Assembly (NCBI GenBank): GCA_963805855.1
Contig: CAWDVW010000006.1
Location: forward strand, 137,693-201,692
DNA: 64,000 nt
Source: Candidatus Dadabacteria bacterium
GTDB lineage: Bacteria; Desulfobacterota_D; UBA1144; Nemesobacterales; CSP1-2
Reading direction: 5' to 3'
This document shows, in pieces, positions 1 to 64,000 of the stretch; within the stretch, counting starts at the first letter, position 1, and the number at the start of each line of letters is the position of its first letter. Below the pieces are notes generated by a model. The model did no database searches and was not told the DNA's origin. It was given only the letters and a program-made list of their open reading frames with translations. The translations under genes were made by a program, and so were the position numbers.

Positions 1-393
1 ACGGCCGCGCGTCCAACGTCCCTATCATCCCTCTTGCTGCACAATGACCCTTCGGCCGTATCCTTGACCTTCGTCCTCAATTCTGGAACAAAAGGGTGAT
101 CAGGATAACTAAATGCGGTTCCTGATTCTATCAGGTCGGGTGAATCTGATCGGATAGCTTTTCTTTATTTAAAAAAAGTTGTAAAATAGTAGACCAATAA
201 CAAAAAAAAACGGGGTTTATTCGTCGTTAAATGACCTTCCGTATCATAGATTAAGATCAGAGGGTTATTCGAATTAATTTCCCACAATCGGTAGTCAGCT
301 GGAAAGAGACACTTGAAGATATTGAATTTTTAAAACAATAATATTATTAATATTATCACGTATGTTTCTATCGAGATTAAAGGAGGAGTAGCC

Positions 394-1053
394 ATGGCAT
401 TAAGAATCAACGATGAAGCGCCTAATTTTACGGCTGACACAACTGAAGGGAGAATTGATTTTCACGAGTGGATTGGCGAAAGTTGGGCGATACTATTCTC
501 CCATCCAAAAGACTTTACGCCGGTTTGTACGACGGAATTGGGATACATGGCTGGCTTAGCGCCCGAATTTGCAAAGCGTAACTGCAAAATCATCGGTCTA
601 AGTGTTGATCCGGTGGAAAGCCACAACGAATGGGCAAAGGACATTGAAGAAACGCAGGGTCATGCTGTCAATTATCCCATGATTGGCGACACTGACCTGG
701 CTGTGTCAAAACTCTACAATATGTTACCCGCAGACGAGGGCGGAACGTCTGAGGGCCGCACAGCTGCTACTAATGCGACTGTGCGTTCTGTGTTCATTGT
801 TGGGCCAGATAAAAAAATCAAGCTTATGCTGACCTACCCGATGACTACGGGACGTAACTTTGATGAGATTTTGCGTGTGCTTGACTCCATGCAGTTAACC
901 GTTCAGCATAAAGTTGCTACGCCTGTCAACTGGAAAACTGGAGATGATGTCATTATTGTGCCGGTGGTATCTGACGATGAGGCAAAGAAAATGTTCCCGG
1001 AAGGTTGGAAAACATTTAAGCCATATTTGCGCGTAGTCAAGCAACCGCGTTAA
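394..1053 (+). CDS. 1-Cys peroxiredoxin (Prx6-type, AhpC/TSA family)
   Basis: Peroxidatic motif FTPVCTTE near N-terminus, thioredoxin-fold length 219 aa, RBS AGGAGG 7-8 nt upstream of ATG. Confidence 0.9.
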   Translation: MALRINDEAPNFTADTTEGRIDFHEWIGESWAILFSHPKDFTPVCTTELGYMAGLAPEFAKRNCKIIGLSVDPVESHNEWAKDIEETQGHAVNYPMIGDTDLAVSKLYNMLPADEGGTSEGRTAATNATVRSVFIVGPDKKIKLMLTYPMTTGRNFDEILRVLDSMQLTVQHKVATPVNWKTGDDVIIVPVVSDDEAKKMFPEGWKTFKPYLRVVKQPR

Positions 1054-1257
1054 GCTACTATACCTAAAAGTCATTTCAAGCGTGTACCTGCTCTGGTGAG
1101 CTTTACCTAGTGTTGATGACCTTTCCGAGTTTAGTGTGTCTTCGAGGTCTTATTGAGGAAGTCAACGGCACTGCTGAATTGTCTGACGCCGATGCTTTGT
1201 CCTCCAGGAGACAATAAGTATCTTTGCAACAGAGCATTTCTTGCTTAATGCAAATCG

Positions 1258-2445
1258 CTACCTATGGTTGCTATAGTAAATTTCGTTATGACCTGAGGTT
1301 CCATCAATCCACAATACATGTAAGTTATCCTTACTGTCTACGACTATCTTAGGACCAACGGATTTCCCCTTGCTGTTTGAGATGTTAACGGGTTGCAACC
1401 AATCTTTGCCATTCCATCGGGTGTAAAAAATCTCCTTATTGTCTCGAGCCCCTTCTTCCCAGACGACATGCAGGTTATCATGGGTATCAACAGCGATATC
1501 GGGTTGGATAGATGCCTCGGCGCTATGAGAAATATTGACATTTGAAGACCACCCAGCTCCGTTTCCCGAGCTATAAAGAATATCTTGACCTCTTGCGGCC
1601 TCATCACTCCAGACTACGTGTGCCTTATCCTGAGTGTCCACTACGACCGCAGGGCTCAGAGAGTGCCCTGGGTTTTTCGATATATTAATAGGAGGGGACC
1701 ATTTTTCCCCATCCCGTTTTGTATAAAATATTTCAGGAATGCCTGTGCTAAAATCGTGCCAGACCACATGCAGGTTATCATGGCTATCAATTGAAATACT
1801 AGGGAGATAAGACCCCATGCCTTCTGCGTCATCAGAGATTTTTGTGATATTTGACCAATCCTTTCCATTCCACTCCCCGTAGTAAGTTTCGCTCCTGTGA
1901 TCTGAGACGCCATTCCAAATTACATGTGGTCTGCTGTTAGGACCAATTGCAATCCTGGGATAATAAGCAGCTTCGGAACTATCGGAGATAGTTATCGGAG
2001 TTGACCAGTTCTTTCCATTTCCTTTGCTATAGTAAATAGCCTTCGTGCCTGAGGTCTTATCACTCCATACTATATGAATTTCTCCGCTCCGATCAATGGC
2101 AATAGCAGGGGTGGCTGATATCCCTGTATTACGGGAAATATTTACGGGCTCAGACCAGTTCACACCTTTACTATAGAAGATGTCATAGTTGCCAGAGGAA
2201 TTATCGTACCAAACCACATGTAAATTATCCTTGCTATCAATGGCGATGCTGGGACTGAATGATATCTCTTTATTTTTAAAGATACTTATAGGTTCCGACC
2301 AACTCTTTTCCGTTGTTCCTGTGAGTGTCTTTTCGGCTCCTTCATCAGCAATAATTGGTCGTATAGCTAACCCAGCAAGAATAACAAGTGCAAATAGTCT
2401 TTCATTCCACATGAATTCATCGTCCAAAGCCTGCTTTTGAAACAA
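1258..2445 (-). CDS. Secreted beta-propeller repeat protein with BNR/Asp-box-like repeats (sialidase-like fold)
   Basis: About 8 tandem ~45-aa repeats of the form DNLHVVW-D---G--EI-YS---G--WS-P-NIS; N-terminal hydrophobic signal (alternative start at MWNERLF). Confidence 0.6.
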   Translation of the reverse strand: MFQKQALDDEFMWNERLFALVILAGLAIRPIIADEGAEKTLTGTTEKSWSEPISIFKNKEISFSPSIAIDSKDNLHVVWYDNSSGNYDIFYSKGVNWSEPVNISRNTGISATPAIAIDRSGEIHIVWSDKTSGTKAIYYSKGNGKNWSTPITISDSSEAAYYPRIAIGPNSRPHVIWNGVSDHRSETYYGEWNGKDWSNITKISDDAEGMGSYLPSISIDSHDNLHVVWHDFSTGIPEIFYTKRDGEKWSPPINISKNPGHSLSPAVVVDTQDKAHVVWSDEAARGQDILYSSGNGAGWSSNVNISHSAEASIQPDIAVDTHDNLHVVWEEGARDNKEIFYTRWNGKDWLQPVNISNSKGKSVGPKIVVDSKDNLHVLWIDGTSGHNEIYYSNHR

Positions 2446-2622
2446 CCGGTAGTTTTCGGCTTAAGCAGCGGAGATCAAGAAGTACAGACTCTACAATTAT
2501 TCGTTTTGACGGTCCTAGTGTGCCCAACTCTGCGTGAAGCCAATCACAACAGGTTTAGAAGCAGTTCTCATGAAATATTAACGCCTGAATACTGCGATCG
2601 AAAACCCCACGTACGAGAATCT

Positions 2623-3423
2623 TCAGTTGTCTGGTGCCCCGTCGTCAATCCACTCCTCAATTATAAGAACCTCATCATTCGGTCCGTCCCGCGGGACGCT
2701 CGTAGAGATATTCCAGGGCATGCGATTGTTTCTCAGCCGCGACCTGAGTGAACTGTTTCCCGCATCGAAGGGAATGACAATTGGTTCTTCACCAGCATCA
2801 GCCCCAAGCAGGATTCCGTCATAACTTCCCATATCCAGGTCATGCGCGCCCCCTATCCCGGTGTGACAACCGGCAGCATCACAGGATAGAGACCCCGGAA
2901 ACCAGACATCGGGCTCGGTAAAAAGCGGAAGAACATCGTCGTCGAAGTTCCTGGTAACGTCATCTCTATCATCGAAATCCCCATCTGGTGCCCCTGCATC
3001 AATCCAGTCCTCGACGATAAGGACCTCGCCATTCGGGCCATTCCTCGGAACACTGGTAGAGATATTCCAGGGCATGCGATTGTTTCTCAGCCGCGACCTG
3101 AGTGAACTGTTTCCCGCATCGAAGGGAATGACAATTGGTTCTTCACCAGCATCAGCCCCAAGCAGGATTCCGTCATAACTTCCCATATTCAGGTCATGCG
3201 CGCCCCCTATCCCGGTGTGACAACCGGCAGCATCACAGGATAGAGACCCCGGAAACCAAACGTCATTCTGGGTGAAAAGCGGAAGGACGTCCCTGGAGAA
3301 GCTAACCCCCCCCGGGCCTTTGTGCCCATCATCATTACAACTTGCTATAAATAGAGTCATGGTGAAGAATAGAGCAGCTGAGATCAGGAAAAGCCGCCCT
3401 CTATGGTTTTTGGCTTTAGCCAT
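2623..3423 (-). CDS. Lipoprotein with two tandem 118-aa repeats each carrying a CX4CH motif (possible c3-type heme site)
   Basis: Signal peptide plus lipobox LFIASC; protein halves nearly identical; CDAAGCH present twice. Confidence 0.6.
   Translation of the reverse strand: MAKAKNHRGRLFLISAALFFTMTLFIASCNDDGHKGPGGVSFSRDVLPLFTQNDVWFPGSLSCDAAGCHTGIGGAHDLNMGSYDGILLGADAGEEPIVIPFDAGNSSLRSRLRNNRMPWNISTSVPRNGPNGEVLIVEDWIDAGAPDGDFDDRDDVTRNFDDDVLPLFTEPDVWFPGSLSCDAAGCHTGIGGAHDLDMGSYDGILLGADAGEEPIVIPFDAGNSSLRSRLRNNRMPWNISTSVPRDGPNDEVLIIEEWIDDGAPDN
2702..2906. repeat. Direct repeat unit 1 of intragenic tandem duplication (period 354 bp)
   Basis: 205 bp is identical to 3056-3260 except one mismatch; flanking parts of the 354-bp unit are more diverged. 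Confidence 0.9.
3056..3260. repeat. Direct repeat unit 2 of intragenic tandem duplication
   Basis: See 2702-2906. Confidence 0.9.
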
Positions 3424-3587
3424 ACCAATCCCTCCTTTGCTTTAGATTTTTAAATCTATCACCTATAAGTCCCATGATAGCTTGAATGTAAAATAACTTC
3501 AATAATGCAAATGCATTATTTTTCTACATCATTTGCAGTGTTTTTAAGTGCTAACGGTACTTGGTAGGAACGAAGGCGGGAATAATC

Positions 3588-4253
3588 TCAGATCATCTTA
3601 TTTCTGATAGCATAAGTGACTGCTTCCAGCTTGCTATGGAGACTCAATTTGGTGAGGATATTTTGTATATGCTTTCGGGCGGTGGACCAGCTTATATAAA
3701 GCTCTTCTGCTATATCTTTGGTGCTGAGCCCCTCGGCCAGAAGCCTTAACACATCATACTCACGACGAGTTAGATTGCTATCGGGCTTACGACTCAATGT
3801 ACTTAAGTTGTTAATGTGTACATCCTCTTCGGCTTGATCTTCAGGTTTCATACTGGAAATGATCTTTTTTATTAATATTTGTTCTCTCTTTCTCTGAGTT
3901 ATGTCTCTAAATATGTGTACGGCAACGTCGAGGTCTTCATGTCTCGAGGGGATTGCAATAATGCTTACATTAATCCAAACGGGGACTCCTCCCTTGGTAT
4001 GGGCGAGAGTATCAAAGTTGCTTACTTTCTTTCCTTTTTCGATTGAATCCATCACACAGCAGCTCTTCGAACACAACACTCCACCGCTCTCAGTTCTTCC
4101 AAAAATCACATTATGACAGTACTTCCCCAATACTTCTTTTGGATTAAATCCAAGGATATCTTGTGCTGATTTGTTCCAGAAGATTATTCTGTGATCGCTA
4201 CCGATAGCGAATACGCCATCGGCGGTCTTAGAAAGGAGGTTAAATACGTCCAC
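3588..4253 (-). CDS. PAS-domain LuxR-family transcriptional regulator
   Basis: N-terminal PAS-like segment; C-terminal LuxR HTH REYDVLRLLAEGLSTKDIAEELYISWSTARKHIQNILTKL. Confidence 0.8.
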   Translation of the reverse strand: MDVFNLLSKTADGVFAIGSDHRIIFWNKSAQDILGFNPKEVLGKYCHNVIFGRTESGGVLCSKSCCVMDSIEKGKKVSNFDTLAHTKGGVPVWINVSIIAIPSRHEDLDVAVHIFRDITQRKREQILIKKIISSMKPEDQAEEDVHINNLSTLSRKPDSNLTRREYDVLRLLAEGLSTKDIAEELYISWSTARKHIQNILTKLSLHSKLEAVTYAIRNKMI

Positions 4254-4534
4254 CTACTTTATGCCCCTGTTATTCTAAAGATTTTACTTTTTTGAGCTCT
4301 GGCTTCGAAAAGAGCTAACCTATGCGCTCATTATCTCACAGATTGGAGATGATTGTCAATAAGACGATTTGGATGGCATAAGAATTCTTCGAAATTGCCG
4401 TTCTTATCTTCTAGCTCCTCAAGACTGAGATCAAAGGATGCGCTCGGAGATTTGTTTAAAGCCGATTTCTATGTCCGAAGCTTTTTTTCTCCTTCAACAG
4501 AGTTTTTGACTTTTTACGTGATGTCACTTGCCTT

Positions 4535-5956
4535 ATGTCTTATTTTTCTATATTAATATTAAGAACTAATAGCATGGTTATTCTTGGTTATGGTTTCATG
4601 AGATTCATAGTCCTTTTATTTTCCTTTTGCCTGCTTACCTTATTAGTCTCTTCAAAATCGACTGCGGAGCCACAAACACTAATCTTTGATATTTCCTATG
4701 AGCATCATAAAGAAATCAATAATATCATAGATAAGAAACACGGGGAATTGGAGGATTCTCTAGGGGTGCCCGTGGGTGAATTGACTGTTAATGTTGATCG
4801 AAGAGGAGTGTATAGAAAATACGACAATGGCTATATATATTGGAGCCCTGAGACAGGTGCTCATGTGATTTTTGATGGGCCAATCCTGGCAAAATGGCAA
4901 AAGCAGGGTTCAGAGACGGGCGATCTCGGTTATCCAATCACGGACGAAATGAATACTCTGGAAGGACGGGGGAGACTCTGTAGCTTTCAGGGTGGTCTCA
5001 TCTTCTGGAATCCAAAGCTCGGCGCAATAAAGATTATGGCCTTAACAAGCCGGCCCCTTTTGTTTCTACGTAAGAATTTTCGGGGGTCCTGGTTGGACTT
5101 AAGGAAATCGATAGGACGCTTAAATGGCGATAAATATGAAAGGAATTGGACTGGAATTGCGTTAAATGAATCGCTTAAGGAGGTTGGTTTTGACGACAGC
5201 GCATCTTCGCTGTTCGTACCGGGGGGTTGGAGCGTGATCTTCTATGAAAATGAGGGCTACTGTGGTAAGAACTTCAAAATCGCCGGACCGGCCGCGATAT
5301 CTGATCTCAACAGTTACAATGGTGGCGAATTCAATAACGAGATAACATCCGCTAAGGTAATTAGCGAAATCGCTGACAATAGCAGCAAATATGGAGAGCT
5401 CGTCCTCGACTGGGCTGGTGTCATAGATAATAAAGAGGGAAAAGATGGAATCCATGGTCCTTACGGGAACTTTCACATATTGATATACGACGCGAGCGAG
5501 CCTTGTTATGGTGAAAGGTCATCCTATCCGGTTCCACTCCGTCATATAGTTCTTCCCGGTCCCAACAATACCGGAAATATGTGTGAGTGGGAGGATGGTG
5601 ACCAGAAGGACTACGACAGGCTTGGCCTCTTTCAGTGGCGCGATGAAGGAGATTCTGTGAAAGTGTTCATATACGAGAGTGACCCAAGCAGGGAATTGCC
5701 AAAACTAATCTCAAGGAAGCATGACCCTGTTTTTTGTCAGGTTATAGATCGAAATGAAGGCGATCCCGAATTTTTTCCGAGCAATATTCCCGCAATGAGA
5801 CACACTATTGTCTCGGGCAAGAATCGATCTAAATTCTGGATTGACAAAGTGAGATCGATTTGGGATAAAGGCTTAGAATCAGATATGCCTTCCATGTTCG
5901 TGGAGCTGGAGACTGTATACGATGGTGCGCACACCTATAATGACAGGGAATTATAG
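4535..5956 (+). CDS. Secreted LGFP-repeat protein with beta/gamma-crystallin-like segment
   Basis: Signal peptide; two LGFP-type repeats (GYIYWSPETGAHVI...LGYPITDE...GGLIFWNPKLGA); GGWSVIFYENEGYCGKNF...NNEITSAKV resembles a Greek-key crystallin motif. Confidence 0.6.
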   Translation: MSYFSILILRTNSMVILGYGFMRFIVLLFSFCLLTLLVSSKSTAEPQTLIFDISYEHHKEINNIIDKKHGELEDSLGVPVGELTVNVDRRGVYRKYDNGYIYWSPETGAHVIFDGPILAKWQKQGSETGDLGYPITDEMNTLEGRGRLCSFQGGLIFWNPKLGAIKIMALTSRPLLFLRKNFRGSWLDLRKSIGRLNGDKYERNWTGIALNESLKEVGFDDSASSLFVPGGWSVIFYENEGYCGKNFKIAGPAAISDLNSYNGGEFNNEITSAKVISEIADNSSKYGELVLDWAGVIDNKEGKDGIHGPYGNFHILIYDASEPCYGERSSYPVPLRHIVLPGPNNTGNMCEWEDGDQKDYDRLGLFQWRDEGDSVKVFIYESDPSRELPKLISRKHDPVFCQVIDRNEGDPEFFPSNIPAMRHTIVSGKNRSKFWIDKVRSIWDKGLESDMPSMFVELETVYDGAHTYNDREL

Positions 5957-6188
5957 TCAGCAATCTTATATCTAGAATAAATACACCCTGGAGCACGGGG
6001 AGCATGCCCCAGGGCTAAAAGTGTGGAGTGGATAGAGGAACTTAATTTTCTGTGTCGTGATTTTGTCTCAAGCTGTGTCCTTTGCTTTTGGTTCTTCAAA
6101 CTCTTAACCAGAAAACATAAGCTCAAGGAATAAAATCGATCTCAAACAAAACCATACCAAAAGGTACAACAGAAGTTTCCCTTAACGA

Positions 6189-6440
6189 TTAATATCCTTG
6201 GTCAGCTGGTTCTTGATCCCCAGCAGCTTCGTCAGGCATATCGCCACCTGGTAACTCAGCGTCAGGTGCGTCCGGGTTTGCATTGGGTTCGTCAGGTCCT
6301 GGCTCTGCCTGCTCTCCCTGTTGCTCGGTTTCCTCTTGTTGAGCCAGCGCTTGATGACTCGATATCAACGAAAAGTGAGTCAGGCTTCCGCCTAAAGAAA
6401 CCGCTAGAAAAAGAATAAATGAAAGTGTGATTGTTTTCAT
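6189..6440 (-). CDS. Small acidic Pro/Asp/Glu-rich secreted protein
   Basis: Signal peptide, low-complexity acidic tail, GGAGG RBS upstream. Confidence 0.5.
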   Translation of the reverse strand: MKTITLSFILFLAVSLGGSLTHFSLISSHQALAQQEETEQQGEQAEPGPDEPNANPDAPDAELPGGDMPDEAAGDQEPADQGY

Positions 6441-6779
6441 ATCTTGGTATTACCTCCTTGAATTTTTTGGGTTGAATCCCACACTTTGTCTATATACATA
6501 TGCAACTTTTATTCCACATGTTGTTTTGTTAAATATTATTAAACTATATCAGGGAGTTGGATTATAATACGAGCTTATCGAATACGAACTAGTGTAGTTT
6601 TACACTGTGTAAGCTGTGTAAAATTACACAGACGCAATTGACAAGACAGCTGATGCAATTTTACCACCCTATTTTGTGTATCTTTCTCCTGTATCAATCC
6701 TATAAATAAACCGGGGTGGATTCTTAAGAAAGTTTTGTTAGCGAGTCAATTTAGGCTTTATATGAATAGAGAAATATAT

Positions 6780-7646
6780 TCAAGTGGAACTGTTTGTTGC
6801 TTGTTTTCGTTTAATTACATTTAAGATGAGACTCAGAAGCATCAAACCTTTATTCCCATCATCGTCATTTTTGAGGGAATCAATGTAATTAATACTTTCC
6901 GTTAGAGATTCATCATTAGGCGCAATTCTAAGAGCAGTTCTCAATACCTCCAGTGCCTCATCGTACCACCCTTTTTCCGCCAATGACATTGCCAAGGAGT
7001 TATATGCGGGGATAAAATCCGGATATGTCCCCAGAATTTCATCAAATTTGCTTATAGATTCATCTATCCATCCCAAATCTTGATAACAGTTTCCTATTGA
7101 CAAATGAGCCCAATAATCATTTGGAAACATTTCAACATGCTTGCGCATCTCATTCAGCGATTCAATTGTCCATCCCATATCGAAGTAGCATAAACCAAGC
7201 TGATAATGTATTTCATTTTTGATATAATCTGAATTCGCATTTGATTTCGCACACGCAGCTAGATCGTGGATGGAATCCTCATAACATCCCAATACCCTGA
7301 AAGTTAATGCCCTGTTCCATCTAGCCAGCGTACAGTCAGCATCAAGGTTCAACGCATAGTGGAATACTTCGAGAGCATCGTGATACCGGCCTATCCTTGA
7401 TAGGGTAATTCCGAGCTGGCTCCAAAGATATGGATCATTAGGAGTTATGTCCAGTGCTTTCTTAAAGCATTGGATGGATTGTTTAAATGCCCCCATAGAG
7501 TCATATGTAAGGGCAAAGGAAAGATACACGTCTGGATCAAGTGGTGCTATCTCCAAAGCCTTCGTCAACTCGGATATGGCCTCTTCGTACCTTCCTGCTT
7601 CTTTAAAATTGTCTGCCTTGGTTAATAGCCTTTCGAGTCTTCCCAT
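6780..7646 (-). CDS. TPR-repeat protein
   Basis: Multiple 34-aa TPR-like units (AxxYxxALxxxP pattern). Confidence 0.8.
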   Translation of the reverse strand: MGRLERLLTKADNFKEAGRYEEAISELTKALEIAPLDPDVYLSFALTYDSMGAFKQSIQCFKKALDITPNDPYLWSQLGITLSRIGRYHDALEVFHYALNLDADCTLARWNRALTFRVLGCYEDSIHDLAACAKSNANSDYIKNEIHYQLGLCYFDMGWTIESLNEMRKHVEMFPNDYWAHLSIGNCYQDLGWIDESISKFDEILGTYPDFIPAYNSLAMSLAEKGWYDEALEVLRTALRIAPNDESLTESINYIDSLKNDDDGNKGLMLLSLILNVIKRKQATNSST

Positions 7647-7935
7647 GATTCAAGTCAGCAGTTAAGAATTCGTTAAAGAATATTTATAATAAATGAACTT
7701 GTCAATATTGATTAACATTATTGTAGAAATCGGACGATTTGGATATGTAAACGCACAATATGTTACATGTATTCAATCGTAAATCAGATTTAGCTGAATT
7801 TATTTTACTTCACAAAGTATCCCGGTCCTTAGTAGATTTAATTCTCATTTAACCGTAACTCTTGACAAATAAAAGGAAATTAAATAGAGTGAAATTCAAC
7901 TTATATTCACATAAAATTATGTTAGGGGTTACAAC

Positions 7936-8214
7936 ATGAAGAAATCTGAAATAGAAAAAGAGCTTGCGTCAAAATTTAATCTTCAATCACAACAATCTGA
8001 AAGGATTATTGATACGATCATAGAGCATATGACGAATGTCCTCAAGAATGGGGGGAGAATCGAAATAAGGGGCTTCGGTAGTTTCTTCACGAAAGGGTAT
8101 AAGACCTATACCGGTCGAAATCCCAGGACCGGACATTCTGTAACAGTTCCACCAAAAAAGCTTCCTCATTTCAGGCCAAGTAAAGAGCTTCTAAAAAAGA
8201 TTAACAACGGATAG
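7936..8214 (+). CDS. IHF/HU-family DNA-binding protein (IHF subunit-like)
   Basis: RIEIRGFGSF and GRNPRTG signature motifs; 92 aa; candidate promoter TTGACA(7862-7867)-17 nt-TAGAGT upstream. Confidence 0.85.
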   Translation: MKKSEIEKELASKFNLQSQQSERIIDTIIEHMTNVLKNGGRIEIRGFGSFFTKGYKTYTGRNPRTGHSVTVPPKKLPHFRPSKELLKKINNG

Positions 8215-8349
8215 GGCAGTTAACATTTTGGGATTTATTTTTGAGTTGCCTTACCTTAATCCATTCCCAAGATAGGTTGTTGAAACAAAAAATATTGATT
8301 AGGTCTATGATTGACTTCTATTATCTATTTGATAGGATTTTAATTAATT

Positions 8350-8877
8350 ATGGCCTTACTCCCTATATTGACATATCCTGATCCAAGATTAAGGAGTAAA
8401 TCCTCTTCTGTAGAGACTGTAAATGCAGAAATTAAAAGACTTCTTGATGATATGGCTGAAACTATGTATGATGCCCCAGGTGTGGGACTCGCTGCCTCTC
8501 AGGTTGGTGTCAATGTGCGTGCAATAGTGGTTGATATAGCAGCCCAAGAGGAGGATTCTCCGGGGCTCATCAAGCTTATAAACCCGGAGATTGTATTTTC
8601 GGAAGGACAGCAGATCGGTGAGGAGGGTTGTTTGAGCATACCGGGATTTGTAAGTCTGGTTAAGAGGAAGGAAAGGGTAACAGTAAAAGGACTCAATGAA
8701 GAAGGGAAGCACGCTGAAATTGATGCTTCCGGATTATTGGCAAGGGTTTTGCAACATGAAATAGATCACATAGACGGTATTCTTTTTATCGATAGACTCA
8801 GCAGGTTAAAGAGAGAATTGTTTAAGAAAAGGATCGACAAGGCATTTGGCAGAAGCGAGACCTACGCGGCTTTTTGA
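8350..8877 (+). CDS. def: Peptide deformylase
   Basis: Motifs [27 protein letters not shown]. Confidence 0.9.
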
Positions 8878-9056
8878 ACCTTTCCAGATCTTATACAGCT
8901 TGCACATACCCTTATCCTTTTCACCTCACCACTAGAAAGTCGTGCCCTCACTCTTCTTAAATTCACATTCCACCGTCTTTTGGTTTTATTATTAGCATGG
9001 CTAACGTTATGGCCATAAAGCGGCTTCTTTCCACAACAATCACAGATCTGTGACAT
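8862..9056 (-). CDS. rpmB: 50S ribosomal protein L28
   Basis: 64 aa, C-x-x-G-K...[17 protein letters not shown] pattern typical of L28; convergent overlap with def. Confidence 0.85.
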
Positions 9057-9189
9057 CGGTATTTCTTCCTTATTGAAAAAGTGAGTGTAATATACCTATT
9101 TATTTGACAAATTCAAGCCGATTGGATCGTTTTACTATTTCACATCTGCTTCCTAGACAATAAGTGCCTTTTGTCTTAGAATTAGCAAT

Positions 9190-10341
9190 ATGGCTTCAAA
9201 TTTATCGGATGAGATAGCACCTTTTCTCGTCATGGATGTATTGGAGAGAGCCAAGGAGCTAGAACTCGAGGGCAAGAGAGTAATCCATTTTGAAGTAGGT
9301 GAGCCCGATATTCCAACTCCAAAGGTTATTTGCGACGAAGCCATTCATGCCATTCAAAATGGGGACACAAAATACACACCAAGCCTGGGGATTCCTGAAT
9401 TAAGGGCAGCAATCGTAGAAGGTTACAAAGAAAATTATGGGGTAGAGATTGCACCCGCCCGTGCTGTCATAACGATGGGAAGTTCACCTGCGCTGTTCCT
9501 AACTTTGCTTTCGCTTGTTGATCCCGGAGACGATGTGATAATAACCGATCCTCACTATGCATGTTATCCGAAGATCATAAGAATTGCAGGGGCGGTCCCG
9601 AAATTATTTCGGATCTATGAGGAAGAGGATTTCCAAATCGATATTCCTGCTCTTAAAAAGATAATTACAGATAAAACTAAGGCTATCCTAATTAATTCAC
9701 CTTCAAATCCCACTGGTATAGTTTTAGACGAAGAAATAATTAAGGAAATTTCTGAGCTCGGCCCCTTTGTCATATCAGACGAAATATACCACGGTCTGGT
9801 TTATGGTTCTGAGGCTCATTCAATCTACGAATTTACTGATAAGGCGTTCGTCGTTAATGGAATGTCTAAGCTTTATTCAATGACTGGATGGCGACTTGGT
9901 TATTTGCTGGCCCCCGAAGAATTTATTCGTCCCATACAAAAACTACAACAAAACCTCTTTATTTCTCCAAACCCATTTGTGCAAAGGGCGGGGATTGCGG
10001 CGTTAAAGCTTGCGAAAGAACATGTTCGGGAGATGGTGCGACTGTTTTCTGAGAGGAGAGAACTGATGATCAAAGGACTCAGGGGGTTAGGGTTTGAAAT
10101 TAAAGCAGAGCCTAGTGGGGCCTTTTATGTATTCGTGAATGCGAAGAAGCTAAATTATGATTCACATGATTTAGCGTTTGATATTCTGGAGAAAGCACAT
10201 GTAGCAGTGACACCGGGCATAGATTTTGGATTTGGAGGAGAAGGATATTTGAGATTTTCATATGCAACTTCTATGGACTGTATTGAAGAGGGGATCAGGA
10301 GGTTGGATAAGTATATAGGTAATAGAATGGCTATTGGTTGA
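9190..10341 (+). CDS. Class I/II (aspartate/aromatic-type) pyridoxal-phosphate aminotransferase
   Basis: NSPSNPTG motif, SKLYSMTGWRLGY (PLP-Lys region), 383 aa. Confidence 0.85.
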   Translation: MASNLSDEIAPFLVMDVLERAKELELEGKRVIHFEVGEPDIPTPKVICDEAIHAIQNGDTKYTPSLGIPELRAAIVEGYKENYGVEIAPARAVITMGSSPALFLTLLSLVDPGDDVIITDPHYACYPKIIRIAGAVPKLFRIYEEEDFQIDIPALKKIITDKTKAILINSPSNPTGIVLDEEIIKEISELGPFVISDEIYHGLVYGSEAHSIYEFTDKAFVVNGMSKLYSMTGWRLGYLLAPEEFIRPIQKLQQNLFISPNPFVQRAGIAALKLAKEHVREMVRLFSERRELMIKGLRGLGFEIKAEPSGAFYVFVNAKKLNYDSHDLAFDILEKAHVAVTPGIDFGFGGEGYLRFSYATSMDCIEEGIRRLDKYIGNRMAIG

Positions 10342-10394
10342 ACTCCATGCTCTCATCCTCCTGATTATCTGATATTTAACTAGGGAATTCCCTG

Positions 10395-10930
10395 TAGCTT
10401 GCTATAGGCTTTCGCATCGCCTGTCATTGCAAACACATTCGCATTCCTCAGTGCAGGCTCCGTCAAGCAATCTCATTTTCGGATTGCTTCGTCGCTTCGC
10501 TCCCCGCAAATGTAGATGTTAGATTTTTCATGGACAAAATCCAAAAAATAATAAATTTCCTCGAAATTTACTCATCCGTCATCCTCGAATCTTCCCCGCC
10601 AGAAATATGCGGGGACAAGCTTTATCGGGGATCCATTGTTTAATCTTTTATTTTCTTTGTCTTGATACAAAGAAACAAAAATCAAGGGCTGACAAAAAAC
10701 GCTTGCGTATCGAGCGAATGCGAGATATCTATTGCTATAATTAATTAGTTCTCTCAGTCACTTTGCTCCTTCGAGATGACAGTAATGATTGTCACTTTTC
10801 TTAACGCTTCCGGATTTGATTTTGGCAATTTTTTGAATGCCCATTTAAGATCTAAGATACTGTCCCCGAAATATCTAACATCTACAGCAATGACATTTGA
10901 TACGTTCAGTTTATATTATGATACCCTGCA
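10395..10930 (+). repeat. Noncoding repeat family 1, copy A (about 530 bp) with MITE-like core 10576-10783 and TGnTATAAT box at 10733-10741
   Basis: Near-identical to 16670-16930 and to the reverse complement of 26800-27310; imperfect 13-bp terminal inverted repeats CCGTCATCCTCGAA / TTCGAGATGACAG. Confidence 0.85.
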
Positions 10931-11253
10931 GCTTGCTGCAGGGAGTTTCATTTATAAATATAGCAGGATAAATAGAAAGATAACTACCTATTTAGGTCGA
11001 TTAGAGAGTTTTATCGCCGGCTAAAACGGGGGATTTGATGAATGATATCAGTTCCTATATAATTTCAGACAAATTCTCCCGAGGATGAGATTTGTTTTGG
11101 GAACATACACGATGAACACTCAAGAGTCCTAATATCAAGTTGTTCCCTGTGTGATCATGATCTCAGATAAGCTTTAAGGGCTTCATGTGTTTATCAAACC
11201 GCAATCTTTAAACATTAGTGTAAGGAGCAGGCTAGTACCTTTGGAGGTATGAT

Positions 11254-12015
11254 TTGAACGGAAAAAAACTCATCGTAGCAAATTGGAAGATGAACTTGTT
11301 GCGAAAAGACTCTGAAAAATTTGCTATTAAGGTCGTTGAGCTGATTAAGGATTATACTCCAAACGTTGATGTAGTATTGGCTCCTGCGTATACTTTACTC
11401 GACGTTGTCTATGACGTAATTCATAGAACGGATATTCAACTCGGGGCACAGGATGTGTTTTGGAAGGACTCGGGCGCATTTACAGGAGAGGTTTCTCCGT
11501 ATATGCTAAAGGATGTGGGTTGTGATTGGGCGATTATAGGTCATTCGGAGAGAAGGAATATATTAAAAGAAACTGACAATATGATCCGAGAAAAGATTCA
11601 GGCAACGTTGAAGGCGGGGCTAAAAGCAATTCTTTGTGTTGGTGAGACAGAAGAAGAAAGGGCAAAGGGAAAAACTGTCAAAACTGTTGAGGGTCAATTG
11701 GTCAGCGGTCTGAAGGATCAGGCGTTGGGCGATATTTCAAGTCTTGCGATAGCATACGAGCCCGTGTGGGCTATTGGGACGGGGAAGAATGCGACACCAG
11801 GGGAAATTGCCTATGTTCATTCGGTCATCAAGGATGTATCAAGAGGCATTTTACGAGTATCTGCTGATAAACTAAGAATCCTCTATGGTGGAAGTGTTAC
11901 TCATGAAAATATAAGAGAGATTATCTCAACAGAAAATGTTGATGGGGCTTTGGTTGGTGGTGCCAGTCTTGATGCATATGCATTTTCAAATATAGTAAAG
12001 GTAGCAGGAGATTAA
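11254..12015 (+). CDS. tpiA: Triosephosphate isomerase
   Basis: IGHSERR and AYEPVWAIGTG motifs; TTG start with GGAGG RBS. Confidence 0.95.
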   Translation: MNGKKLIVANWKMNLLRKDSEKFAIKVVELIKDYTPNVDVVLAPAYTLLDVVYDVIHRTDIQLGAQDVFWKDSGAFTGEVSPYMLKDVGCDWAIIGHSERRNILKETDNMIREKIQATLKAGLKAILCVGETEEERAKGKTVKTVEGQLVSGLKDQALGDISSLAIAYEPVWAIGTGKNATPGEIAYVHSVIKDVSRGILRVSADKLRILYGGSVTHENIREIISTENVDGALVGGASLDAYAFSNIVKVAGD

Positions 12016-12021
12016 CGGGAC

Positions 12022-12447
12022 GTGGATATATTAATAACTCTTATTACGGTATTTCATATTGCGATTGCAATATTACTAGTAATAACCGTACTGCTTCAAC
12101 CCGGAAAGGGTGGAGATCTTGGTTCGATGTTTGGCGGCGGCATGTCAGACTCGATATTTGGTTCTAGCGGTGCGGTTCCATTCTTAACAAAGACAACCAG
12201 GGTTCTTGCCGTTCTGTTCCTTGTAACTTCTCTTTCGCTTGGATTTTTCTTAACGAGAGACTATAAATCTTCGGTCGTGAAGGATCAGCCCGCTGCCCAA
12301 ATTCATGACGAGTTTGAAGAATTACCAGGGGCGGCTGAACCCGGAACTCAGGATGTCTCGTCAACGAGTCCCGGGGTGGAGGAGGGGAAATCATCATCGG
12401 CTGATGAAGCATCTGAGACTGTTCCCAAAGGGGATTCTAAGAACTAA
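12022..12447 (+). CDS. secG: Preprotein translocase subunit SecG
   Basis: N-terminal TM plus LLQPGKGGDLGSMFGGG motif; conserved tpiA-secG synteny. Confidence 0.85.
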   Translation: MDILITLITVFHIAIAILLVITVLLQPGKGGDLGSMFGGGMSDSIFGSSGAVPFLTKTTRVLAVLFLVTSLSLGFFLTRDYKSSVVKDQPAAQIHDEFEELPGAAEPGTQDVSSTSPGVEEGKSSSADEASETVPKGDSKN

Positions 12448-12483
12448 ATTCTCTGTATTTTAGTGATGTGGCAACTAAATACT

Positions 12484-12512
12484 TGAATACTTTTGGGTAG
12501 TTGAGTATATTT
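12484..12512 (+). promoter_or_regulatory. Sigma-70-like promoter for the ferredoxin gene
   Basis: TTGAAT (12484-12489), 17-nt spacer, TATATT (12507-12512), about 28 nt upstream of RBS AAGGAGG. Confidence 0.4.
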
Positions 12513-12539
12513 ACTGCTTAATTCAAGGAGGTTATTGAT

Positions 12540-12803
12540 ATGGCCTATATCATTGCTGAGCCCTGTATTACGGTAAAGGATAAATCCTGCGTCGAAGCTT
12601 GCCCCGTGGATTGCATTTATGAAGGGGATGAGCAGCTTTATATCCATCCAGAAGAATGTATTGATTGCGGTGCTTGCGTTGATCCGTGTCCCGTTGATGC
12701 GATATTTCACGAAGATGAACTTCCCGACAAGTGGAAAAGTTTTATTGAGAAGAACAAGAATTTCTTTGAAGGAAAAACTGACTTGGAACCGGCTCGTAAA
12801 TAG
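12540..12803 (+). CDS. 7Fe ferredoxin (FdxA-like, 3Fe-4S plus 4Fe-4S)
   Basis: CxxxxxxCxxxCP and [12 protein letters not shown] cluster motifs, 87 aa. Confidence 0.85.
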
Positions 12804-12929
12804 CATTTGGAAATCCAACGTTTGTTTGCCCACTCTTTTGGTTTCTTTAACTATTAAATCAAACTCAAATTAGATATCTTAAGAGGAGGTATGCCGATTA
12901 AGCATATGCCCCTTCTTATAAATTGATTT

Positions 12930-13637
12930 GTGGCTCGGGATAACCAGTTAAAGAGCACCAAATCCTCACGTGATGCGATGCACAACCTAGACAACGATAT
13001 TGATGCAAAAAAGAAAAGGGTTAAGAGAATATTAGATGTTTTTAGAAAACTGTATCCCAGTCCAAAATGTCACTTGAATTTCAATAGTCCACTCGAGCTT
13101 CTGATTGGAACCATACTTTCAGCTCAATGCACTGATGAAAGAGTAAATCAAGTGACCAGGACGCTGTTCAAAAAGTATAGATCCGCCAGGGATTATGCTA
13201 AAGCAAACCCGCAAGAGCTAGAGAATGACATACGTACAACCGGATTCTTTAGAAACAAGGCAAGGTCGATTATAAAGTGCACCAAAATCCTGGATGAAAA
13301 GTATTCGGGTGAGGTTCCTTTCGTCATGGAAGAACTCACAGAGCTTGATGGAGTCGGAAGGAAGACTGCTAATGTTGTTCTAGGCAACGCTTTTGGAAAG
13401 CCTGCTATAATTGTTGATACACATATTAGGAGGCTAGCGCATAGGTTGGGTCTCTCGAATAAGAAAGACCCGGATAGGATAGAAATCGATATCAGGGATT
13501 TAGTGCCCAGAGATCAATGGACCTATTTCTCACTTGCCCTTGGAGATCACGGCCGAACGATTTGTAAAGCTAGAAAACCGAACTGCGCGGAGTGCAAGAT
13601 TAATCAACTGTGTCCCTCGGCTTGGACATTTGATTAG
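12930..13637 (+). CDS. nth: Endonuclease III (DNA glycosylase/AP lyase)
   Basis: HhH-GPD motif LDGVGRKTANVVL, C-terminal Cx6Cx2Cx5C Fe-S cluster loop; GTG start. Confidence 0.9.
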   Translation: MARDNQLKSTKSSRDAMHNLDNDIDAKKKRVKRILDVFRKLYPSPKCHLNFNSPLELLIGTILSAQCTDERVNQVTRTLFKKYRSARDYAKANPQELENDIRTTGFFRNKARSIIKCTKILDEKYSGEVPFVMEELTELDGVGRKTANVVLGNAFGKPAIIVDTHIRRLAHRLGLSNKKDPDRIEIDIRDLVPRDQWTYFSLALGDHGRTICKARKPNCAECKINQLCPSAWTFD

Positions 13638-13658
13638 ATATTTATTTAAATTGTAGAA

Positions 13659-14627
13659 ATGCAAAAGTTTTTGATGATGAAGAGAAGATACAACGCCTAC
13701 AGCAATTTCCTAAAGGAGAAATTCGGCTGCAGGGTCCATAAGGTTTCTGTAGATATGGGATTTACATGCCCAAACAGGGATGGCAGTATTGCGCTAGGCG
13801 GTTGTGTTTACTGTAATAACGATACGTTTGTTCCCCCTTATGCCCGCGTGCGATTCTCGATGCAGGAACAGATAGAAAATGGGATGAGATATCTGAAAAA
13901 GAGGTTTAAGGCTGAGAAATTTATAATATATTTTCAGGCTTATACAAATACATATGACCGGATTGAGAAATTGGAAAAGTTATACAGGGAATCACTCGGT
14001 TATGGCGATGTTGTGGGTATTGCGGTTGGAACCAGGTCCGATTGCATCGATGAGAAAAAGATGGAATTGTTTGAGGCTTTGGCTGATGAGTGCTTCGTGT
14101 CAGTCGAGTATGGAATAGAATCTATATATGACAAGACCCTGCGTTTTATGAACAGAGGTCATGATTATCAATCTGTCATAGATGCAATTGAGCTTACGAA
14201 GGGAAGAGGAGTACATATTGGGGCGCATATAATCCTGGGCATGCCCACTGAAACTGGAGAAGAGATGCTGCTTATGGCAGAAGAGGTATCAAAGTTGGGG
14301 ATAGACTCATTAAAAATTCACAATCTCCACGTAGTAAAAAATACTCCTCTTGCTGAGATTTACAAAAATTCACCTTTTCATCTTTTCAGTTATCACGAAT
14401 ATATCGATCTTATCACTAGCTTCCTTGAACGTATTTCTCCCGACCTTGTAATTGAAAGGCTATTTACCGACACGCCTGAAGATCTCCTGATAGCCCCTGT
14501 TTGGAACAAGACCCATAATGCGATAATGCGTGCAATAGAGGAAGCGCTTGAATGGAAGAATACTTATCAGGGTAGGTTGTTTAATCACAATGAAAGCTTG
14601 GGGGAAAAGGCTCCCGTTCGTAGATAA
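13659..14627 (+). CDS. Radical SAM protein, TIGR01212 (YhcC-like) family
   Basis: FTCPNRDGSIALGGCVYCN cluster-binding region characteristic of this family. Confidence 0.8.
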   Translation: MQKFLMMKRRYNAYSNFLKEKFGCRVHKVSVDMGFTCPNRDGSIALGGCVYCNNDTFVPPYARVRFSMQEQIENGMRYLKKRFKAEKFIIYFQAYTNTYDRIEKLEKLYRESLGYGDVVGIAVGTRSDCIDEKKMELFEALADECFVSVEYGIESIYDKTLRFMNRGHDYQSVIDAIELTKGRGVHIGAHIILGMPTETGEEMLLMAEEVSKLGIDSLKIHNLHVVKNTPLAEIYKNSPFHLFSYHEYIDLITSFLERISPDLVIERLFTDTPEDLLIAPVWNKTHNAIMRAIEEALEWKNTYQGRLFNHNESLGEKAPVRR

Positions 14628-14722
14628 ATAATTTTTTCAATCGAAATTAATAGAGTTAAAACCTTTTCCGATATTGATCGTATTACCTATTAGGCTTAAA
14701 AAATCAAAAAAATGAGAGTCTG

Positions 14723-15358
14723 TTGACAGATTTTGCCGAAAAGAAAGAGCCCACAGACGAAGAGGCCATGGTTAGGTTTCAAAATGGAGACTCAGCAGCT
14801 TTTGATGTTCTTCTCCACCAGCATAGCGCTGCTATTCTTAGATTTATAATGAATATGATGACAGTTAATAAATCGAATGCTGAAGATCTATTACAAGAAA
14901 TATTCATGAAGGTCATAAAAAATAGAAAGCAATACGATTCAAACAGGAAATTTACCACTTGGCTTTATACCATAGCTAGGAACCGCTGCATAGATTACCT
15001 CAAGGCGGAAAAACACAGGCGCTACAGCTCCCTGGATGCTCCTCTCAATAGTGAGGCTAGCGACGGTTCAGTTCAATTGGAGATTGTTAGAAGCAAAGAG
15101 AAAAATCAGGAAGAAAAAATGATGAATAAGGAGATACGGGCAATACTCAACAGCGGAGTCGAAAATTTAAGAGCAGAGTTTAGGGAGGTCTTTTTGCTAA
15201 GGGAAATCGAGAGCCTTTCTCTTAAAGAGATTGCTGACATTACAAATGTCCCAATCGGTACTGTAAAAAGCCGCCTTAGATATGCTTATTTGAATCTCAG
15301 GGAGATTTTTATTCAGGCTGGTTATTTTGAGGAAGGGCAAATGGCTAAAGGGGTGTAA
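14723..15358 (+). CDS. ECF-type RNA polymerase sigma factor
   Basis: Sigma-70 region 2 (DLLQEIFMKV...WLYTIARNRCIDYLK) and region 4 (LSLKEIADITNVPIGTVKSRL); TTG start. Confidence 0.85.
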   Translation: MTDFAEKKEPTDEEAMVRFQNGDSAAFDVLLHQHSAAILRFIMNMMTVNKSNAEDLLQEIFMKVIKNRKQYDSNRKFTTWLYTIARNRCIDYLKAEKHRRYSSLDAPLNSEASDGSVQLEIVRSKEKNQEEKMMNKEIRAILNSGVENLRAEFREVFLLREIESLSLKEIADITNVPIGTVKSRLRYAYLNLREIFIQAGYFEEGQMAKGV

Positions 15359-15367
15359 AAGGCAATT

Positions 15368-16468
15368 ATGAGTTGTGAGAAATTTGAGGAGCTTTTAATC
15401 GATTTCATAGAGGGTGTAATTGAGCCATCCGATATCGAATTGGTCAAAAAGCATCTTGCCACATGTCAAAACTGTTGTAAAAAGATGGATGAATTTAAGG
15501 AGGTTAGAAAGGTATTTAATGGAGATACCCATCCAGAGCCATCTCCAGAGGTGTTGGCGAGATTATCAAGGATAGCCAGAGAAGAGTTAGAAAAAGATAA
15601 TGTTCCCTTCTGGAGGAAGTGGTTTTATTCTCCAATTTTAGTTCCAGTCCTTAGTGCTGGTTTGGCACTGGGTATATGGATTTCCTATGGCCAAAAAGAT
15701 GTGAGGTATGGTCCCGATGACGCAATATACTCAACGGAGGTTATGGCTAAAAAGATGCCTAGGGCACAAGAGTCGCATTTCCGAGCCGTTCGGGAAGAAG
15801 CTGTTCCAAATTTAGAATCCAATCAAGGTCTGTCATTGTCTGATGAACCCGTCTCTGCGCCTTATCTCGCTTCCGGAAAGAAAAGCAGAATCGAAGAAGA
15901 AACGACAACAAGATCTGGCGAGCCTGCTCCTGCCAAAGAAGTGATTGCCAGAGGGGATATCAAAGAAGATGATGAATATTCCCTGCACAGAGATGAGGTT
16001 TCTGACAAGTTGGAAGCTAAAGCAATTGAAGAACCGGCTTCGGGACCGAAAATTGAAGCTGAAGAGGAGGCTTTTGAAGTTGGATCACTGTCGAAAGGAA
16101 TATCTGGTGAGACAGAAGAGCAGAGGTCCCAAGAAGTTAAGCAAAAATCCAATATACCGACCTCATATTCATATACTGAAACGGCCTATAAAGATAAATT
16201 GGATTTAGGGCTCAAGCAGCAAAAAGAAGGGAACTGTGAGGCATCTATAAAGACGAATGAAGGGCTTGTTAATGTAACACCACCTCCAACGGACCCAATA
16301 ATGGGAAAAGCTTACCTTTCCTTAGGCGAGTGTTATGAGCAACTGCGAGAGTGGGACAAGGCTGTAATTAGTTATAAAAATCTCCAGAAGATATCTCCGG
16401 AGCAGACTGCTTTTGCTTTAGATAAAATCGAATACATCAAGCGGCAAACGAGGATTTTAAAGAAGTAG
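15368..16468 (+). CDS. Putative anti-sigma factor (zf-HC2 type) with TM helix and C-terminal TPR-like domain
   Basis: N-terminal HLATCQNCC zinc-finger motif, one TM segment, directly downstream of the ECF sigma. Confidence 0.7.
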   Translation: MSCEKFEELLIDFIEGVIEPSDIELVKKHLATCQNCCKKMDEFKEVRKVFNGDTHPEPSPEVLARLSRIAREELEKDNVPFWRKWFYSPILVPVLSAGLALGIWISYGQKDVRYGPDDAIYSTEVMAKKMPRAQESHFRAVREEAVPNLESNQGLSLSDEPVSAPYLASGKKSRIEEETTTRSGEPAPAKEVIARGDIKEDDEYSLHRDEVSDKLEAKAIEEPASGPKIEAEEEAFEVGSLSKGISGETEEQRSQEVKQKSNIPTSYSYTETAYKDKLDLGLKQQKEGNCEASIKTNEGLVNVTPPPTDPIMGKAYLSLGECYEQLREWDKAVISYKNLQKISPEQTAFALDKIEYIKRQTRILKK

Positions 16469-16669
16469 CGACGGAAGATGCCGAACAATCCAAGCGCAAT
16501 CGAGGGATTGCTTTAGTTATTTCACTCCCTCGCAAATTGAAGCAATCCCATTAGTCAGGATTATTACGAGAGGGCCACACGAGATGAGCACTGAGTCAAT
16601 CGACGTGCTCGCAATTTTAAAAACCAGATATTTCCGGGATAAGATCTTTAAGAGTATTTTCTTAATTTA

Positions 16670-16930
16670 TCTTTTTTTTCTTTCTAACTTCTTTGTCTTG
16701 ATACAAAGAAGCAACCCTTCGACTGTGCTCAGGACAAGGGCTTACAAAAAACGCTTGCGTATCGAGCGAATGCGAGATATCTATTGCTATAATTAATTAG
16801 TTCTCTCAGTCACTTTGCTCCTTCGAGATGACAGTAATGATTGTCACTTTTCTTAACGCTTCCGGAATTGATTTTGGCAATTTTTTGAATGCCCATATAA
16901 GATCTAACAGACTGACCACTAAATATCTAA
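16670..16930 (+). repeat. Noncoding repeat family 1, copy B (shorter, lacks left arm)
   Basis: Shares about 230 bp with copies A and C, including the TGCTATAAT box. Confidence 0.85.
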
Positions 16931-17196
16931 CTTCTGCAATGACTGCAAGGACTTGATCTAAAATTGAAGATACCATGCTGCTTGCTGCGGGGGCTTGCTC
17001 AATTTGACATAGTTCAATATGGGGCTGAAGTCGCTCCCACTTTCTGAATTATCCTAAAAAGTAAATCATCACTTTTTTTATTTAAAATCCCTCGGTAGTG
17101 TTATTTTGTGACAATCTGTGGCTGAAAGAATTCATTCATTTTAAAACCTTTCTTAAGTTCATTCGTATTAATCCATAAAATCCAAAAAAAGAGGGA

Positions 17197-17868
17197 ATGG
17201 AAATGGCATTAAAAAATCGGATGGGGTTTCTCATCAAATCACAGCTCAACCACTTGGTGACAAGATCTGAAGACCCTGAGAAAGTCATTAATCAGGCGGT
17301 AGAAGAGATTGATGATGGGCTGGAAAGTGCAAGATCAAGACTATCAGCACTTAAATTCAGAGTGGAAGAAGATCGACGTCTGCTAGAGAGGATCGGGGAG
17401 CAAATTTCCTATTGGGAGGAAAAGGCAGAACGGTTTATCGAAGATGATATGGAAGAAAATGCAAAAGAAGCGGTGAGGATGAGAAGAATCCTAGAAGGGC
17501 AACAGTGGGATATAAAGATCAGGCATGTAGAAGATGAAGAGAGGCTTAAAGAAATGGGTATTTCGCTTAAAGAGCTCGAAACCAGGGCACAGGTGGTAAG
17601 GGCCAAAAGAAATATTCTTATTAAAAAAATGAGTCTGGGTAAAGGTGAAACACATGAGGGAAGGGAAAAAAGGGATATAACTTTCGGTATCGAAGTTAAA
17701 GAACCTTTCAGCGTTTTCCACAAGATGGAAGAAAGGATAGAAGGCGAGGAAGGGTTCGATTATTTATTCCATGATAAGCAAAGGGAGATGTGGGAAAAGG
17801 AGGAGAATCTCATCAATGAGGAAATTGCAAGAATAAAAAGAAAAATAAAAAAGGAGGGAGAAAAATGA
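17197..17868 (+). CDS. pspA: PspA/IM30/Vipp1-family protein
   Basis: N-terminal LNHLVTRSEDPEKVINQAVEEIDDGL... coiled-coil typical of PspA; RBS GAGGGA. Confidence 0.8.
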   Translation: MEMALKNRMGFLIKSQLNHLVTRSEDPEKVINQAVEEIDDGLESARSRLSALKFRVEEDRRLLERIGEQISYWEEKAERFIEDDMEENAKEAVRMRRILEGQQWDIKIRHVEDEERLKEMGISLKELETRAQVVRAKRNILIKKMSLGKGETHEGREKRDITFGIEVKEPFSVFHKMEERIEGEEGFDYLFHDKQREMWEKEENLINEEIARIKRKIKKEGEK

Positions 17869-19244
17869 TACGTAAAAGAAAATCGTTATTGTTATTTTTT
17901 TTAGGGACGTTTGCCTTTCTGGTCGGGGCTAGGTACATAGTAGCATTTCCAAAAATTTCTCATCCGTTAAATTCGACCACGGATAGTGTCATATGGAACG
18001 TCGGATTGAACCGGCCATTTTTACAGAGGGGTTCGAATAGTGAGGTTTTGCTAAACTTAAAAATAAAGGGGCAGGAATTTAGCTCCCACCAAAGGGCTCC
18101 TGTAAATCTTGTTCTTGTTATTGATAGAAGTGGTTCGATGAGTGATAGTGGAAAGCTGGAGTATGCTAAAGACGCAGCGAAAACTATTATTTCAGGACTG
18201 GCAAGCAAAGATCGACTATCAGTTGTTGCATATTCTACTGGGGTTCAGCTGCTATATCCTATTCAGTATTTAAGGGATAAAGAAAGAGCTATATCAGTAG
18301 TTGATTCCCTGTATCCCACTGATTCGACAAACCTATCTGGAGGGTTGATCATGGGGATTGATCAGTTAAGGTCGCTTGAGAGCAGCGATTACATTAACCG
18401 GGTAATTTTACTCTCAGATGGATTGGCGAATGTTGGTATAACAAGCGCAGCCGAACTCAGTCGCGTCGCCAGTCAGGCGGCTGAAAGAGGGATCCATGTA
18501 ACTACTATGGGACTTGGATTACACTATGATGAAAACCTTATGATGAACCTGGCTGAACACGGTGCGGGAAACTACTACTTTATTGAGTCTCCAACACAGC
18601 TCGCAGGCATTTTCAAAAAGGAATTCGGTCAAATGCTTGCAACAGTGGCAAAGGATTCCGTGATAAATCTTTCTCTATCCCCTGAGGTTGAGCTTAAAGA
18701 AATTTTTGGATACACACACACAACAAAAGATGGTTTTATTCAGATCAATTTGGGCGATCTGTACAGCGGACAGGAAAGAAACATCTTGATTAAATTGAAT
18801 GCACCGACAGGTAGCATAGGAAAACATCAGCTTGTTAACGCTTCATTAGAGTTTACCGACATATTGAACAATAACCACAATGTCAAATTAGAGAAGAAAC
18901 TTGCCTATCAAGTAACAGAGGATAAAACCAAGGTAATGGCTAACGAGGATAAAAAGATTTCTGCCAGGGGTTCTTCAGTAAATGCAGCGTACGACCTCTA
19001 CCGAGCCACCACTGAATACGAAAAGGGAAATAGAAGGGATGCTCTAAGTAGAGTCAAAAGGGCATTACAGAGTGTAGTTGAAATTAATAACTCTCCTCAA
19101 AAGAGCGATGATACAGTGAAGCAGGAAGAGGTTCTTAGAGGTGCAATGGAAGTTCTTGCAGACGAAGCTCTAGCTCCAGGTACACCATCAGGAAAGAAGA
19201 TAATAAAGGAATACAAAGCAGAGTCGAGAGAACAGCAGAAATAG
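17865..19244 (+). CDS. Membrane-anchored von Willebrand factor type A (VWA) domain protein
   Basis: N-terminal TM; MIDAS-type motifs LVIDRSGSM and LLSDGLAN; 4-nt overlap with pspA. Confidence 0.8.
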   Translation: MIRKRKSLLLFFLGTFAFLVGARYIVAFPKISHPLNSTTDSVIWNVGLNRPFLQRGSNSEVLLNLKIKGQEFSSHQRAPVNLVLVIDRSGSMSDSGKLEYAKDAAKTIISGLASKDRLSVVAYSTGVQLLYPIQYLRDKERAISVVDSLYPTDSTNLSGGLIMGIDQLRSLESSDYINRVILLSDGLANVGITSAAELSRVASQAAERGIHVTTMGLGLHYDENLMMNLAEHGAGNYYFIESPTQLAGIFKKEFGQMLATVAKDSVINLSLSPEVELKEIFGYTHTTKDGFIQINLGDLYSGQERNILIKLNAPTGSIGKHQLVNASLEFTDILNNNHNVKLEKKLAYQVTEDKTKVMANEDKKISARGSSVNAAYDLYRATTEYEKGNRRDALSRVKRALQSVVEINNSPQKSDDTVKQEEVLRGAMEVLADEALAPGTPSGKKIIKEYKAESREQQK

Positions 19245-19316
19245 TGTTGTTAGTTATCCATAATGTAGAGTGGTTTTTTCGATTGTCACGGTGAAAAGTT
19301 CATGGTTTCTTGGGAT

Positions 19317-19344
19317 AGGCGGGGTTTTCCAACCCCGCTTTTCC
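19317..19344 (+). terminator. Rho-independent terminator after the pspA-VWA operon
   Basis: GCGGGG-TTTTCCAA-CCCCGC followed by TTTTCC. Confidence 0.6.
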
Positions 19345-19518
19345 TTATATCAGAATTTAGTCTTGAAAATACGGGGCTGGAAAGTACCGTCTATCCATCG
19401 TGAGTTACGGTGAGTAGATCAATTAGAAAAATGTATTGGGACAAGGGTAAATATTCGTTAGCTAGCTACTTACCGATCATAATTATTAGTTAATAGCAAG
19501 CTATGTGGAGCGCAATTT

Positions 19519-20118
19519 ATGAAAAATAAACTAAAATCTTTTTTGGTTCCAATGATTATCGGTGGACTGTGGGGAGTTGTTATCTATCTTGTTTCTTCGC
19601 TAATTTTTTCTACTTTCCCTATTGCTTCTTCTCTTTTCTTTCCAGTTCTTTTTGGGGGTATTGCTGGAATTTTTTCGATTTGCGTCAGGACTGGGATTTC
19701 TGTCGAAAGAGCTATAATCGTTGGATTGTTGGCAGGGTCTATCTATAATCTACTTTCTCCGATTTTTCCTTTATTTGCATCAATTTTAGTTGGTGCCTGT
19801 ATAGGAGCAGGTTTAGGAAGGGGTTCAGGAAAAATTTTTAAGCTTCTAGATACATTGGTAAGAGCGATGAAGGGGGTCTTACTGTTCCCGATATTGATTT
19901 TTTTTGGGAATTTAGTTTCACAGTTTGGTTTCAGTATTTTTAATTCTAGTACTGTTGTTTGGTTTATTTGGGGATTTTTACTTTTTTTTGCAATCTATGT
20001 AACTTGTGCTCCATTTTTAGATAGCTGTAGATCAGAGGGAGATCGAGATACCTATATTATGTTAGATGAAATTAAAAGAGAAAGTCAGGGAATACTTGAG
20101 GAAATGCGTCGCTTGTGA
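19519..20118 (+). CDS. Integral membrane protein (Gly-rich TM helices), function unknown
   Basis: About 6 hydrophobic segments; no recognisable motif. Confidence 0.5.
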   Translation: MKNKLKSFLVPMIIGGLWGVVIYLVSSLIFSTFPIASSLFFPVLFGGIAGIFSICVRTGISVERAIIVGLLAGSIYNLLSPIFPLFASILVGACIGAGLGRGSGKIFKLLDTLVRAMKGVLLFPILIFFGNLVSQFGFSIFNSSTVVWFIWGFLLFFAIYVTCAPFLDSCRSEGDRDTYIMLDEIKRESQGILEEMRRL

Positions 20119-20204
20119 AATACCTATTAATAAATAAAATTGCGGTTGACATTACTCATTTTCTTTTAAATGGTGTAAAATAAGGGCAAGAAGGAGGAAA
20201 ATTC

Positions 20205-20654
20205 ATGAGAAAGTTGTATGTGTTAGCAATACTTTTGATAATTACTTCTTTTGCCTTATCTGCGAAACAAACCCAATCCCAAATGGGATATGAACCTGAG
20301 ACCGGCACAACAGCAAAAGAAAGGGAGAGAATTAAAAGAGACGTACAGGAAGTTATAAAAGAAAAAATGCCCGAGGTAAAACAAAATCCACAAAGATTAT
20401 ATTGTGCGGCATTATGGAATGCTTATTATGAGAAAGAAGGTTTGGAAATCCAGGTATTGACGCGAGGAGTGCACGATGAAGTCGTGGTATTTAGGTGTCC
20501 TGACTGCAGTTTGGAGAAAGAATTTGTAGATACCTTTTTAGTTTCGGAGTATCAAGGCAAAACCGGGATGGAGAGAATAAAAGAATGCGGGTTTTTAGTG
20601 GCGATCTTTAAAGGGGGGAGGGGAATACAGGAGATCATTAAACAAGTTCAGTGA
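20205..20654 (+). CDS. Secreted hypothetical protein
   Basis: Signal peptide; strong RBS AAGGAGG. Confidence 0.5.
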   Translation: MRKLYVLAILLIITSFALSAKQTQSQMGYEPETGTTAKERERIKRDVQEVIKEKMPEVKQNPQRLYCAALWNAYYEKEGLEIQVLTRGVHDEVVVFRCPDCSLEKEFVDTFLVSEYQGKTGMERIKECGFLVAIFKGGRGIQEIIKQVQ

Positions 20655-21041
20655 GTTTGGGGATACATGTTATTAGATCTGCTCTTTTGTTCGTGTAGGG
20701 GAAATCTCAATAGAAGAGGAAATGGTTCGAGCGTCGGTTTTAAGACCTCGCTGATGCATAGTTAATAGAGATCATTCGAAATTGCGGTATTCATTTTTTT
20801 CAATTCTCCGTGTCAACAATATAAAGATAATTAAAGATAAACCAACTGAATGATCTTTTTGGCTAATCTGTTTAGACTTTTTGGATTTTGACCTATAACT
20901 TATAACATAAATACGATGAAGAGTAATGTGACTTTTTCCACGTATCATGACGCAATTATAGCCTGAAAGAATGATGATTTATGCGGATGGATTCATCGTT
21001 GGTTTGATCTGTAACTCTCTATTAGCAGGGAGGCTATTTTA

Positions 21042-21272
21042 TTGAGTAAACCAGTGACTTTTCCTTTCGGTTGGATCAGAGACCTGGACGGTGAGAATTG
21101 GCAGCTCTTGTGGAATCCTGAGACGGGTATTTTTTTTGCAAAAGGGGCGATTTCAAAAAGGGTAATCAATTTAGGGGAGTCATCTAACTGGGTTGATGCA
21201 AAAGCCTTAGCCGATAAGGTTCAAAATGAAGCACAGATATATAGTCAAATATTGATCAATGAAAGCCCTTAG
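21042..21272 (+). CDS. Hypothetical small protein
   Basis: TTG start with GGGAGG RBS; no motif. Confidence 0.3.
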   Translation: MSKPVTFPFGWIRDLDGENWQLLWNPETGIFFAKGAISKRVINLGESSNWVDAKALADKVQNEAQIYSQILINESP

Positions 21273-21476
21273 ATTCATTCTTAGCTATCCTTTGCACTTT
21301 TTCTATCATACAATAACCAAGCTGATGATAATACTGTATCGACAGTTAATAGCGAAGACAGGCTTAGAATCTGGCTTATTTTCTGATATAACGTTGCCAA
21401 CAATATATTGGCCATTTAAATAAGTATTTAAATTTCATGTGTCTTTCTGGTTTGATATAAAAATCTTTCGTATTTT

Positions 21477-22415
21477 TTGTTGTTCTGGAATATATTATTT
21501 TTGGATCATGATATGAAGTTCATGGAGCAAGAACTAATCTCTATCCCCTATGACGGGGGTAAAATAGATGCACTGCTTTACCGCAGCACGGCTGAAATGC
21601 AGGGATCCGAGAAAGAGCCAATAGTTGTTCACATCCATGGCTTCCTGGGTAATTTTTTAGATGGGAGCCAGCGCTTCTTACCGCCGATCCTTGCTAGGGC
21701 TGGTTTTTCTTCAATATCTGTCAATACGAGAATGGCGAATTTTGGCCTATTTTTTGGTTACGGACTGCTTGATGATACCATACCCCAAATAGATCGAGTT
21801 GTAATATATTTAAAGGAACTTGGTTACACCAAAATCATCTTATCGGGATATAGTCTCGGGACCAGCATTGTTCTTAGATACGCTTCTATAAGAAATGATC
21901 CATCAATATACCCTTCTTTAAAAGGTGTTGTCTCACTTGCAACACCTTACTCTATGCCTAATTCAATCCGTCGTCGTTGGGATAGATGGGGTAGTAAGCC
22001 TGCATATCAACAAGTGTATGAGGAGGCTAAAGAGATACTGAAGCCTGATCCATACCATTCGACTGAGGACCGTACTATTCTCATATATAGGGCGAGAGGG
22101 GATTCATACAGGCCCGAGCATACAGAGATCTATACTTACAAGACTTGGTGGTTTCTAGCTGGACCGGAAGCCGAAACTGCTCAAGCATATAAGAAAATGG
22201 AGAGGATAAAGATCCCAATACTTCTAATTCAAGGCTGGTATGACGACGTAGTTAACCCGCAAGAGTGCTATGATTTGGCCCGCGTTGCCCTGAACGCGGG
22301 AAACGAAGATGTCTCCGCATTATACGTGAACGCGGGTCACACTTTTGAGGGAAAAGAGGAGGAGCTGGGGGATATTATCATTAGATGGCTTAACAGAAGA
22401 TTTAGAAATATTTAA
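21477..22415 (+). CDS. Alpha/beta-hydrolase fold protein
   Basis: Nucleophile elbow GYSLG, HGF oxyanion region. Confidence 0.7.
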   Translation: MLFWNILFLDHDMKFMEQELISIPYDGGKIDALLYRSTAEMQGSEKEPIVVHIHGFLGNFLDGSQRFLPPILARAGFSSISVNTRMANFGLFFGYGLLDDTIPQIDRVVIYLKELGYTKIILSGYSLGTSIVLRYASIRNDPSIYPSLKGVVSLATPYSMPNSIRRRWDRWGSKPAYQQVYEEAKEILKPDPYHSTEDRTILIYRARGDSYRPEHTEIYTYKTWWFLAGPEAETAQAYKKMERIKIPILLIQGWYDDVVNPQECYDLARVALNAGNEDVSALYVNAGHTFEGKEEELGDIIIRWLNRRFRNI

Positions 22416-22439
22416 GCTCGACCATTATCAATACTTGAT

Positions 22440-23366
22440 ATGACTGAAAGACGACGGAGTTTAATTAATTTTCACGCCCGTGACGGATTCCTAATTCATT
22501 CGCTATTGATAGCTGATCGATTCGAAAATGAAGAAGATCTCTATGAAACACCAATCGTTATACAGGTTCATGGTGTCTTAGGAAACTTTCTCGCCCGTGG
22601 CACTCCGCGGCTCCTACCCTCAGCTTTGCTGGAACGGGGTTACAGCTCGTTCGTCATTAATACACGCATGGCATTCCTAGGGCAGATCATGGGAGAAGGG
22701 ATTTTTGATGAAGCAATTTATGACATAGAAGCCTCGATTGATTATCTTACCAGGGTAGGCTATCGAAATATTTTTATCTTGGGATATAGCCTAGGAGCAA
22801 ACATAGTGGCATATTATGCTTCAGAAAGGTTTGATTCAAATGTAATGGGTTTAATCCTCGAGGGATGCGCCTATTCTCTACCCGATTCCCAGCAGAAGCG
22901 ACTTAAGAAATGGAATAGCATTCCTTCATACGACGAAGTTTATAAGAGGGCGAAGAAGATTTTGAAACCAGATCCATATAATACGAAGAATGATCAGATT
23001 TTTGTCATATATCGGGCGTGGGCGCCGTCATTCAATCCGCTGGATGCAGAACTGTTTACGTATAGGACATGGTGGTTTATGAGAGGGCCGGAGGCTTATA
23101 GTGCGAAAACATGTGATTTGATAAACAATATAAAGGTTCCGGTACTTTTTATACAGGGCGCAAATGACGATATTGTTGAAGAATGGGAGTCTAAAGAATT
23201 GGCGCGTAGGGTTTATGAATCAGGTAATAATAATGTTACATTAAGATATATAACTAATGCCAAACATGACTGTATGGAGAATCCGGACGAAACTATCGAC
23301 ACGATCGTTGAGTGGATTGCGAAAATGGGGAAAAAGCCCCTACCTGTTTCCAAAGCCAAGAGTTGA
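22440..23366 (+). CDS. Alpha/beta-hydrolase fold protein, tandem paralog of 21477-22415
   Basis: Same architecture, GYSLGANIV, collinear similarity to upstream gene. Confidence 0.7.
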   Translation: MTERRRSLINFHARDGFLIHSLLIADRFENEEDLYETPIVIQVHGVLGNFLARGTPRLLPSALLERGYSSFVINTRMAFLGQIMGEGIFDEAIYDIEASIDYLTRVGYRNIFILGYSLGANIVAYYASERFDSNVMGLILEGCAYSLPDSQQKRLKKWNSIPSYDEVYKRAKKILKPDPYNTKNDQIFVIYRAWAPSFNPLDAELFTYRTWWFMRGPEAYSAKTCDLINNIKVPVLFIQGANDDIVEEWESKELARRVYESGNNNVTLRYITNAKHDCMENPDETIDTIVEWIAKMGKKPLPVSKAKS

Positions 23367-23411
23367 ATTTTTACTTACTTTTATTGATCTCAGAAGATAA
23401 ATTAAGCGGAG

Positions 23412-23729
23412 GTGAATATTATGTTTTATTTCGTATACTTTGACCCGAAGGAAGGTGTTAGGAGAGACAATATAGTGAAAGCCTATAGTAAGTATGCCGA
23501 ATACTTTAGAAACAAAGTACCACGATTTAATTATATAGGACTTTATGGACGAAATGCACTACTCGGATCAAGGCCACACTATGTGGCGATTTGGGAATTT
23601 TCAAATTACTCAGATCTCGATGAATGGAACAGGGTCTTTGGAGGCGATAAAAAGGGGCAGAGGCTAGCCAGGGATTTACGTGATTTGACTATCGATTGGG
23701 AAGCGAAGATTATGTCAAAGTTGGCATGA
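23412..23729 (+). CDS. Hypothetical small protein (possibly dimeric alpha/beta-barrel-like)
   Basis: ORF with GGAGG RBS; an ATG at 23421 may be the true start. Confidence 0.45.
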   Translation: MNIMFYFVYFDPKEGVRRDNIVKAYSKYAEYFRNKVPRFNYIGLYGRNALLGSRPHYVAIWEFSNYSDLDEWNRVFGGDKKGQRLARDLRDLTIDWEAKIMSKLA

Positions 23730-23806
23730 TAGTCACCTATATTCTAATTTCATTTTCTATTTAGCAATTCTCGGGTGAGGCGATAGATTCTCGATCGGAA
23801 TGACAT

Positions 23807-24256
23807 ATGCGTAAACTTATATCAGCCTTGTTTATTTTTTTAGTTTTATCATCCAACGGTGGGTCCGTCGAACCTTCAAATAAGAATCCAATGATCCAAC
23901 ATCCGGAGTGGTACATTAAGATTTTAGATTGGTCTTTTTATGTCGCTTGGGGTGGAGTAGCAATCATACAAAATGTAGCAATCGAGAACACTAGTAGTGT
24001 TGGATACCAAGACATAAAAGTGAGGGTAAATTATTATTCTACAACGGGCTCGAATTATGGTATCCAAGTTGGGCAGGAGATTGGGTTTTTACCCGTAACA
24101 CTGCCTCCAAAAAGCAAAAAACATTTATCTAAAAGATGGCGCAATATTAGGACTCGGCTCCACAAATTTAAGAGCCGGAGCTATCGAGGTTTTAAGTGCG
24201 GTTCCTTTGATTCAGTAAAATCAGATGTTCAGAGTAGATGTTTGATACTCGTGTAG
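23807..24256 (+). CDS. Small secreted protein, paralog family (member 1)
   Basis: Signal peptide; shares HPEWYIK--DWSF--AWGGVA-I-NV-IENT---Y-DI---NYYST block with 34131-34586. Confidence 0.55.
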   Translation: MRKLISALFIFLVLSSNGGSVEPSNKNPMIQHPEWYIKILDWSFYVAWGGVAIIQNVAIENTSSVGYQDIKVRVNYYSTTGSNYGIQVGQEIGFLPVTLPPKSKKHLSKRWRNIRTRLHKFKSRSYRGFKCGSFDSVKSDVQSRCLILV

Positions 24257-24303
24257 ACAGCAAAAAGAGGTGTCTCTAAAGATGAAAAAGAGGAGGGGTC
24301 CGG

Positions 24304-26133
24304 ATGGATATCCCAAATTATGTAGAAAATCGAAAGCTTCAAAATTGGATTCACGAAATGGTCGCTCTGTGCCAACCGGGCAAAATTCACTGGTGCGACG
24401 GTTCAAATCAGGAGTATGATGCCATGTTCGATTCGATGGTAGAGTCAGGGACGGCCGTCAGGCTGGCTGAAGAGAAAAGGCCCAACAGTTACTTGGTAAG
24501 GTCTGACCCGAGTGATGTGGCTCGCGTAGAAGGGCGAACGTTTATTTGCAGTAAAAGCAAGAGTGATGCGGGTCCTACAAACAACTGGATGGATCCGAAG
24601 GAGATGAAAAAAACTCTGCTCGATCTGTTTGACGGTTCCATGCAGGGTCGAACAATGTACGTCATTCCTTTCAGTATGGGGCCTTTGGGCTCGCCAATTG
24701 CCCGTATCGGTGTGCAGATTAGTGATTCACCTTACGTCGTTGCTAACATGCGCATCATGACGCGCATGGGAAAACCAGCACTTGATATACTTGCGGATGA
24801 AGAATTTGTACCATGTATCCACTCAGTTGGCATGCCGCTAAACAATGGTCAGAATGACGTGCCCTGGCCATGCAACACGACAAAGTATATCGTGCATTTC
24901 CCCGAAGAACGCTCTATCTGGTCGTATGGGAGCGGTTATGGTGGAAATGCACTTTTAGGGAAGAAATGTTTAGCACTGAGAATAGCCTCTATTCTTGCCA
25001 GAGACGAGGGTTGGTTAGCGGAGCACATGCTCATTTTGGGAGTAGAATCTCCTGAAGGAGATAAGACATACGTGACGGCTGCATTTCCCAGTGCATGTGG
25101 CAAGACCAACTTCGCCATGCTAATTCCTCCTCCAGCATTTGAGGGATGGAAAGTGACCACTGTAGGGGATGACATAGCATGGATAAAGCCGGGCGGTGAC
25201 GGATATCTCTATGCGATAAATCCAGAGTTTGGATACTTTGGAGTAGCCCCCGGCACTTCCGAAAAATCGAATCCGAATGCGATGGCTGCCCTTAGCCGAA
25301 ATTCGATCTTTACAAACGTTGCGCTGACTGATGATGGTGACGTCTGGTGGGAAGATATGACCGATAATCCTCCAGACCATCTTATAGATTGGACAGGACG
25401 GGATTGGACACCTGGTTGTGGAAGACCGGCAGCTCATCCGAATGCTCGCTTCACCGCACCTGCAAGCCAAAATCCCGCCATTGATCCCGATTGGGAAAAT
25501 CCGAATGGAGTCCAAATAAAAGCAATTATCTTTGGTGGTCGGAGAAGCAAAGTGGTTCCTCTAATATATCAGTCATCCAATTGGAATTACGGGGTCTACT
25601 TGGCAGCCACGATGGGTTCCGAGACAACCGCCGCCGCTGTAGGAGCAGTTGGAGAAATCCGACGTGATCCCTTTGCGATGTTGCCCTTCTGCGGTTATCA
25701 CATGGGTGATTATTTTAACTATTGGTTGGATTTTGGAAGGAAGATTCTCAATCCGCCGCGTATTTTCGGAGTTAACTGGTTCCGCAAGGATGACGATGGT
25801 AATTTCCTCTGGCCGGGTTTTGGAGAAAACATGCGAGTATTGAAATGGGTTGTAGACCGCGCGAACGGTCGTGCTCACGGTGTTGAAAATCCTATTGGGC
25901 GGGTTCCTCGCTACGAAGATATCGACTGGCGTGGATTGAAAAACTTCAGTCGTAAGAAATTCCAGGAACTAATGGCGGTGGATCGTGATGAATGGAAAGA
26001 GGAGATTCTTTCTCACGAGGAGCTGTTTATTAAGTTATACGATAAGTTGCCGAAGGAGCTTATCTTCATCCGTGAATTGATACTGTCAAGTCTTTGGCGG
26101 TCTCCAGAAGGCTGGGATGTAGTTTCTGAATAA
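24304..26133 (+). CDS. pckG: Phosphoenolpyruvate carboxykinase (GTP)
   Basis: Kinase-1a motif [11 protein letters not shown]; 609 aa; RBS AGAGGAGG. Confidence 0.95.
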
Positions 26134-26196
26134 TCGGCGGCGGATCGGTCGTGCCGTCGCATTCTACTAACGCCCGATATGTTTCTATACCTTGTA

Positions 26197-26784
26197 TCAC
26201 GGTCTCAGATAGCCGGGGGGTACCCCCGCGCGCCGCGCTTCTTCTTGTAGCTTCTCCCTTTCGGGCTTTATAAAACCCAGTTTGAATTCGAGTTGCTTAA
26301 TCCGGTCTTCCAGATTTCTAAGCTCAAGTATTGAACGATCTGCAAAGTACCCGTTGGTAAGCATGTAATCTACTTCTCTTTTCTTATACGTGATTAGATT
26401 TCTCGTGAGCGAAATGTCTTCCAAAATCCTTTTTTCTTCGTTATCAATCTCGAGTGCGCGACTTCTCCAGTACTCTCTTATAGCTTCTTCTTCATCAATT
26501 TCTAAATCTTCTTCAACGCCGTTCAACAAATCATCAGAGGGTGTGGGGGTTGGTAGGTTAGATTTAATTCGATTTTGCGAATGTTTCTTTTTTACCTCCT
26601 CAATAATCTCGACCTCAACTCCACTATCTTTTGGAATTAGCGAGGGATTGTCTGTGAAATGGACTTTTCCCATTTCATCAGTCCATTTATAAATGTCGTT
26701 TGCGTTTGCAAGTTGAGGGACTAAACTCAGAAATAAAATTCCGCATGTTGTGGTCAGAATGTTAGGAAGGAATTTTTTGCACAT
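26197..26784 (-). CDS. DUF4124-domain secreted protein
   Basis: Signal peptide followed by IYKWTDEMGKVHFTD motif; coiled-coil C-terminus. Confidence 0.65.
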   Translation of the reverse strand: MCKKFLPNILTTTCGILFLSLVPQLANANDIYKWTDEMGKVHFTDNPSLIPKDSGVEVEIIEEVKKKHSQNRIKSNLPTPTPSDDLLNGVEEDLEIDEEEAIREYWRSRALEIDNEEKRILEDISLTRNLITYKKREVDYMLTNGYFADRSILELRNLEDRIKQLEFKLGFIKPEREKLQEEARRAGVPPGYLRP

Positions 26785-26799
26785 GCTTTAACTACCAAA

Positions 26800-27310
26800 T
26801 CGCCCGCAGCTTGCGACAGGCTTTCCGCTGTCATGGCAGTGGCACGCACCGCACAGTCATTGCTGCAGATGTTGGATATTTCGTGGACAGTATCTTAGAT
26901 TTTAAATGGGCATTCAAAAAATTGCCAAAATCAATTCCGGAAGCGTTAAAAAAAGTGACAATCATTACTGTCATCTCGAAGGAGCATAGTGACTGAGAGA
27001 ACTAATTAATTATAGCAATAGATATCTCGCATTCGCTCGATACGCAAGCGTTTTTTGTTAGCCCTTGTCCTGAGCACAGTCGAAGGGTTGTTTCTTTGTA
27101 TCAAGACAAAGAAAATAAAAGATTAAACGATGGATCCCCGATTAAAACATTCGAGGATGACGGATGAGTAAATTCCCAAGAAATTTGTCAGTTTTAGGAT
27201 TTTGTCCACGAAATATCTGACACTTACAATTGCGAGCACTTCGACCCGCCTGTGCTGAGTAAAATTGAAGTACTCAGTGCAGGCTCCGGCGAAGCAATCT
27301 GCCACATAAA
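26800..27310 (-). repeat. Noncoding repeat family 1, copy C (inverted orientation)
   Basis: Reverse complement matches copy A over about 450 bp, including both arms and the TATAAT box. Confidence 0.85.
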
Positions 27311-27486
27311 TACTATAATCGACTGAAATCCGTGCGAGACGCTCTGCCCGTGTTGAAGGAGATTGCTTTGGGACTGCCGAAGTCCCTTTGCTCCAGGGTC
27401 ATTCATTTTTTTATCGCTAATTACGATATTTAGTATAACCTGTTAGGATTTGAATGTTGGAATTCAGAGGGGGGGTTTAAAATATT

Positions 27487-27939
27487 ATGCAAATACCATA
27501 TAGGCTGCATCCATTTATTATAGTCTTTGCTCTTTTGCAATTTCCGGTTCAAGTGTGGGCAGGGGAGGGCACGATTAAAATTCCGTCCCTACTACAGATA
27601 TGTCAGGAATATTCGGACGAGCCAATGATATCCGAGGATTTGTATCAGGGTAAAATGATTGAAACATCCGTCAAGGTGGCGAGCAAACGTATTATACCAT
27701 CAGTTTGTTCTGATGCTGAACAAGGAACGTTTACCGCGGAATTTGTCGCAGACAGTTATGTTGTGCAGTGTGTTTGTAATGCTCCGCCCAACAAACAGGT
27801 TTTCGATGGGATAAACAGTGGAGATATTTTATCGATTACTGGTACTTTTAAGTCAATGACTTCTGCGTTTTTCGAGGGTGGCTTGAAGACTTGCCAGATT
27901 ACCATTTACGGATGTGCTCTTAAACTTGGGAACAGATAA
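27487..27939 (+). CDS. Secreted Cys-containing hypothetical protein
   Basis: Signal peptide; no motif. Confidence 0.45.
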   Translation: MQIPYRLHPFIIVFALLQFPVQVWAGEGTIKIPSLLQICQEYSDEPMISEDLYQGKMIETSVKVASKRIIPSVCSDAEQGTFTAEFVADSYVVQCVCNAPPNKQVFDGINSGDILSITGTFKSMTSAFFEGGLKTCQITIYGCALKLGNR

Positions 27940-27973
27940 AACGGATAGGATCTTATCGCACCAGTTTAGCTGA

Positions 27974-28654
27974 TTAGGTTTCTATAGGTTTAATACATTC
28001 AGGCACATCGTTCTTGGGTGAGTTAACTATGGTCGACACTTCATACGCTTCCATGAGGTCGGTTGGGTATGGTCCTAAGAGTGGTACTAGCTTGTCAAAA
28101 TCCGTTAGCTCGGGATCCAGCCACTTGTTTTCATCCTTTTGGCGGAGCATTACGGGCATCCTGTCGTGGATTGGCTTCATCAATTCATTTGGACCCGTTG
28201 TTATTATCGTGAATGATAGTAGTTTATCGCCATCCGGCTGTTTCCATTCATCCCATAGGCCTGCGAAGGCGAATGGCTCTTTGCTCTTGAGTCTAAAGTA
28301 TAGTGGTGTTTTTGTGCTTTTCTTTTGAGTTTTTATCCACTCATAAAATCCGCTAGCCAGTACCAAACACCTTTTTTTCTTTAAGGGATTTTTAAAGCTT
28401 GCTTTTTCTGTAATGGTTTCAGCCCTCGCATTTATCATCTTATAGCCTATTGAGGGCTCTTTCGCCCAGAAGGGTACCAATCCCCATCGCATCAATTTGA
28501 GCAGCCTGTTATCTTCTTCTACAACTACTACCGGGACATTTTGAGACGGGGCGATATTGAATCTCTTCTTGAACAGGATTCCAGCCGGGTTGGAGAAATT
28601 AAAACGGTCTTCAAATTCATCTTCTTCATTATGTTGGGTAAATCTTCCACACAT
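27974..28654 (-). CDS. yedK: SOS-response-associated peptidase (SRAP/YedK, abasic-site processing protein)
   Basis: N-terminal MCGRF (catalytic Cys2), IAPSQNVPVV, RWGLVPFWAK, SGFYEW motifs. Confidence 0.9.
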   Translation of the reverse strand: MCGRFTQHNEEDEFEDRFNFSNPAGILFKKRFNIAPSQNVPVVVVEEDNRLLKLMRWGLVPFWAKEPSIGYKMINARAETITEKASFKNPLKKKRCLVLASGFYEWIKTQKKSTKTPLYFRLKSKEPFAFAGLWDEWKQPDGDKLLSFTIITTGPNELMKPIHDRMPVMLRQKDENKWLDPELTDFDKLVPLLGPYPTDLMEAYEVSTIVNSPKNDVPECIKPIET

Positions 28655-28659
28655 GCTTG

Positions 28660-28911
28660 TTATCCTGAGCGAAAATCCATTAGTACTACTCCCTCTTCAA
28701 CATTGGCCGGTATCAGCTCTACGCATGTACATACACGTGGGTCGAGCCAAACACTACCTTCATTTCCGCCATTATCATTAGCTATTTTACGGGCCTGGAA
28801 TTCGTTCTCGGCACAGATCAGGAATCCGAAGCATTTGCCGAACCATGGATTCCAGGGGTTCTTCTCAGCGGGTAGGTTGCTATTTGGTTTCAGCAGCCAC
28901 AGTTTCTTCAA
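28660..28911 (-). CDS. Hypothetical small protein immediately upstream of yedK (likely co-transcribed)
   Basis: Stop codon 6 nt before the yedK start; Cys/Trp-containing, no known motif. Confidence 0.4.
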   Translation of the reverse strand: MKKLWLLKPNSNLPAEKNPWNPWFGKCFGFLICAENEFQARKIANDNGGNEGSVWLDPRVCTCVELIPANVEEGVVLMDFRSG

Positions 28912-29357
28912 ATCTTAGCCTCCTATGAAGGTGGTTTGGGAGATCAATATTTATCATTATCTTTAGATATGCATCATTCCTTAACGATTCTGAGTTTGAA
29001 TCATAACTTTTCCTACTTGACCGATACCCTAGCTCACATCCGGTGATAAACACCTTCAATATTTTATCCAATGTTTTAAAAGTTGAAATATGAATGCTAT
29101 CCTGGACTTAAATACATGTTTAGGATTTCTAATAGGTGAGATTTCTTCTTCTTAGTTTATACTTGTTACAAACTACGTCAATGTCGAATTGAGACTTATG
29201 GTTTTACAGCACATTTAGTAAATTATGATTTGGATGGGTGGCCTCGTTTATTGTCAGGTTGCTGTGTCGCATTCAGATAATTAGAAGAGTATTGAAATTT
29301 TATGAAATTTTAGGGTATCTATGATATTATTTGAGAAAAAAATAAAGGAGAGGGAGC

Positions 29358-29576
29358 ATGAATAAATTAGTACTGTTAGGTGTAATTTTTGCGCTGTCGC
29401 TCATCAGTTGTAATCCGGCATTAAAGAGGGCTGCTACTGATATGGAGAGTTCTAAGGAAGCTTATAAATCTTGTCTCGCGCAAAATCAGGAAGACACGTC
29501 GCGTTGTGATACTTTAAGAACAGTTTACGAAGTCGATGTTCAGAATTATAAGGTAATTCGAGACGAACTCTATTGA
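29358..29576 (+). CDS. Small lipoprotein
   Basis: Signal peptide with LISC lipobox; RBS AGGAGAGGGAG. Confidence 0.45.
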   Translation: MNKLVLLGVIFALSLISCNPALKRAATDMESSKEAYKSCLAQNQEDTSRCDTLRTVYEVDVQNYKVIRDELY

Positions 29577-30466
29577 AGAAAGAAAAAAGAAAAGGGTACC
29601 ACGCTTAATTCATCATCCTTCGGCTGTGCCCTTGGATTCAACTCAGGACAGGCTCGGCATTCACCGTTTGGACTTACATTATCGTTTTAAGTGGATGCAA
29701 CTCCGTTCAAACCGGGGTGTCGTTTTACCGGGACCACTTTTTCAGGGTTTGGGGGATCCCGCCGATCGAATGAGCATTTATAGGGACCCCGATAGGCGGG
29801 ACATTCCTGTCCCGCTAATTTGCGAGAACGAAGGGGGATTTCTATGGACGCGCCGTTAGGTGATGCTTATAGGAGATTCTCCTTGACTTTTATGTTTGAA
29901 TACCTCTATTATTATAGTATGGTAGTTACAACAAGAGCATTTCTTAAATACCTGGGCAATAGGAAATGGATAAAGTTAAGAAAGGCAGATATAGCGTTGC
30001 GTAAACCGTATCTTATTTACCTAGGAAATAGGAGATGGAAAAGAGATAAAAATATCCGTGCGTATCATTAAGCTGTTTATGTTTTAGACATGCCGGTCAC
30101 GGTTCTCCAATCTAATATCCTCTAAGAAGGAAAAGGGGACGCGGCGCTGGACAGCCTCATCTATACCATATAATTTGAGTTTCATTACATTCTAATGTCA
30201 TTACTGGCTTAGGGACAATACTAAAAATCTAATCTGAAGAATTCTAGTTGACTTTTAAATAACGTTGGCGTTATAGTTAAACGAGTAATTACAGAGGCTA
30301 AGTGGAAATGGATGGGGTAGTTTATTTATGTTATCGTTCCCCTTTGATTAAGAGTGCAGTTTCTTTGCACTTAGCCCTTCTTAATATTTTTCGGCCCGAT
30401 TTGATTTCTATGATCTCTTTTGTTACTAAAGATTCCTTAATGCGCAAATGATTTGATCGATATATT

Positions 30467-30877
30467 ATGTGCCCGTCAATCTTCTCATATTTTCTCGTCG
30501 TTATAATACTTATTTCTTCTTGCACTGAAGGTAACAACTCCACAAAAGTAAAGAAGACCCAACGGAAAATTTCATCCGGTCTCCACAGTGTTATAGAAGA
30601 GTTAGAATTAAAGCCAGAAAAAAAAGAGCAAGTGTTAACTTTTATTGACAAATCGGCTCGGATTAATGAACAGGGAGGAATACAAATTTACATCCAGTTG
30701 TACGAGATTGATGAGTCAAAACTAGAGGATCTCAAGAAGCACGGTTTAACCATTGACATATATGATAATAAGCAGAAATTGGTTCAGGGTTGGGCACTAC
30801 CCAATGATGTAAAGGCCATCAGTGAACTTCCATTTGTGAAGACAATCGATTTACCCGCATATGGAATAGCAAATTGA
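30467..30877 (+). CDS. Putative lipoprotein
   Basis: Signal peptide plus ISSC lipobox; preferred over the overlapping antisense ORF 30331-30651. Confidence 0.4.
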   Translation: MCPSIFSYFLVVIILISSCTEGNNSTKVKKTQRKISSGLHSVIEELELKPEKKEQVLTFIDKSARINEQGGIQIYIQLYEIDESKLEDLKKHGLTIDIYDNKQKLVQGWALPNDVKAISELPFVKTIDLPAYGIAN

Positions 30878-30921
30878 GGGGAGTATGGGGAAATGGTTAA
30901 ATCCATAATTCTAGTTGGAAA

Positions 30922-31940
30922 AGGGGTCAAATCTTTTGTTTATAAGTTTTGTTTATAATATCTTCGACCTTTTTTCTAAACCTTTTGTCCTTCTCCATTT
31001 TTACCCGTACCCAGTTACAAGCCCATCCTACCACCCCATAACTACTTACTCCAAACATCCCTGCTACCTCATTTAGCGTTATATCACATAACTGCTTTAC
31101 TAAATGCATCCCTACCTTCCTCGCTTCACTATCACTTCCCTTTCTCCACCGAAGCACCTCATCAACTCTTGTCCCATATGCCGTAGCCACATTACTAGCT
31201 ACCTCATTCACCGACGGCCTCAACCATACTCTCTCATGCCGAGGATGCTCTCTTCCTATCTTGCCTATCTTCTCCCTTACCCTTTCCCTAAAATCCTCTC
31301 CTCCTAATATTGGACTCTGGCGACTACGAGTATAAAACTTTTTTAACTTATCCTCATTCCCCGATAAAACAAACTCCTGAAATTCTCTAACACTACGGAA
31401 TTCCTCCAATAACTCAGTTACATTAAGCCACTGCGGTGCCTTTTTTGGTTTCAAATAGTTCTTATGGCTGCTCCACTTGTATTCGTCAGGTTCTTTAGCC
31501 AGTCCAGCCTCAATAGGATTCAAATGTATGTATCGCACTACAGCCGTCAGATATCTATCACCGTCTATCACTATTGCCTTGAATCGACCCCGAAATATGG
31601 GACCGTCTCGTCCATGCATTCTGTTAAATCTCTGTGTGTATAGACCGTCAACATGGCGCATGACACGGGAAAGATTTGCCTCCGGGGTCCTTAGGCAGAC
31701 GTGATAATGGCTACTCATCAGACAGTATGCAAAGACCTCAATACCCCAACGTTCATGGGTCTCAGCGATAGTCTTCAGAAATTCCTCGAAGTCTTTTGTC
31801 TGTATAAATATCTTCTGACGTGCGATCCCACGATTCATCACATGGTATATTGCACCCGGAAACTGAATCCGAAGCGGACGAGACATTATAGATAATTATA
31901 GGGGAATCAATTAGACTTCTAAACAAAAGATTTGACCCCT
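30922..31940 (-). mobile_element. RAYT-like Y1 (HUH) transposase unit flanked by perfect 20-bp inverted repeats
   Basis: AGGGGTCAAATCTTTTGTTT at 30922-30941 and its exact reverse complement at 31921-31940 bracket the gene. Confidence 0.75.
30927..31886 (-). CDS. REP-associated tyrosine transposase-like protein (Y1_Tnp) with C-terminal DnaA_C-like HTH domain
   Basis: HUH motif SSHYHVCL; RAYT-type YIHLNPIEAGLA...YKWSSH tyrosine region; C-terminal segment resembles the DnaA domain IV HTH. Confidence 0.8.
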   Translation of the reverse strand: MSRPLRIQFPGAIYHVMNRGIARQKIFIQTKDFEEFLKTIAETHERWGIEVFAYCLMSSHYHVCLRTPEANLSRVMRHVDGLYTQRFNRMHGRDGPIFRGRFKAIVIDGDRYLTAVVRYIHLNPIEAGLAKEPDEYKWSSHKNYLKPKKAPQWLNVTELLEEFRSVREFQEFVLSGNEDKLKKFYTRSRQSPILGGEDFRERVREKIGKIGREHPRHERVWLRPSVNEVASNVATAYGTRVDEVLRWRKGSDSEARKVGMHLVKQLCDITLNEVAGMFGVSSYGVVGWACNWVRVKMEKDKRFRKKVEDIINKTYKQKI

Positions 31941-32382
31941 AATTTATGTCACGCTGGATGGTCGCGACGAGGGCGCCCTCGTCATCCACCAGTTCGACGA
32001 GCTTCGAGGAGCGAATGACCTCACCACCCTGCTCGTGGAGGTACTCGGTCAGAATCGACTCGGTCACCTCCTCTGAGACGCCGATGTTGAACCCGTAACG
32101 ACTGCCGCAAATTGAGAGGTCGATCTCTCCGAGTACTCTGCCCCCGGAGTGAAGTCGGGCCATGCGCTGCTTGACGCCCACAGTCAATAGGGGCTCGGGG
32201 ATGCCCAGCGACTCAAAGACCTCAAGCGAGCGTGGGTGCACCACTGTCGCCCGGTCCCAGTGCAGCGGCGCTGGATGCGCATCGATGATACGACACTCAA
32301 TCCCCCGGCGATGCAGTTCCGCAGCCAGGAGCAGCCCCGTCGGGCCTGCGCCCACCACGAGAACAGTCACATCAGGAACCAT
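31939..32382 (-). pseudogene. N-terminal fragment of an FAD-dependent monooxygenase (high-GC, foreign)
   Basis: GAGPTGL dinucleotide-binding motif; only 147 aa; GC far above surrounding DNA. Confidence 0.65.
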
Positions 32383-32710
32383 GTCGAATCCACTTGAATA
32401 TCATATTCGCATTTCAGGTCCAAAGAAGATGCTTCTCCCGTGCCTTTGTAGGTGTCTCGGTTAATTCAGTGATGAAGTCTCCCATTCTTTGTGGCAAACT
32501 CATTGGTCATTCGAGGTTCATCGAGGAAAACAGCCATCTGCATCTCGCATTTCTTAGCCGAACTCGTAATTATACTGAATAATTCAATATAATCAGCTGT
32601 CAGGGTGATAGTTAAGGATTCTATTTAATTTAAACCTGTTCGATTCATACACCCCATATGCTCTGACTATATATAAATAATAATCTCAAGTCAAAGAATG
32701 CTTCCTCCGT

Positions 32711-32743
32711 TTAAACCAAGCTTAACAAAAGGGGAGCGGTACA
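32711..32743 (+). repeat. Island boundary motif copy 1 (consensus TTCCAACTTAAACCGAGCTTGACAAAAGGGGAGCGGTACA)
   Basis: One of five same-orientation copies. Confidence 0.8.
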
Positions 32744-32898
32744 TGACATTGACCTACATGCACTCATACATTATCATGAGCTACTATGGAACAACGTAAA
32801 CTGAATGATGCAGAAATTGCGCATATGCAAGTGAGGCTTCCAATTGAGCTGTATAAAATAATTAGACAGGTCGCCTTTATTGAGACAGGGAGGATCGA

Positions 32899-33738
32899 AT
32901 GCCTATCTATATGGATCGTCATGACATCAAAGGCACGACTGCAACTGAAGTTGCAGAGGCCCATCAGAAAGATCTTGAAATCCAAGACAAGTACGGTTGC
33001 AAGGCCCTGACATATTGGTTTGATGAAGCAAATGGTACGACTTTTTGTTTAATAGAGGCTCCGAGAAAACAAGCTGTAGAGCAGATGCACCATGAAGCTC
33101 ATGGACATGTTCCCAGCGAAATCATCGAAGTCAACCCTGGGGCCGTGAAGGCGTTCCTTGGAAGAATCGAGGACCCGCCAATGCCAACCAAGTCGCCTGC
33201 GCCTACCAGTAACGTACCAATAATAGACTCTGCCTTTCGCACTATCATGTTCACGGATATGGAGGGTTCCACGACTATAACAACACGCCTCGGGGACTCT
33301 AAAGCCATGGAACTCCTTCGTACTCATGATGCCATTATTCGCGATGTTATAAAGACTCATGATGGCAACGAAGTTAAACACACAGGTGACGGTTTCATGG
33401 TTTCCTTTTGCTCTGTTTCTCGCGCTGTAGAGTGTGCTATGTCTATTCAAAGGGCTGTTGCTTCTTATAATAATAAGGAGCCCATCGCTACTATCCACCT
33501 TCGCATTGGCATCACTGCTGGTGAGCCCGTCACGGGAGGCCAGGATCTATTTGGCTCCACCGTCCAACTCGCTGCTCGCATCTGTGACCATGCTAAACCT
33601 GAACAGATTTTGGTCACACGTGTAATACAAGATCTGTGCATCGGCAAGAAATTGCCATTTTCCGACCAGGGTGAGATACCGCTACGTGGTTTCGATGAGC
33701 CTGTGCGGCTGTATGAGGTTAGATGGCAGGCGGCATAG
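32899..33738 (+). CDS. DUF4242 - class III adenylate/guanylate cyclase fusion protein
   Basis: N-terminal MPIYMDRHD...DKYG..AL.YWFDE (DUF4242-like); C-terminal cyclase catalytic domain FTDMEGST...HTGDGFMVSF...RIGITAGEPV. Confidence 0.8.
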   Translation: MPIYMDRHDIKGTTATEVAEAHQKDLEIQDKYGCKALTYWFDEANGTTFCLIEAPRKQAVEQMHHEAHGHVPSEIIEVNPGAVKAFLGRIEDPPMPTKSPAPTSNVPIIDSAFRTIMFTDMEGSTTITTRLGDSKAMELLRTHDAIIRDVIKTHDGNEVKHTGDGFMVSFCSVSRAVECAMSIQRAVASYNNKEPIATIHLRIGITAGEPVTGGQDLFGSTVQLAARICDHAKPEQILVTRVIQDLCIGKKLPFSDQGEIPLRGFDEPVRLYEVRWQAA

Positions 33739-33821
33739 TATGGAATTATATAAATTTCACAAATGTAATCCACAAATAAACTTAAATGTGCTCTGCTTAA
33801 TTGTAGCCGAGACAAATTCAA

Positions 33822-33935
33822 GAACACTTACCCCGAAAGTTTTTTAGCAAATACTGTGTGTCAAAGAAACTATTACGCCCCCTGGCAGGGGGGGGTAGGG
33901 TCAGCCGGTAGGGTATGGGGGTAGCCTGCCCCCCT
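33822..33935 (+). repeat. Repeat R3 copy 1 (G-tract-rich, about 110 bp)
   Basis: Matches 41440-41545; contains G8 homopolymer and a G4-like run. Confidence 0.8.
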
Positions 33936-34028
33936 ATAATAGGTCCATAGTTTAAGTTAGATTTTTGATAGAGAACCCTATATGTCGGGGATATTCTGAA
34001 TAGCTAGGAAGCACTACATTCTCTATGG

Positions 34029-34067
34029 TTCCAACTTAATCCGAACTTAATAAAGGGAAGCCGTACA
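34029..34067 (+). repeat. Island boundary motif copy 2 (diverged)
   Basis: TTCCAACTTAATCCGAACTTAATAAAGGGAAGCCGTACA. Confidence 0.65.
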
Positions 34068-34130
34068 CTGATTTCTCACTATCTTTGGCTCTAGGAGTCA
34101 ATTTTGGCTTTTTCGTCCTTGTGAAATTAC

Positions 34131-34586
34131 CTACCGAACCCTTACTACAGGAACAGCCCCTAGAACTTGGACATATTTTGTTTGGTAACTCCCTGCTCCC
34201 ATCCCAATAGGCATTCCACCTTTTAGATAGGTGCCCTTGCTGTGAGGAGGAATTGTGATGGGAAGTACCGCAGTGGTACTGCTTACCTGTTGGCCAGCGT
34301 TGTTATATGAGGTGGAGTAGTAGTTGAGTTTTATTTCAATGTCCTTATACGCTATGTCCGCTGTATTCTCAATCGTGACATTACTAATCATAGCTACTCC
34401 ACCCCAGGCAATAAAAAAAGACCAGTCAGTAACTTTAATGTACCACTCAGGATGTTGTTTCATTGAAATCGTAGGTTCCATATCTTGAGCCTTGGCAAAT
34501 GGAGAAAGTAGGACCAGTAGGATAAACAGTTTTGTCGTTATATGGTTCATGTTTGTATTCTGAGAGCTAGAAGTATTAGTTACCAC
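34131..34586 (-). CDS. Small secreted protein, paralog family (member 2)
   Basis: Signal peptide; conserved block shared with 23807-24256; bracketed by motif copies 2 and 3. Confidence 0.55.
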   Translation of the reverse strand: MVTNTSSSQNTNMNHITTKLFILLVLLSPFAKAQDMEPTISMKQHPEWYIKVTDWSFFIAWGGVAMISNVTIENTADIAYKDIEIKLNYYSTSYNNAGQQVSSTTAVLPITIPPHSKGTYLKGGMPIGMGAGSYQTKYVQVLGAVPVVRVR

Positions 34587-34617
34587 TATTATACACTAGG
34601 CTAATCTCCGTCTTTAT

Positions 34618-34656
34618 TCCAGTTTAAACCGAGCTTGACAAAAGGGGAGCGGTACA
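34618..34656 (+). repeat. Island boundary motif copy 3
   Basis: TTCCAGTTTAAACCGAGCTTGACAAAAGGGGAGCGGTACA. Confidence 0.8.
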
Positions 34657-34986
34657 AACTACCCTTTGTACCAATCCATATAGAGACTTTGCAACAACCA
34701 CAATTCCACCTGTCAGAGGGTGTGAGATTCAGTAGCAATCTGTCTATTCCGTAAAGACAATAAAGAATGTCTGCCGGCATTCCACCCGGCTGTTGTGCGA
34801 CGTTCTCTACAGGTAGGATGAGGCAGACTGTTTTCTCATATTAACTCTTCCTCTGTTTTTTTTAATTCAACGGTAAGTGAGCCTATTATTTGGGTTAGCT
34901 CTTGATTCTTTTTACGAAGGCGAATGGCGGATAAGGGAAGTGGTGCGATGTGCGATGATCTGGAGGGAAAAAGAAGGAGGCTGGAT

Positions 34987-35225
34987 CATCAGATAAGCAG
35001 GCTTTTTAGGGCTGAGGGCAAAGTGCCTGCCAAATCACGACCCCTTCGTGCTTGCTCACAGGATAGCGGTTCTCGACCATCTGGCTAAAGGGAGATTCTA
35101 TTGGGGTGTCGGGTCCGGTACCTTTATAGGTGACTTTGAGGCATTCGGGATTGACCCAAAAACAGGAGAGCAAAGGGAATTAACCAGTGACTCACTGGAT
35201 TTTATCCTTAATTTGTGGAAAAACC
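34987..35225 (+). repeat. Left arm of about 240-bp inverted duplication (includes the 5' end of the LLM pseudogene)
   Basis: Reverse complement of 40308-40555 at near identity. Confidence 0.9.
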
Positions 35226-35892
35226 CGAAGCCCGGTTTTTATGGAAACAACAGATGGAAATTTCGGGTACCAGAACCGCAAAATGACGTAGGTCTTGGCG
35301 TAGATATAAGTCCGTATCAGAGACCGCATCCCCCAATAGCCGTGGCGGGGATAACCGAAAGGTCTGAGACGCTGAGAATCGCCGGAGAACAGGGGATGGA
35401 TACCCATGAGCATTAATTTCATACCAAAAAATGTGTTGATGACGCATTGGTCATCGGTCGAAGAAGGAGCCCGAATGTCAGGAAAAAACCCGGATCGCTC
35501 GAAATGGCGGATTGCAAGGGATGTCTATGTCGCCGAGACTACCGAGGACGCCCGTCGGGAGGTAAAGCAGGGAACACTGTCTAGGGATTTTACAGACTAC
35601 TTTTTCAAACTAGTCCCAAGGATTAGGGGCAATTTAAAACACCTTTAAAGTCGATAAATCTATGCCCGATTCGGATGTGACTGCTGACTACATGATCGAT
35701 AATCTTTGGTTAGTCGGAAACCCTGATGATGTTGTCGACCAAATTAAAGAAGTTTATCACCATGTTGGCGGCTTTGGGGTGCTGCTTGTGATGGGACATG
35801 AATGGAAACCCAAAGACAACTGGGTCAGATGCATGAAGCTATTGGTTGAAGAGGTACTGCCGCGCTTGAAAAATTTAGGGAATAACGCTTAA
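35048..35892 (+). pseudogene. Luciferase-like monooxygenase (LLM) family flavin oxidoreductase, disrupted by two frame changes
   Basis: Homology continues through three frames (35048-35416, 35406-35648, 35662-35892); elevated GC. Confidence 0.7.
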
Positions 35893-36256
35893 GGTAGGCT
35901 TCGTCGCCTCCATACTAATCCTCCCAGATCAATGGTGAGCTTCCCTTACGGTGGCAGACGGTACGACGCTCGGATTCCACCTGCATCGATTAATCCGCAT
36001 GCCTAATCATGAACCCCTCCATCAGCGTCTGCAGCATGACGGGTGTCTCCTCCATCGGGTAGTGGCCCGATTCGATCTAGCAAACTCTATGTTGTCATGC
36101 CATTTCGTAAAAGTTGCGCGCTGCGCCTCGATCCGCTCGTTGGGGAGGTCGTATTTTCCGCAGATTACCAGAAATGGCAGAGTGACACAGCCCGCTTCAG
36201 GTGAAAAATCGTGTAGTGTAAACATATCTAGGTAGCCTCGCGCCGCTGCAGCGGTT

Positions 36257-36300
36257 CGGGTCTGGCGCGCGCGGCGCATCTTAAACTTCTTCCACTGTGT
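36257..36300 (+). repeat. 44-bp inverted repeat partner of 40201-40244
   Basis: TCGGGTCTGGCGCGCGCGGCGCATCTTAAACTTCTTCCACTGTGT and its exact reverse complement. Confidence 0.85.
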
Positions 36301-36348
36301 CGAAAGTCGGTTACCCATGGCAAAGTCAGGAGTTCATGGAATTTCTCA

Positions 36349-36771
36349 TCATCGGTGATGGAGTCGATGGCTTTCTGCCGCAACTCTTCGGGCATTTGAA
36401 GCCGGCTGCCGAGACCGCAGCGATAGCAACCACACTCTTGAGCGCTCTGGCACGTCGATTGCCAACCGCTCGACGACCATGCCGGTCATTGAGAAGCCAA
36501 CCAAATGAACACGATTCCAACTAAGGTGATCGATCAGCTCGAGCGTATCAGCGGCAGCCTCGGTTTCGTTGTACTCACCCGTGAGGTGGATGGAACGGCC
36601 GTACCCGCGTACGTCGGTCAGCACATAGGTGAATCGATCTACATCGAGATACTGCATAACCGGCTCCCAACTCGTGCAGTCACCCATCCAATCGTTGTAG
36701 ACAACAACCTTCTCGGTCCATGCCCGAGCAATCTGTGTCCCAAGAGTGCCAATGGTCACGACTCCCGTCAC
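36349..36771 (-). pseudogene. Alpha/beta-hydrolase fragment (high-GC, foreign)
   Basis: HLVGFSMTG nucleophile elbow in a 140-aa truncated ORF; GC-rich. Confidence 0.5.
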
Positions 36772-37331
36772 AATGCTGCAACGCTGAACTATAACGCCAC
36801 CCGCGGATGCCCAGCATCAAATCGCGGGCCCAACATCAATCTCAAATATTTATTCTACTCGTTCCAAATTTAAAACGCACATTACACTGCGCGTCAAAGT
36901 GATTGACAATTTTTGTTACCAAAGATACCAATGATAACTAAGCGATTAATTCATTCTCCCAATGAACTAGGAGAATGGAACCTGATTACCAAAATGTGTC
37001 GTTACAGGTCTAGGAAATTCTTCTTTTGCGGATCAAAAATTAAGATTCGGTCTATTTTGTACAGGGTTAAATTAAGTTTTTATATGATCTATACACTCAG
37101 AACCAAGATGGCCTTCTCACAGTTCGTCTTCTCGTGGTGCTGCGCGTCCCCCCCTAGACCAAAAACGCCCAATATCCCAAGACTGATTTCCCTCGCCATT
37201 GTTCGACCGATTTGTCTGGTGACACTGCTGTTCATGATGGTTTCAAGAGTTCCTTTATCAGCTGATGACCTTGATCTTCCAACCTTCATTTTCCATATCG
37301 CCACGAAGTTGAAAAAATACTTAATAATCAT

Positions 37332-37643
37332 TTGGTAAAAAAGACAAGTTTTTCCAATGAATTGTATCTCTGCGAAAAGTGTTACAGACTTTATGCGAGA
37401 TTCTACGTAAGGATAGATTACGATGAAGATAAGACTTATACGACAGTGTACGTATGTAGCAAGTGTGAAGAGTTACTTAAAAGTATAAGGGAAGAAGAGA
37501 TACCCTTAATACCCTGTGCTAAATGTGGGGAAGAAAGCTCTAGAATACCGCCTGAGTTTGCTATGGGATTAAACTCCGATTTATGGAACGTATGGTACCA
37601 GCCTGTTGTTTGTCCTGCGTCAACTTTTATTAAGGTTACTTAG
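37332..37643 (+). CDS. Zinc-ribbon protein (three CxxC pairs)
   Basis: CEKC...CSKC...CAKC. Confidence 0.45.
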   Translation: MVKKTSFSNELYLCEKCYRLYARFYVRIDYDEDKTYTTVYVCSKCEELLKSIREEEIPLIPCAKCGEESSRIPPEFAMGLNSDLWNVWYQPVVCPASTFIKVT

Positions 37644-37693
37644 AAATGAACAGGGTAAGTCTAATTGATTTTTGAGAGTGGAGAGGTGTTAAT

Positions 37694-38071
37694 GTGAGCA
37701 AAACTGAAACGCCAATGATTAGAAGGTACTGGGAGATGGTTGGTGGTACATTGATTGAAGAATTTCCTGTTGTTAAGGGAACAAGGTACCAAGGAGCGAG
37801 GAGAATAGATGCGATAATAATTAAAAATGGTGAGAGGAGAATAGCAAAATCAAATGAAGTTTCTTTAAAAGGTAAGGATATTATTTGTGTTCAAGCTAAA
37901 AGTCATAGACTTGGTATGTATTTAATGGGACAGACGTTTTTCTCTGAGCAGCTATTAAGGAGATTTGAGCCGAGTAGTGTCTCATGCGTTGCTTTATGTG
38001 CCAAAGACGATGCAGTCCTAAGACCATTAATAGAACAGTATCCACAGATGAAAGTTGTTGTAATTGATTAG
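37694..38071 (+). CDS. Hypothetical protein, possible restriction-endonuclease-like (PD-(D/E)xK / TnsA-like QxK variant) fold
   Basis: RIDAIIIK (Asp strand)...KDIICVQAKSH (D-hhhh-QxK) pattern; speculative. Confidence 0.35.
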   Translation: MSKTETPMIRRYWEMVGGTLIEEFPVVKGTRYQGARRIDAIIIKNGERRIAKSNEVSLKGKDIICVQAKSHRLGMYLMGQTFFSEQLLRRFEPSSVSCVALCAKDDAVLRPLIEQYPQMKVVVID

Positions 38072-38208
38072 AGTTGAAATCTCAGAATATCATAACGAGG
38101 ATGAGTTATTAGCTATGTTAGCACCATGGCTACGATATACTGCTCCCCATTAAGGAGTGAGTGTGATTAAGTGAGAAAATATCTGTAATAGACAATGGGG
38201 GAGCAACC

Positions 38209-38484
38209 ATGAAACGAAGAAGATGGGATTCTAAAGCCAAGACAAAAATAGTACTTGAAGGTCTGTCCGGTAGACCAGTATCAGACATTTGCAACGACTT
38301 CGGAATACATCAGAACCAATACTACACCTGGCGGGACAAGTTTTTATCAGAAGCCCACAGAGCCTTTGAATCCAAAAAAGACGGTGCACAAGTAAATCGC
38401 CTTCGTAAAAAGAATCAAGAGCTAACCCAAATAATAGGCTCACTTACCGTTGAATTAAAAAAAACAGAGGAAGAGTTAATATGA
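38209..38484 (+). CDS. IS3-family transposase OrfA (HTH)
   Basis: Typical IS3 OrfA with leucine-zipper-like C-terminus. Confidence 0.8.
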   Translation: MKRRRWDSKAKTKIVLEGLSGRPVSDICNDFGIHQNQYYTWRDKFLSEAHRAFESKKDGAQVNRLRKKNQELTQIIGSLTVELKKTEEELI

Positions 38485-38642
38485 GAAAACAGTCTGCCTC
38501 TGTATCCTTTAGTAACGAATACTTACTTACACGAATAAAGGATATAAAAGCGGAACATCCTTTCTGAGGTTATAGAAGAGTATGGGCATATCTAAGATAT
38601 ATAGATGGACTAGTAGTTAACAAGAAGCGTGTATACAGGCTT

Positions 38643-39251
38643 ATGAGAGAGAATAACCTTACCGTTAAGCCTAACACAAGACTAATAGCAAAGAGGATAT
38701 CAGGAAGACCAAAGCCAAGACCTGATAGACCCAGACAGTGGTGGGGAGTAGACATGACAAAGGTCATGACTGACAGTGGCCGGGTATATGTAGTAATAGT
38801 ACTGGACTGGTATACGAAGAAGATAGTAGGTTACTACAGTGGAACAAGAGCCACAACCATAGAATGGCTGGAAGCTTTAGAGAAAGGACTAAACCGAGAG
38901 TTCCCCGGAGGGGTGAGAGGACATGAATTAAAGCTCATGAGCGATAATGGGAGTCAGCCTACTTCACTTAGTTTTATGAAAGCATGTTCCAATCTGGAAG
39001 TAGAGCAAGCATTTACCAGTTACAATAACCCGAAGGGTAATGCGGATACGGAGAGAATGATAAGAACGATGAAAGAGGAGCTATTTTGGCTAAGAGAGTG
39101 GAAGAGTGAAAGAGAGCTTAGTCATGAGCTGGATAAATGGATTAAGTATTACAACACAAGCTACCTTCATTCAGCACTTGGATACCGAACACCGATTCAG
39201 TTAGAAGAGGAATATTACAGGAATATCACTTCACATGAAAATGCTGCTTGA
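38643..39251 (+). pseudogene. IS3-family transposase OrfB (integrase core), N-terminal part interrupted by a stop
   Basis: DDE/rve core; upstream in-frame region carries a TGA stop. Confidence 0.75.
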
Positions 39252-39363
39252 GTAATTTACTTCATAGTAATTACAACTTTTCCTTAGAGCCTTGGCTATA
39301 GTATAATAAGGGTGTAATAGATTTCATTTTAAGCCCTGTATTTAGATAGTCAGGGGTAATTAT

Positions 39364-39849
39364 ATGGCTCAACCAACTGACATAGCTCAGAATCATATTG
39401 TAAAAGACCTGATGCTTTATCCTGTTTCCCCCTCAATACTTTATTATGTTGAACTGCCGGGAACCAAGTGCAAGATTATCCAAAACAATGGTAACAAACT
39501 CTACTGCGCAAAATATCCTATGCTTAAAGGACTGTTCAGAAAGGACATGGATGAAACTAAGAAATACGGAAAAATAATCTGCTATAAAGTGGCAGAGAAA
39601 CTGGACAACTTCGGCTTTTTCACCTCCGATGAGCGCCCTGAATATGGAATATCGTACGGTATATCCGAAAAAGAATTCGCGTATATGTTTGAGCTAATCG
39701 GGGCTAAAGAAGGCGAGCACTTAGTTGCAATGTTCGCATATCCGGAAAGAGAGGCACTTGAGTCAAAAATCTTTTTTGAAAAACTGCTTAGAAAGACTTA
39801 CTTCTCCTATATTCTAGATAAAAAAATTTTCAATATGTTTTTTGGTTAA
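39364..39849 (+). CDS. Hypothetical protein
   Basis: Clean ORF, no motif; followed by motif copy 4. Confidence 0.4.
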   Translation: MAQPTDIAQNHIVKDLMLYPVSPSILYYVELPGTKCKIIQNNGNKLYCAKYPMLKGLFRKDMDETKKYGKIICYKVAEKLDNFGFFTSDERPEYGISYGISEKEFAYMFELIGAKEGEHLVAMFAYPEREALESKIFFEKLLRKTYFSYILDKKIFNMFFG

Positions 39850-39945
39850 GTAAACTCTGTTTTCATCCCCGTAGGGCTCCCTCGGCTCTTGCTCATAAAG
39901 CAGCTAATAGTTACAAGGTTAGGTTGGGAATGAACGAATACTATA

Positions 39946-39985
39946 ATCCAACTTAGACCGAGCTTGACAAAAGGGGTGCGGTACA
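39946..39985 (+). repeat. Island boundary motif copy 4
   Basis: ATCCAACTTAGACCGAGCTTGACAAAAGGGGTGCGGTACA. Confidence 0.8.
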
Positions 39986-40200
39986 ACGACCATTTAGACT
40001 TAATACATTATATGACGATTGGGAAAACGCACCATCTTACTCGGGATGACCAATATGGATAACAAAATCGTGCTTGAATGGAGAGGTGCCTTCGACTGGT
40101 TTGGCTCATCCGAGAACGTCACGGCCAGCCCTGACACTATGAACCCCGCTGCTGGGAACCTCTCTCTGTATACACGGAGTTCCTTAAGGGAATGAGCTCG

Positions 40201-40244
40201 ACACAGTGGAAGAAGTTTAAGATGCGCCGCGCGCGCCAGACCCG
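40201..40244 (-). repeat. 44-bp inverted repeat partner of 36257-36300
   Basis: Exact reverse complement. Confidence 0.85.
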
Positions 40245-40307
40245 AGAACCTATGCTGAGAGTAACCTCGCTTCTCTATCCTGTCTTCTTATTGTTATTGG
40301 TTCAGGC

Positions 40308-40555
40308 GGTTTTTCCACAAATTAAGGATAAAATCCAGTGAGTCACTGGTTAATTCCCTTTGCTCTCCTGTTTTTGGGTCAATCCCGAATGCCTCAAAGT
40401 CACCTATAAAGGTACCGGACCGACACCCCAATAGAATCTCCCTTTAGCCAGATGGTCGAGAACCGCTATCCTGTGGGCAAGCCCGAAGGGGTCGTGATTT
40501 GGCAGGCACTTTGCCCTCAGCCCTAAAAAGCCTGCTTATCTGATGAGTGGTTTAA
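40308..40555 (-). repeat. Right arm of about 240-bp inverted duplication
   Basis: Reverse complement of 34987-35225. Confidence 0.9.
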
Positions 40556-40598
40556 TTCCAAATGGATGGCGGGTGTCTTTCCTCAGCAGGCATGGTCC

Positions 40599-40637
40599 GT
40601 CGCGGGTGATGATAATCGCCCGGAAACAAGCCAGGCC
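40599..40637 (+). repeat. 39-bp inverted repeat partner of 41369-41407
   Basis: GTCGCGGGTGATGATAATCGCCCGGAAACAAGCCAGGCC and its reverse complement. Confidence 0.85.
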
Positions 40638-40956
40638 AAGACCCAGGGGCACAAGCTCGCACAAGCCATCATCCCCCCCGTAGAGAAAGCCTTGACCCTG
40701 AAGTTCTGGGCTGCCCTCTTCTCCCTCAGGATTACATCAGCCACAAGCATCTCTCCCGATAGTATGTATACGTCCAGCGCACCCCTCATCGGGCACACGC
40801 CCAGATGGAAAACACAGGCTATGTTAATACTTCACCTCGACGAAGGAGTAACAATAACACCAAACTTTGCGCTATAAGACCTATAATCGGGAATTATAGG
40901 CATGCTCGCAGTCTAATTAATAGTTAGGCACAGAAAAGCGCAGGAACTGTCATCCA

Positions 40957-41283
40957 TTGGTAACAAGCTCTGCATACTTTACCACGAACGACGGGGTGAG
41001 GCTGCATTACCTCGAAGCAGGTCACGGGAGACCACTCGTGCTGCTGCCGGGGTGGACACAGCCGGCCGAGACGTATATCTCGCGGTTCAAATCAGACCCT
41101 TACTCCATTCTTATTGCTGAAATGCTCTTGAGGAAAACTACAGCCTTACAGGTTGAAAGAATATTTCGCTTTACTTCGGGAAAGGGTGACGCTAAAAAAT
41201 TAGCCAGGGAAGGAATAAAACAGGGGTTTACCCATTTTGTTTCTGTCGGGGGGGACGGTACTGCACATGAAGTGGTGAATTGA
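40957..41283 (+). pseudogene. Chimeric fragment: alpha/beta-hydrolase N-terminus joined to a DAG-kinase/YegS-like GGDGT segment
   Basis: High-GC first 45 codons, then AT-rich FVSVGGDGTAHEVVN and stop. Confidence 0.4.
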
Positions 41284-41439
41284 AGGCGACAAAGCCAAAC
41301 TTGATGACCTGGTTTCAACGCTCGAGCCAAGCATTGGGTAGGAATCGGAAAACGAAATACTGGATATTGGCCTGGCTTGTTTCCGGGCGATTATCATCAC
41401 CCGCGACCGTAGAGGCGGCTTCTAAGTGAATTGATGCAT

Positions 41440-41545
41440 AACCTACCCCGAAATTTTTAGCAAATACTGAGTGTCAAAGAAGCTATTACGCACCCTGCCA
41501 GGGGGGGGGTAGGGTCAGCCCGTAGGGTATGGGTACGTAGGCCAG
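41440..41545 (+). repeat. Repeat R3 copy 2
   Basis: Matches 33822-33935. Confidence 0.8.
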
Positions 41546-41779
41546 AGCTTTCATTTTCTTCTCTATAACCCCACAGACAAAAGAAAGCAATAAGGTATAA
41601 CAACCATGATTTCACCTGTCAGAGGGTGTGAGGTGTAGAAACCCACTGTTAGCGGGCATACGCTTTTATGACCAAGAGCCTAGGGAGCCGTGTGACTCCC
41701 TCCGCCTTGGGTTATACGTTTCTCGCTGGTGCAGGTGGGTGCATGCTGGTTTGGGCTACCACTCAGACGACCTGGATTA

Positions 41780-42298
41780 TCACGGCGTGAGCGTAGGTGA
41801 AGGCTCGCAACTGTATGATGCTTGTGCAGGGTCGATTTGGACGATGTTCTTCTGAGCCAGTTCGGTTGTGTACTGCGCTAGTCGGCATAGACACGTCTCA
41901 AATTGGGCTTCAGAAGTGCCGTTTGATTCGGGTTGGACGTCGCAGAACGGTGGTGCATTCCCGAGCGTGAAGGCTACGGAGCACCCTAGGCTGCTGCCAT
42001 CGCGTATCGCGGTATTGGCGAACCTGTTCCCGTCGCCCACTGGCTGGGATAATGCACAACCATCAGATGGTAGCGAGTCGCATTGGGATGATGTGCAGTT
42101 GTCGAAGTCGATATTCTCGCAACTGCAAAATACGCCTCCCCAGCAATCTGTGGTCATGGGTACCTTGAAGTAGTCGCATGGGCACTCTGCTACTGCAGCG
42201 AGCTCGGCACATGGGTCGCCGCCACCGCCATCACCATCACATCCAATGCCTACAGCTAGCAGAAATAGTAACGCTAAGAATATCTTATGAGGCTTCAT
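41780..42298 (-). CDS. Cys-rich lipoprotein (high-GC), function unknown
   Basis: Signal peptide plus LAVGIGC lipobox; about 20 Cys. Confidence 0.5.
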   Translation of the reverse strand: MKPHKIFLALLFLLAVGIGCDGDGGGGDPCAELAAVAECPCDYFKVPMTTDCWGGVFCSCENIDFDNCTSSQCDSLPSDGCALSQPVGDGNRFANTAIRDGSSLGCSVAFTLGNAPPFCDVQPESNGTSEAQFETCLCRLAQYTTELAQKNIVQIDPAQASYSCEPSPTLTP

Positions 42299-42395
42299 AA
42301 TATCCCCCCCCCTTACGATTTTATTTGAGTAATACGCCTGACAGCACTTGGCAACTTTATCATATGTTTGATGCGAAATGCAAGGATATTATGAT

Positions 42396-42430
42396 TCCAA
42401 CTTAAACCGCCGTTGACAAAAGGGGAGCAG
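42396..42430 (+). repeat. Island boundary motif copy 5, abutting the truncated integrase
   Basis: TTCCAACTTAAACCGCCGTTGACAAAAGGGGAGCAG. Confidence 0.75.
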
Positions 42431-42435
42431 GATAG

Positions 42436-42726
42436 GCAATAAAAGAAGCCGGTGTTAAATGCACCTTCCACAGTTTAAGACATACATTCGCAAGCAACCT
42501 GGTTACACGCTTGAAAGAGGATATGGTAACGGTAATGGAGTTAACCGGACATAAAGATATTAGGATGCTAAAACGATATAGCCATACAAAAAAAGAGCTA
42601 AAAAAAGAGGCTATGTCAACATTGGGGAATCATCTAAAATCCCTCGATTTGGATACATCCATAGACACCTCCTCGGACACCTCTACAGGTGACAAGATTT
42701 TCACCAAATTATCTGTTATATCTTAA
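42436..42726 (+). pseudogene. C-terminal fragment of a tyrosine recombinase (phage-type integrase), 5'-truncated
   Basis: In-frame HSLRHTFASNL (box II) ... LTGHKDIRMLKRYSH (catalytic Tyr region); no N-terminal domains; directly adjacent to tRNA genes. Confidence 0.75.
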
Positions 42727-42749
42727 CTTCCTGTTATCAATTGGAAATA

Positions 42750-42830
42750 TGGTGGCGTCCCCGAGGGGATTTGAACCCCTGTTACCGCCTTGAAAGGGCG
42801 ATGTCCTAGGCCAGGCTAGACGACGGGGAC
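42750..42830 (-). tRNA. tRNA-Glu (anticodon UUC)
   Basis: Cloverleaf with anticodon loop CUUUCAA, encoded CCA, acceptor GTCCCCG/CGGGGAC. Confidence 0.85.
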
Positions 42831-42835
42831 GGGAG

Positions 42836-42910
42836 TGAGCCGTGCAGGATTCGAACCTGCGACCCACTGCTTAAAAGGCAGTTGCTCTACCTAGCTGAGC
42901 TAACGGCTCA
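42836..42910 (-). tRNA. tRNA-Lys (anticodon UUU)
   Basis: Anticodon loop CUUUUAA, T-loop GGTTCGAATCC, 5 nt from tRNA-Glu. Confidence 0.85.
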
Positions 42911-43026
42911 CAGGTAAATGTCAAAATATATCACTTTTGAACCCTTTGTCAAAAAGTTGCGTTTTCTCTTTTCTCGTTATAATTGTACGGTGTTAATGTT
43001 CATTCAATTGAATTTGAAGAAATAAT

Positions 43027-44185
43027 ATGGTCCTGGATTTAGATCGGAATCAGTTTAAGAACTTTTCATTGATTATCACATCCAGTTTTCTGTTTTTCTG
43101 TAATTTTTCTTCCTTTTTTCTTTTGCCTCTATTTATAAAAAGCCTGGGAGGGAATGAAAGAAACATAGGCTTTGTGATGGGTTCATTTGGAATCACGTCC
43201 ATAGGGTCTATCCCTATCGTTTCCTACTTATTAGACAAATATGGAAGGCGTAAATTCCTTGTGCTCGGGAGTTTAGTTATGAGTTTGTCTTCATTTGGCT
43301 TCATTTTCATAAAAGATCTAAGCCCTCTTCTATATGTATTCAGATTATTTCAGGGGATTGGTTTTGCTTTCTTTTTCACTTCTGCGGCTACCGCCGCGGT
43401 AGATGTAATACCTGAATCGAGAAGGGGCCAGGGTCTCGGAATATTTGGGGCATTTCTTATTTTAACCTATGCCATAGGTCCGAGTATTGGTGAATTGGTC
43501 ATTGATAAATTTGGATTTAGTCTGTTTTTTATAATCACATCATCATTCAGCCTAGCTGCTACCTTCTCTGTTTTTTTTATAAGGGATGTTGCATTTAAAC
43601 GATCGACAGACACAAATGCACTCCGTTTTTTTTACCTCGCATTCTCCAAGAGATACTTTGTATTACTACTTACCAATATAATCGCAGCAAGCGGCTTTGG
43701 CTCTGTACTATACTTCATATCGGTATACCTAAAATCCAAGGGGTTGAATGTCTCTTATTTCTTCGTTACCTATACCATTACCGTTGCAGCTTTGAGGATT
43801 TTAGGCGGTAGAATCTCTGACGTCTTTGGAAGGAAGGGTGTAGCATCTCCGAGCCTGTTTCTATTTTCACTGGCGATAGCATCGGTTGCCTTAATAAATT
43901 CGGTATATATGATTGTTCTGGTCTCAGTATTATTCAGTGTCGGATATGGAATGTTATATCCAACGCTCAGCGCCCTTGTCATTGATAAGTCATGGGCCGG
44001 ACGAAAGGGGAAAGGCAATGGGCGCTTATAATGCGAGCTTCAGCATGGGTGTTAATTTTCCAACGTTTGCCTTTGGTATAATTGCTAAAAATTGGGGTTT
44101 TGTTGATATGTACCTTATATCGGCATTCATTGTTTTCGTAGGGTTTTTAATATTCACCTTTTTTGAAGCCAAGCGGTACTCTTGA
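43027..44185 (+). CDS. MFS transporter with a frameshift near 43990-44030 (two ORFs 43027-44031 and 43913-44185)
   Basis: About 12 TM helices across both frames; could be a real pseudogene or a sequencing/assembly indel. Confidence 0.7.
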
Positions 44186-44219
44186 AAAATAATTTGTTTT
44201 ATTTACTCTTGCGGGTGCA

Positions 44220-44987
44220 ATGAAGATAAAAACTGGCGATTGCGTGCTTCTATTATCCTCGGATAACAAAACCTTCCTGGTTGATATAAGGGATGGGAAG
44301 GTTTTCAGCACCCATTTGGGGACCCTTAAACTTGGTGATGCGATTGGTAAGGGTTATGGAGAGGTTATACAAACACAATTGGGTAAACGGTTTTTCCTGC
44401 TCGATCCGACCCTGGAAGACAGGATGATGAAGGCAAGGAGGCTTACTCAGATAATCTATCCCAAGGATGCCGCTTTAATACTTCTGAAGACCGGGATTCT
44501 TTCGGGATACCGGGTTATTGAGTGTGGTGTAGGCTCGGGTGTGCTAACCATGGCTTTGTCTAATGCTGTCTCTCCGGATGGGAGAATATATTCATACGAT
44601 AGGAGAGAAGATTTTTTGGATAATGCAAAAAGAAATGTCACAGAGGCAGGATTTGGGGAATTGGTCGAATTTAAATTGAGGGATGTTAACGACGGCTTTG
44701 ATGAAACTGATGTTGACGTTGTTATACTGGATTTACCGTCTCCATGGGAGGGCGTTCCCTCTGCTGCTAGGTCGATCAGGGGTGGTGGAAGGATAGCTAG
44801 TTTATCACCCACGTTCAACCAGGTTGAAAAGACGGTTGAAAGCCTGACCAACGAAGGGTTTATCAACCTAGAGAGTCTTGAGATTCTGATACGCAAATTC
44901 CTGGTTCGTTCTGGGAAGACCAGACCTTTTGAAAGGATGGTAAGCCATACGGGGTTTTTAACATTTGGGAGGAAAGCTATTGTGTAG
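44220..44987 (+). CDS. trmI: tRNA (adenine-N1)-methyltransferase TrmI/Gcd14 family
   Basis: N-terminal beta-barrel region plus SAM motif VIECGVGSGVLT; 255 aa. Confidence 0.8.
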   Translation: MKIKTGDCVLLLSSDNKTFLVDIRDGKVFSTHLGTLKLGDAIGKGYGEVIQTQLGKRFFLLDPTLEDRMMKARRLTQIIYPKDAALILLKTGILSGYRVIECGVGSGVLTMALSNAVSPDGRIYSYDRREDFLDNAKRNVTEAGFGELVEFKLRDVNDGFDETDVDVVILDLPSPWEGVPSAARSIRGGGRIASLSPTFNQVEKTVESLTNEGFINLESLEILIRKFLVRSGKTRPFERMVSHTGFLTFGRKAIV

Positions 44988-45372
44988 CAAATACCGGCTT
45001 ATTTAATATTTAACTTTTGGGCACTACTGTAAATCTTAGATAATTCGTGGATAAGATTCTTACAATTTGATGAGACTTTCTGAGAATCAAAAGGGCTTGA
45101 ACGGCATTCCAAGTCCTGACGAAAACCAGGATCTATTCAGTATCAAGACAAAGAAGTTGGAAAGAAAAGTAAGATGATTGACGAAAATACTTTTAAAGAT
45201 TCTTCCTTGAAATATCTGGCTTTTAGAACTACGACATATCTTAGGTCTAATATGGAGCTATCCCTACAAAATTTTTTGATTAGATACCGCAGTAATAAAG
45301 GGTATAAAAATTTTTTAATCAAGTTATAATGTACATTCTGATTTTCAAATCTTTCGAAATTGTGAGGTAATA

Positions 45373-46575
45373 TTGATGAGTTTTACCGATCAGATTAATA
45401 AACTTCTGGAATTCAGGGACGAGAAATATCCCATTACGTCACTTTATCTGAAATTGGGCCCAGCAGAGAGAGAGAATTTCAAGTATAGAATAATCCTTAA
45501 AAACCTGATTAAAGAGCAGAGGGATACTCTTACTAAGTCAGGTTTAAATAAGGAATCGATTGAATCTGTCGACTCGGATTTTAAAAAGATCTTGAATCAT
45601 ATCGAGATTAGTTCAAATATCACAGCCTGCGGAGGGGTGGCGATCTTTTCTTGCGCTGGCGCCGAGTTCTTCGATGTATTCAAACTCCCCTTAGTCTACA
45701 GAAGTCGACTGGTGGTTGGCAGGTCTCCACTTACGCGACAGCTGTTCAGGATAAACGATGAGTTCGGCGATATCGCTATTGTTCTGGTCGATCGAAAGAA
45801 GGCAAGGCTATTCAGGATTAGTTCGAACAGGGCTGAAGAGATACGTGGCTACCTTTATCCCGAATCCGCGAGAACAACGAAGTTCCAGTCCCAGGAAGGT
45901 ACTTTTAGGCAAAGGGTATCAACTTCTGCTGGTGGAGAAGGGGTAGCGCAGGGTTACGGTGAATACAGTTTTCAGAGGATGATTGAGAATGAATTGCATC
46001 AACATTTTAAAAACGTATCTGAGAAACTATTTGAATATTATAAAGATAACAAATTCGAATGGTTGATTATAGGAGGAGCAGAGCAGATTAGAGCCGATTT
46101 TTCAAATCATCTTCATACCTATCTCAGAGAGAGGGAGCTCGGAACAATTACAGTGGATGTTGAGTCTGTTAAACCCGATATCCTCGTTGAAGAGTCTCTG
46201 GATCTCCTGGAAACAATGAGATCAGAAAAACAAAAGAGATTGATTGAAGAATTCGAAGAAAAGCTTGGCTCAAGGCTTGCTTTTAACGGGTTGGAACCTA
46301 CTTTGAGGGCACTGATGAGGGGACAGGCCAGAATATTATTGGTTTCAGATGGTTTTAACAGAGAAGGGTATAAATGTCCGGATTCTGGTTTTCTAATATT
46401 GGAGGAAAGGGAAGGTCTTTGTCCTGAAGGCGTAAAGCCATTACGTGTTATTGACATCGTTGATGAGGCGATCGAGGAGGCCCTGGGACAAAAGGCCGAA
46501 GTTGAAATAGTAGTTGATCAGGAACTTAAGAAGAAGATTCAGGGACTAGGTGCGATTCTACGATATACGAGTTGA
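45373..46575 (+). CDS. Bacterial eRF1/Pelota-like (baeRF) superfamily protein with GGQ-loop variant GGE
   Basis: SAGGEGVAQGYGEYSFQRMIENELHQHFKNVSEKL parallels eRF1 [27 protein letters not shown]; three-domain length of 400 aa. Confidence 0.5.
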   Translation: MMSFTDQINKLLEFRDEKYPITSLYLKLGPAERENFKYRIILKNLIKEQRDTLTKSGLNKESIESVDSDFKKILNHIEISSNITACGGVAIFSCAGAEFFDVFKLPLVYRSRLVVGRSPLTRQLFRINDEFGDIAIVLVDRKKARLFRISSNRAEEIRGYLYPESARTTKFQSQEGTFRQRVSTSAGGEGVAQGYGEYSFQRMIENELHQHFKNVSEKLFEYYKDNKFEWLIIGGAEQIRADFSNHLHTYLRERELGTITVDVESVKPDILVEESLDLLETMRSEKQKRLIEEFEEKLGSRLAFNGLEPTLRALMRGQARILLVSDGFNREGYKCPDSGFLILEEREGLCPEGVKPLRVIDIVDEAIEEALGQKAEVEIVVDQELKKKIQGLGAILRYTS

Positions 46576-46650
46576 TATGTAATTTAAATATAATTAAGTA
46601 GTTAAAATTAGATTTGGAAATAAGTTAAAGTAAAACATGAAGCCGTGACC

Positions 46651-46986
46651 TCAAATATTTCTCAGGTCTACCACCAAGCTTCTTCCATTATCGAAGAGTT
46701 CGTTGAACCTGCTTCTACTGGTGGTAACCATGACGATCCTTGGTCTAGCTCCGGGATGGGGTAAGTCTGCAAGGGCTGCATCCTCTGTAGCATATAATCT
46801 GTTTGCATAGTGCTTCTTTTCTGCTTGCGATGCGCGCCTACCCCGGGCAGATTGGAGGAATACCTCACGGGTCCCCTGTGTTTCCGTCTCACTTTCAGAA
46901 TCACATGAAATCCCTACAAGGCTGATAGCGGCAAAAGAACCGCTTAGCAGTATAAAATCGCGTCTTGTTAATCTAGTCTGTGACAT
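46651..46986 (-). CDS. Small Tat-signal lipoprotein
   Basis: TRRDFIL twin-arginine motif plus LVGISC lipobox. Confidence 0.5.
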   Translation of the reverse strand: MSQTRLTRRDFILLSGSFAAISLVGISCDSESETETQGTREVFLQSARGRRASQAEKKHYANRLYATEDAALADLPHPGARPRIVMVTTSRSRFNELFDNGRSLVVDLRNI

Positions 46987-47504
46987 TTAGCGTTATTTTC
47001 TTTTTTGGGCAGGGGGAAGTGCCGTTTTCCCCGCCAGTTCGGTCATGCAGCTTACCACATCACCGGCCCAGACTTTGCGACAGGACCTAACCAACGGTGC
47101 TGGCAACACGTTTTACCCTCCGCAAAACGTCTTCCAGGCCTACTAGGCGCTCCGCCCTTGCTTTCTGTTTTCCTTTTCATCGTACTCTCCTACTCACAGG
47201 TGCTTTGCCACCCACTCAGCCAGTTTCTTCCTACCAGCCGCACTCCCGTCCTTTCTGCACTTTTCTTTATATCAAAAAGAAATAGTTATGTCAAGGATTT
47301 TTTTTGTTTTTTTCAATAGAAAATGGATTCTAACTATATGTTCACTAAAGTCAGGTGAGATATGATTTATTTGAAAACCGGCTGTAAAATTTAATTGTTA
47401 GGTATTTGTCGATCTTGGGATACTGGTGAAACTCCCTGAAAGAAGCTTCAGGGTATCATAATAGAGACTGATGGTTGCAGATGTCTGCGAGGAGCCCTGA
47501 ACTT

Positions 47505-47667
47505 AGGCGAAGTATTCGGCATGAGAACTTTTTCCTGTCATCTCGAATACTTCGCTGAACTCAGCATAAACTCCTGTGAGAGATCTGGTAGTTAACTCAG
47601 TCAAAACAAAGAGAAAGGAAAGATTTCTCTCTTCGTTCGAAATGACAGATGGTATTCGAAATGACAA
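47505..47667 (+). repeat. MITE-like repeat family 2, copy a
   Basis: TIRs TGTCATCTCGAATAC / GTATTCGAAATGACA; internal 12-bp perfect hairpin GCGAAGTATTCG...CGAATACTTCGC; related to 49375-49506. Confidence 0.8.
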
Positions 47668-47830
47668 GACTAGTTGCAATGAAGCGGAAGGGAAATGGGA
47701 TCGCTTGACGGATCCTGCACTGGGGAAATCGAAGGTGTGTAGCAATGACGGACGAGCAGAAACCCTGTATGTAGCGAGCTACGGGGAATTCGATAGTCAA
47801 AGATTTGGTTTAAGCAAAGATTAAGCATAA

Positions 47831-48664
47831 ATGTCTATACAGATGAGATTCATAAAGTGGGTCAAAAGTAGTAGCAAAGTCCGATATTCCGTCGCCATAT
47901 TTTTACTCCTGATATTGGGGTTCCTATTTTTTATAGCTGATCTGAGTGGCGATGATGTATACAGAGTAAAGAGTGTAATCGATGGAGACACCATAGTGCT
48001 TGAAGATATTTCAAGCACCAACGTGAGATATTTGGGTATAGACTCGCCCGAAGTGCAGTCTTTGGATGGCCCTGGGGATCCGCTTTCAGACGAAGCCAGA
48101 AAACTTAATAAAAATTTGGTTGATGGGAAAAGAATCCGGCTGGAATTTGATAGTGAAAGATTCGATCCCTATGGGAGAACACTCGCATACGTTTTTGTTG
48201 ATGACATCTTTGTGAATGAACAATTATTGAGGAGCGGCCTTGCAAAAGCCTTACTCATCAAGCCAAATGAAAAGTATGCTGAAAGATTACTAAAAGCAGA
48301 AAAGGAGGCTAAAGATCTAAGAAGAGGAATTTGGGGGGATCTTTCAAGCTTAAAGTTTCCCCAGGGAAACAGTGATTTTGTTATAAAACCTGCCAGCGCT
48401 ACGAGACATATAGATCAGCGAGTGGTCGTCAGAGGTAAAATCACCAATTTTAGGAAGTCAGAGAAGGTGTTAGTTTTGAAGATGGAAGATGTGCTTGATA
48501 TCGTACTATTCCCTGATAGTTTGAGTAATTTCAGTTTTTTCAATATTATTCCTGAAGACTATTATTTAGGTAAGCCTGTCGAGGTGATAGGCAAAATAAG
48601 GATGTACAGGGGGAGGCCTAACATAATAATCAGTCACCCGATGTCGATAAGGGCTTTAATGTGA
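47831..48664 (+). CDS. Secreted thermonuclease (staphylococcal nuclease, SNase-like) with C-terminal extension
   Basis: GDTI...YLGIDSPE...DPYGRTLAYVF SNase motifs; N-terminal TM/signal. Confidence 0.8.
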   Translation: MSIQMRFIKWVKSSSKVRYSVAIFLLLILGFLFFIADLSGDDVYRVKSVIDGDTIVLEDISSTNVRYLGIDSPEVQSLDGPGDPLSDEARKLNKNLVDGKRIRLEFDSERFDPYGRTLAYVFVDDIFVNEQLLRSGLAKALLIKPNEKYAERLLKAEKEAKDLRRGIWGDLSSLKFPQGNSDFVIKPASATRHIDQRVVVRGKITNFRKSEKVLVLKMEDVLDIVLFPDSLSNFSFFNIIPEDYYLGKPVEVIGKIRMYRGRPNIIISHPMSIRALM

Positions 48665-49308
48665 ATGCCAGAGAGCTATTGATCTCAGGAGCGAATGAGT
48701 TAGATATCACTCTCTCCGCCGAGCAGACCCAACTCTTTCTTACTTATTTGCATATCCTTCAGGCCTGGAACGAAAAGATCAATCTTACATCAATTAAGGA
48801 TGAGAAGGAGATAGTGATAAGGCATTTCTTGGACTCATTAACAATTTTTCACCATATAGAAAAAGAATCGAGGGTCCTGGATATAGGATCGGGCGCCGGC
48901 TTCCCTTGTATCCCTCTTAAAATAGTAGATCCTTCAATTGAGATAACACTTCTCGATTCAACCCAGAAAAAGGTATATTTTATCAAAGAAGTAATCAGAA
49001 AGCTAAGGCTTGAGGGGATCGATGCGGTATGCGCCAGGGCTGAATCAGAGGAAAACGGGGTTCAGAGGAATTATTATGACTTTGTGATTTCCAGGGCCGT
49101 AGGGACCGTCGATAAACTTGTTGAAATAAGCAAACCCTATTTAGCTGATCACGGGAAAATTATTCTCATGCGCGGGAAAAGCGGATTGGAGGAATGGTCG
49201 AATTCAAGGGTTGTTTCAAAGAATTTCAGGTTACTAAAGTTTAGTGATTTAGTGCTTCCATATTCAAGACGAAGGAGGGTGATACTAGTGGTAGGTCGAT
49301 GGCCTTAA
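48661..49308 (+). CDS. rsmG: 16S rRNA (guanine527-N7)-methyltransferase
   Basis: LDIGSGAGFPCIPLKI SAM motif, 215 aa, GidB architecture. Confidence 0.9.
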   Translation: MNARELLISGANELDITLSAEQTQLFLTYLHILQAWNEKINLTSIKDEKEIVIRHFLDSLTIFHHIEKESRVLDIGSGAGFPCIPLKIVDPSIEITLLDSTQKKVYFIKEVIRKLRLEGIDAVCARAESEENGVQRNYYDFVISRAVGTVDKLVEISKPYLADHGKIILMRGKSGLEEWSNSRVVSKNFRLLKFSDLVLPYSRRRRVILVVGRWP

Positions 49309-49319
49309 CATACGTTTCA

Positions 49320-49506
49320 TTTTCTTTTTTTTCTTTGTCTTGATACTGAATAGATCCTGATTTTCGTCAGGACATCAGAACTTTTTCCTGTCATCTCGAA
49401 CGCATGTGAGAGATCTAGTAGTTAAGTCGGTAAAAGCAAAAGACAAAGGAAAGATTTCTCATGGAACGTGTACTGAGCTTAGCCGAAGTATTCGAAATGA
49501 CATGAC
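49320..49506 (+). repeat. MITE-like repeat family 2, copy b (with family-1-like TTTCTTTGTCTTGATAC head)
   Basis: Shares CCTGTCATCTCGAA...TGTGAGAGATCT-GTAGTTAA...AAAGGAAAGATTTCTC...GTATTCGAAATGACA with copy a. Confidence 0.8.
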
Positions 49507-49601
49507 GGACTGTTCGCTCAAGTAACGATATCCTTCTGCTTGCAGCGGGGTTATTCGTTAGATATGTTGAATGGGATAACCAATACTTTAATCATTCAAA
49601 G

Positions 49602-50579
49602 TTGAAGGGGTGTCTTATGGTTTTATTTTTGGGCGAAGCAGAAGTCGAGGAGCTTTTGAAAATGGAAGACGCTGTACATATAGTGGAAGAAACTTTCAGG
49701 CAACAGGGGAGAGGGAACATAATCAATCACCCCAGGAGGAGGATCAAGACACCAAAGAGTATGCTTCATTATCTTCCCGGTGCCGTTCCGCATATGAATG
49801 TAATGGGTTATAAGGCCTATACCTCATCAAAAGCTGGAATAAAGTTCAGGGTTTTTCTTCATGATATCGAAACCGGAGAACTTCTGTCAATTATGGATGG
49901 AAACTACATGGGTATGATCCGAACGGGTGCCGCAACTTCGGTTGCGACAAAGCATATGTCTAGACCGGATTCATCGCGGGTAGGCATTTATGGCGCCGGA
50001 TGGCAGGCGAGGGGGCAGGCGATGGGTGTTTGTTCTGTAAGAGAAATTAAGAGTATGTCGGTGTATAGTCGAGATCCCGATAGGAGAAAAGCGTTTTGTG
50101 ATGAGATGAGAAATCTTCTCGATATAGAAGTTACTCCCGCTGAAAATCCCGAAGATGTTCTAAATCAGGTCGATATAGTCATAACATCTACGACCTCAGT
50201 ACAACCGGTGTTTAGTGGGGAGTGGCTGGAAGCCGGCGTGCATATAAACGCGATTGGAGGTAATTTCCTGTTCAAACGAGAAATAGATGAGCGATGCGTG
50301 AGTAAGAGCGACGTAATTGTAGTTGAGTCGAAGGAGCAATCGAAGCTTGAAGCGGGTGAATTGATGCCATTGATAGAAAAGGGGAGGCTCTGGTGGGAAA
50401 AGATATATGAGCTTGGAGAGGTGGTTACCGGCAAGGTAAAGGGTAGGAACAACAGCGAAGAGATCACTCTTTTTAAGTCTCTTGGAATCGCAATCGAAGA
50501 TATTGCGGTTGCGGCCCATATTTATAAAGTGGCGAAGTTAAAGTCTATCGGGAAGAATTTGGATATTCCTTCCATTTAA
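49602..50579 (+). CDS. Ornithine cyclodeaminase/mu-crystallin family protein
   Basis: Rossmann GIYGAGWQARGQ and family-typical length of 325 aa. Confidence 0.85.
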   Translation: MKGCLMVLFLGEAEVEELLKMEDAVHIVEETFRQQGRGNIINHPRRRIKTPKSMLHYLPGAVPHMNVMGYKAYTSSKAGIKFRVFLHDIETGELLSIMDGNYMGMIRTGAATSVATKHMSRPDSSRVGIYGAGWQARGQAMGVCSVREIKSMSVYSRDPDRRKAFCDEMRNLLDIEVTPAENPEDVLNQVDIVITSTTSVQPVFSGEWLEAGVHINAIGGNFLFKREIDERCVSKSDVIVVESKEQSKLEAGELMPLIEKGRLWWEKIYELGEVVTGKVKGRNNSEEITLFKSLGIAIEDIAVAAHIYKVAKLKSIGKNLDIPSI

Positions 50580-50641
50580 GTAGACAGGCGCCTGTCAAAG
50601 CGATACTATAATAGTGCTTCACGAATTGAATAGGTTGGTAT

Positions 50642-51292
50642 ATGGGAAAAAAGGTTAGAATAGGCTGGGATGTCTCTCACCTGGAGTTTACAATTGATGA
50701 TCACTATTATTATTCCATTTTAAAGTCTAAAATCATTGAATCAGGTGCATCGGTTACTACATTAAAATCATTGGAATATCTTAATGGGTTCGATGTCTTA
50801 GTGCTCAACTATCCTGAGAAATCATTCGCCAAAAGAGAAGTCACGGAAGTTATGAATTTTATTGAAAAAGGAAATAGAGTGGTAGTGTGTGGGTACTACA
50901 ATAATGAGGATGGGATTGCAGACTGTATCAATTCTATCTCCACTCACTTTGGTCTAACTTTGAAAAAGGACTGTGTCAGGGATAAATTGAATAACTACAA
51001 AGGGGATGAGTTGCTCTTGGTTACTTCCAGAGTTTTATCCCACGACTACAAGGTCAGGAAGATATTACTTCCCTGCTGTTCATCGATCAAGATAAGAGGA
51101 AGATCAAATAGTGTGGTTGCAATGAGTCAAGGGTCGAAATCTCTTCCAAGAACGGAGGAAGTTGTTGCCGCTCAGTCTAAGTTCGGCAGGGGTGAATTTA
51201 TTCTTATAGGAACCTGCGTTTTCTGGGATAATTATTCTATCTCTAGATACAGTAACCTCAGGTTTTCGATTAATCTTCTTCTTGGTAGCTAA
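50642..51292 (+). CDS. Hypothetical protein (possible GATase1/ThuA-like fold)
   Basis: ORF only; weak resemblance. Confidence 0.35.
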   Translation: MGKKVRIGWDVSHLEFTIDDHYYYSILKSKIIESGASVTTLKSLEYLNGFDVLVLNYPEKSFAKREVTEVMNFIEKGNRVVVCGYYNNEDGIADCINSISTHFGLTLKKDCVRDKLNNYKGDELLLVTSRVLSHDYKVRKILLPCCSSIKIRGRSNSVVAMSQGSKSLPRTEEVVAAQSKFGRGEFILIGTCVFWDNYSISRYSNLRFSINLLLGS

Positions 51293-51452
51293 GTTATCTT
51301 TTTTGGGTGTAGAATAATTACTCAGAATGATTATCAATATGGCTTATTGACTCGATTTATCGTTGCGTAAAGGCAGGTAGACATACACATCGATATTGAC
51401 CCTAACCAATGCGGGTGTTAATTTAAAGCAAAGAGTTTTCTGAGAGGCTTGA

Positions 51453-52307
51453 ATGAAGACGATAGGTGTAATAGGTGGGAGTGGGCTTTATAAATTAGAC
51501 GGATTGAGGGAGATAGAATCTATAAGGATCGAGACTCCTTGGGGATATCCCTCGGACGATTTGGTGGTTGGGAAATTGGGTGATATCAAGATGGTTTTCC
51601 TACCCAGACATGGACGGGGTCATCATATAATTCCGTCTGAAATCAACTATCGCGCCAACATTTATGCACTCAAGAAGCTTGGAGTCGATTTTATAATTTC
51701 AGTGAGTGCGGTAGGGAGTATGAAAGAAGAGATTGCTCCTGGCCATATCGTTATCCCTAATCAATTTTATGACAACACCAGAAACAGGGTGTCAACCTTC
51801 TTTGGCAACGGTTTAGTCGCCCATGTTTCAATGGCTGATCCTGTGTGTCCCGTGCTATCAGAAAATCTATACAAGGCATCTACAAAATTGGGGGCTACAG
51901 TGCACAAAGGGGGGGTCTATATTTGTATAGAGGGTCCCCAGTTCTCCTCGAGGGCCGAGAGTTTTATATACAGGAAATGGGGAGTCGACGTCATTGGGAT
52001 GACTAATATGCCTGAGGCAAAACTTGCCCGCGAGGCCGAGATTTGTTATGCGACACTGGCCCTTTCCAGTGATTATGATTGCTGGCGGGATGGCCATGAC
52101 GACGTATCGGTTGAAGATATTCTTGAAATCCTTGAAAAAAACTCGGAACTCTCAAAAGAAGTTATTAAGGAAGTCGTGCAGATTATAGATGAAAATAGAA
52201 CTTGCATATGTTCTAGGGCACTCCAGAATGCTATCATAACTTCAAAAGAATCGATAAGCGAAGCAGTGAGAGAAAAACTTTATCCGTTGATTAGAGATCA
52301 TATCTAA
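51453..52307 (+). CDS. mtnP: S-methyl-5'-thioadenosine phosphorylase (PNP family 2)
   Basis: GVIGGSGLY, FLPRHGRGH, phosphate-binding and catalytic motifs of MTAP. Confidence 0.85.
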   Translation: MKTIGVIGGSGLYKLDGLREIESIRIETPWGYPSDDLVVGKLGDIKMVFLPRHGRGHHIIPSEINYRANIYALKKLGVDFIISVSAVGSMKEEIAPGHIVIPNQFYDNTRNRVSTFFGNGLVAHVSMADPVCPVLSENLYKASTKLGATVHKGGVYICIEGPQFSSRAESFIYRKWGVDVIGMTNMPEAKLAREAEICYATLALSSDYDCWRDGHDDVSVEDILEILEKNSELSKEVIKEVVQIIDENRTCICSRALQNAIITSKESISEAVREKLYPLIRDHI

Positions 52308-53209
52308 TGAGTGTATTGGTCGTTGGTTCAATTGCGCTTGATGACATCGAAACCCCTTTCGGAAAAAGGGAGGGAATCCTCGGTGGTTCCGCATCCTATT
52401 TCTCCATAGCAGCGAGTAATTTTACCGACGTTAAAATAGTTGCCGTCGTCGGAGAGGATTTTCCCGATGTTCATCTAAAAATGTTTCAGTCGTATAATAT
52501 TGACTTACACGGCGTTAAAAAGGCTCCGGGAAAGACTTTTAGATGGGAGGGTAAATATGGATACGATCTTAGCGAGCCGCTTACATTGGGTACATACCTG
52601 AACGTTTTTGAAACCTTCGAGCCAGTAATACCAGATGATTATACTCAGGAAGATTATGTATTTCTTGCAAATATTGACCCCGAGCTCCAGTTGAACGTGC
52701 TGGATCAGGTTACGGCTCCAAAGGTCGTGGCTCTGGATACAATGAATTACTGGATAGAGAATAAACCTTTAGAGCTTAAAAAGGTCCTGGAGCGTGTGAA
52801 TGTTTTGATTGTCAATGATGCAGAGACAAGGGAATTAGCGAAAGAATCGAGGATAACCAGGGCGGCTAGGATTGTTATGGATATGGGCCCGGAGGTTCTT
52901 ATAGTGAAGAGGGGGGAATACGGTGCATTGTTGTTTTCAAAGGACGGAATATTTTGGGCTCCTAGTTATCCACTTGAGGAAGTTGTTGATCCAACAGGGG
53001 CTGGAGATTCATTTGCCGGCGGATTTATGGGTTACATCGCAGGTAACGATATCCGAGAAAATGCTGGATTTAAAAGGGCCGTAGTTCATGGAAGCGTGAT
53101 TGCCTCGTTTACTGTCGAGGATTTCAGTGTAGATAGATTGATTTTACTGAAAAAGGAGGAAATAGAAACCAGGTATCAAGCGTTTCTAAAACTTTCCAAT
53201 CTGGATTAA
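52307..53209 (+). CDS. PfkB-family carbohydrate/nucleoside kinase
   Basis: DPTGAGDSFAGGF motif; 1-nt overlap with mtnP stop suggests an operon. Confidence 0.8.
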   Translation: MSVLVVGSIALDDIETPFGKREGILGGSASYFSIAASNFTDVKIVAVVGEDFPDVHLKMFQSYNIDLHGVKKAPGKTFRWEGKYGYDLSEPLTLGTYLNVFETFEPVIPDDYTQEDYVFLANIDPELQLNVLDQVTAPKVVALDTMNYWIENKPLELKKVLERVNVLIVNDAETRELAKESRITRAARIVMDMGPEVLIVKRGEYGALLFSKDGIFWAPSYPLEEVVDPTGAGDSFAGGFMGYIAGNDIRENAGFKRAVVHGSVIASFTVEDFSVDRLILLKKEEIETRYQAFLKLSNLD

Positions 53210-53210
53210 T

Positions 53211-53966
53211 ATGAAGACAACTATACTCTTTTTATCAATTATTGTACTGCTGATTTCTTGCGGTGGAAAAAAGACGGGAGAAACTAATAATGAGCAAAGA
53301 ATATCGGAATACAAGTCGCTAGCGATTGCTTCAATCTATCGTAGAAATTTTCAGCAGGCGTTGGAGGACATACGAGCAATTGAGGGCTCGGACAGTAATG
53401 ACCCTGAGTTATATCTTATAAAGGGGCTTATATTCTTCGGTTTAAGGGATTATGGTAGTGCCGAAAAATCGTATAAAAGGGCATTAGAGATTAAGTCAGA
53501 CTATTCAGAGGCTAGATATAACTTGTGTGGTCTATATTTAAAGCTCGATAAGTTGGATAGCGCCATAGAACAGTGTGAGAAAGCTTCGACGGATATCCTG
53601 TATAGATCAAGGGATAAGGCGCTTACTAGTTTAGGTGTGGCGTATTATAAAAAGGGCGACGTACAAAAAGCCAAGGAATACTATGATAAGTCGCTTGAAA
53701 TAAATCCGGCTTTGGTTTACACTCACAATGAGCTTGGCAAGCTTTACATGTCGGCTGGGGATTATCAGCGGGCGGTGGAGGAATTTAAAAGGGCTACATT
53801 TGGATATGAGTTGTATGATGAGGCGTTATTTAATCTAGGGGTTTGTTATTTAAAGCTTGGAAAAACTGTCGAGGCGTGTGAATCGTTTAAGAGGGTTGTT
53901 GAGATTTCTAGTTTGAGTGAATATGGTATGAATGCTGGTAAGTACGTTAATACAATATGTAATTAA
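53211..53966 (+). CDS. TPR-repeat lipoprotein
   Basis: Signal peptide plus LISCGG lipobox; 5-6 TPR units. Confidence 0.7.
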   Translation: MKTTILFLSIIVLLISCGGKKTGETNNEQRISEYKSLAIASIYRRNFQQALEDIRAIEGSDSNDPELYLIKGLIFFGLRDYGSAEKSYKRALEIKSDYSEARYNLCGLYLKLDKLDSAIEQCEKASTDILYRSRDKALTSLGVAYYKKGDVQKAKEYYDKSLEINPALVYTHNELGKLYMSAGDYQRAVEEFKRATFGYELYDEALFNLGVCYLKLGKTVEACESFKRVVEISSLSEYGMNAGKYVNTICN

Positions 53967-53996
53967 TATTAGATCGACTATTAGGGAGGGAAAATT

Positions 53997-54293
53997 ATGG
54001 CAAAAAAAACAACTAATGATATGGTAAGGGGTTTTAAAGAATTATTTGGAAATCCCAAGTGGATGGAAAAATTTGAAAAAACTGTTGACAGTCAATTTAA
54101 GACATTAAAAAGCACGTTTGACAAAAATCTAGAGAAAGCAACTCGGGGTCTTAACATTACAACTAAGAAGGATGTAAACGTGCTTAATTCAAAGATTAGG
54201 GCTTTGGAAAAAAGGATAGAGAAGCTAGAGGGAGCCAAAAAACGCCCTGCCACTAGAAAAAGGTCTAAGAAATTGGAGCATCAAAGTCTATAA
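53997..54293 (+). CDS. Small coiled-coil protein (phasin-like?)
   Basis: RBS GGGAGGG; weak phasin-like resemblance only. Confidence 0.35.
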   Translation: MAKKTTNDMVRGFKELFGNPKWMEKFEKTVDSQFKTLKSTFDKNLEKATRGLNITTKKDVNVLNSKIRALEKRIEKLEGAKKRPATRKRSKKLEHQSL

Positions 54294-54377
54294 GTGAGAT
54301 ACTGAACCTTATTCCTTCTCGTCATAAAATATTCTCAAAGATTCAATCTCTTATCAAAATTCAGTTGTATTAATGCG

Positions 54378-55838
54378 CTAATTTGAATGTCTTATCTTGC
54401 TTAAAAGTGTGGAAGTCGAAATGCCTGTGAGTTGTTCTATAAATTTGACCTTCCCCCCATAACCTTCAACGAATTCACTTCCAATGACCTTTTTATGTTT
54501 GTAATCGCTACCCTTGACCAGTATGTCTGGTTTTATCATTTTAATTAATTCAAGCGGAGTATCTTCAGCGAAAACAACGACAAAGTTTACACATTCCAGC
54601 TCTGCAATCATTCGTGCTCTATCTAACGCGGGTATATATGGTCTTTGCTCTCCTTTGATCCTTTTAACCGAATCGTCATCGTTGACTCCGACTATTAATA
54701 TGTCTCCAAAATTTTTAGCTTCATTCAGCAGGTGTAAATGTCCTTTATGAAAAAGGTCAAAGCAACCATTAGTGAACGTAATTTTCTTTTTTTCTTTTCT
54801 TAACTGGGATAACAATTCAAGTAGAAAGTTTCGCGAAACTATTTTTTCGAGTTTTAGATTTCTATTATTGACAAAGGCGTTGAGTAGATCTCTTTGTGTG
54901 ACGCTAACTGTTCCAACCCTTCCAACCACCACGCCTGCGGCTGCATTCGCTATTCTCACCGATTCTTCCCATGACTTTGATGACAGGTACGACAGTGTGA
55001 GAACACTAACAACCGTGTCGCCTGCCCCCGTAACATCGAAGATCTCTCTTGCATTAGAGTGCACAGTGTTTATGTTTTCTCCCCTTACACAGTAACTTAT
55101 TCCCTCCTTGCCTCGAGTTATTATGATATTGTCAATGCCCGTTATTTTAATCAACTTTTTCATGGCTTTTTTTATTGTCGCTTCACCTACAATATTAAAA
55201 CCGCAAACCTCTTCCGCTTCCGTCTGATTTGGTGTTATCATGCTTGCACCTTTATATTTCGTAAAATCTCTCCCCTTGGGATCCACAGCAACAAATATGT
55301 TTTTTACCTTGGGATGTTTTATGATTTCTTTACATAATTCTCTTGTCATTAGGCCCTTGGCATAGTCTGAGATTATAATTCCGTCTGGCTTAAATTTGTT
55401 GATGGAATCTATGTAGGATCTTACTATCTTCTTTCTTGTTATGATAGAAATAGGATTAATCTGTTCATGGTCTATTCTCAAAATCTGCTGGTTTCGAGAG
55501 ATAATCCTGGTTTTCGTTGTTGTAATTCTTTCGGGGTCGGTGATTATGTCATCGGAATCTATTTCAGTTTGCTTTAGAAGTTCTGATAATTTATTGCTGT
55601 CATCATCATTGCCTGTTACTCCGAAGATTTTCACACATGCGCCAAGGCTCATCAAATTAACGGCAACGTTCCCTGCACCGCCGATTGAAATAAGTTCATC
55701 TTTTGATTTTAATACGGGTACCGGCGCTTCGGGGGATATTCGTGAAACACTACCGGCAATAAAGCGATCAAGCATAATATCCCCTATAACGATTATTCTC
55801 TGCTTCTCAAAGTTGCTTATAACTGATAAAGTATCCAT
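54378..55838 (-). CDS. hldE: Bifunctional D-glycero-beta-D-manno-heptose-7-phosphate kinase / heptose-1-phosphate adenylyltransferase
   Basis: N-terminal PfkB kinase (DVTGAGD) plus C-terminal cytidylyltransferase FTNGCFDLFHKGHLHLL. Confidence 0.9.
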   Translation of the reverse strand: MDTLSVISNFEKQRIIVIGDIMLDRFIAGSVSRISPEAPVPVLKSKDELISIGGAGNVAVNLMSLGACVKIFGVTGNDDDSNKLSELLKQTEIDSDDIITDPERITTTKTRIISRNQQILRIDHEQINPISIITRKKIVRSYIDSINKFKPDGIIISDYAKGLMTRELCKEIIKHPKVKNIFVAVDPKGRDFTKYKGASMITPNQTEAEEVCGFNIVGEATIKKAMKKLIKITGIDNIIITRGKEGISYCVRGENINTVHSNAREIFDVTGAGDTVVSVLTLSYLSSKSWEESVRIANAAAGVVVGRVGTVSVTQRDLLNAFVNNRNLKLEKIVSRNFLLELLSQLRKEKKKITFTNGCFDLFHKGHLHLLNEAKNFGDILIVGVNDDDSVKRIKGEQRPYIPALDRARMIAELECVNFVVVFAEDTPLELIKMIKPDILVKGSDYKHKKVIGSEFVEGYGGKVKFIEQLTGISTSTLLSKIRHSN

Positions 55839-55869
55839 GCTACAGGGAATAGCTTTTCATGGAGGAGAA

Positions 55870-56166
55870 TTATTTTTTTTCGGGACCGATATCTTTCACG
55901 TATTTCATCCTTAGGTTGTAAAGCACATCGTCCAGGAGTTTTTGTTCTTCTCCGTCGAGGTTGCCCACGGTCTTGCTCTTGATTATTTCCAGAATTTCTA
56001 TTGTATGTTTCGCTGCGCTCAAATTGACTAATCGTTCTCTGGACTGAGGATCGGGTATGTCACCAAGGTGTATCAGAGCTGAAGCATTTAGTGAGAGGAC
56101 AAAATTCGAGAAATCTAATTTCAATGAGCCACTTTCCTTCGATCTTCTTTTGTCTTCATCTCCCAT
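55870..56166 (-). CDS. DUF1844-family protein
   Basis: FSNFVLSLNASALIHLGDIPDP...LYNLRMKYV matches the DUF1844 pattern. Confidence 0.55.
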   Translation of the reverse strand: MGDEDKRRSKESGSLKLDFSNFVLSLNASALIHLGDIPDPQSRERLVNLSAAKHTIEILEIIKSKTVGNLDGEEQKLLDDVLYNLRMKYVKDIGPEKK

Positions 56167-56189
56167 GTCGATTGCCTCCCATAATAATT

Positions 56190-56486
56190 TTATTCTCGGA
56201 TGTTCTTATCAATATACTTGAAAAGTTTATATATCACATCATCGGTCTCTGTTTTCATACTAAACATTCGATCGCTTATCTCTAATATTACCTCTATGCC
56301 TGCAAAGTTAACTCCCATTTCTTGGAGATCCTTGGCAAGAAAAAGCTTTCTAATGTCTCTTTCGGTGTAGAACACTTCATTACCTTCTTCCATTGGATAT
56401 AGCAACTCAGCTTCTTCAAGCCGTTTAACAAAGCTTGGGGTAACTCCCACTATTTCCAACAATGATCTAAACGAGTAGAGTTTCAT
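56190..56486 (-). CDS. cbpM: Chaperone-modulator protein CbpM (MerR-like)
   Basis: About 100-aa MerR-type HTH immediately downstream of, and overlapping, cbpA. Confidence 0.7.
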
Positions 56487-57412
56487 CTCATATATTTTTC
56501 TAAATGCGATCTCGGGTTGTATGGGTTTGAGTTTCGTAATTCTTCAAATGTGCTTTTTGCCCTCTCGTTGATCGTTTCAGGCATAACTATCTTAAGGACA
56601 ACGTATTGGTCGCCTCGCTGTCCGGTCCTTAAATTTGAAACACCCTTCCCCTTGAGCCTTAACTTGGTTCCATTCTGTACATTGGGAGGAACTGTCAGTG
56701 TAGCTGAACCATCTATTGTCGGGACCGTTATTCGGGCACCAAGCGCTGCCTCGTAAAAGGTTATAGGGAGTTCGATATAAATATCGTCTTTCTTCCTACC
56801 GAAAATGGGGTGGGGTTTGACCTTGATTCTCAGGAAGAGGTCACCACTTGTTCCTCTGCCTTCTTCTCCCTTTCCTTTAACCCTAATTCTTGACCCGTCA
56901 TCAACACCGGCAGGAATTTTCACTGACAGTGTCTCTGTAACAACTTTCCCATCCTTGGTCTGTTTAGATATTGTTAAATCTCTGGTGCCACCCTTGATCG
57001 CGGCTTCAAAATCGATTGTAACTTGGTATTCGATGTTACGGCCTCTACTTGGGCCTCTCTCAGTCCATCGAGACCCAAAAATATCACCAAATAGATTCTC
57101 GAATCCGCCTAGATCGCCAATATCGAATTCGAATCCACCGGGAGAACCCTCTGACGGTTGCCACGTAGTTCTTCCTGGCCCCGCCTGAAAATCGGCAGTT
57201 CCAAATGTATCATAATTTTTCCGCTTTTCCTCATTGGATATTACTTCATTGGCCTCTTGTATTTCCTTAAAGTTTTGTTCTGCGTCTTTATTTCCGGGAT
57301 TTAAGTCAGGATGGTATTTTCTCGCAAGCTTACGATAAGCCTTCTTTATTTCTTCTTTTGTAGCGTTTCTAGGAACACCTAAAATACTGTAATAATCCTT
57401 CTTTGGAGGCAT
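56483..57412 (-). CDS. cbpA: Curved-DNA-binding DnaJ-like co-chaperone CbpA
   Basis: J-domain with HPD; G/F-rich linker; no Cys-rich zinc finger; two C-terminal DnaJ_C domains. Confidence 0.8.
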
Positions 57413-57427
57413 ATGTATTTAGTACAA

Positions 57428-57470
57428 TAAAAGCTACCCTGCCGACTCATCTTCCAGCAGGGTAGCTTTA
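57428..57470 (-). terminator. Hairpin terminator downstream of hsp20
   Basis: 13-bp perfect stem AAAGCTACCCTGC / GCAGGGTAGCTTT, then U-rich tract on the minus-strand transcript. Confidence 0.5.
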
Positions 57471-57476
57471 AAGGAA

Positions 57477-57929
57477 CTAGTTAACGTCAACTGCTATTCT
57501 CTTAGGCTTTGCCTCTTCTTTTTTTGGAAGAGTTAGATCCAGAATCCCATCTCTAAATGTTGCCTTTATCTTTGTAGAATCGACATTCTGGGGAAGACTA
57601 AAGCTTCTGACGAATTTTCCGTAGGTACGCTCGACCCTTATATATTTATCCCTTGGTACCTTTTCTTCAAACTTCTTTTCGCCCTTAATGGTGAGGGTGT
57701 TGTCTTCTATACCAATCTCAATATCATCTTTATTGAGACCGGGAAGATCGGCACTCACGACAAAGGAGTCGTCGGTTTCATGGATATCAACTGGAGGAGA
57801 CCATGCACCTGTTGCTAATTCCTCATCACCCGTGGGAACTGATCTCATCTTATCATCAAACATTTTGTTTATTCTCTCTTGGAGAGATCCAAAATCTCTC
57901 CATGGATCCCATACTCTTAGTCTAACCAT
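57477..57929 (-). CDS. Hsp20/alpha-crystallin family small heat-shock protein
   Basis: Alpha-crystallin domain with AxxxxGVLTVxxPK-like C-terminal motif (GILDLTLPKK). Confidence 0.9.
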   Translation of the reverse strand: MVRLRVWDPWRDFGSLQERINKMFDDKMRSVPTGDEELATGAWSPPVDIHETDDSFVVSADLPGLNKDDIEIGIEDNTLTIKGEKKFEEKVPRDKYIRVERTYGKFVRSFSLPQNVDSTKIKATFRDGILDLTLPKKEEAKPKRIAVDVN

Positions 57930-58054
57930 CTTAATTACCTCCCTGTATAGAATTTTCTAACATTTCTAAGATAATCATAGTCTCTCATGAATCAAGGAAA
58001 TAATTGTAAAAAAATATGAAAAGTCAGGGGATATAACTGATTGGAAACTCTGCG

Positions 58055-59116
58055 TTAGTTTAATTTTTCGATCTGTTGTAAGACCTTTTCGGCTATCTCT
58101 GAAAAGGCCCGTGAAGCTGGACTTTCGGGATGTGAGATAGCGATTGGTTTCCCCTCGTCGCCACCTTTTCGAATCTCAGGATCAATTGGTATTTCCCCAA
58201 GAAAGGGCACATCGAATTCGTCAGCCATTCGTCTTCCACCACCTCTCCCGAAGATATCAATTGTCATATTAGTTTCTGGAACTTCAAGATAGCTCATGTT
58301 TTCAACTATGCCCAGCACAGGCACATTTAGCTTCCTGAACATATGGACTCCACGCCTTACATCAATGAGCGCAACATCCTGGGGTGTTGTGACGATTAAA
58401 CCGCCACTTAGGGGCACGGTCTGGACGAGGGATAATTGTGCATCCCCCGTGCCTGGAGGCAAATCGACCACGAGGTAATCCGTTCCCCTCCAATCAACAT
58501 CTTCAATGAATTGCTTTACCGCACCATGAACCATAGGACCTCTCCATATTACTGTCTCGTCCTGGTCTATAAGAAACCCTATTGACATGAGTTTCAATCC
58601 ATACTTGTCAAGTGGTATGATCTTCTGTTCAGGAGTAGCTATTGGCTTTTCATTAATACCCATCATAATCGGAATACTAGGACCCCAGATGTCAGCGTCC
58701 ATAAGCCCGACATTGTTTCTCAACCTCGCCATACAAATGGCGAGATTCACCGCTACCGTAGACTTACCTACACCTCCTTTGCCACTTGCTACCGCTATGT
58801 AATATTTAACGTCTGGAAGCTTTGACTCTTCTGGTTTCTTTTTTTGTGTCTGCCCAGGAGAGGCGTGTGTTTCTCTCGTTCCTATGTTGACGCTCACCTC
58901 GGAAACACCCGGCGATTCTAAAAGGGTCTTTCTCACTGATTCCTTGATTTGAGACTCCAGTTTATCATCATGCTTGGGGAGTAGAATATCTACATTTACC
59001 ATCGAGCCTTTTATCTCTATCTCTTTTACCAGCCCGAACGAAACTATATCTCTGGTAAATCCTGGGTACTTTACATTTTTGAGGATGTTTCTTATCTCTT
59101 CAGGACTCAATTCCAT
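58055..59116 (-). CDS. apbC: Mrp/NBP35-family Fe-S cluster carrier ATPase with N-terminal DUF59
   Basis: Walker A VASGKGGVGKST, CxxC Fe-S motif region, N-terminal MIP18-like domain. Confidence 0.9.
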   Translation of the reverse strand: MELSPEEIRNILKNVKYPGFTRDIVSFGLVKEIEIKGSMVNVDILLPKHDDKLESQIKESVRKTLLESPGVSEVSVNIGTRETHASPGQTQKKKPEESKLPDVKYYIAVASGKGGVGKSTVAVNLAICMARLRNNVGLMDADIWGPSIPIMMGINEKPIATPEQKIIPLDKYGLKLMSIGFLIDQDETVIWRGPMVHGAVKQFIEDVDWRGTDYLVVDLPPGTGDAQLSLVQTVPLSGGLIVTTPQDVALIDVRRGVHMFRKLNVPVLGIVENMSYLEVPETNMTIDIFGRGGGRRMADEFDVPFLGEIPIDPEIRKGGDEGKPIAISHPESPASRAFSEIAEKVLQQIEKLN

Positions 59117-59133
59117 TTCTTAGTGTTTTCCTC

Positions 59134-59538
59134 TCATGCTATACCTAGTCGCTGTTTCGCTTCATCACTCATCATATCTGGATTCCATGGCGGATCCCAA
59201 ACTATATCTATAAAAACGTTCTTAGCTCCTATCGGCTTTATCGCCATCTCAGCCTGCTTGGCGATTGTCGCCCCCATACCGCATCCCGGTGTAGTAAGGC
59301 TCATCTTTATATTTACATTTCTCCCCGATATGCCAACGTCATAGATAAGTCCTAAATCAACAATGTTTACAGGGAGTTCCGGGTCATATACCGATCTGAG
59401 GGCTTCAAATACCCTTTCTTCTGTCAGGGGCTCGTCTGTTTCCGTAGACTTTTCAAATTTCGTGAAGGCTACTCCCTTCTCCTCCGATTCTTTGGGCTTT
59501 TCGTCCTTTTTGATATTTATGAATTTTTTCATAGCCAT
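59134..59538 (-). CDS. DUF59 (MIP18/SufT-like) Fe-S assembly protein
   Basis: VYDPELPVNIVDLGLIY signature. Confidence 0.75.
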   Translation of the reverse strand: MAMKKFINIKKDEKPKESEEKGVAFTKFEKSTETDEPLTEERVFEALRSVYDPELPVNIVDLGLIYDVGISGRNVNIKMSLTTPGCGMGATIAKQAEMAIKPIGAKNVFIDIVWDPPWNPDMMSDEAKQRLGIA

Positions 59539-59722
59539 ATAAATTTACTCCTTAAACCAGGTTTTTAAGAATCTTAATTTAGCGGTAGAATAATATGTTA
59601 CCTGTTAACTTGAATAATATCTAATCGGATTAGAAGACAGTGTATGTTATGGTATTAATGCTTCTCATGACCCTGATTTCTTGACAGTTCTCCTTTAATT
59701 CAATAATCTTCTTGGGCGATTT

Positions 59723-60787
59723 ATGCGTAGGACAACAAGGCAGATATCCTTGGGGGCCGTCAAGGTCGGCGGAGGCTCGCCCATTACAGTTCAGTCTATG
59801 ACTAAGACTGATACAAGGGATATCCAGGCAACGGTTGAAGAAATAAAGAGACTCGAATTAGCCGGTTGCGATATGGTAAGGCTTGCCGTACCGGACATGG
59901 ATGCCGCGAGAGCCCTTGGTGCGATAAAAAACCAGGTGGCTATTCCCATCATCTCGGACATACATTTTGATTACCGACTTGCGCTTGAAGCGATCGACCA
60001 GGGGGTGGATGGTATGAGGGTAAATCCTGGGAATATTGGTTCAAGGGCTAAGATTAAGGCTGTCGTTGATGCGGTTAAAGAGAGAAATATACCTATAAGG
60101 ATAGGGGTTAATTCCGGTTCTCTCGAAAAGGATATATTGAAGAAATTTGGTAGCCCGAAGGCGGAAGCACTGGCTGAGAGTGCACTGAGACACGTGCAGA
60201 TACTCGAGGATATGGACTTCAGGGATATTAAGATCTCAGTAAAATCCACTGACGTTATGAAAATGATTGAGTCATACAGAATTATCGCCGAAAAGACCGA
60301 TTATCCCTTACATCTCGGAGTCACGGAGGCAGGAACGATTAAGATGGGTACTATCAAATCCTCAGTAGGGATAGGGACACTCTTAGCAGAGGGAATTGGA
60401 GATACAATACGGGTTTCCCTTACAGGTGATCCTGTTGAAGAGGTTTCTGTGGGAATAGATATCCTCAGATCATTGGGTTTAAGGAAAAATGGTGTAGAGA
60501 TTGTTTCATGTCCCGGTTGTGGACGACTTGAAATCGATCTCATGAAACTTGTTAGGGAAGCAGAATTAAGAATCAGCAATATTGATCTCGAGAGACCGGT
60601 GAAGGTTGCTATCCTCGGGTGCGTTGTAAATGGACCCGGTGAGGCATCGGAAGCGGATATTGGAATTGCTGGGGGAAGAGGGAAGGGCATGTTATATAAA
60701 GAGGGTCGATTGGTACGATCATTTAAAGAAAGCCAACTTGTTGATGAACTGGTTAAAGAGCTGGAAAAATTTGCTTCGCTTAACTAA
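59723..60787 (+). CDS. ispG: 4-hydroxy-3-methylbut-2-enyl diphosphate synthase (GcpE)
   Basis: N-terminal TIM-barrel region VGGGSPITVQSMT; C-terminal CPGCGR Fe-S motif. Confidence 0.95.
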   Translation: MRRTTRQISLGAVKVGGGSPITVQSMTKTDTRDIQATVEEIKRLELAGCDMVRLAVPDMDAARALGAIKNQVAIPIISDIHFDYRLALEAIDQGVDGMRVNPGNIGSRAKIKAVVDAVKERNIPIRIGVNSGSLEKDILKKFGSPKAEALAESALRHVQILEDMDFRDIKISVKSTDVMKMIESYRIIAEKTDYPLHLGVTEAGTIKMGTIKSSVGIGTLLAEGIGDTIRVSLTGDPVEEVSVGIDILRSLGLRKNGVEIVSCPGCGRLEIDLMKLVREAELRISNIDLERPVKVAILGCVVNGPGEASEADIGIAGGRGKGMLYKEGRLVRSFKESQLVDELVKELEKFASLN

Positions 60788-60799
60788 TCTTTTTATCGT

Positions 60800-61366
60800 T
60801 TAATCCTCACCGATAATCTTTTTTTGTTGCATATCCTTCAACTGTTCAATCCTCTTTAAACCTTCCTTAAACCTCTTGAAGTTGTGCACGTAGTGCTCTG
60901 CCGATAGCTTTAGATTTTTAATTTCCTCATCTGTGACCTTTCTTATCACTTTTCCGGGAGTTCCCAATACAAGGGATCCGTCCGGAATCTCTTTTCCTTC
61001 TGGAATTAGGCTATTTGCACCCACAATACAGTTCTCTCCAACCCTCGCGTTATTTAAAATGACCGCGTTTATCCCGACCAAGCTGTTGTCTCCAATACTG
61101 CATCCGTGTAACATCGCTAGGTGGCCTATTGTAACTCCTTGACCGATCTGCATGGGAATGCCTTCGTCGGTATGTACTACGACTCCATCTTGAATATTGG
61201 TATTCTCACCTATTTCTATTGGTTCATTATCACCCCTTATAACCGCATTAAACCATATGCTAACGTTATTATTTACGATTACTGAGCCAATTACGGTCGC
61301 ATTTTCTGCGATAAAATAGTCTTTTGCTTTTATTTCTACCCTTCTTTCACCTAATGAATACATCAT
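60800..61366 (-). CDS. Gamma-class carbonic anhydrase-like hexapeptide-repeat protein (YrdA/PaaY family)
   Basis: Left-handed beta-helix hexapeptide repeats; conserved His ligands. Confidence 0.85.
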
Positions 61367-61590
61367 TGTTGACTCCTTCTTCTAGCGAATTTGACCCAAA
61401 GAGTAAATGATACATCGAGGTGTAATATTACCTACGTACACCCACTACATCCAATAGCAAGGTGCTAATAATTACGAGGGTATTCAGTAGGGGTATTCCA
61501 TTACACGTAATTGCGATTCTCAGTAGACCTATGTTGCAAATTTAAGATCTTATTGGATTAGCTGGGACGATCGACTTATAATATTCATCA

Positions 61591-62652
61591 ATGAGTAAAT
61601 TACATCAAAACATAAGGGGCCGTGGCTCAGCGGAGAACCCAGCCAATCGTTTTGAGAGAATCGACTATGTACCCTATGAGGAGGAAATATCGCAGGGAAT
61701 CTCCCCCAAAACAGAGTATTACAAAGACTCGACTCGATCCATAATCGCTTACAATGATAGTCCGGATGTCGGTTTTAATGCCGGTATCAATCCTTATAGG
61801 GGCTGCGAGCATGGTTGTATTTACTGTTATGCCAGGCCTAGTCATGAGTACTTCGGACTTTCACTTGGCTTAGATTTTGAGACGAAAATTTTTGTTAAAG
61901 AAGATGCTCCACACCTACTGCGTAAGGAATTATCGTCTCCTGACTGGACAGCTCAGGCAATTGCACTGAGTGGTAATACCGATCCATATCAGCCAGCGGA
62001 GCGACATTTTCAATTGACCAGGGAGTGTTTAAGGGTTTTGGCTGAGTTCAGGAATCCTGTGGGAATCGTCACGAAGAATTATCTTGTCACACGCGACATT
62101 GATGTTTTGAAAACGCTTTCTGAATATGATGCAGCACTTGTTGCAGTTTCGTTAACAACTCTAGACCCAAATCTAGCAAGAGCAATGGAGCCTAGAACTT
62201 CACACCCCGAATATCGATTGAAGGCTATTCAAACGCTTTCTGAAAATGGTATCCCGACCATGGTATTGATTGCACCCGTTATTCCAGGTCTCACAGATCA
62301 TGAAATACCGAATATCATTCAAAGAGCGGTAAATGCCGGTGCTGAGCAGGCAGGATACATAATGCTTCGTTTACCATATGGTGTAGGCGAGCTTTTTCAA
62401 AATTGGTTGGAAGCACATTACCCAAATAAAAAAAATAAGGTTCTAAATCGTATCCTTTCGATCCGTGGCGGAAAGCTTAATTCGAATGAATTCTACGAAA
62501 GGATGAAGGGTAATGGTATTTTTGCCGAGCAAATACGAAAAATATTCGAGCTAGCCTGTCGTAAGGCGGGAATCGAAGGGAATAAGTTCGAACTTTCCAA
62601 AGAGAATTTCCGCTGCCCCGGGGCATCAGAGCAATTAAGGCTTTTTGATTAG
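61591..62652 (+). CDS. Radical SAM protein, PA0069/SplB-like (DNA repair photolyase) family
   Basis: ENPANRFERI N-terminal signature plus CEHGCIYC cluster motif. Confidence 0.8.
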   Translation: MSKLHQNIRGRGSAENPANRFERIDYVPYEEEISQGISPKTEYYKDSTRSIIAYNDSPDVGFNAGINPYRGCEHGCIYCYARPSHEYFGLSLGLDFETKIFVKEDAPHLLRKELSSPDWTAQAIALSGNTDPYQPAERHFQLTRECLRVLAEFRNPVGIVTKNYLVTRDIDVLKTLSEYDAALVAVSLTTLDPNLARAMEPRTSHPEYRLKAIQTLSENGIPTMVLIAPVIPGLTDHEIPNIIQRAVNAGAEQAGYIMLRLPYGVGELFQNWLEAHYPNKKNKVLNRILSIRGGKLNSNEFYERMKGNGIFAEQIRKIFELACRKAGIEGNKFELSKENFRCPGASEQLRLFD

Positions 62653-62808
62653 TTTTTCGGGTTCCGTCTTTTTACTTAACTCTAAATAGATGTGAATCCT
62701 AAGATCAGGTCTTTCAAACAAAATCAGTTACAAAATGTCATGAATGATAGCACGGTAAACCGATATATCCAAGATATCAACGACGGTCTATGTATCATTC
62801 TAGTCGTT

Positions 62809-63288
62809 CTAATCTCCGAATGTGTATTTAATTCCGTGTTCTTCGCACCAATCCTTCGCGATATCTACTAGTGCAGCCTCCTTGTATCTGTACCACTCAT
62901 CGTGAATTCCATATTCATGGATGGTATCTTTGAAACGACGAAACGCCCCGCGTCCTTGGATAAGCTCACATAGCTCTTGAGATATACCTATATCAGGATA
63001 TTCTCTGCTGAACCTTTCCATGATACTATATTCGTGAATATCAAATGATGTTGGAAGTGGTACAAACCTTCCTAGTTTGTCTTCCAATACCAGGCGTGCC
63101 AATGTAATCAATTCCCGATGCCATTCCGGATAATGTTCAATCGGTTCGCCATCTTCAACAGCATTGAATTCCTCATCCGAGAGCATTATTACCTCTCCCG
63201 TATTAGTGTCGAGATAGTACTTGTGAATCTCAGATTGGAATCCGAGTGCGTCTACAATATCTTCTAATCTGCAGCGAGTCATGATCAA
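62809..63288 (-). CDS. Hypothetical cytoplasmic protein
   Basis: Clean ORF, acidic, no motif. Confidence 0.4.
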   Translation of the reverse strand: MIMTRCRLEDIVDALGFQSEIHKYYLDTNTGEVIMLSDEEFNAVEDGEPIEHYPEWHRELITLARLVLEDKLGRFVPLPTSFDIHEYSIMERFSREYPDIGISQELCELIQGRGAFRRFKDTIHEYGIHDEWYRYKEAALVDIAKDWCEEHGIKYTFGD

Positions 63289-63324
63289 GTAAGAAAAATC
63301 GCATTTATTTAAAATTCTGGTTAA

Positions 63325-63801
63325 TTATTCAGAAACAACAAATTCTCTTTCCTGAAGTTTTATGATCAGTGGTTTAAATTTCTCGACCTTCACGCGGTGC
63401 TCTCCTGGTGAATCGTAACTCGCGAATATAAAGGTTGCAATTGGTGTCTCTTCTGATTTAGTTGTATATTCTAGTTGTAGTTGATTTCCAGGAGTGATTT
63501 CGCGACCGATCACGAATACATTACCTTCAAATTGGTCAATGTATTTGTTTTTTGAGGCAAACCAGTCGCTCGCAGTGGTGGATTCAAGGGTTCGTGCAAC
63601 TTGATCATCATATGCAGATACTATGTCTACAGCAACTGCTGAGCCCATATTTGCATTTCTGTCGCCGTCAATGGTGATCAGTTGAACTTTGCCAGTAGTC
63701 TTTTTTGTTGTGTCATTAGTTTTAGCGGCACAGGTTAAAATCATAATCGTTAAGCTAATAAACATGCAAAAGGATAAATATTTTTTACTTCCGTCAATCA
63801 T
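63325..63801 (-). CDS. Lipoprotein, function unknown (weak TssJ-like resemblance)
   Basis: Signal peptide plus LTCAA lipobox; about 150-aa beta-rich body. Confidence 0.4.
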   Translation of the reverse strand: MIDGSKKYLSFCMFISLTIMILTCAAKTNDTTKKTTGKVQLITIDGDRNANMGSAVAVDIVSAYDDQVARTLESTTASDWFASKNKYIDQFEGNVFVIGREITPGNQLQLEYTTKSEETPIATFIFASYDSPGEHRVKVEKFKPLIIKLQEREFVVSE

Positions 63802-64000
63802 TTTCTTTCTCCCCCCAAGTTTAAGAATTATAAATTTCGATAAATCCCTAATACAACTTATTGTTATTAAATCATCTTACAATACTTTATATTAATGAAA
63901 AGTAGCAATTCGATTGGCAACTAATTAATGATATATTGCATTTAACGGTAAAATCGGTAATTTATCCATCCTGAGGCAACTAGCTTGAGATACAAAGATT

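Follow-up and report, generated by a model that had tools for sequence, protein, structure and literature searches.

The segment from 30919 to 42741 of the 64-kb window (the whole stretch of DNA that was analyzed) is best read, with a probability of about 0.7, as a variable and decayed region adjoining tRNA-Glu in a Dadabacteria-like chromosome, differing between strains, scrambled by insertion sequences (IS) and organized mainly by a cargo-carrying IS3-family element. It is a real but ordinary collector of junk DNA in an uncultured Dadabacteria-like genome. Its limits were set by synteny with relatives. On the left, homology is lost at 30886 (L208) and at 30918 (L209 and L210); on the right, the homology of the closest relative returns at 42742, which is 11 nt short of the tRNA-Glu 3′ end. 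In the MAG JBAUII, whose flanks are 86%–94% identical at the nucleotide level, the same place is occupied instead by peptidase S8, OLD-like, DUF4145, and REase-like genes and by another IS. A flank gene is 93% identical to its counterpart in a Thermodesulfobacteriota MAG and 72%–76% to those of Dadabacteria MAGs. The original prediction was of a decayed, tRNA-linked genomic island made of gene fragments of roughly 60% GC and of nested inverted duplications, possibly a fold-back assembly chimera. The variable, decayed region at tRNA-Glu is borne out by the break and return of homology in the relatives, and a gene order shared by all of them was not seen, since their content differs here. The fold-back chimera and the general 60% GC content are not supported, and the organizing element was overlooked, namely, the IS ends, a MITE, and one full cargo-carrying IS3-family copy, together with the RAYT-like left border.

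At that left border, a native peptidase S8 gene is truncated after about nine codons by a RAYT-like element. The remnant (30893–30918, plus strand) keeps the first 8–9 codons (MVKSIILVG); in L209 and L210, the equivalent codons, MIKSIILIG, run on into a 348-aa Peptidase_S8 gene. The element itself, a RAYT-like Y1 (HUH) transposase element (30922–31940, minus strand; Pfam Y1_Tnp, 1.1e-11), is bounded by inverted repeats of 35 nt (30922–30956 and 31906–31940) whose arms match exactly over their first 21 nt. Its ORF (30927–31886) codes for 319 aa, in which the HUH motif (SHYHV), the catalytic tyrosine of YxxxNP (RYIHLNP), and a C-terminal DnaA-like HTH can be read. The protein scores 45.3 on Pfam Y1_Tnp (cut-off 23) and 75.9 bits on NCBIfam REP_Tyr_transpos (cut-off 80). 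We did not observe dispersed REP copies of the flanking repeat in the 64-kb window beyond the two flanking copies. The same element also truncates a foreign FAD-dependent monooxygenase gene, of which the N-terminal 147 aa are present (31939–32382, minus strand; Pfam FAD_binding_3 positions 1–137 of 349), ending at the right repeat of the element. The best non-self relatives of that fragment are 80%–87% identical.

The conserved right border is formed by tRNA-Glu(UUC) (42753–42830) and tRNA-Lys(UUU) (42835–42909), both on the minus strand and both found by ARAGORN and Rfam, as originally predicted. Next to them lie ∼95 codons for the C-terminus of a tyrosine integrase (42436–42726, plus strand), with HSLRHTFAS ... 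RYSH and a weak match to Pfam Phage_integrase. This fragment is 80.6% identical in nucleotides to the intact 365-aa integrase of L004, which is sited at the same tRNA. Fused to it is the IRR, or right end, of the IS described below, without its last ∼5 nt (42395–42429, plus strand). This joint, which marks a deletion and not an insertion, occurs in L082 and L083 as well; one JGI and one Logan contig match the window here and on the tRNA side at 99.5%–99.9% identity. A second tRNA 3′ end was not found (with up to 3 mismatches in 25 nt; blastn-short). The direct repeat of the tRNA-Glu 3′ end that the original note proposed to look for near 30.9 kb thus does not survive, and the distal att repeat is lost.

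The IS3-family element is present in one complete copy (38136–39985, plus strand), recognized by Pfam HTH_Tnp_1 and rve, by the complementarity of its terminal repeats, by a target duplication, and by homology to full copies elsewhere. It consists, all on the plus strand, of the left terminal repeat (IRL; 38136–38175), orfA (38209–38484; HTH_Tnp_1), orfB (38481–39251; rve and rve_3), a conserved leader, X (39259–39363), a passenger ORF (39364–39849), and the right terminal repeat (IRR; 39946–39985). The stop of orfA overlaps the ATG of orfB (ATGA), with an A8 run 20 nt upstream, and the overlap is frameshift-prone by sequence. In orfB there is one nonsense codon (TGG to TGA at 38565–38567); the intact OrfB of L093 reaches 177.7 bits on NCBIfam NF033516 (IS3), above the cut-off of 160. 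Homology to the full copies L093, L098, L124, and L196 extends from 38134 to ∼39258. A 4-bp target duplication, ACGA (38132–38135 and 39986–39989), brackets the entire 1,850-bp unit, and this copy appears from its sequence to have transposed as a single unit with its passenger gene.

The right end of this element also accounts for a direct repeat of ∼45 nt, overlooked originally, that occurs in five copies on the same strand in the island (ending at 32743, 34067, 34656, 39985, and ∼42429) and nowhere else in the 64-kb window. Because it has a sharp 3′ edge (..GTACA) and matches the IRL at 38136 in reverse complement, the repeat is the IRR of an element of the IS3 family whose ends are IS2-like and which has a passenger slot between orfB and IRR. 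The IRL reads TATACTGCTCCCC.. and the reverse complement of the IRR TGTACCGCACCCC..; both edges are sharp over 40–147 copies, with CA-3′ ends. Besides the complete IS copy, the window holds one MITE of the same family and three solo IRRs. The MITE (33922–34067, plus strand; 146 nt) has an IRL of type b, a core of ∼60 nt, and a degenerate IRR. Two solo IRRs, at 32704–32743 (..GGTACA) and 34617–34656, both on the plus strand, have intact tips; the third is the one fused to the integrase remnant.

From the orfB stop to the IRR, the ORFs differ among the window, L093, L098, L124, L182, and L196, and the full copies all hold there 0.7–1.9 kb of differing passenger DNA. Transposase-less cassettes (IRL-orfB3′-X-cargo-IRR) and MITEs of ∼145 nt exist in metagenome loci (about twenty MITEs of 116–151 nt with these ends), and the IS family with both kinds of derivative is found in more than 120 metagenome contigs. 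A 4-bp target duplication occurs in 5 of 51 IRL..IRR pairs overall (vs. ∼0.2 expected). Most pairs, and every MITE checked, have no such duplication, so that many copies are rearranged or the ends were wrongly paired. At least seven junctions in contigs join an IRR to an IRL across 1 nt, giving TTGACA-N17-TATACT/TGACCT; tandem copies or circles both fit. In IS2, abutted ends give a junction promoter, Pjunc, of that TTGACA-N17-TATACT kind (PMC3299598).

The other genes and fragments agree with the gene content originally proposed, Pfam and NCBIfam recovering the Y1 transposase, FAD_binding_3, Bac_luciferase, Abhydrolase, DAGK_cat, the IS3, and the integrase fragment. An intact gene of 279 aa (32899–33738, plus strand) combines SCO4226-like and class III nucleotidyl cyclase domains (Pfam). 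A secreted-protein gene (34131–34586, minus strand) has a native paralogue at 23807–24118, with 51% identity between the two. A luciferase-like monooxygenase (LLM) pseudogene (34986–35892, plus strand) lacks ∼85 N-terminal residues and lies in three frames (Pfam Bac_luciferase positions 85–311 over three ORFs). The alpha/beta-hydrolase gene at 36022–36771 (minus strand; Pfam Abhydrolase) is frameshifted; in L204, the region is one 181-aa ORF. Two small low-GC ORFs (37332–38071, plus strand), one of 103 aa and zinc-ribbon-like and the other of 125 aa, match no Pfam or NCBIfam family above threshold. A mosaic ORF (40957–41283), preceded by a hydrolase leader (40866–40956), joins ∼43 aa of an alpha/beta-hydrolase N-terminus, ∼25 aa that are HhH-glycosylase-like (by eye only), and ∼40 aa of DAGK_cat. 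Toward the tRNAs, a Cys-rich lipoprotein gene of 172 aa (41780–42298, minus strand) is of the same kind as the secreted Cys-rich cargo of the IS family elsewhere. For some of the fragments, similar genes are found in high-GC organisms. In base composition, only the FAD-monooxygenase piece (61.7% GC) agrees with the value of ∼60% first assigned to the foreign fragments, most pieces having 42%–55% (hydrolase 54.9%, Cys-rich gene 54.1%, mosaic ORF 49.2%, LLM 47.0%). The whole island has 45.4% GC (vs. 41.2%–41.4% in the flanks), in patches from 37% to 62%.

Four inverted pairs are superimposed on this gene content. The three predicted ones are present, with coordinates corrected by a few bases: 34986–35225 with 40308–40546 (240 nt, 98.75% identity, two substitutions and one indel), 36256–36303 with 40198–40245 (48 nt, 100%), and 40599–40646 with 41360–41407 (48 nt, 96%). 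The left arm of the first is the start of the LLM pseudogene, and that of the second is a piece of the hydrolase gene and the source of its inverted copy. The segment 40198–40546 (minus strand) is thus an inverted and internally deleted copy of 34986–36303, made of the two reverse complements (of 36256–36303 and of 34986–35225) with 62 unrelated nt between them. The third pair (span 40599–41407) encloses the hydrolase leader and the mosaic ORF. A fourth pair, overlooked before, is an exact copy of 104 nt at 34820–34923 (minus strand), a piece of the resident IS covering the 3′ end of orfA and the start of orfB (38397–38500). The copies at 34820–34923 and 40198–40546 are also found in L204. The junctions of the inverted copies are blunt, with no IS ends and 0–2 nt of microhomology. 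The predicted G-rich direct repeat R3 (33826–33919 and 41441–41533, plus strand, ∼90% identity) is likewise present. A direct repeat of 51 nt (34693–34743 and 41599–41649) had been overlooked; its second copy closes the repeat block 41441–41649. Repeat matches of such length are not attributable to chance.

A fold-back chimera, as first suggested, is not supported. L204, an independent 10.5-kb contig of another ENA assembly (the independence being judged from a divergence of 3.4%, patchily distributed, and from a separate accession of the ENA analysis), is colinear with 31068–41407 and repeats all four of the inverted pairs with order and orientation unchanged, which makes a fold-back artefact of one assembly unlikely; further, two substitutions separate the arms of the 240-nt pair. 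An assembly error in the wider sense, with the block from ∼30890 to 41407 misjoined into the chromosome contig or with the inverted mosaic made as an assembler or read chimera, is unlikely. The junction 41407|41408 is supported by the window alone: L204, with the same block, stops exactly at 41407, and the two short-read contigs L082 and L083, with flanks 99.5%–99.9% identical, differ from the window left of 41408. The window also shows homopolymer differences of the long-read type, its differences from L083 being two homopolymer lengths only, and with this long-read-consensus look some of the "frameshifts" may be consensus errors. Against such an error stand the internal mosaic repeated in L204 and the substitutions between the inverted arms; moreover, overlap-based long-read assemblers do not make 48-nt pieces. 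The left end of the block, with the truncated native S8 gene and then the RAYT repeat, is as a chromosomal junction would look. A false join at 41407 is improbable, and an artefactual mosaic very improbable. Considering where L204 ends and where L082 and L083 diverge, the junction 41407|41408, which the window reads across, is a strain-variable breakpoint.

The five same-strand IRR copies could recall an integron-like cassette array, with the repeats as attC-type sites and the integrase fragment as what is left of the integron integrase. In this island, as in many metagenome contigs, repeats of the same orientation do follow one another at distances of 0.6–5 kb and enclose one or two unrelated ORFs, and an integrase fragment does stand at one end. 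The repeat, however, is one arm of IS terminal inverted repeats, its tip being TG/TA..CA and the target duplication 4 bp long, and it does not form an imperfect palindrome containing R/L boxes. L004's intact integrase is far under the integron-integrase cut-offs (55 bits vs. 265; 44 vs. 435), and relative to the repeat the ORFs are of mixed orientation. The integron reading is contradicted on both counts, integrase and repeat, and is highly improbable. A programmed inversion (shufflon or phase-variation switch) flipping promoters or coding segments, for example of secreted or lipoprotein genes, is hardly credible either: a 48-nt pair does bracket a 713-bp segment with a gene leader, and the strain-level polymorphism adjoins the lipoprotein gene, but the four pairs have no common sequence (a shufflon uses one repeated site), the island has no intact recombinase, the bracketed sequences are gene fragments, every pair has the same orientation in L204 and in the window, and the alternative haplotype is not a simple inversion product.

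Returning to the decayed, IS-organized region, its history can be proposed as follows. It would have begun as a tRNA-targeted integrative element whose excision is presumably no longer possible, and it would now gather mobile DNA and dead genes. Repeated insertion of the IS family, recombination between copies, and adjacent deletions would have left the genes as a patchwork of fragments. Recent local copy-and-paste in unselected DNA probably produced the four near-exact inverted copies (48–240 nt, blunt), with replication template switching or other illegitimate recombination as the likeliest source, and the 240-nt pair could now drive inversion of the intervening 5 kb. Turnover is probably faster in the region than in the flanks; strains whose flanks are identical differ in structure at 41407|41408. 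Rather speculatively, the IS2-like family might serve in Dadabacteria as a platform for the capture and expression of genes for secreted, lipoprotein, and Cys-rich proteins. Same-orientation [ORF-IRR] arrays would then form by insertion beside resident IRRs, each IRR having an outward TTGACA and a subset a common leader and signal peptide. The blunt inverted mosaic and the breakpoint that is polymorphic, to the exact nucleotide, among strains identical elsewhere would be by-products of reactive IRR-IRL junctions.

Compared with known systems, the region resembles tRNA-linked genomic islands by its place at a tRNA 3′ end, the adjoining integrase remnant, the different content in relatives, the modest GC deviation, and the abundance of IS and pseudogenes. 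It differs from them in that no flanking direct repeat is left, that on the distal side a truncated gene of housekeeping type, adjoining a RAYT element, takes the place of an att site, and that no coherent cargo function is evident. The element at that border appears, like RAYTs, to encode a single-domain Y1 HUH transposase, in which the HUH motif and the catalytic tyrosine can be read, and it has paired flanking inverted repeats; unlike in RAYTs, its protein is just under the NCBIfam cut-off and has an extra DnaA-C-like HTH domain, and its REPs are not dispersed in the 64-kb window.

IS2 moves by copy-out-paste-in via a minicircle with a junction promoter. With IS3 and IS2, the present IS shares an orfA (HTH) overlapping an orfB (DDE/rve), the A8 run, imperfect terminal inverted repeats of ∼40 bp with CA-3′, and, in the window copy, a 4-bp target duplication; its IRL tip, TGACCTGCCCCCC, is similar to that of IS2, TAGACTGGCCCCC. 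In contrast to those elements, the body without cargo is only ∼1.13 kb, variable passenger DNA (0.7–1.9 kb) lies between orfB and IRR, OrfB is only ∼33% identical to annotated IS3 transposases, and most copies are without target duplication. Transporter IS (tIS), mobile insertion cassettes (MICs), and MITEs are defined in ISfinder/ISsaga (PMC3129680). Unlike in tIS and MICs, the cargo here is mostly secreted, lipoprotein, or Cys-rich, with a shared leader of ∼100 nt and even a signal peptide in a subset, and IRR-only same-orientation arrays are common; in a literature search, we did not find the cargo type, the shared leader, or such arrays described for Dadabacteria. As in tIS, MICs, and MITEs, passenger genes lie within the IS ends, and transposase-less forms with ends and cargo, miniatures of ∼145 nt, and solo IRs occur.

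The right border of the variable region lies at the tRNA-Glu gene. Immediately to the right of the tRNAs lies a methyltransferase gene with 93% identity to that of a Thermodesulfobacteriota MAG (JBAUII...) and 72–76% identity to those of several Candidatus Dadabacteria MAGs, in all of which the tRNA-Glu/tRNA-Lys pair is found upstream. DNA homology with the closest MAG begins at 42742, at the tRNA-Glu 3′ end. Left of its tRNA, that MAG carries an unrelated IS together with OLD-like, DUF4145, and restriction-endonuclease-like genes. The left border is adjoined by a conserved protein of the lineage (136 aa, 30467–30877), and homology with the three relatives compared stops at 30886 (L208) or 30918 (L209 and L210). 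Where homology between the window and L209 or L210 stops, a gene for a peptidase S8 of 348 aa begins in these two relatives. In the window, only its first 8–9 codons are present (MVKSIILVG vs. MIKSIILIG in the relatives), and the terminal repeat (35 nt) of the RAYT-like element (a Y1 HUH transposase element) follows. In another relative, L004, an intact 365-aa integrase directly adjoins the same tRNA-Glu (80.6% nucleotide identity to the window fragment). Within the window, the tRNA 3′ end occurs only once, and the direct repeat that the original prediction sought at the far border is thus absent there. On these grounds (border homologies, the intact integrase of L004, and the single tRNA 3′ end), the stretch 30919–42741 is an island linked to a tRNA and variable between strains, from which the integrase and the distal att site have been lost. 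The gene order is not common to all relatives, which differ here, and the prediction of an island holds in this respect.

Within the block at 30.9–42.9 kb, long ORFs are few and the GC content is patchy (34%–61%), with 45.4% for the whole island vs. 41.2%–41.4% in the flanks (window average ~41%). The fragments had been described as having roughly 60% GC; this applies to the FAD-dependent monooxygenase (FAD-MO) fragment (61.7%) and not to the other pieces (54%–55% for the hydrolase and the Cys-rich gene, 47% for the luciferase-like monooxygenase, or LLM). The predicted gene content is recovered (Y1 transposase, FAD-MO, LLM, hydrolase, IS3, DAGK mosaic, integrase fragment), as are tRNA-Glu and tRNA-Lys, the only matches in an Rfam scan of the window. 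From left to right, the S8 remnant is followed by the RAYT-like element (30922–31940), whose transposase has an intact HUH motif and catalytic Tyr and a DnaA-C-like tail (NCBIfam score of 75.9 vs. a cut-off of 80). Its right repeat abuts the truncated FAD-MO gene, a 147-aa N-terminal fragment. Then come a solo right terminal inverted repeat (IRR) of an IS3-family element, an intact SCO4226-cyclase gene, the G-rich direct repeat R3, a MITE, a paralogue (51% identity) of a secreted protein that is native to the genome, a second solo IRR, an inverted IS fragment, the LLM pseudogene (in three frames, ~85 N-terminal residues missing), the frameshifted alpha/beta-hydrolase pseudogene, two small unknown ORFs, a transporter IS, 1.4 kb of mosaic, and R3 again with the Cys-rich lipoprotein gene. 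Before tRNA-Glu, an IRR is fused to the last ~95 codons of a tyrosine integrase (int′). This IRR is without its last ~5 nt, and the IRR/int′ joint is therefore a deletion joint, not an insertion joint.

The mosaic ORF (40957–41283) consists of ~43 hydrolase codons, a short HhH-glycosylase-like piece (recognized by eye only), and a DAGK_cat piece. Genes of an organism with 58%–60% GC match its hydrolase piece at 71% (aa) and 73% (nt) identity, and the best non-self relatives of the FAD fragment, among the matches listed, are 80%–87% identical. These resemblances make a foreign origin of some island fragments plausible. No recent donor was found for the foreign-looking fragments. Exact-protein look-ups (MFS, RAYT, cyclase, 161-aa cargo, FAD fragment, orfA) returned no record, and a plasmid origin of 31941–38133 was set aside after no match at the blastn level. 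In the 58%–60% GC organism (L205, 10001–12043, and L206, 704–2786; ENA ERZ25039533 and ERZ25039463), an IS30-type element splits the alpha/beta-hydrolase after ~codon 43, in the same codon region where the hydrolase fragment of the window stops, and both go on with “RFKS.” In P0002, this motif, shared with the mosaic ORF, is supplied by the IS30-type insertion in the high-GC hydrolase gene. The likeness could be a common insertion hotspot or a coincidence. The homologues of the FAD-MO fragment (31939–32382), among the 120 listed, are all short (101–257 aa), even on contigs of 0.1–7 Mb, probably because frameshifts in long-read MAGs and contig ends cut them short. A 125-aa ORF at 37694–38071 has a PD-(D/E)xK-like motif (..IDAIII..ICVQAKS..) and no family match; a zinc-ribbon ORF lies before it, and both ORFs have low GC and are unchanged in L204 (ENA ERZ25039549 contig_96865).

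A repeat of ~45 nt (core TTCCAACTTAAACCGAGCTTGACAAAAGGGGAGCGGTACA), missed in the original prediction, occurs five times in the island, always on the plus strand, with copies ending at 32743, 34067 (degenerate), 34656, 39985, and ~42429 and none elsewhere in the 64-kb window. The motif is present in L004 and, in a pattern scan, in at least 120 metagenome contigs and in no viral contig. With fuzzy matching, 182 copies are found in 695 kb, often as same-orientation arrays with a spacing of 0.6–2.5 kb and unrelated ORFs between. Over 147 copies, conservation ends abruptly past ..GTACA. The left terminal inverted repeat (IRL) at 38136 reads TATACTGCTCCCCATTAAG.. and the reverse complement of the repeat TGTAC[T/C]GCTCCCCTTTTG.., so that the repeat pairs, as reverse complement, with the IRL. 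Because homology to full copies of the element (L093, L098, L124, L196) runs from 38134 to ~39258 (the orfB stop) and is followed by 0.7–1.9 kb that differ until the repeat, the element is IRL-orfA-orfB-[passenger]-IRR. In the window copy (38136–39985), the passenger ORF is 161 aa long, and the 4-bp sequence ACGA is duplicated on either side of the element; exact 4-bp duplications flank five of 51 IRL..IRR pairs vs. ~0.2 expected. As far as sequence can tell, these target-site duplications show that the cargo-bearing unit was moved by IS3-family transposition. OrfB of an intact copy passes the NCBIfam IS3 model (177.7 vs. a cut-off of 160) and has ~33% identity to annotated IS3 transposases on plasmids. 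In the window, orfB has a single TGG>TGA nonsense codon (38565–38567), and this copy is therefore probably non-autonomous.

Other roles for the ~45-nt repeat fare less well. As a promoter for downstream genes it would face flanking ORFs of mixed orientation, and a consensus promoter scan of 38000–40100 is not above shuffles; only a junction-promoter geometry remains. An attC site (integron), an att site, or a tRNA 3′ copy is contradicted by the lack of similarity to the tRNA, the IS-end properties of the repeat, and the lack of an IntI. A shufflon reading of the island was considered and rejected.

Four inverted pairs are present in the island. Three of them had been predicted and need only slight corrections of coordinates: 34986–35225 with 40308–40546 (240 nt, 98.75% identical), 36256–36303 with 40198–40245 (48 nt, exact), and 40599–40646 with 41360–41407 (48 nt, 96%). 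The R3 repeat (33826–33919 and 41441–41533) had likewise been predicted. The fourth pair had been missed: 34820–34923 is the exact reverse complement of 38397–38500, a piece of the IS3 orfA. Among the inverted copies, only 40198–40546 can be read as the reverse complement of a longer segment (34986–36303) with an internal deletion, the middle 1,031 nt being replaced by 62 unrelated nt; a single large inverted duplication behind all pairs does not fit the copy order. Outside the island, a 43-nt intergenic inverted repeat lies to the right (45114–45156 and 49331–49373, ~98% identical) and looks like a small dispersed repeat unrelated to IS ends. To the left, a ~100-nt repeat unit at 27200–27387 matches L002 (a relative) at 10568–10701 in both orientations, right of the equivalent of window position 49303, which points to a rearrangement or to a further dispersed repeat of small size.

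The original prediction left room for a fold-back assembly chimera. Such an artefact would give identical arms, whereas two substitutions (one non-synonymous) and one indel separate those of the 240-nt pair, and this disfavors it. Further, database records place an 81-aa form of the mosaic ORF on two contigs: that from which the window comes (334,620 nt) and L204 (10,548 nt), which is colinear with 31068–41407 and has all four inverted pairs. L204 is nearly identical to the window over 34818–38067 and 39318–41407, ~10% divergent in three patches (32068–32817, 33568–34817, and the IS body), and has many scattered indels; by these patches and indels it would be a separate consensus of lower quality, drawn from a sample or strain other than that of the window. 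Its inverted IS fragment is identical to the IS of the window and 6% different from its own IS, and was therefore copied from a window-type IS. A JGI contig matches the tRNA-proximal part, with the IRR/int′ joint, at 99.5% (41408–43079), and an Illumina-derived Logan contig does so at 99.9% (41408–42830). Over the 1.4 kb of the latter, the only differences are two homopolymer lengths, at 41501 (G9 vs. G8) and 42304 (C9 vs. C8), which suggests that the window is a long-read consensus from the same population. At 43994, one extra G with respect to L002 (94% identical) divides the flanking MFS transporter gene (43027–44185) between two frames. Here a consensus indel is probable rather than a true pseudogene, and some frameshifts may, for that reason, be consensus errors.

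The real structure is nevertheless not uniform at 41407/41408. L204 ends exactly at 41407, both short-read contigs leave the window sequence at 41407/41408 and agree mutually (both have 199 nt that the window lacks, followed by a hydrolase leader that is 95% identical and oppositely oriented), and the continuation across this point is seen in the window alone; at least three haplotypes thus appear to meet there. A simple inversion deriving the window from the haplotype of L083 (one of the short-read contigs), through the 48-nt arms or from 41408 to the hydrolase gene, does not agree with the missing arm in L083, the 199 extra nt, and a leader only 95% identical.

Several genes are truncated at the ends of mobile elements: S8 and FAD-MO are cut where they meet the RAYT repeats, int where it meets an IRR. 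The patchwork of fragments would result from recombination between element copies and from adjacent deletions. Judged by their divergence, the inverted copies appear recent, since they are 98.75%–100% identical, whereas IS copies from other contigs are 8%–17% divergent. Their junctions are blunt, with 0–2 nt of microhomology and no IS ends. Template switching during replication, or illegitimate recombination of another kind, is the most probable origin of these copies, in DNA that would be under no selection. Through the 240-nt arms, the 5 kb between them could now be inverted.

The region is thus a real, decayed, IS-scrambled tRNA-Glu island of an already known kind, a normal example of a tRNA-adjacent island decaying and filling with IS debris, and as such it changes little. 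Its main use is as a caution: in long-read MAGs, a region that resembles a fold-back chimera may be genuine. Of greater use is the by-product, an IS3-family transporter IS that had not been annotated before. This element, with its mobile insertion cassette (MIC) and MITE derivatives, is plentiful in metagenome contigs of the Dadabacteria type, and its cargo is mostly secreted proteins. A literature search on IS elements of Dadabacteria turned up nothing. Annotating the ~45-nt ends would account for many contig breaks and “hypothetical” cassettes in Dadabacteria-type genomes and would offer a handle on gene flow in this uncultured lineage.

Transposase-less cassettes of the family (L190, L194, L142, L171) consist of an IRL, the last 95 nt of orfB, a conserved leader of ~100 nt (“X”), cargo, and an IRR, and explain the sharp start of homology at 39160–39162 in many loci. 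Their cargo ORFs share a ~100-nt leader, a signal peptide, and a lipobox (M[RS]RLIKSR.YL.KCLGFVLLFGFISLGAIGGCNN..), with unrelated mature parts, and would make up a family of variable lipoproteins whose 5′ module is constant. In L195, L101, L157, L149, L201, and L170, same-orientation IRR arrays occur with one or two ORFs between and no recognizable IRL. In L103 and L135, AAAATTTGACCCCT directly follows the IRR and resembles the terminal repeat of the RAYT-like element (AAAGATTTGACCCCT); the IS family and that element may target each other's ends. The MITEs are ~116–151 nt long (one at 33922–34067 in the window). Transporter IS, MIC, MITE, and solo IR, as classed in ISfinder/ISsaga (PMC3129680), are the counterparts of these objects. 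About half of the same-strand ORFs immediately upstream of an IRR have a signal peptide by a crude test, and several encode small Cys-rich proteins, like the window gene at 41780–42298. In at least seven contigs, IRR-1 nt-IRL junctions occur and create TTGACA-N17-TATACT, with the same geometry and single-base spacer as the junction promoter of the IS2 minicircle (PMC3299598).

Follow-up and report, generated by a model that had tools for sequence, protein, structure and literature searches.

IS911, a member of the IS3 family, has 36-bp inverted repeats (IRs), employs −1 frameshifting, and carries a −35 box in its right end (IRR) and a −10 box in its left end (IRL) (PMC2909936, PMC9330008). In transporter IS (tIS) and transposable modules (TMo), represented by ISEcp1, ISPme1 and possibly the IS3 member ISPpy1, a single insertion sequence (IS) and an adjacent gene move jointly, as a unit that is bounded by an IRL and a distal IRR-like sequence and has an outward promoter upstream of the cargo (PMC9330008).

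In a 64-kb stretch of Candidatus Dadabacteria DNA, referred to here as the window, a short motif recurs five times within a genomic island. It is very probable that this motif is the IRR of an IS3-family IS found commonly in Candidatus Dadabacteria as well as in related lineages without cultured members, and that the assignments of its copies and the transposition scheme described below hold jointly.

The repeated motif and its copies

The initial annotation had reported a repeat of about 40 bp, with five copies on the same strand and confined to one region. A scan of the whole window with an nhmmer profile of 29 distinct copies bears out the count and the distribution, with only five matches in 64 kb (E 1e-16 to 2e-5), all on the + strand within 32699-42435. 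Dinucleotide-shuffled sequence yields no matches. The repeat itself is real and measures about 45 bp, conservation stopping outside this length when the five copies are aligned with their flanks, and the 40-mer originally quoted is a consensus, to which the best copy has 2 mismatches. It is composed of an inner box ATTCCAACTTAAA, a variable spacer of about 6 nt, and a terminal box CTTGACAAAAGGGGAGCRGTACA, the last base of which is the transposon tip, and it is highly conserved across genomes of 35–55% GC. The hexamer TTGACA, located 16 nt from the tip, had been described as perfect, which is correct for copies 3 to 5 and not for copies 1 (TTAACA) and 2 (TTAATA).

Copies 1, 3, and 5 are orphan right ends. 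Copy 1 (32699-32744, +), which has lost most of its inner (left) box, was aligned by nhmmer over profile positions 16-52 at 32709-32745 (E 4e-11); its terminal box reads TGTACCGCTCCCC on the − strand (32731-32743), and there is no IRL-type partner upstream of it. Copy 3 (34612-34657, +), the best-scoring copy in the window (E 3.6e-16), is a solo IRR for which no IRL partner was found, and copy 5 (42390-42434, +; terminal box TATCCTGCTCCCC on the − strand, 42422-42434) is a solo IRR whose tip abuts a truncated integrase gene. Copy 2 (34024-34071, +), the most diverged of the five and the bearer of one indel, forms the right end of a MITE-like derivative of about 150 bp, while copy 4 (39941-39985, +) closes a complete element of 1850 bp (38136-39985). 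The motif is non-palindromic, as first described, with no inverted partner near copies 1, 3, and 5 and with minimum-energy folds that differ among the copies.

A complete element with a passenger gene

The element closed by copy 4 is ordered as IRL, orfA, −1-frame orfB, passenger ORF, and IRR. Reading of the sequence and comparison of the flanks reveals a target-site duplication, ACGA, at 38132-38135 and again at 39986-39989, directly after the GGTACA tip of copy 4, which ends at 39985. The IRL (38136-38180, +; TATACTGCTCCCCATTAAGG...ATTAAGTGAG), which starts with TATACTGCTCCCC, is also present at the left end of the intact relatives L035, L045, L049, L050, and L053. Compared with copy 4 in reverse complement, it is identical at 27 of 45 positions, and the motif profile matches it weakly, over the terminal 17 nt only (38135-38151; E 0.13). 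The orfA gene (38209-38484, +) encodes a 91-aa protein of the HTH_Tnp_1 type, 84% identical to that of L035, and has a run of A residues near its end, at about 38455, after which orfB, the gene of an rve-type DDE transposase, continues in the −1 frame (38481-39251, +; 86% identity over 256 aa to P0001 by tblastn). Pfam PF01527 (HTH_Tnp_1) is recorded on orfA homologues and the domains HTH_21, rve, and rve_3 are recorded on homologues as well, and P0001 scores 179 bits against the NCBIfam model NF033516 "IS3 family transposase" (cut-off 160). The orfB of the window is a pseudogene, with an in-frame TGA at the HPFWGYRR motif, and the element is complete but now defective. Between orfB and the IRR lie a conserved module of about 45 nt with a TATAAT (39298-39345, +), which also precedes unrelated genes in L010/L023 and L050/L051, and the passenger ORF, taken from the ORF list (39364-39849, +), whose 161-aa product has no Pfam match and a weak GatE-like match.

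Related elements in other genomes

Together with three metagenomic relatives, the window provides four independent complete elements, each with IRL, orfA, orfB, passenger gene, motif, and direct repeats. All four are flanked by target duplications of 3-4 bp: ACGA in the window, GGGA in L035 (1493-4369), GCAA in L053 (3154-5682), and TAC in L051 (5655-8059). These duplication-flanked elements establish the motif as a terminal inverted repeat of an IS3-family DDE transposase. The IRL and the reverse-complemented motif have 27–33 of 45 positions in common, a likeness concentrated in the terminal 13-nt box and an inner TTAAGTTG box, and the IRL of L050/L051 is matched by the motif profile, inverted, over 42 profile positions (E 0.002-0.005). 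IS3-family inverted repeats are imperfect, measure about 20-40 bp and run 5′-TG...CA-3′. In autonomous copies the IRL begins with TA (TATACTGC) and the IRR ends with CA; a TG start is restricted to derivatives (TGACCTGC, TGTACTGC).

The inner box and spacer of the motif are homologous to the final codons of orfB plus its stop (17 of 22 positions match between TCACATTTAAACGCAGCTTGAC of L035 and TCCAACTTAAACCGAGCTTGAC of the motif), the TGA within TTGACA being the fossil of that stop codon, and in L035, L045, and L049 the profile matches weakly at precisely the orfB stop. Right after the orfB stop, intact copies have only a degenerate IRR, and a well-conserved one lies beyond the passenger gene in every complete element. 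A mildly new feature is that the passenger gene between orfB and IRR is a different one in every complete element; the cargo comprises the 161-aa protein, a Tricorn/PD40-like protein, pentapeptide-repeat proteins, and a DUF1254/DUF1214 protein.

Because a pattern search found orfB directly left of the motif in none of about 38 copies, most copies must be orphan or miniature. Both orientations are present in L005, L010, L013, L023, and L031, and all copies are co-oriented in the window (5/5), L029 (5/5), and L052 (4/4), which is not explained by random insertion. Variation among strains, which the initial annotation had proposed to test, does break at the motif: L010 and L023, 99.8% identical over 4.5 kb, diverge inside it.

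It is conceivable, though unlikely, that this IS3 lineage works as a transposase-based gene-capture system, with a cargo slot, accumulating modules of a gene plus an IRR, and a reservoir that is reshuffled. Single genes, often encoding secreted proteins, would then be swapped into the slot between orfB and the distal IRR, the slot having its own conserved promoter module, and orphan modules would pile up in the same orientation beside tRNA/integrase islands. The arrays would represent a reservoir reshuffled by recombination within the IRR (as between L010 and L023) or by the use of alternative IRRs, the whole being a functional analogue of integrons built on a DDE transposase.

Transposition scheme and promoter-like features

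Judging from the sequence, the OrfAB transposase would bind the motif and its inverted partner, the IRL (TATACTGCTCCCC...TTAAGTTGG), cut at the tips, and move the element by a copy-out/paste-in mechanism that leaves the 3-4-bp target duplications. By analogy with IS911, TTGACA may act as an outward −35 box, which at the circle junction would come to face TATACT, a −10-like sequence with which the IRL starts. The sequence is compatible with such a predicted junction promoter, in which the distance from −35 to −10 would be 19-20 bp with a circle spacer of 3-4 bp, that is, long. A head-to-tail IRR-C-IRL junction is present in the chromosome in L012.

The hexamer had also been considered as a shared promoter or transcription-factor site. 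What remains of this proposal is the putative outward −35 box; a shared promoter is not supported, since contexts vary and no −10 box is conserved, and elsewhere the motif is found in both orientations and not at the fixed distance upstream of genes that would indicate a promoter. More broadly, the motif could be mainly a transcription signal, such as a sigma-70 −35 element, a transcription-factor site, or a promoter-terminator module of a secreted-protein regulon, its likeness to a transposon end going back to ancient domestication. This is very unlikely, even if TTGACA itself, the high conservation across genomes of differing GC content, a TATAAT or TATGAT about 19 nt downstream in L001_3256, L021, L026, and L033, weak leftward promoter matches at copies 4 and 5, and the many neighbouring genes for secreted or Cys-rich proteins speak for it. 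Copies of either orientation are located at 5′ ends, at 3′ ends, and within truncated genes, at varying distances from start codons, the −10 box downstream of the tip is not conserved, and promoter-like sites are not enriched in the region (20 vs. 17.6 ± 4.8 in shuffles). The sharp GTACA boundary and the target duplications are, moreover, features of a transposon.

Miniature derivatives and solo ends

With the motif as an IS3-family end, copy 2 is in all probability best explained as part of a non-autonomous, MITE-like derivative of about 150 bp (33922-34071, +) and a candidate mobile unit, whose left end is IRL-like (TAGCCTGCCCCCCTATAATAGG...TTAAGTTAGA) and whose right end is the motif. It is 74–84% identical over about 115-150 nt to sequences of L012, L023, L029, L020, and L010, and an HMM of the long form matches 33910-34083 (E 1e-45). 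An alignment of this group (A3) has 12 members. The ~150-nt forms are short, non-coding, and multicopy, and have inverted ends; by eye, no target-site duplications were seen around about 10 copies inspected (A3 and also L049, copy 2 included). Other derivatives are an 85-nt deletion form keeping both ends, in L010/L023, and a form composed of IRL, orfB tail, and IRR, in L012 and L029.

A hairpin just upstream or downstream of some copies (copy 3, the long form) and the alternating stems GAATG/CATTC and ATGAA/TTCAT of the long form could point to a structured RNA, either a small RNA or a cis-regulatory leader, of which the motif would be a part. This is extremely improbable, as Rfam yields nothing even with E values of up to 1, the predicted folds of the five copies disagree, and the apparent long-range pairing is simply that of IRL against IRR.

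As expected of a transposon terminus, the GTACA tip abuts truncated genes in other genomes: a truncated rve-type transposase, IS481-like by eye, in L002, and, both likewise truncated, an IS3-type orfB in L010 and an rve-type transposase, apparently of the IS3 type, in L031. In L029 the sequence at the tip looks by eye like the 3′ part of a tRNA-Leu, with no tRNA called there by ARAGORN. For the solo ends and the co-oriented array, we infer an origin in which insertion, deletion of adjacent DNA, and recombination among copies would have left ends stranded, some of which would still neighbour a gene that was perhaps formerly their passenger.

The island and its integrase

The gene arrangement first described around the copies is correct: copies 1 and 2 flank a SCO4226-like/adenylate-cyclase gene (32899-33738), and copies 2 and 3 flank a small secreted-protein ORF of 151 aa on the − strand (34131-34586), copy 3 being situated 26-60 nt upstream of the latter. 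An inverted orfA fragment (34839-34922, −) belongs to 104 nt of sequence (34820-34923) that match 38397-38500 with 100% identity.

Copy 5, said to sit where the integrase loses its N-terminus, marks a real breakpoint, as the copy ends at 42434 and the integrase-homologous frame starts at 42436. The remnant consists of the C-terminal ~96 aa of a tyrosine integrase (42436-42726, +; Pfam PF00589 positions 119-170 of 172) and corresponds in tblastn to about residues 230-309 only of the 324-aa L052 integrase; the ~230 missing N-terminal residues were not found elsewhere in the window. Beside it lie tRNA-Glu(UUC) and tRNA-Lys(UUU) (42753-42909, −; ARAGORN and Rfam), and this region is the attachment region of the island. 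An intact homologue in L052 adjoins a tRNA-Asn, with integrase and tRNA in the same order as in the window. The one integrase present is of the ordinary kind found on tRNA-linked islands and has been truncated by the element, and copy 5 would result from the joining of an orphan end to the middle of its gene.

The initial annotation had interpreted the copies as a recombination-site array. They are ends used in the recombination of mobile DNA and do mark real junctions; they are not attC-like or integrase att sites. A scheme in which the motif is an attC-like boundary or a serial-integration att repeat, and a tyrosine recombinase builds a single-gene cassette array, fits the co-oriented copies bracketing single genes, the copy abutting an integrase beside tRNA genes, the divergence of two near-identical strains within the motif, and the similar arrays in L029 and L052. 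It is nevertheless largely refuted and highly improbable. The motif has neither the R″/L″-L′/R′ palindrome of attC nor a conserved pairing partner, the pairing at copies 2 and 4 being that of IRL against IRR; it has no tRNA or Rfam match and no likeness to a tRNA 3′ end, and the tRNA-Glu 3′ end occurs once in the window. Both orientations occur in five other loci, the integrase is a truncated victim and not a partner, its intact L052 relative has no motif at the att side, and the four elements flanked by target duplications show DDE-type transposition with the motif as an end. The array is thus no cassette-recombination system; it is ordinary transposon debris in a tRNA-linked island undergoing decay.

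Comparison with known systems

Like integron attC arrays, the locus has short co-oriented repeats between mostly single genes, with an integrase gene nearby. Unlike attC, the repeat is non-palindromic, is used by a DDE transposase and not by IntI, and is found in either orientation at other loci; neither attI nor intI is present, and the sole integrase is a C-terminal remnant of 96 aa adjoining tRNA genes. Copy 2 and its ~150-nt and ~85-nt relatives resemble MITEs in being short, non-coding, multicopy, and intergenic, and in being bounded by the IRL-like and IRR ends of a parent element; they differ in that no target-site duplications were detected around them and that many copies are one-ended (IRR only).

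With IS911 and the IS3 family, the element shares OrfA (HTH) and an OrfB (rve DDE) that overlaps it in the −1 frame downstream of a run of A, imperfect terminal IRs of about 40 bp in which a terminal and an inner box are conserved, a CA tip, target duplications of 3-4 bp, a putative outward −35 box in the IRR with a −10-like IRL start, and head-to-tail IRR-IRL junctions. It differs in the passenger gene that separates the functional IRR from orfB in 4/4 complete copies, which is atypical for IS3, in the degenerate IRR next to orfB, in the TA start of the autonomous IRL in place of the usual TG, in the predicted junction-promoter spacing of 19-20 bp, and in its short OrfB (256 aa). As in tIS/TMo, a single IS and an adjacent gene lie between an IRL and a distal IRR, with a promoter module before the cargo. 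The distal end of tIS/TMo is a fortuitous IR-like sequence, whereas here it is a genuine IRR, highly conserved and retaining a fossil of the orfB tail, and the cargo varies between copies.

The repeated motif and its setting

The repeat array is a real but ordinary finding: an IS3-family element, so far uncharacterised, lies together with miniature derivatives and orphan ends of it in a decaying, tRNA-linked island. The motif of ~45 bp (consensus TATGATTCCAACTTAAACCGAGCTTGACAAAAGGGGAGCGGTACA) occurs in five copies, all on the + strand, at 32699-32744, 34024-34071, 34612-34657, 39941-39986 and 42390-42435 (copies 1 to 5), each of which was recovered by pattern search, repeat finder and profile search. 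The initial annotation was right that these copies are confined to the island, as none was found elsewhere in the 64 kb, and shuffled sequence gave 0 matches. The exact 40-mer quoted there, on the other hand, is matched by none of the five copies, although the motif itself is genuine, and the perfect TTGACA ascribed to it is found in copies 3-5 but not in copies 1 and 2. Copy 2, with one indel, is the most diverged, the left part is missing from copy 1, and an alignment of all five (A1) reveals no conservation beyond the motif. As described before, copies 1 and 2 bracket an SCO4226-like/adenylate-cyclase gene, and copies 2 and 3 a 151-aa secreted-protein ORF on the - strand.

The island is rich in gene fragments (31939-32382, 35048-35416, 36349-36771 and 40957-41283), among them the N-terminus of an FAD-binding monooxygenase, a luciferase-like piece and alpha/beta-hydrolase pieces, which fits repeated IS-mediated rearrangement. 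Inverted duplications between 34820-36303 and 38397-38500 plus 40198-40546 (two perfect, of 104 and 48 nt, and one of 240 nt with 98.8% identity) scatter orfA pieces and luciferase-like and hydrolase gene fragments; their source is an inversion-duplication that happened very recently, or else a chimeric assembly. A 319-aa gene on the - strand (30927-31886), whose product combines an IS200-like Y1 transposase domain with a DnaA_C-like HTH domain, is flanked by a 35-nt inverted repeat (30922-30956/31906-31940, 86% complementary); this unit, 30922-31940, abuts the 3'-truncated monooxygenase gene (31939-32382) and may be a separate, RayT-like mobile unit. Two short repeat families lie near motif copies, 33826-33919/41441-41533 (90% identical), which holds a G/C-rich hairpin (CCCCCTGGCAGGGGGG), and 34693-34743/41599-41649 (78%); in an empty-site comparison using these flanking repeats, the boundaries did not coincide with the motif. 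Elsewhere in the window, a repeat of ~300-400 nt is present in three copies (10505-10943, 16679-16992 and 26854-27234, 82-93% identical, the third inverted), one of which overlaps the ORF 26197-26784, and a tandem duplication (91%) covers 2630-2937 and 2984-3291.

The motif as the right end of an IS3-family element

The window contains one IS3-family transposase pair, orfA at 38209-38484 and orfB at 38481-39251, the latter shifted to the -1 frame behind a stretch of As and with an in-frame TGA within its HPFWGYRR motif. Close OrfB homologues score 179 bits, which passes the cut-off of 160 for the NCBIfam model "IS3 family transposase". Upstream of orfA lies TATACTGCTCCCCATTAAGG, the sequence with which, in five different contexts, the region conserved in intact relatives begins. 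Its first 13 nt, when reverse-complemented, give the final 13 nt of the motif. This terminal box occurs six times in the window, in + orientation at 38136 and in - orientation within each motif copy, and the first right-facing copy downstream of 38136 is copy 4. The tetranucleotide ACGA directly precedes 38136 and recurs immediately after 39985, delimiting an element at 38136-39985. Three relatives, obtained via OrfB homologues, follow the same pattern, with target duplications of GGGA (L035, 1493-4369), GCAA (L053, 3154-5682) and TAC (L051, 5655-8059). In the four complete elements, the left terminal inverted repeat (IRL) resembles the reverse-complemented motif at 27-33 of 45 positions, which fall in the terminal box and an inner TTAAGTTG box, and the motif profile matches the inverted IRL over 42 profile positions (E 0.002-0.005). 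Together, the paired ends, the target duplications and the IRL matches show that the motif is the right terminal inverted repeat (IRR) of an IS3-family element. A proximal IRR just after orfB was rejected as the true end, since it has no target duplications whereas the distal motif does.

The end of orfB in L035, TCA CAT TTA AAC GCA GCT TGA C (S H L N A A stop), is identical at 17 of 22 positions to the motif's TCC AAC TTA AAC CGA GCT TGA C. The inner box and spacer are homologous to the 3' end of orfB, its final codons and stop included, a homology that makes the TGA within TTGACA a fossil orfB stop and the apparent coding signal of the motif a fossil orfB tail. Weak motif-profile matches fall exactly at the orfB stop in L035, L045 and L049, and intact copies carry only a degenerate IRR after this stop. 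Two coding readings, a small ORF that ends in the motif and a gene start at a conserved antisense ATG on the motif's left edge, were discarded, as the frames are inconsistent across copies. Against a structured RNA, Rfam returned no match other than two tRNAs, both with gathering thresholds and with E relaxed to 1, and the apparent pairing is that of IRL with IRR.

Miniature derivatives and solo ends

Copy 2 belongs to a family of ~150 nt that is found in at least 10 other places (12 members aligned in A3), bounded on the left by an IRL-like sequence (TGACCTGCCCCCCTATAATAGG...TTAAGTTAGA) and on the right by the motif. No target duplications were seen around the 150-nt copies on inspection by eye, and they are therefore no more than putative mobile units. 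Further derivatives include an 85-nt IRL+IRR form (L010/L023), deletion forms composed of IRL, orfB tail and IRR (L012, L029), and a head-to-tail IRR-C-IRL junction (L012). Copies 1, 3 and 5, which have no IRL partner, are solo right ends.

Occurrence in other genomes

When one genome per species was searched for the exact pattern, full-length motif copies turned up in three MAGs, assigned to Candidatus Dadabacteria, "Desulfobacterota" and Thermodesulfobacteriota, and ~20 metagenome contigs contain true copies, often several each. Matches in Nitrospiraceae (L003) and in human-gut and other high-GC sequences (L006, L008, L009, L014 and others) share only the 21-23-nt search pattern and were treated as chance. 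The viral contig scan gave no match, and exact-protein look-ups of window genes gave none or just a 1.1-kb contig. The conserved unit consists of two boxes, ATTCCAACTTAAA and CTTGACAAAAGGGGAGCRGTACA, split by a variable spacer of ~6 nt, and its right boundary after GTACA is sharp in the metagenome copies. The motif frequently coincides with contig ends, as expected of a dispersed repeat. A regulon promoter fails as a reading, since position and orientation are inconsistent, a -10 box is missing and there is no enrichment; single copies may nevertheless start or end transcription.

Over 4.5 kb, the loci L010 and L023 share 99.8% identity; they then part within a motif copy, immediately past its inner box, and are unrelated from there on. 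Dispersed ends thus also serve as recombination points between strains, and the variability at motif boundaries anticipated in the initial annotation is partly borne out. The break falls inside the repeat and not at its tip, which fits homologous recombination.

Co-oriented arrays are found in the window (5/5), L029 (5/5) and L052 (4/4). IS911 is able to target sequences resembling its own ends, and by analogy such a preference could build arrays of this kind. Cys-rich secreted proteins with a terminal IPTL-CTERM-like sorting signal (IPT[LM][ST][EQ]WGL...RR[RK]K) are encoded at L001 3368-3886, L005 1170-1727 and L011 2481-2792; downstream of each gene comes a GGGAGC-TTCG-GCTCCC-T-run hairpin and, after it, the motif. 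Homology among these three loci covers the 3' end of the gene, the hairpin and the IRR, and the hairpin looks like two abutted IS ends with deleted tips.

The integrase junction

Copy 5 ends at 42434 and, as the initial annotation had observed, marks the point of integrase truncation, as from 42436 a tyrosine integrase is represented by its C-terminal ~96 aa (Pfam PF00589 positions 119-170 of 172), followed by tRNA-Glu and tRNA-Lys on the - strand. Right of the tRNAs, a transporter-like membrane-protein gene (43027-44185) apparently consists of two overlapping frames, 43027-44031 and 43913-44185, owing to either a frameshift or a sequencing error. The N-terminal piece of the integrase is absent throughout the window, and the full-length relative sought was found in L052, where the fragment aligns to residues ~230-309 of an intact 324-aa homologue that adjoins tRNA-Asn in the same gene-then-tRNA layout.

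The initial annotation had read the geometry of the copies as that of an attC-like or serial-integration array. Folds of +/-120 nt and inverted-repeat searches around each copy, however, show no shared structure, motif orientations relative to one another and to genes are mixed in other loci (L005, L010, L013, L023, L031), the window holds a single tRNA-Glu 3' end, which speaks against a tRNA-derived att repeat, and the enzyme does not fit either, so that integron or att-type recombination fails. The GTACA end repeatedly adjoins truncated sequences, namely an rve-type transposase (L002, IS481-like by eye), an IS3-type orfB (L010), a truncated rve-type transposase of apparent IS3 type (L031) and a putative tRNA-Leu 3' portion (L029, by eye and with no ARAGORN call there). 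From the geometry and these parallel cases, we infer that the integrase is a casualty and not an enzyme acting on the motif. The IS end at copy 5 would have been inserted and its other side then lost, joining the IRR tip to mid-gene; alternatively, an adjacent deletion mediated by the transposase would produce the same junction. In L029, the tRNA-like piece is followed by a 5'-truncated integrase and primase/helicase-like genes, and L029 1-9105 is a degraded integrative element beside a window-like array.

Passenger genes and comparison with IS911

A well-preserved IRR lies beyond a gene downstream of orfB, termed passenger, in all four complete elements, and this architecture is the sole mildly unusual aspect. 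In the window the passenger is a 161-aa ORF; that of L035 encodes a 484-aa Tricorn/PD40-like protein, and those of L051 and L053 encode pentapeptide-repeat proteins. Each complete copy has a different one, and the element may offer a route for moving secreted-protein genes. A conserved TATAAT module of ~45 nt (TATAGTATAATAAGGGTGTAATAGATTTCATTTTAAGCCCTG) precedes the passenger in the window (39298-39345) and in L050/L051 (L051 ~6820-6870), and an unrelated gene in L010/L023 (L010 1892-1984). The three downstream genes are unrelated, two of them directly following an IS3 orfB, and the module may be a portable promoter or leader.

With the array explained by a well-understood mechanism, a candidate new cassette-recombination system is removed. 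The ends, target duplication and non-autonomous derivatives are now defined for an uncharacterised IS3-family element of uncultured Dadabacteria-like bacteria, which aids annotation and accounts for contig breaks and mosaic gene fragments in such MAGs.

IS911, the reference member of the IS3 family, has 36-bp inverted repeats and -1 frameshifting. Its transposition circle carries a strong promoter, assembled from an outward -35 box in the IRR and a -10 box in the IRL (PMC2909936; PMC9330008). In the present element, the motif's TTGACA lies 16 nt from the tip and the IRL starts with TATACT. The circle junction would read IRR-(3-4 nt)-IRL, i.e. ...GGGGAGCRGTACA NNN TATACTGCTCCCC..., and a 3-4-bp spacer would give a -35/-10 spacing of 19-20 bp, which is long. 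By analogy with IS911, this layout is compatible with a circle-junction promoter, and the IRR-IRL junction of the present element may act as one.
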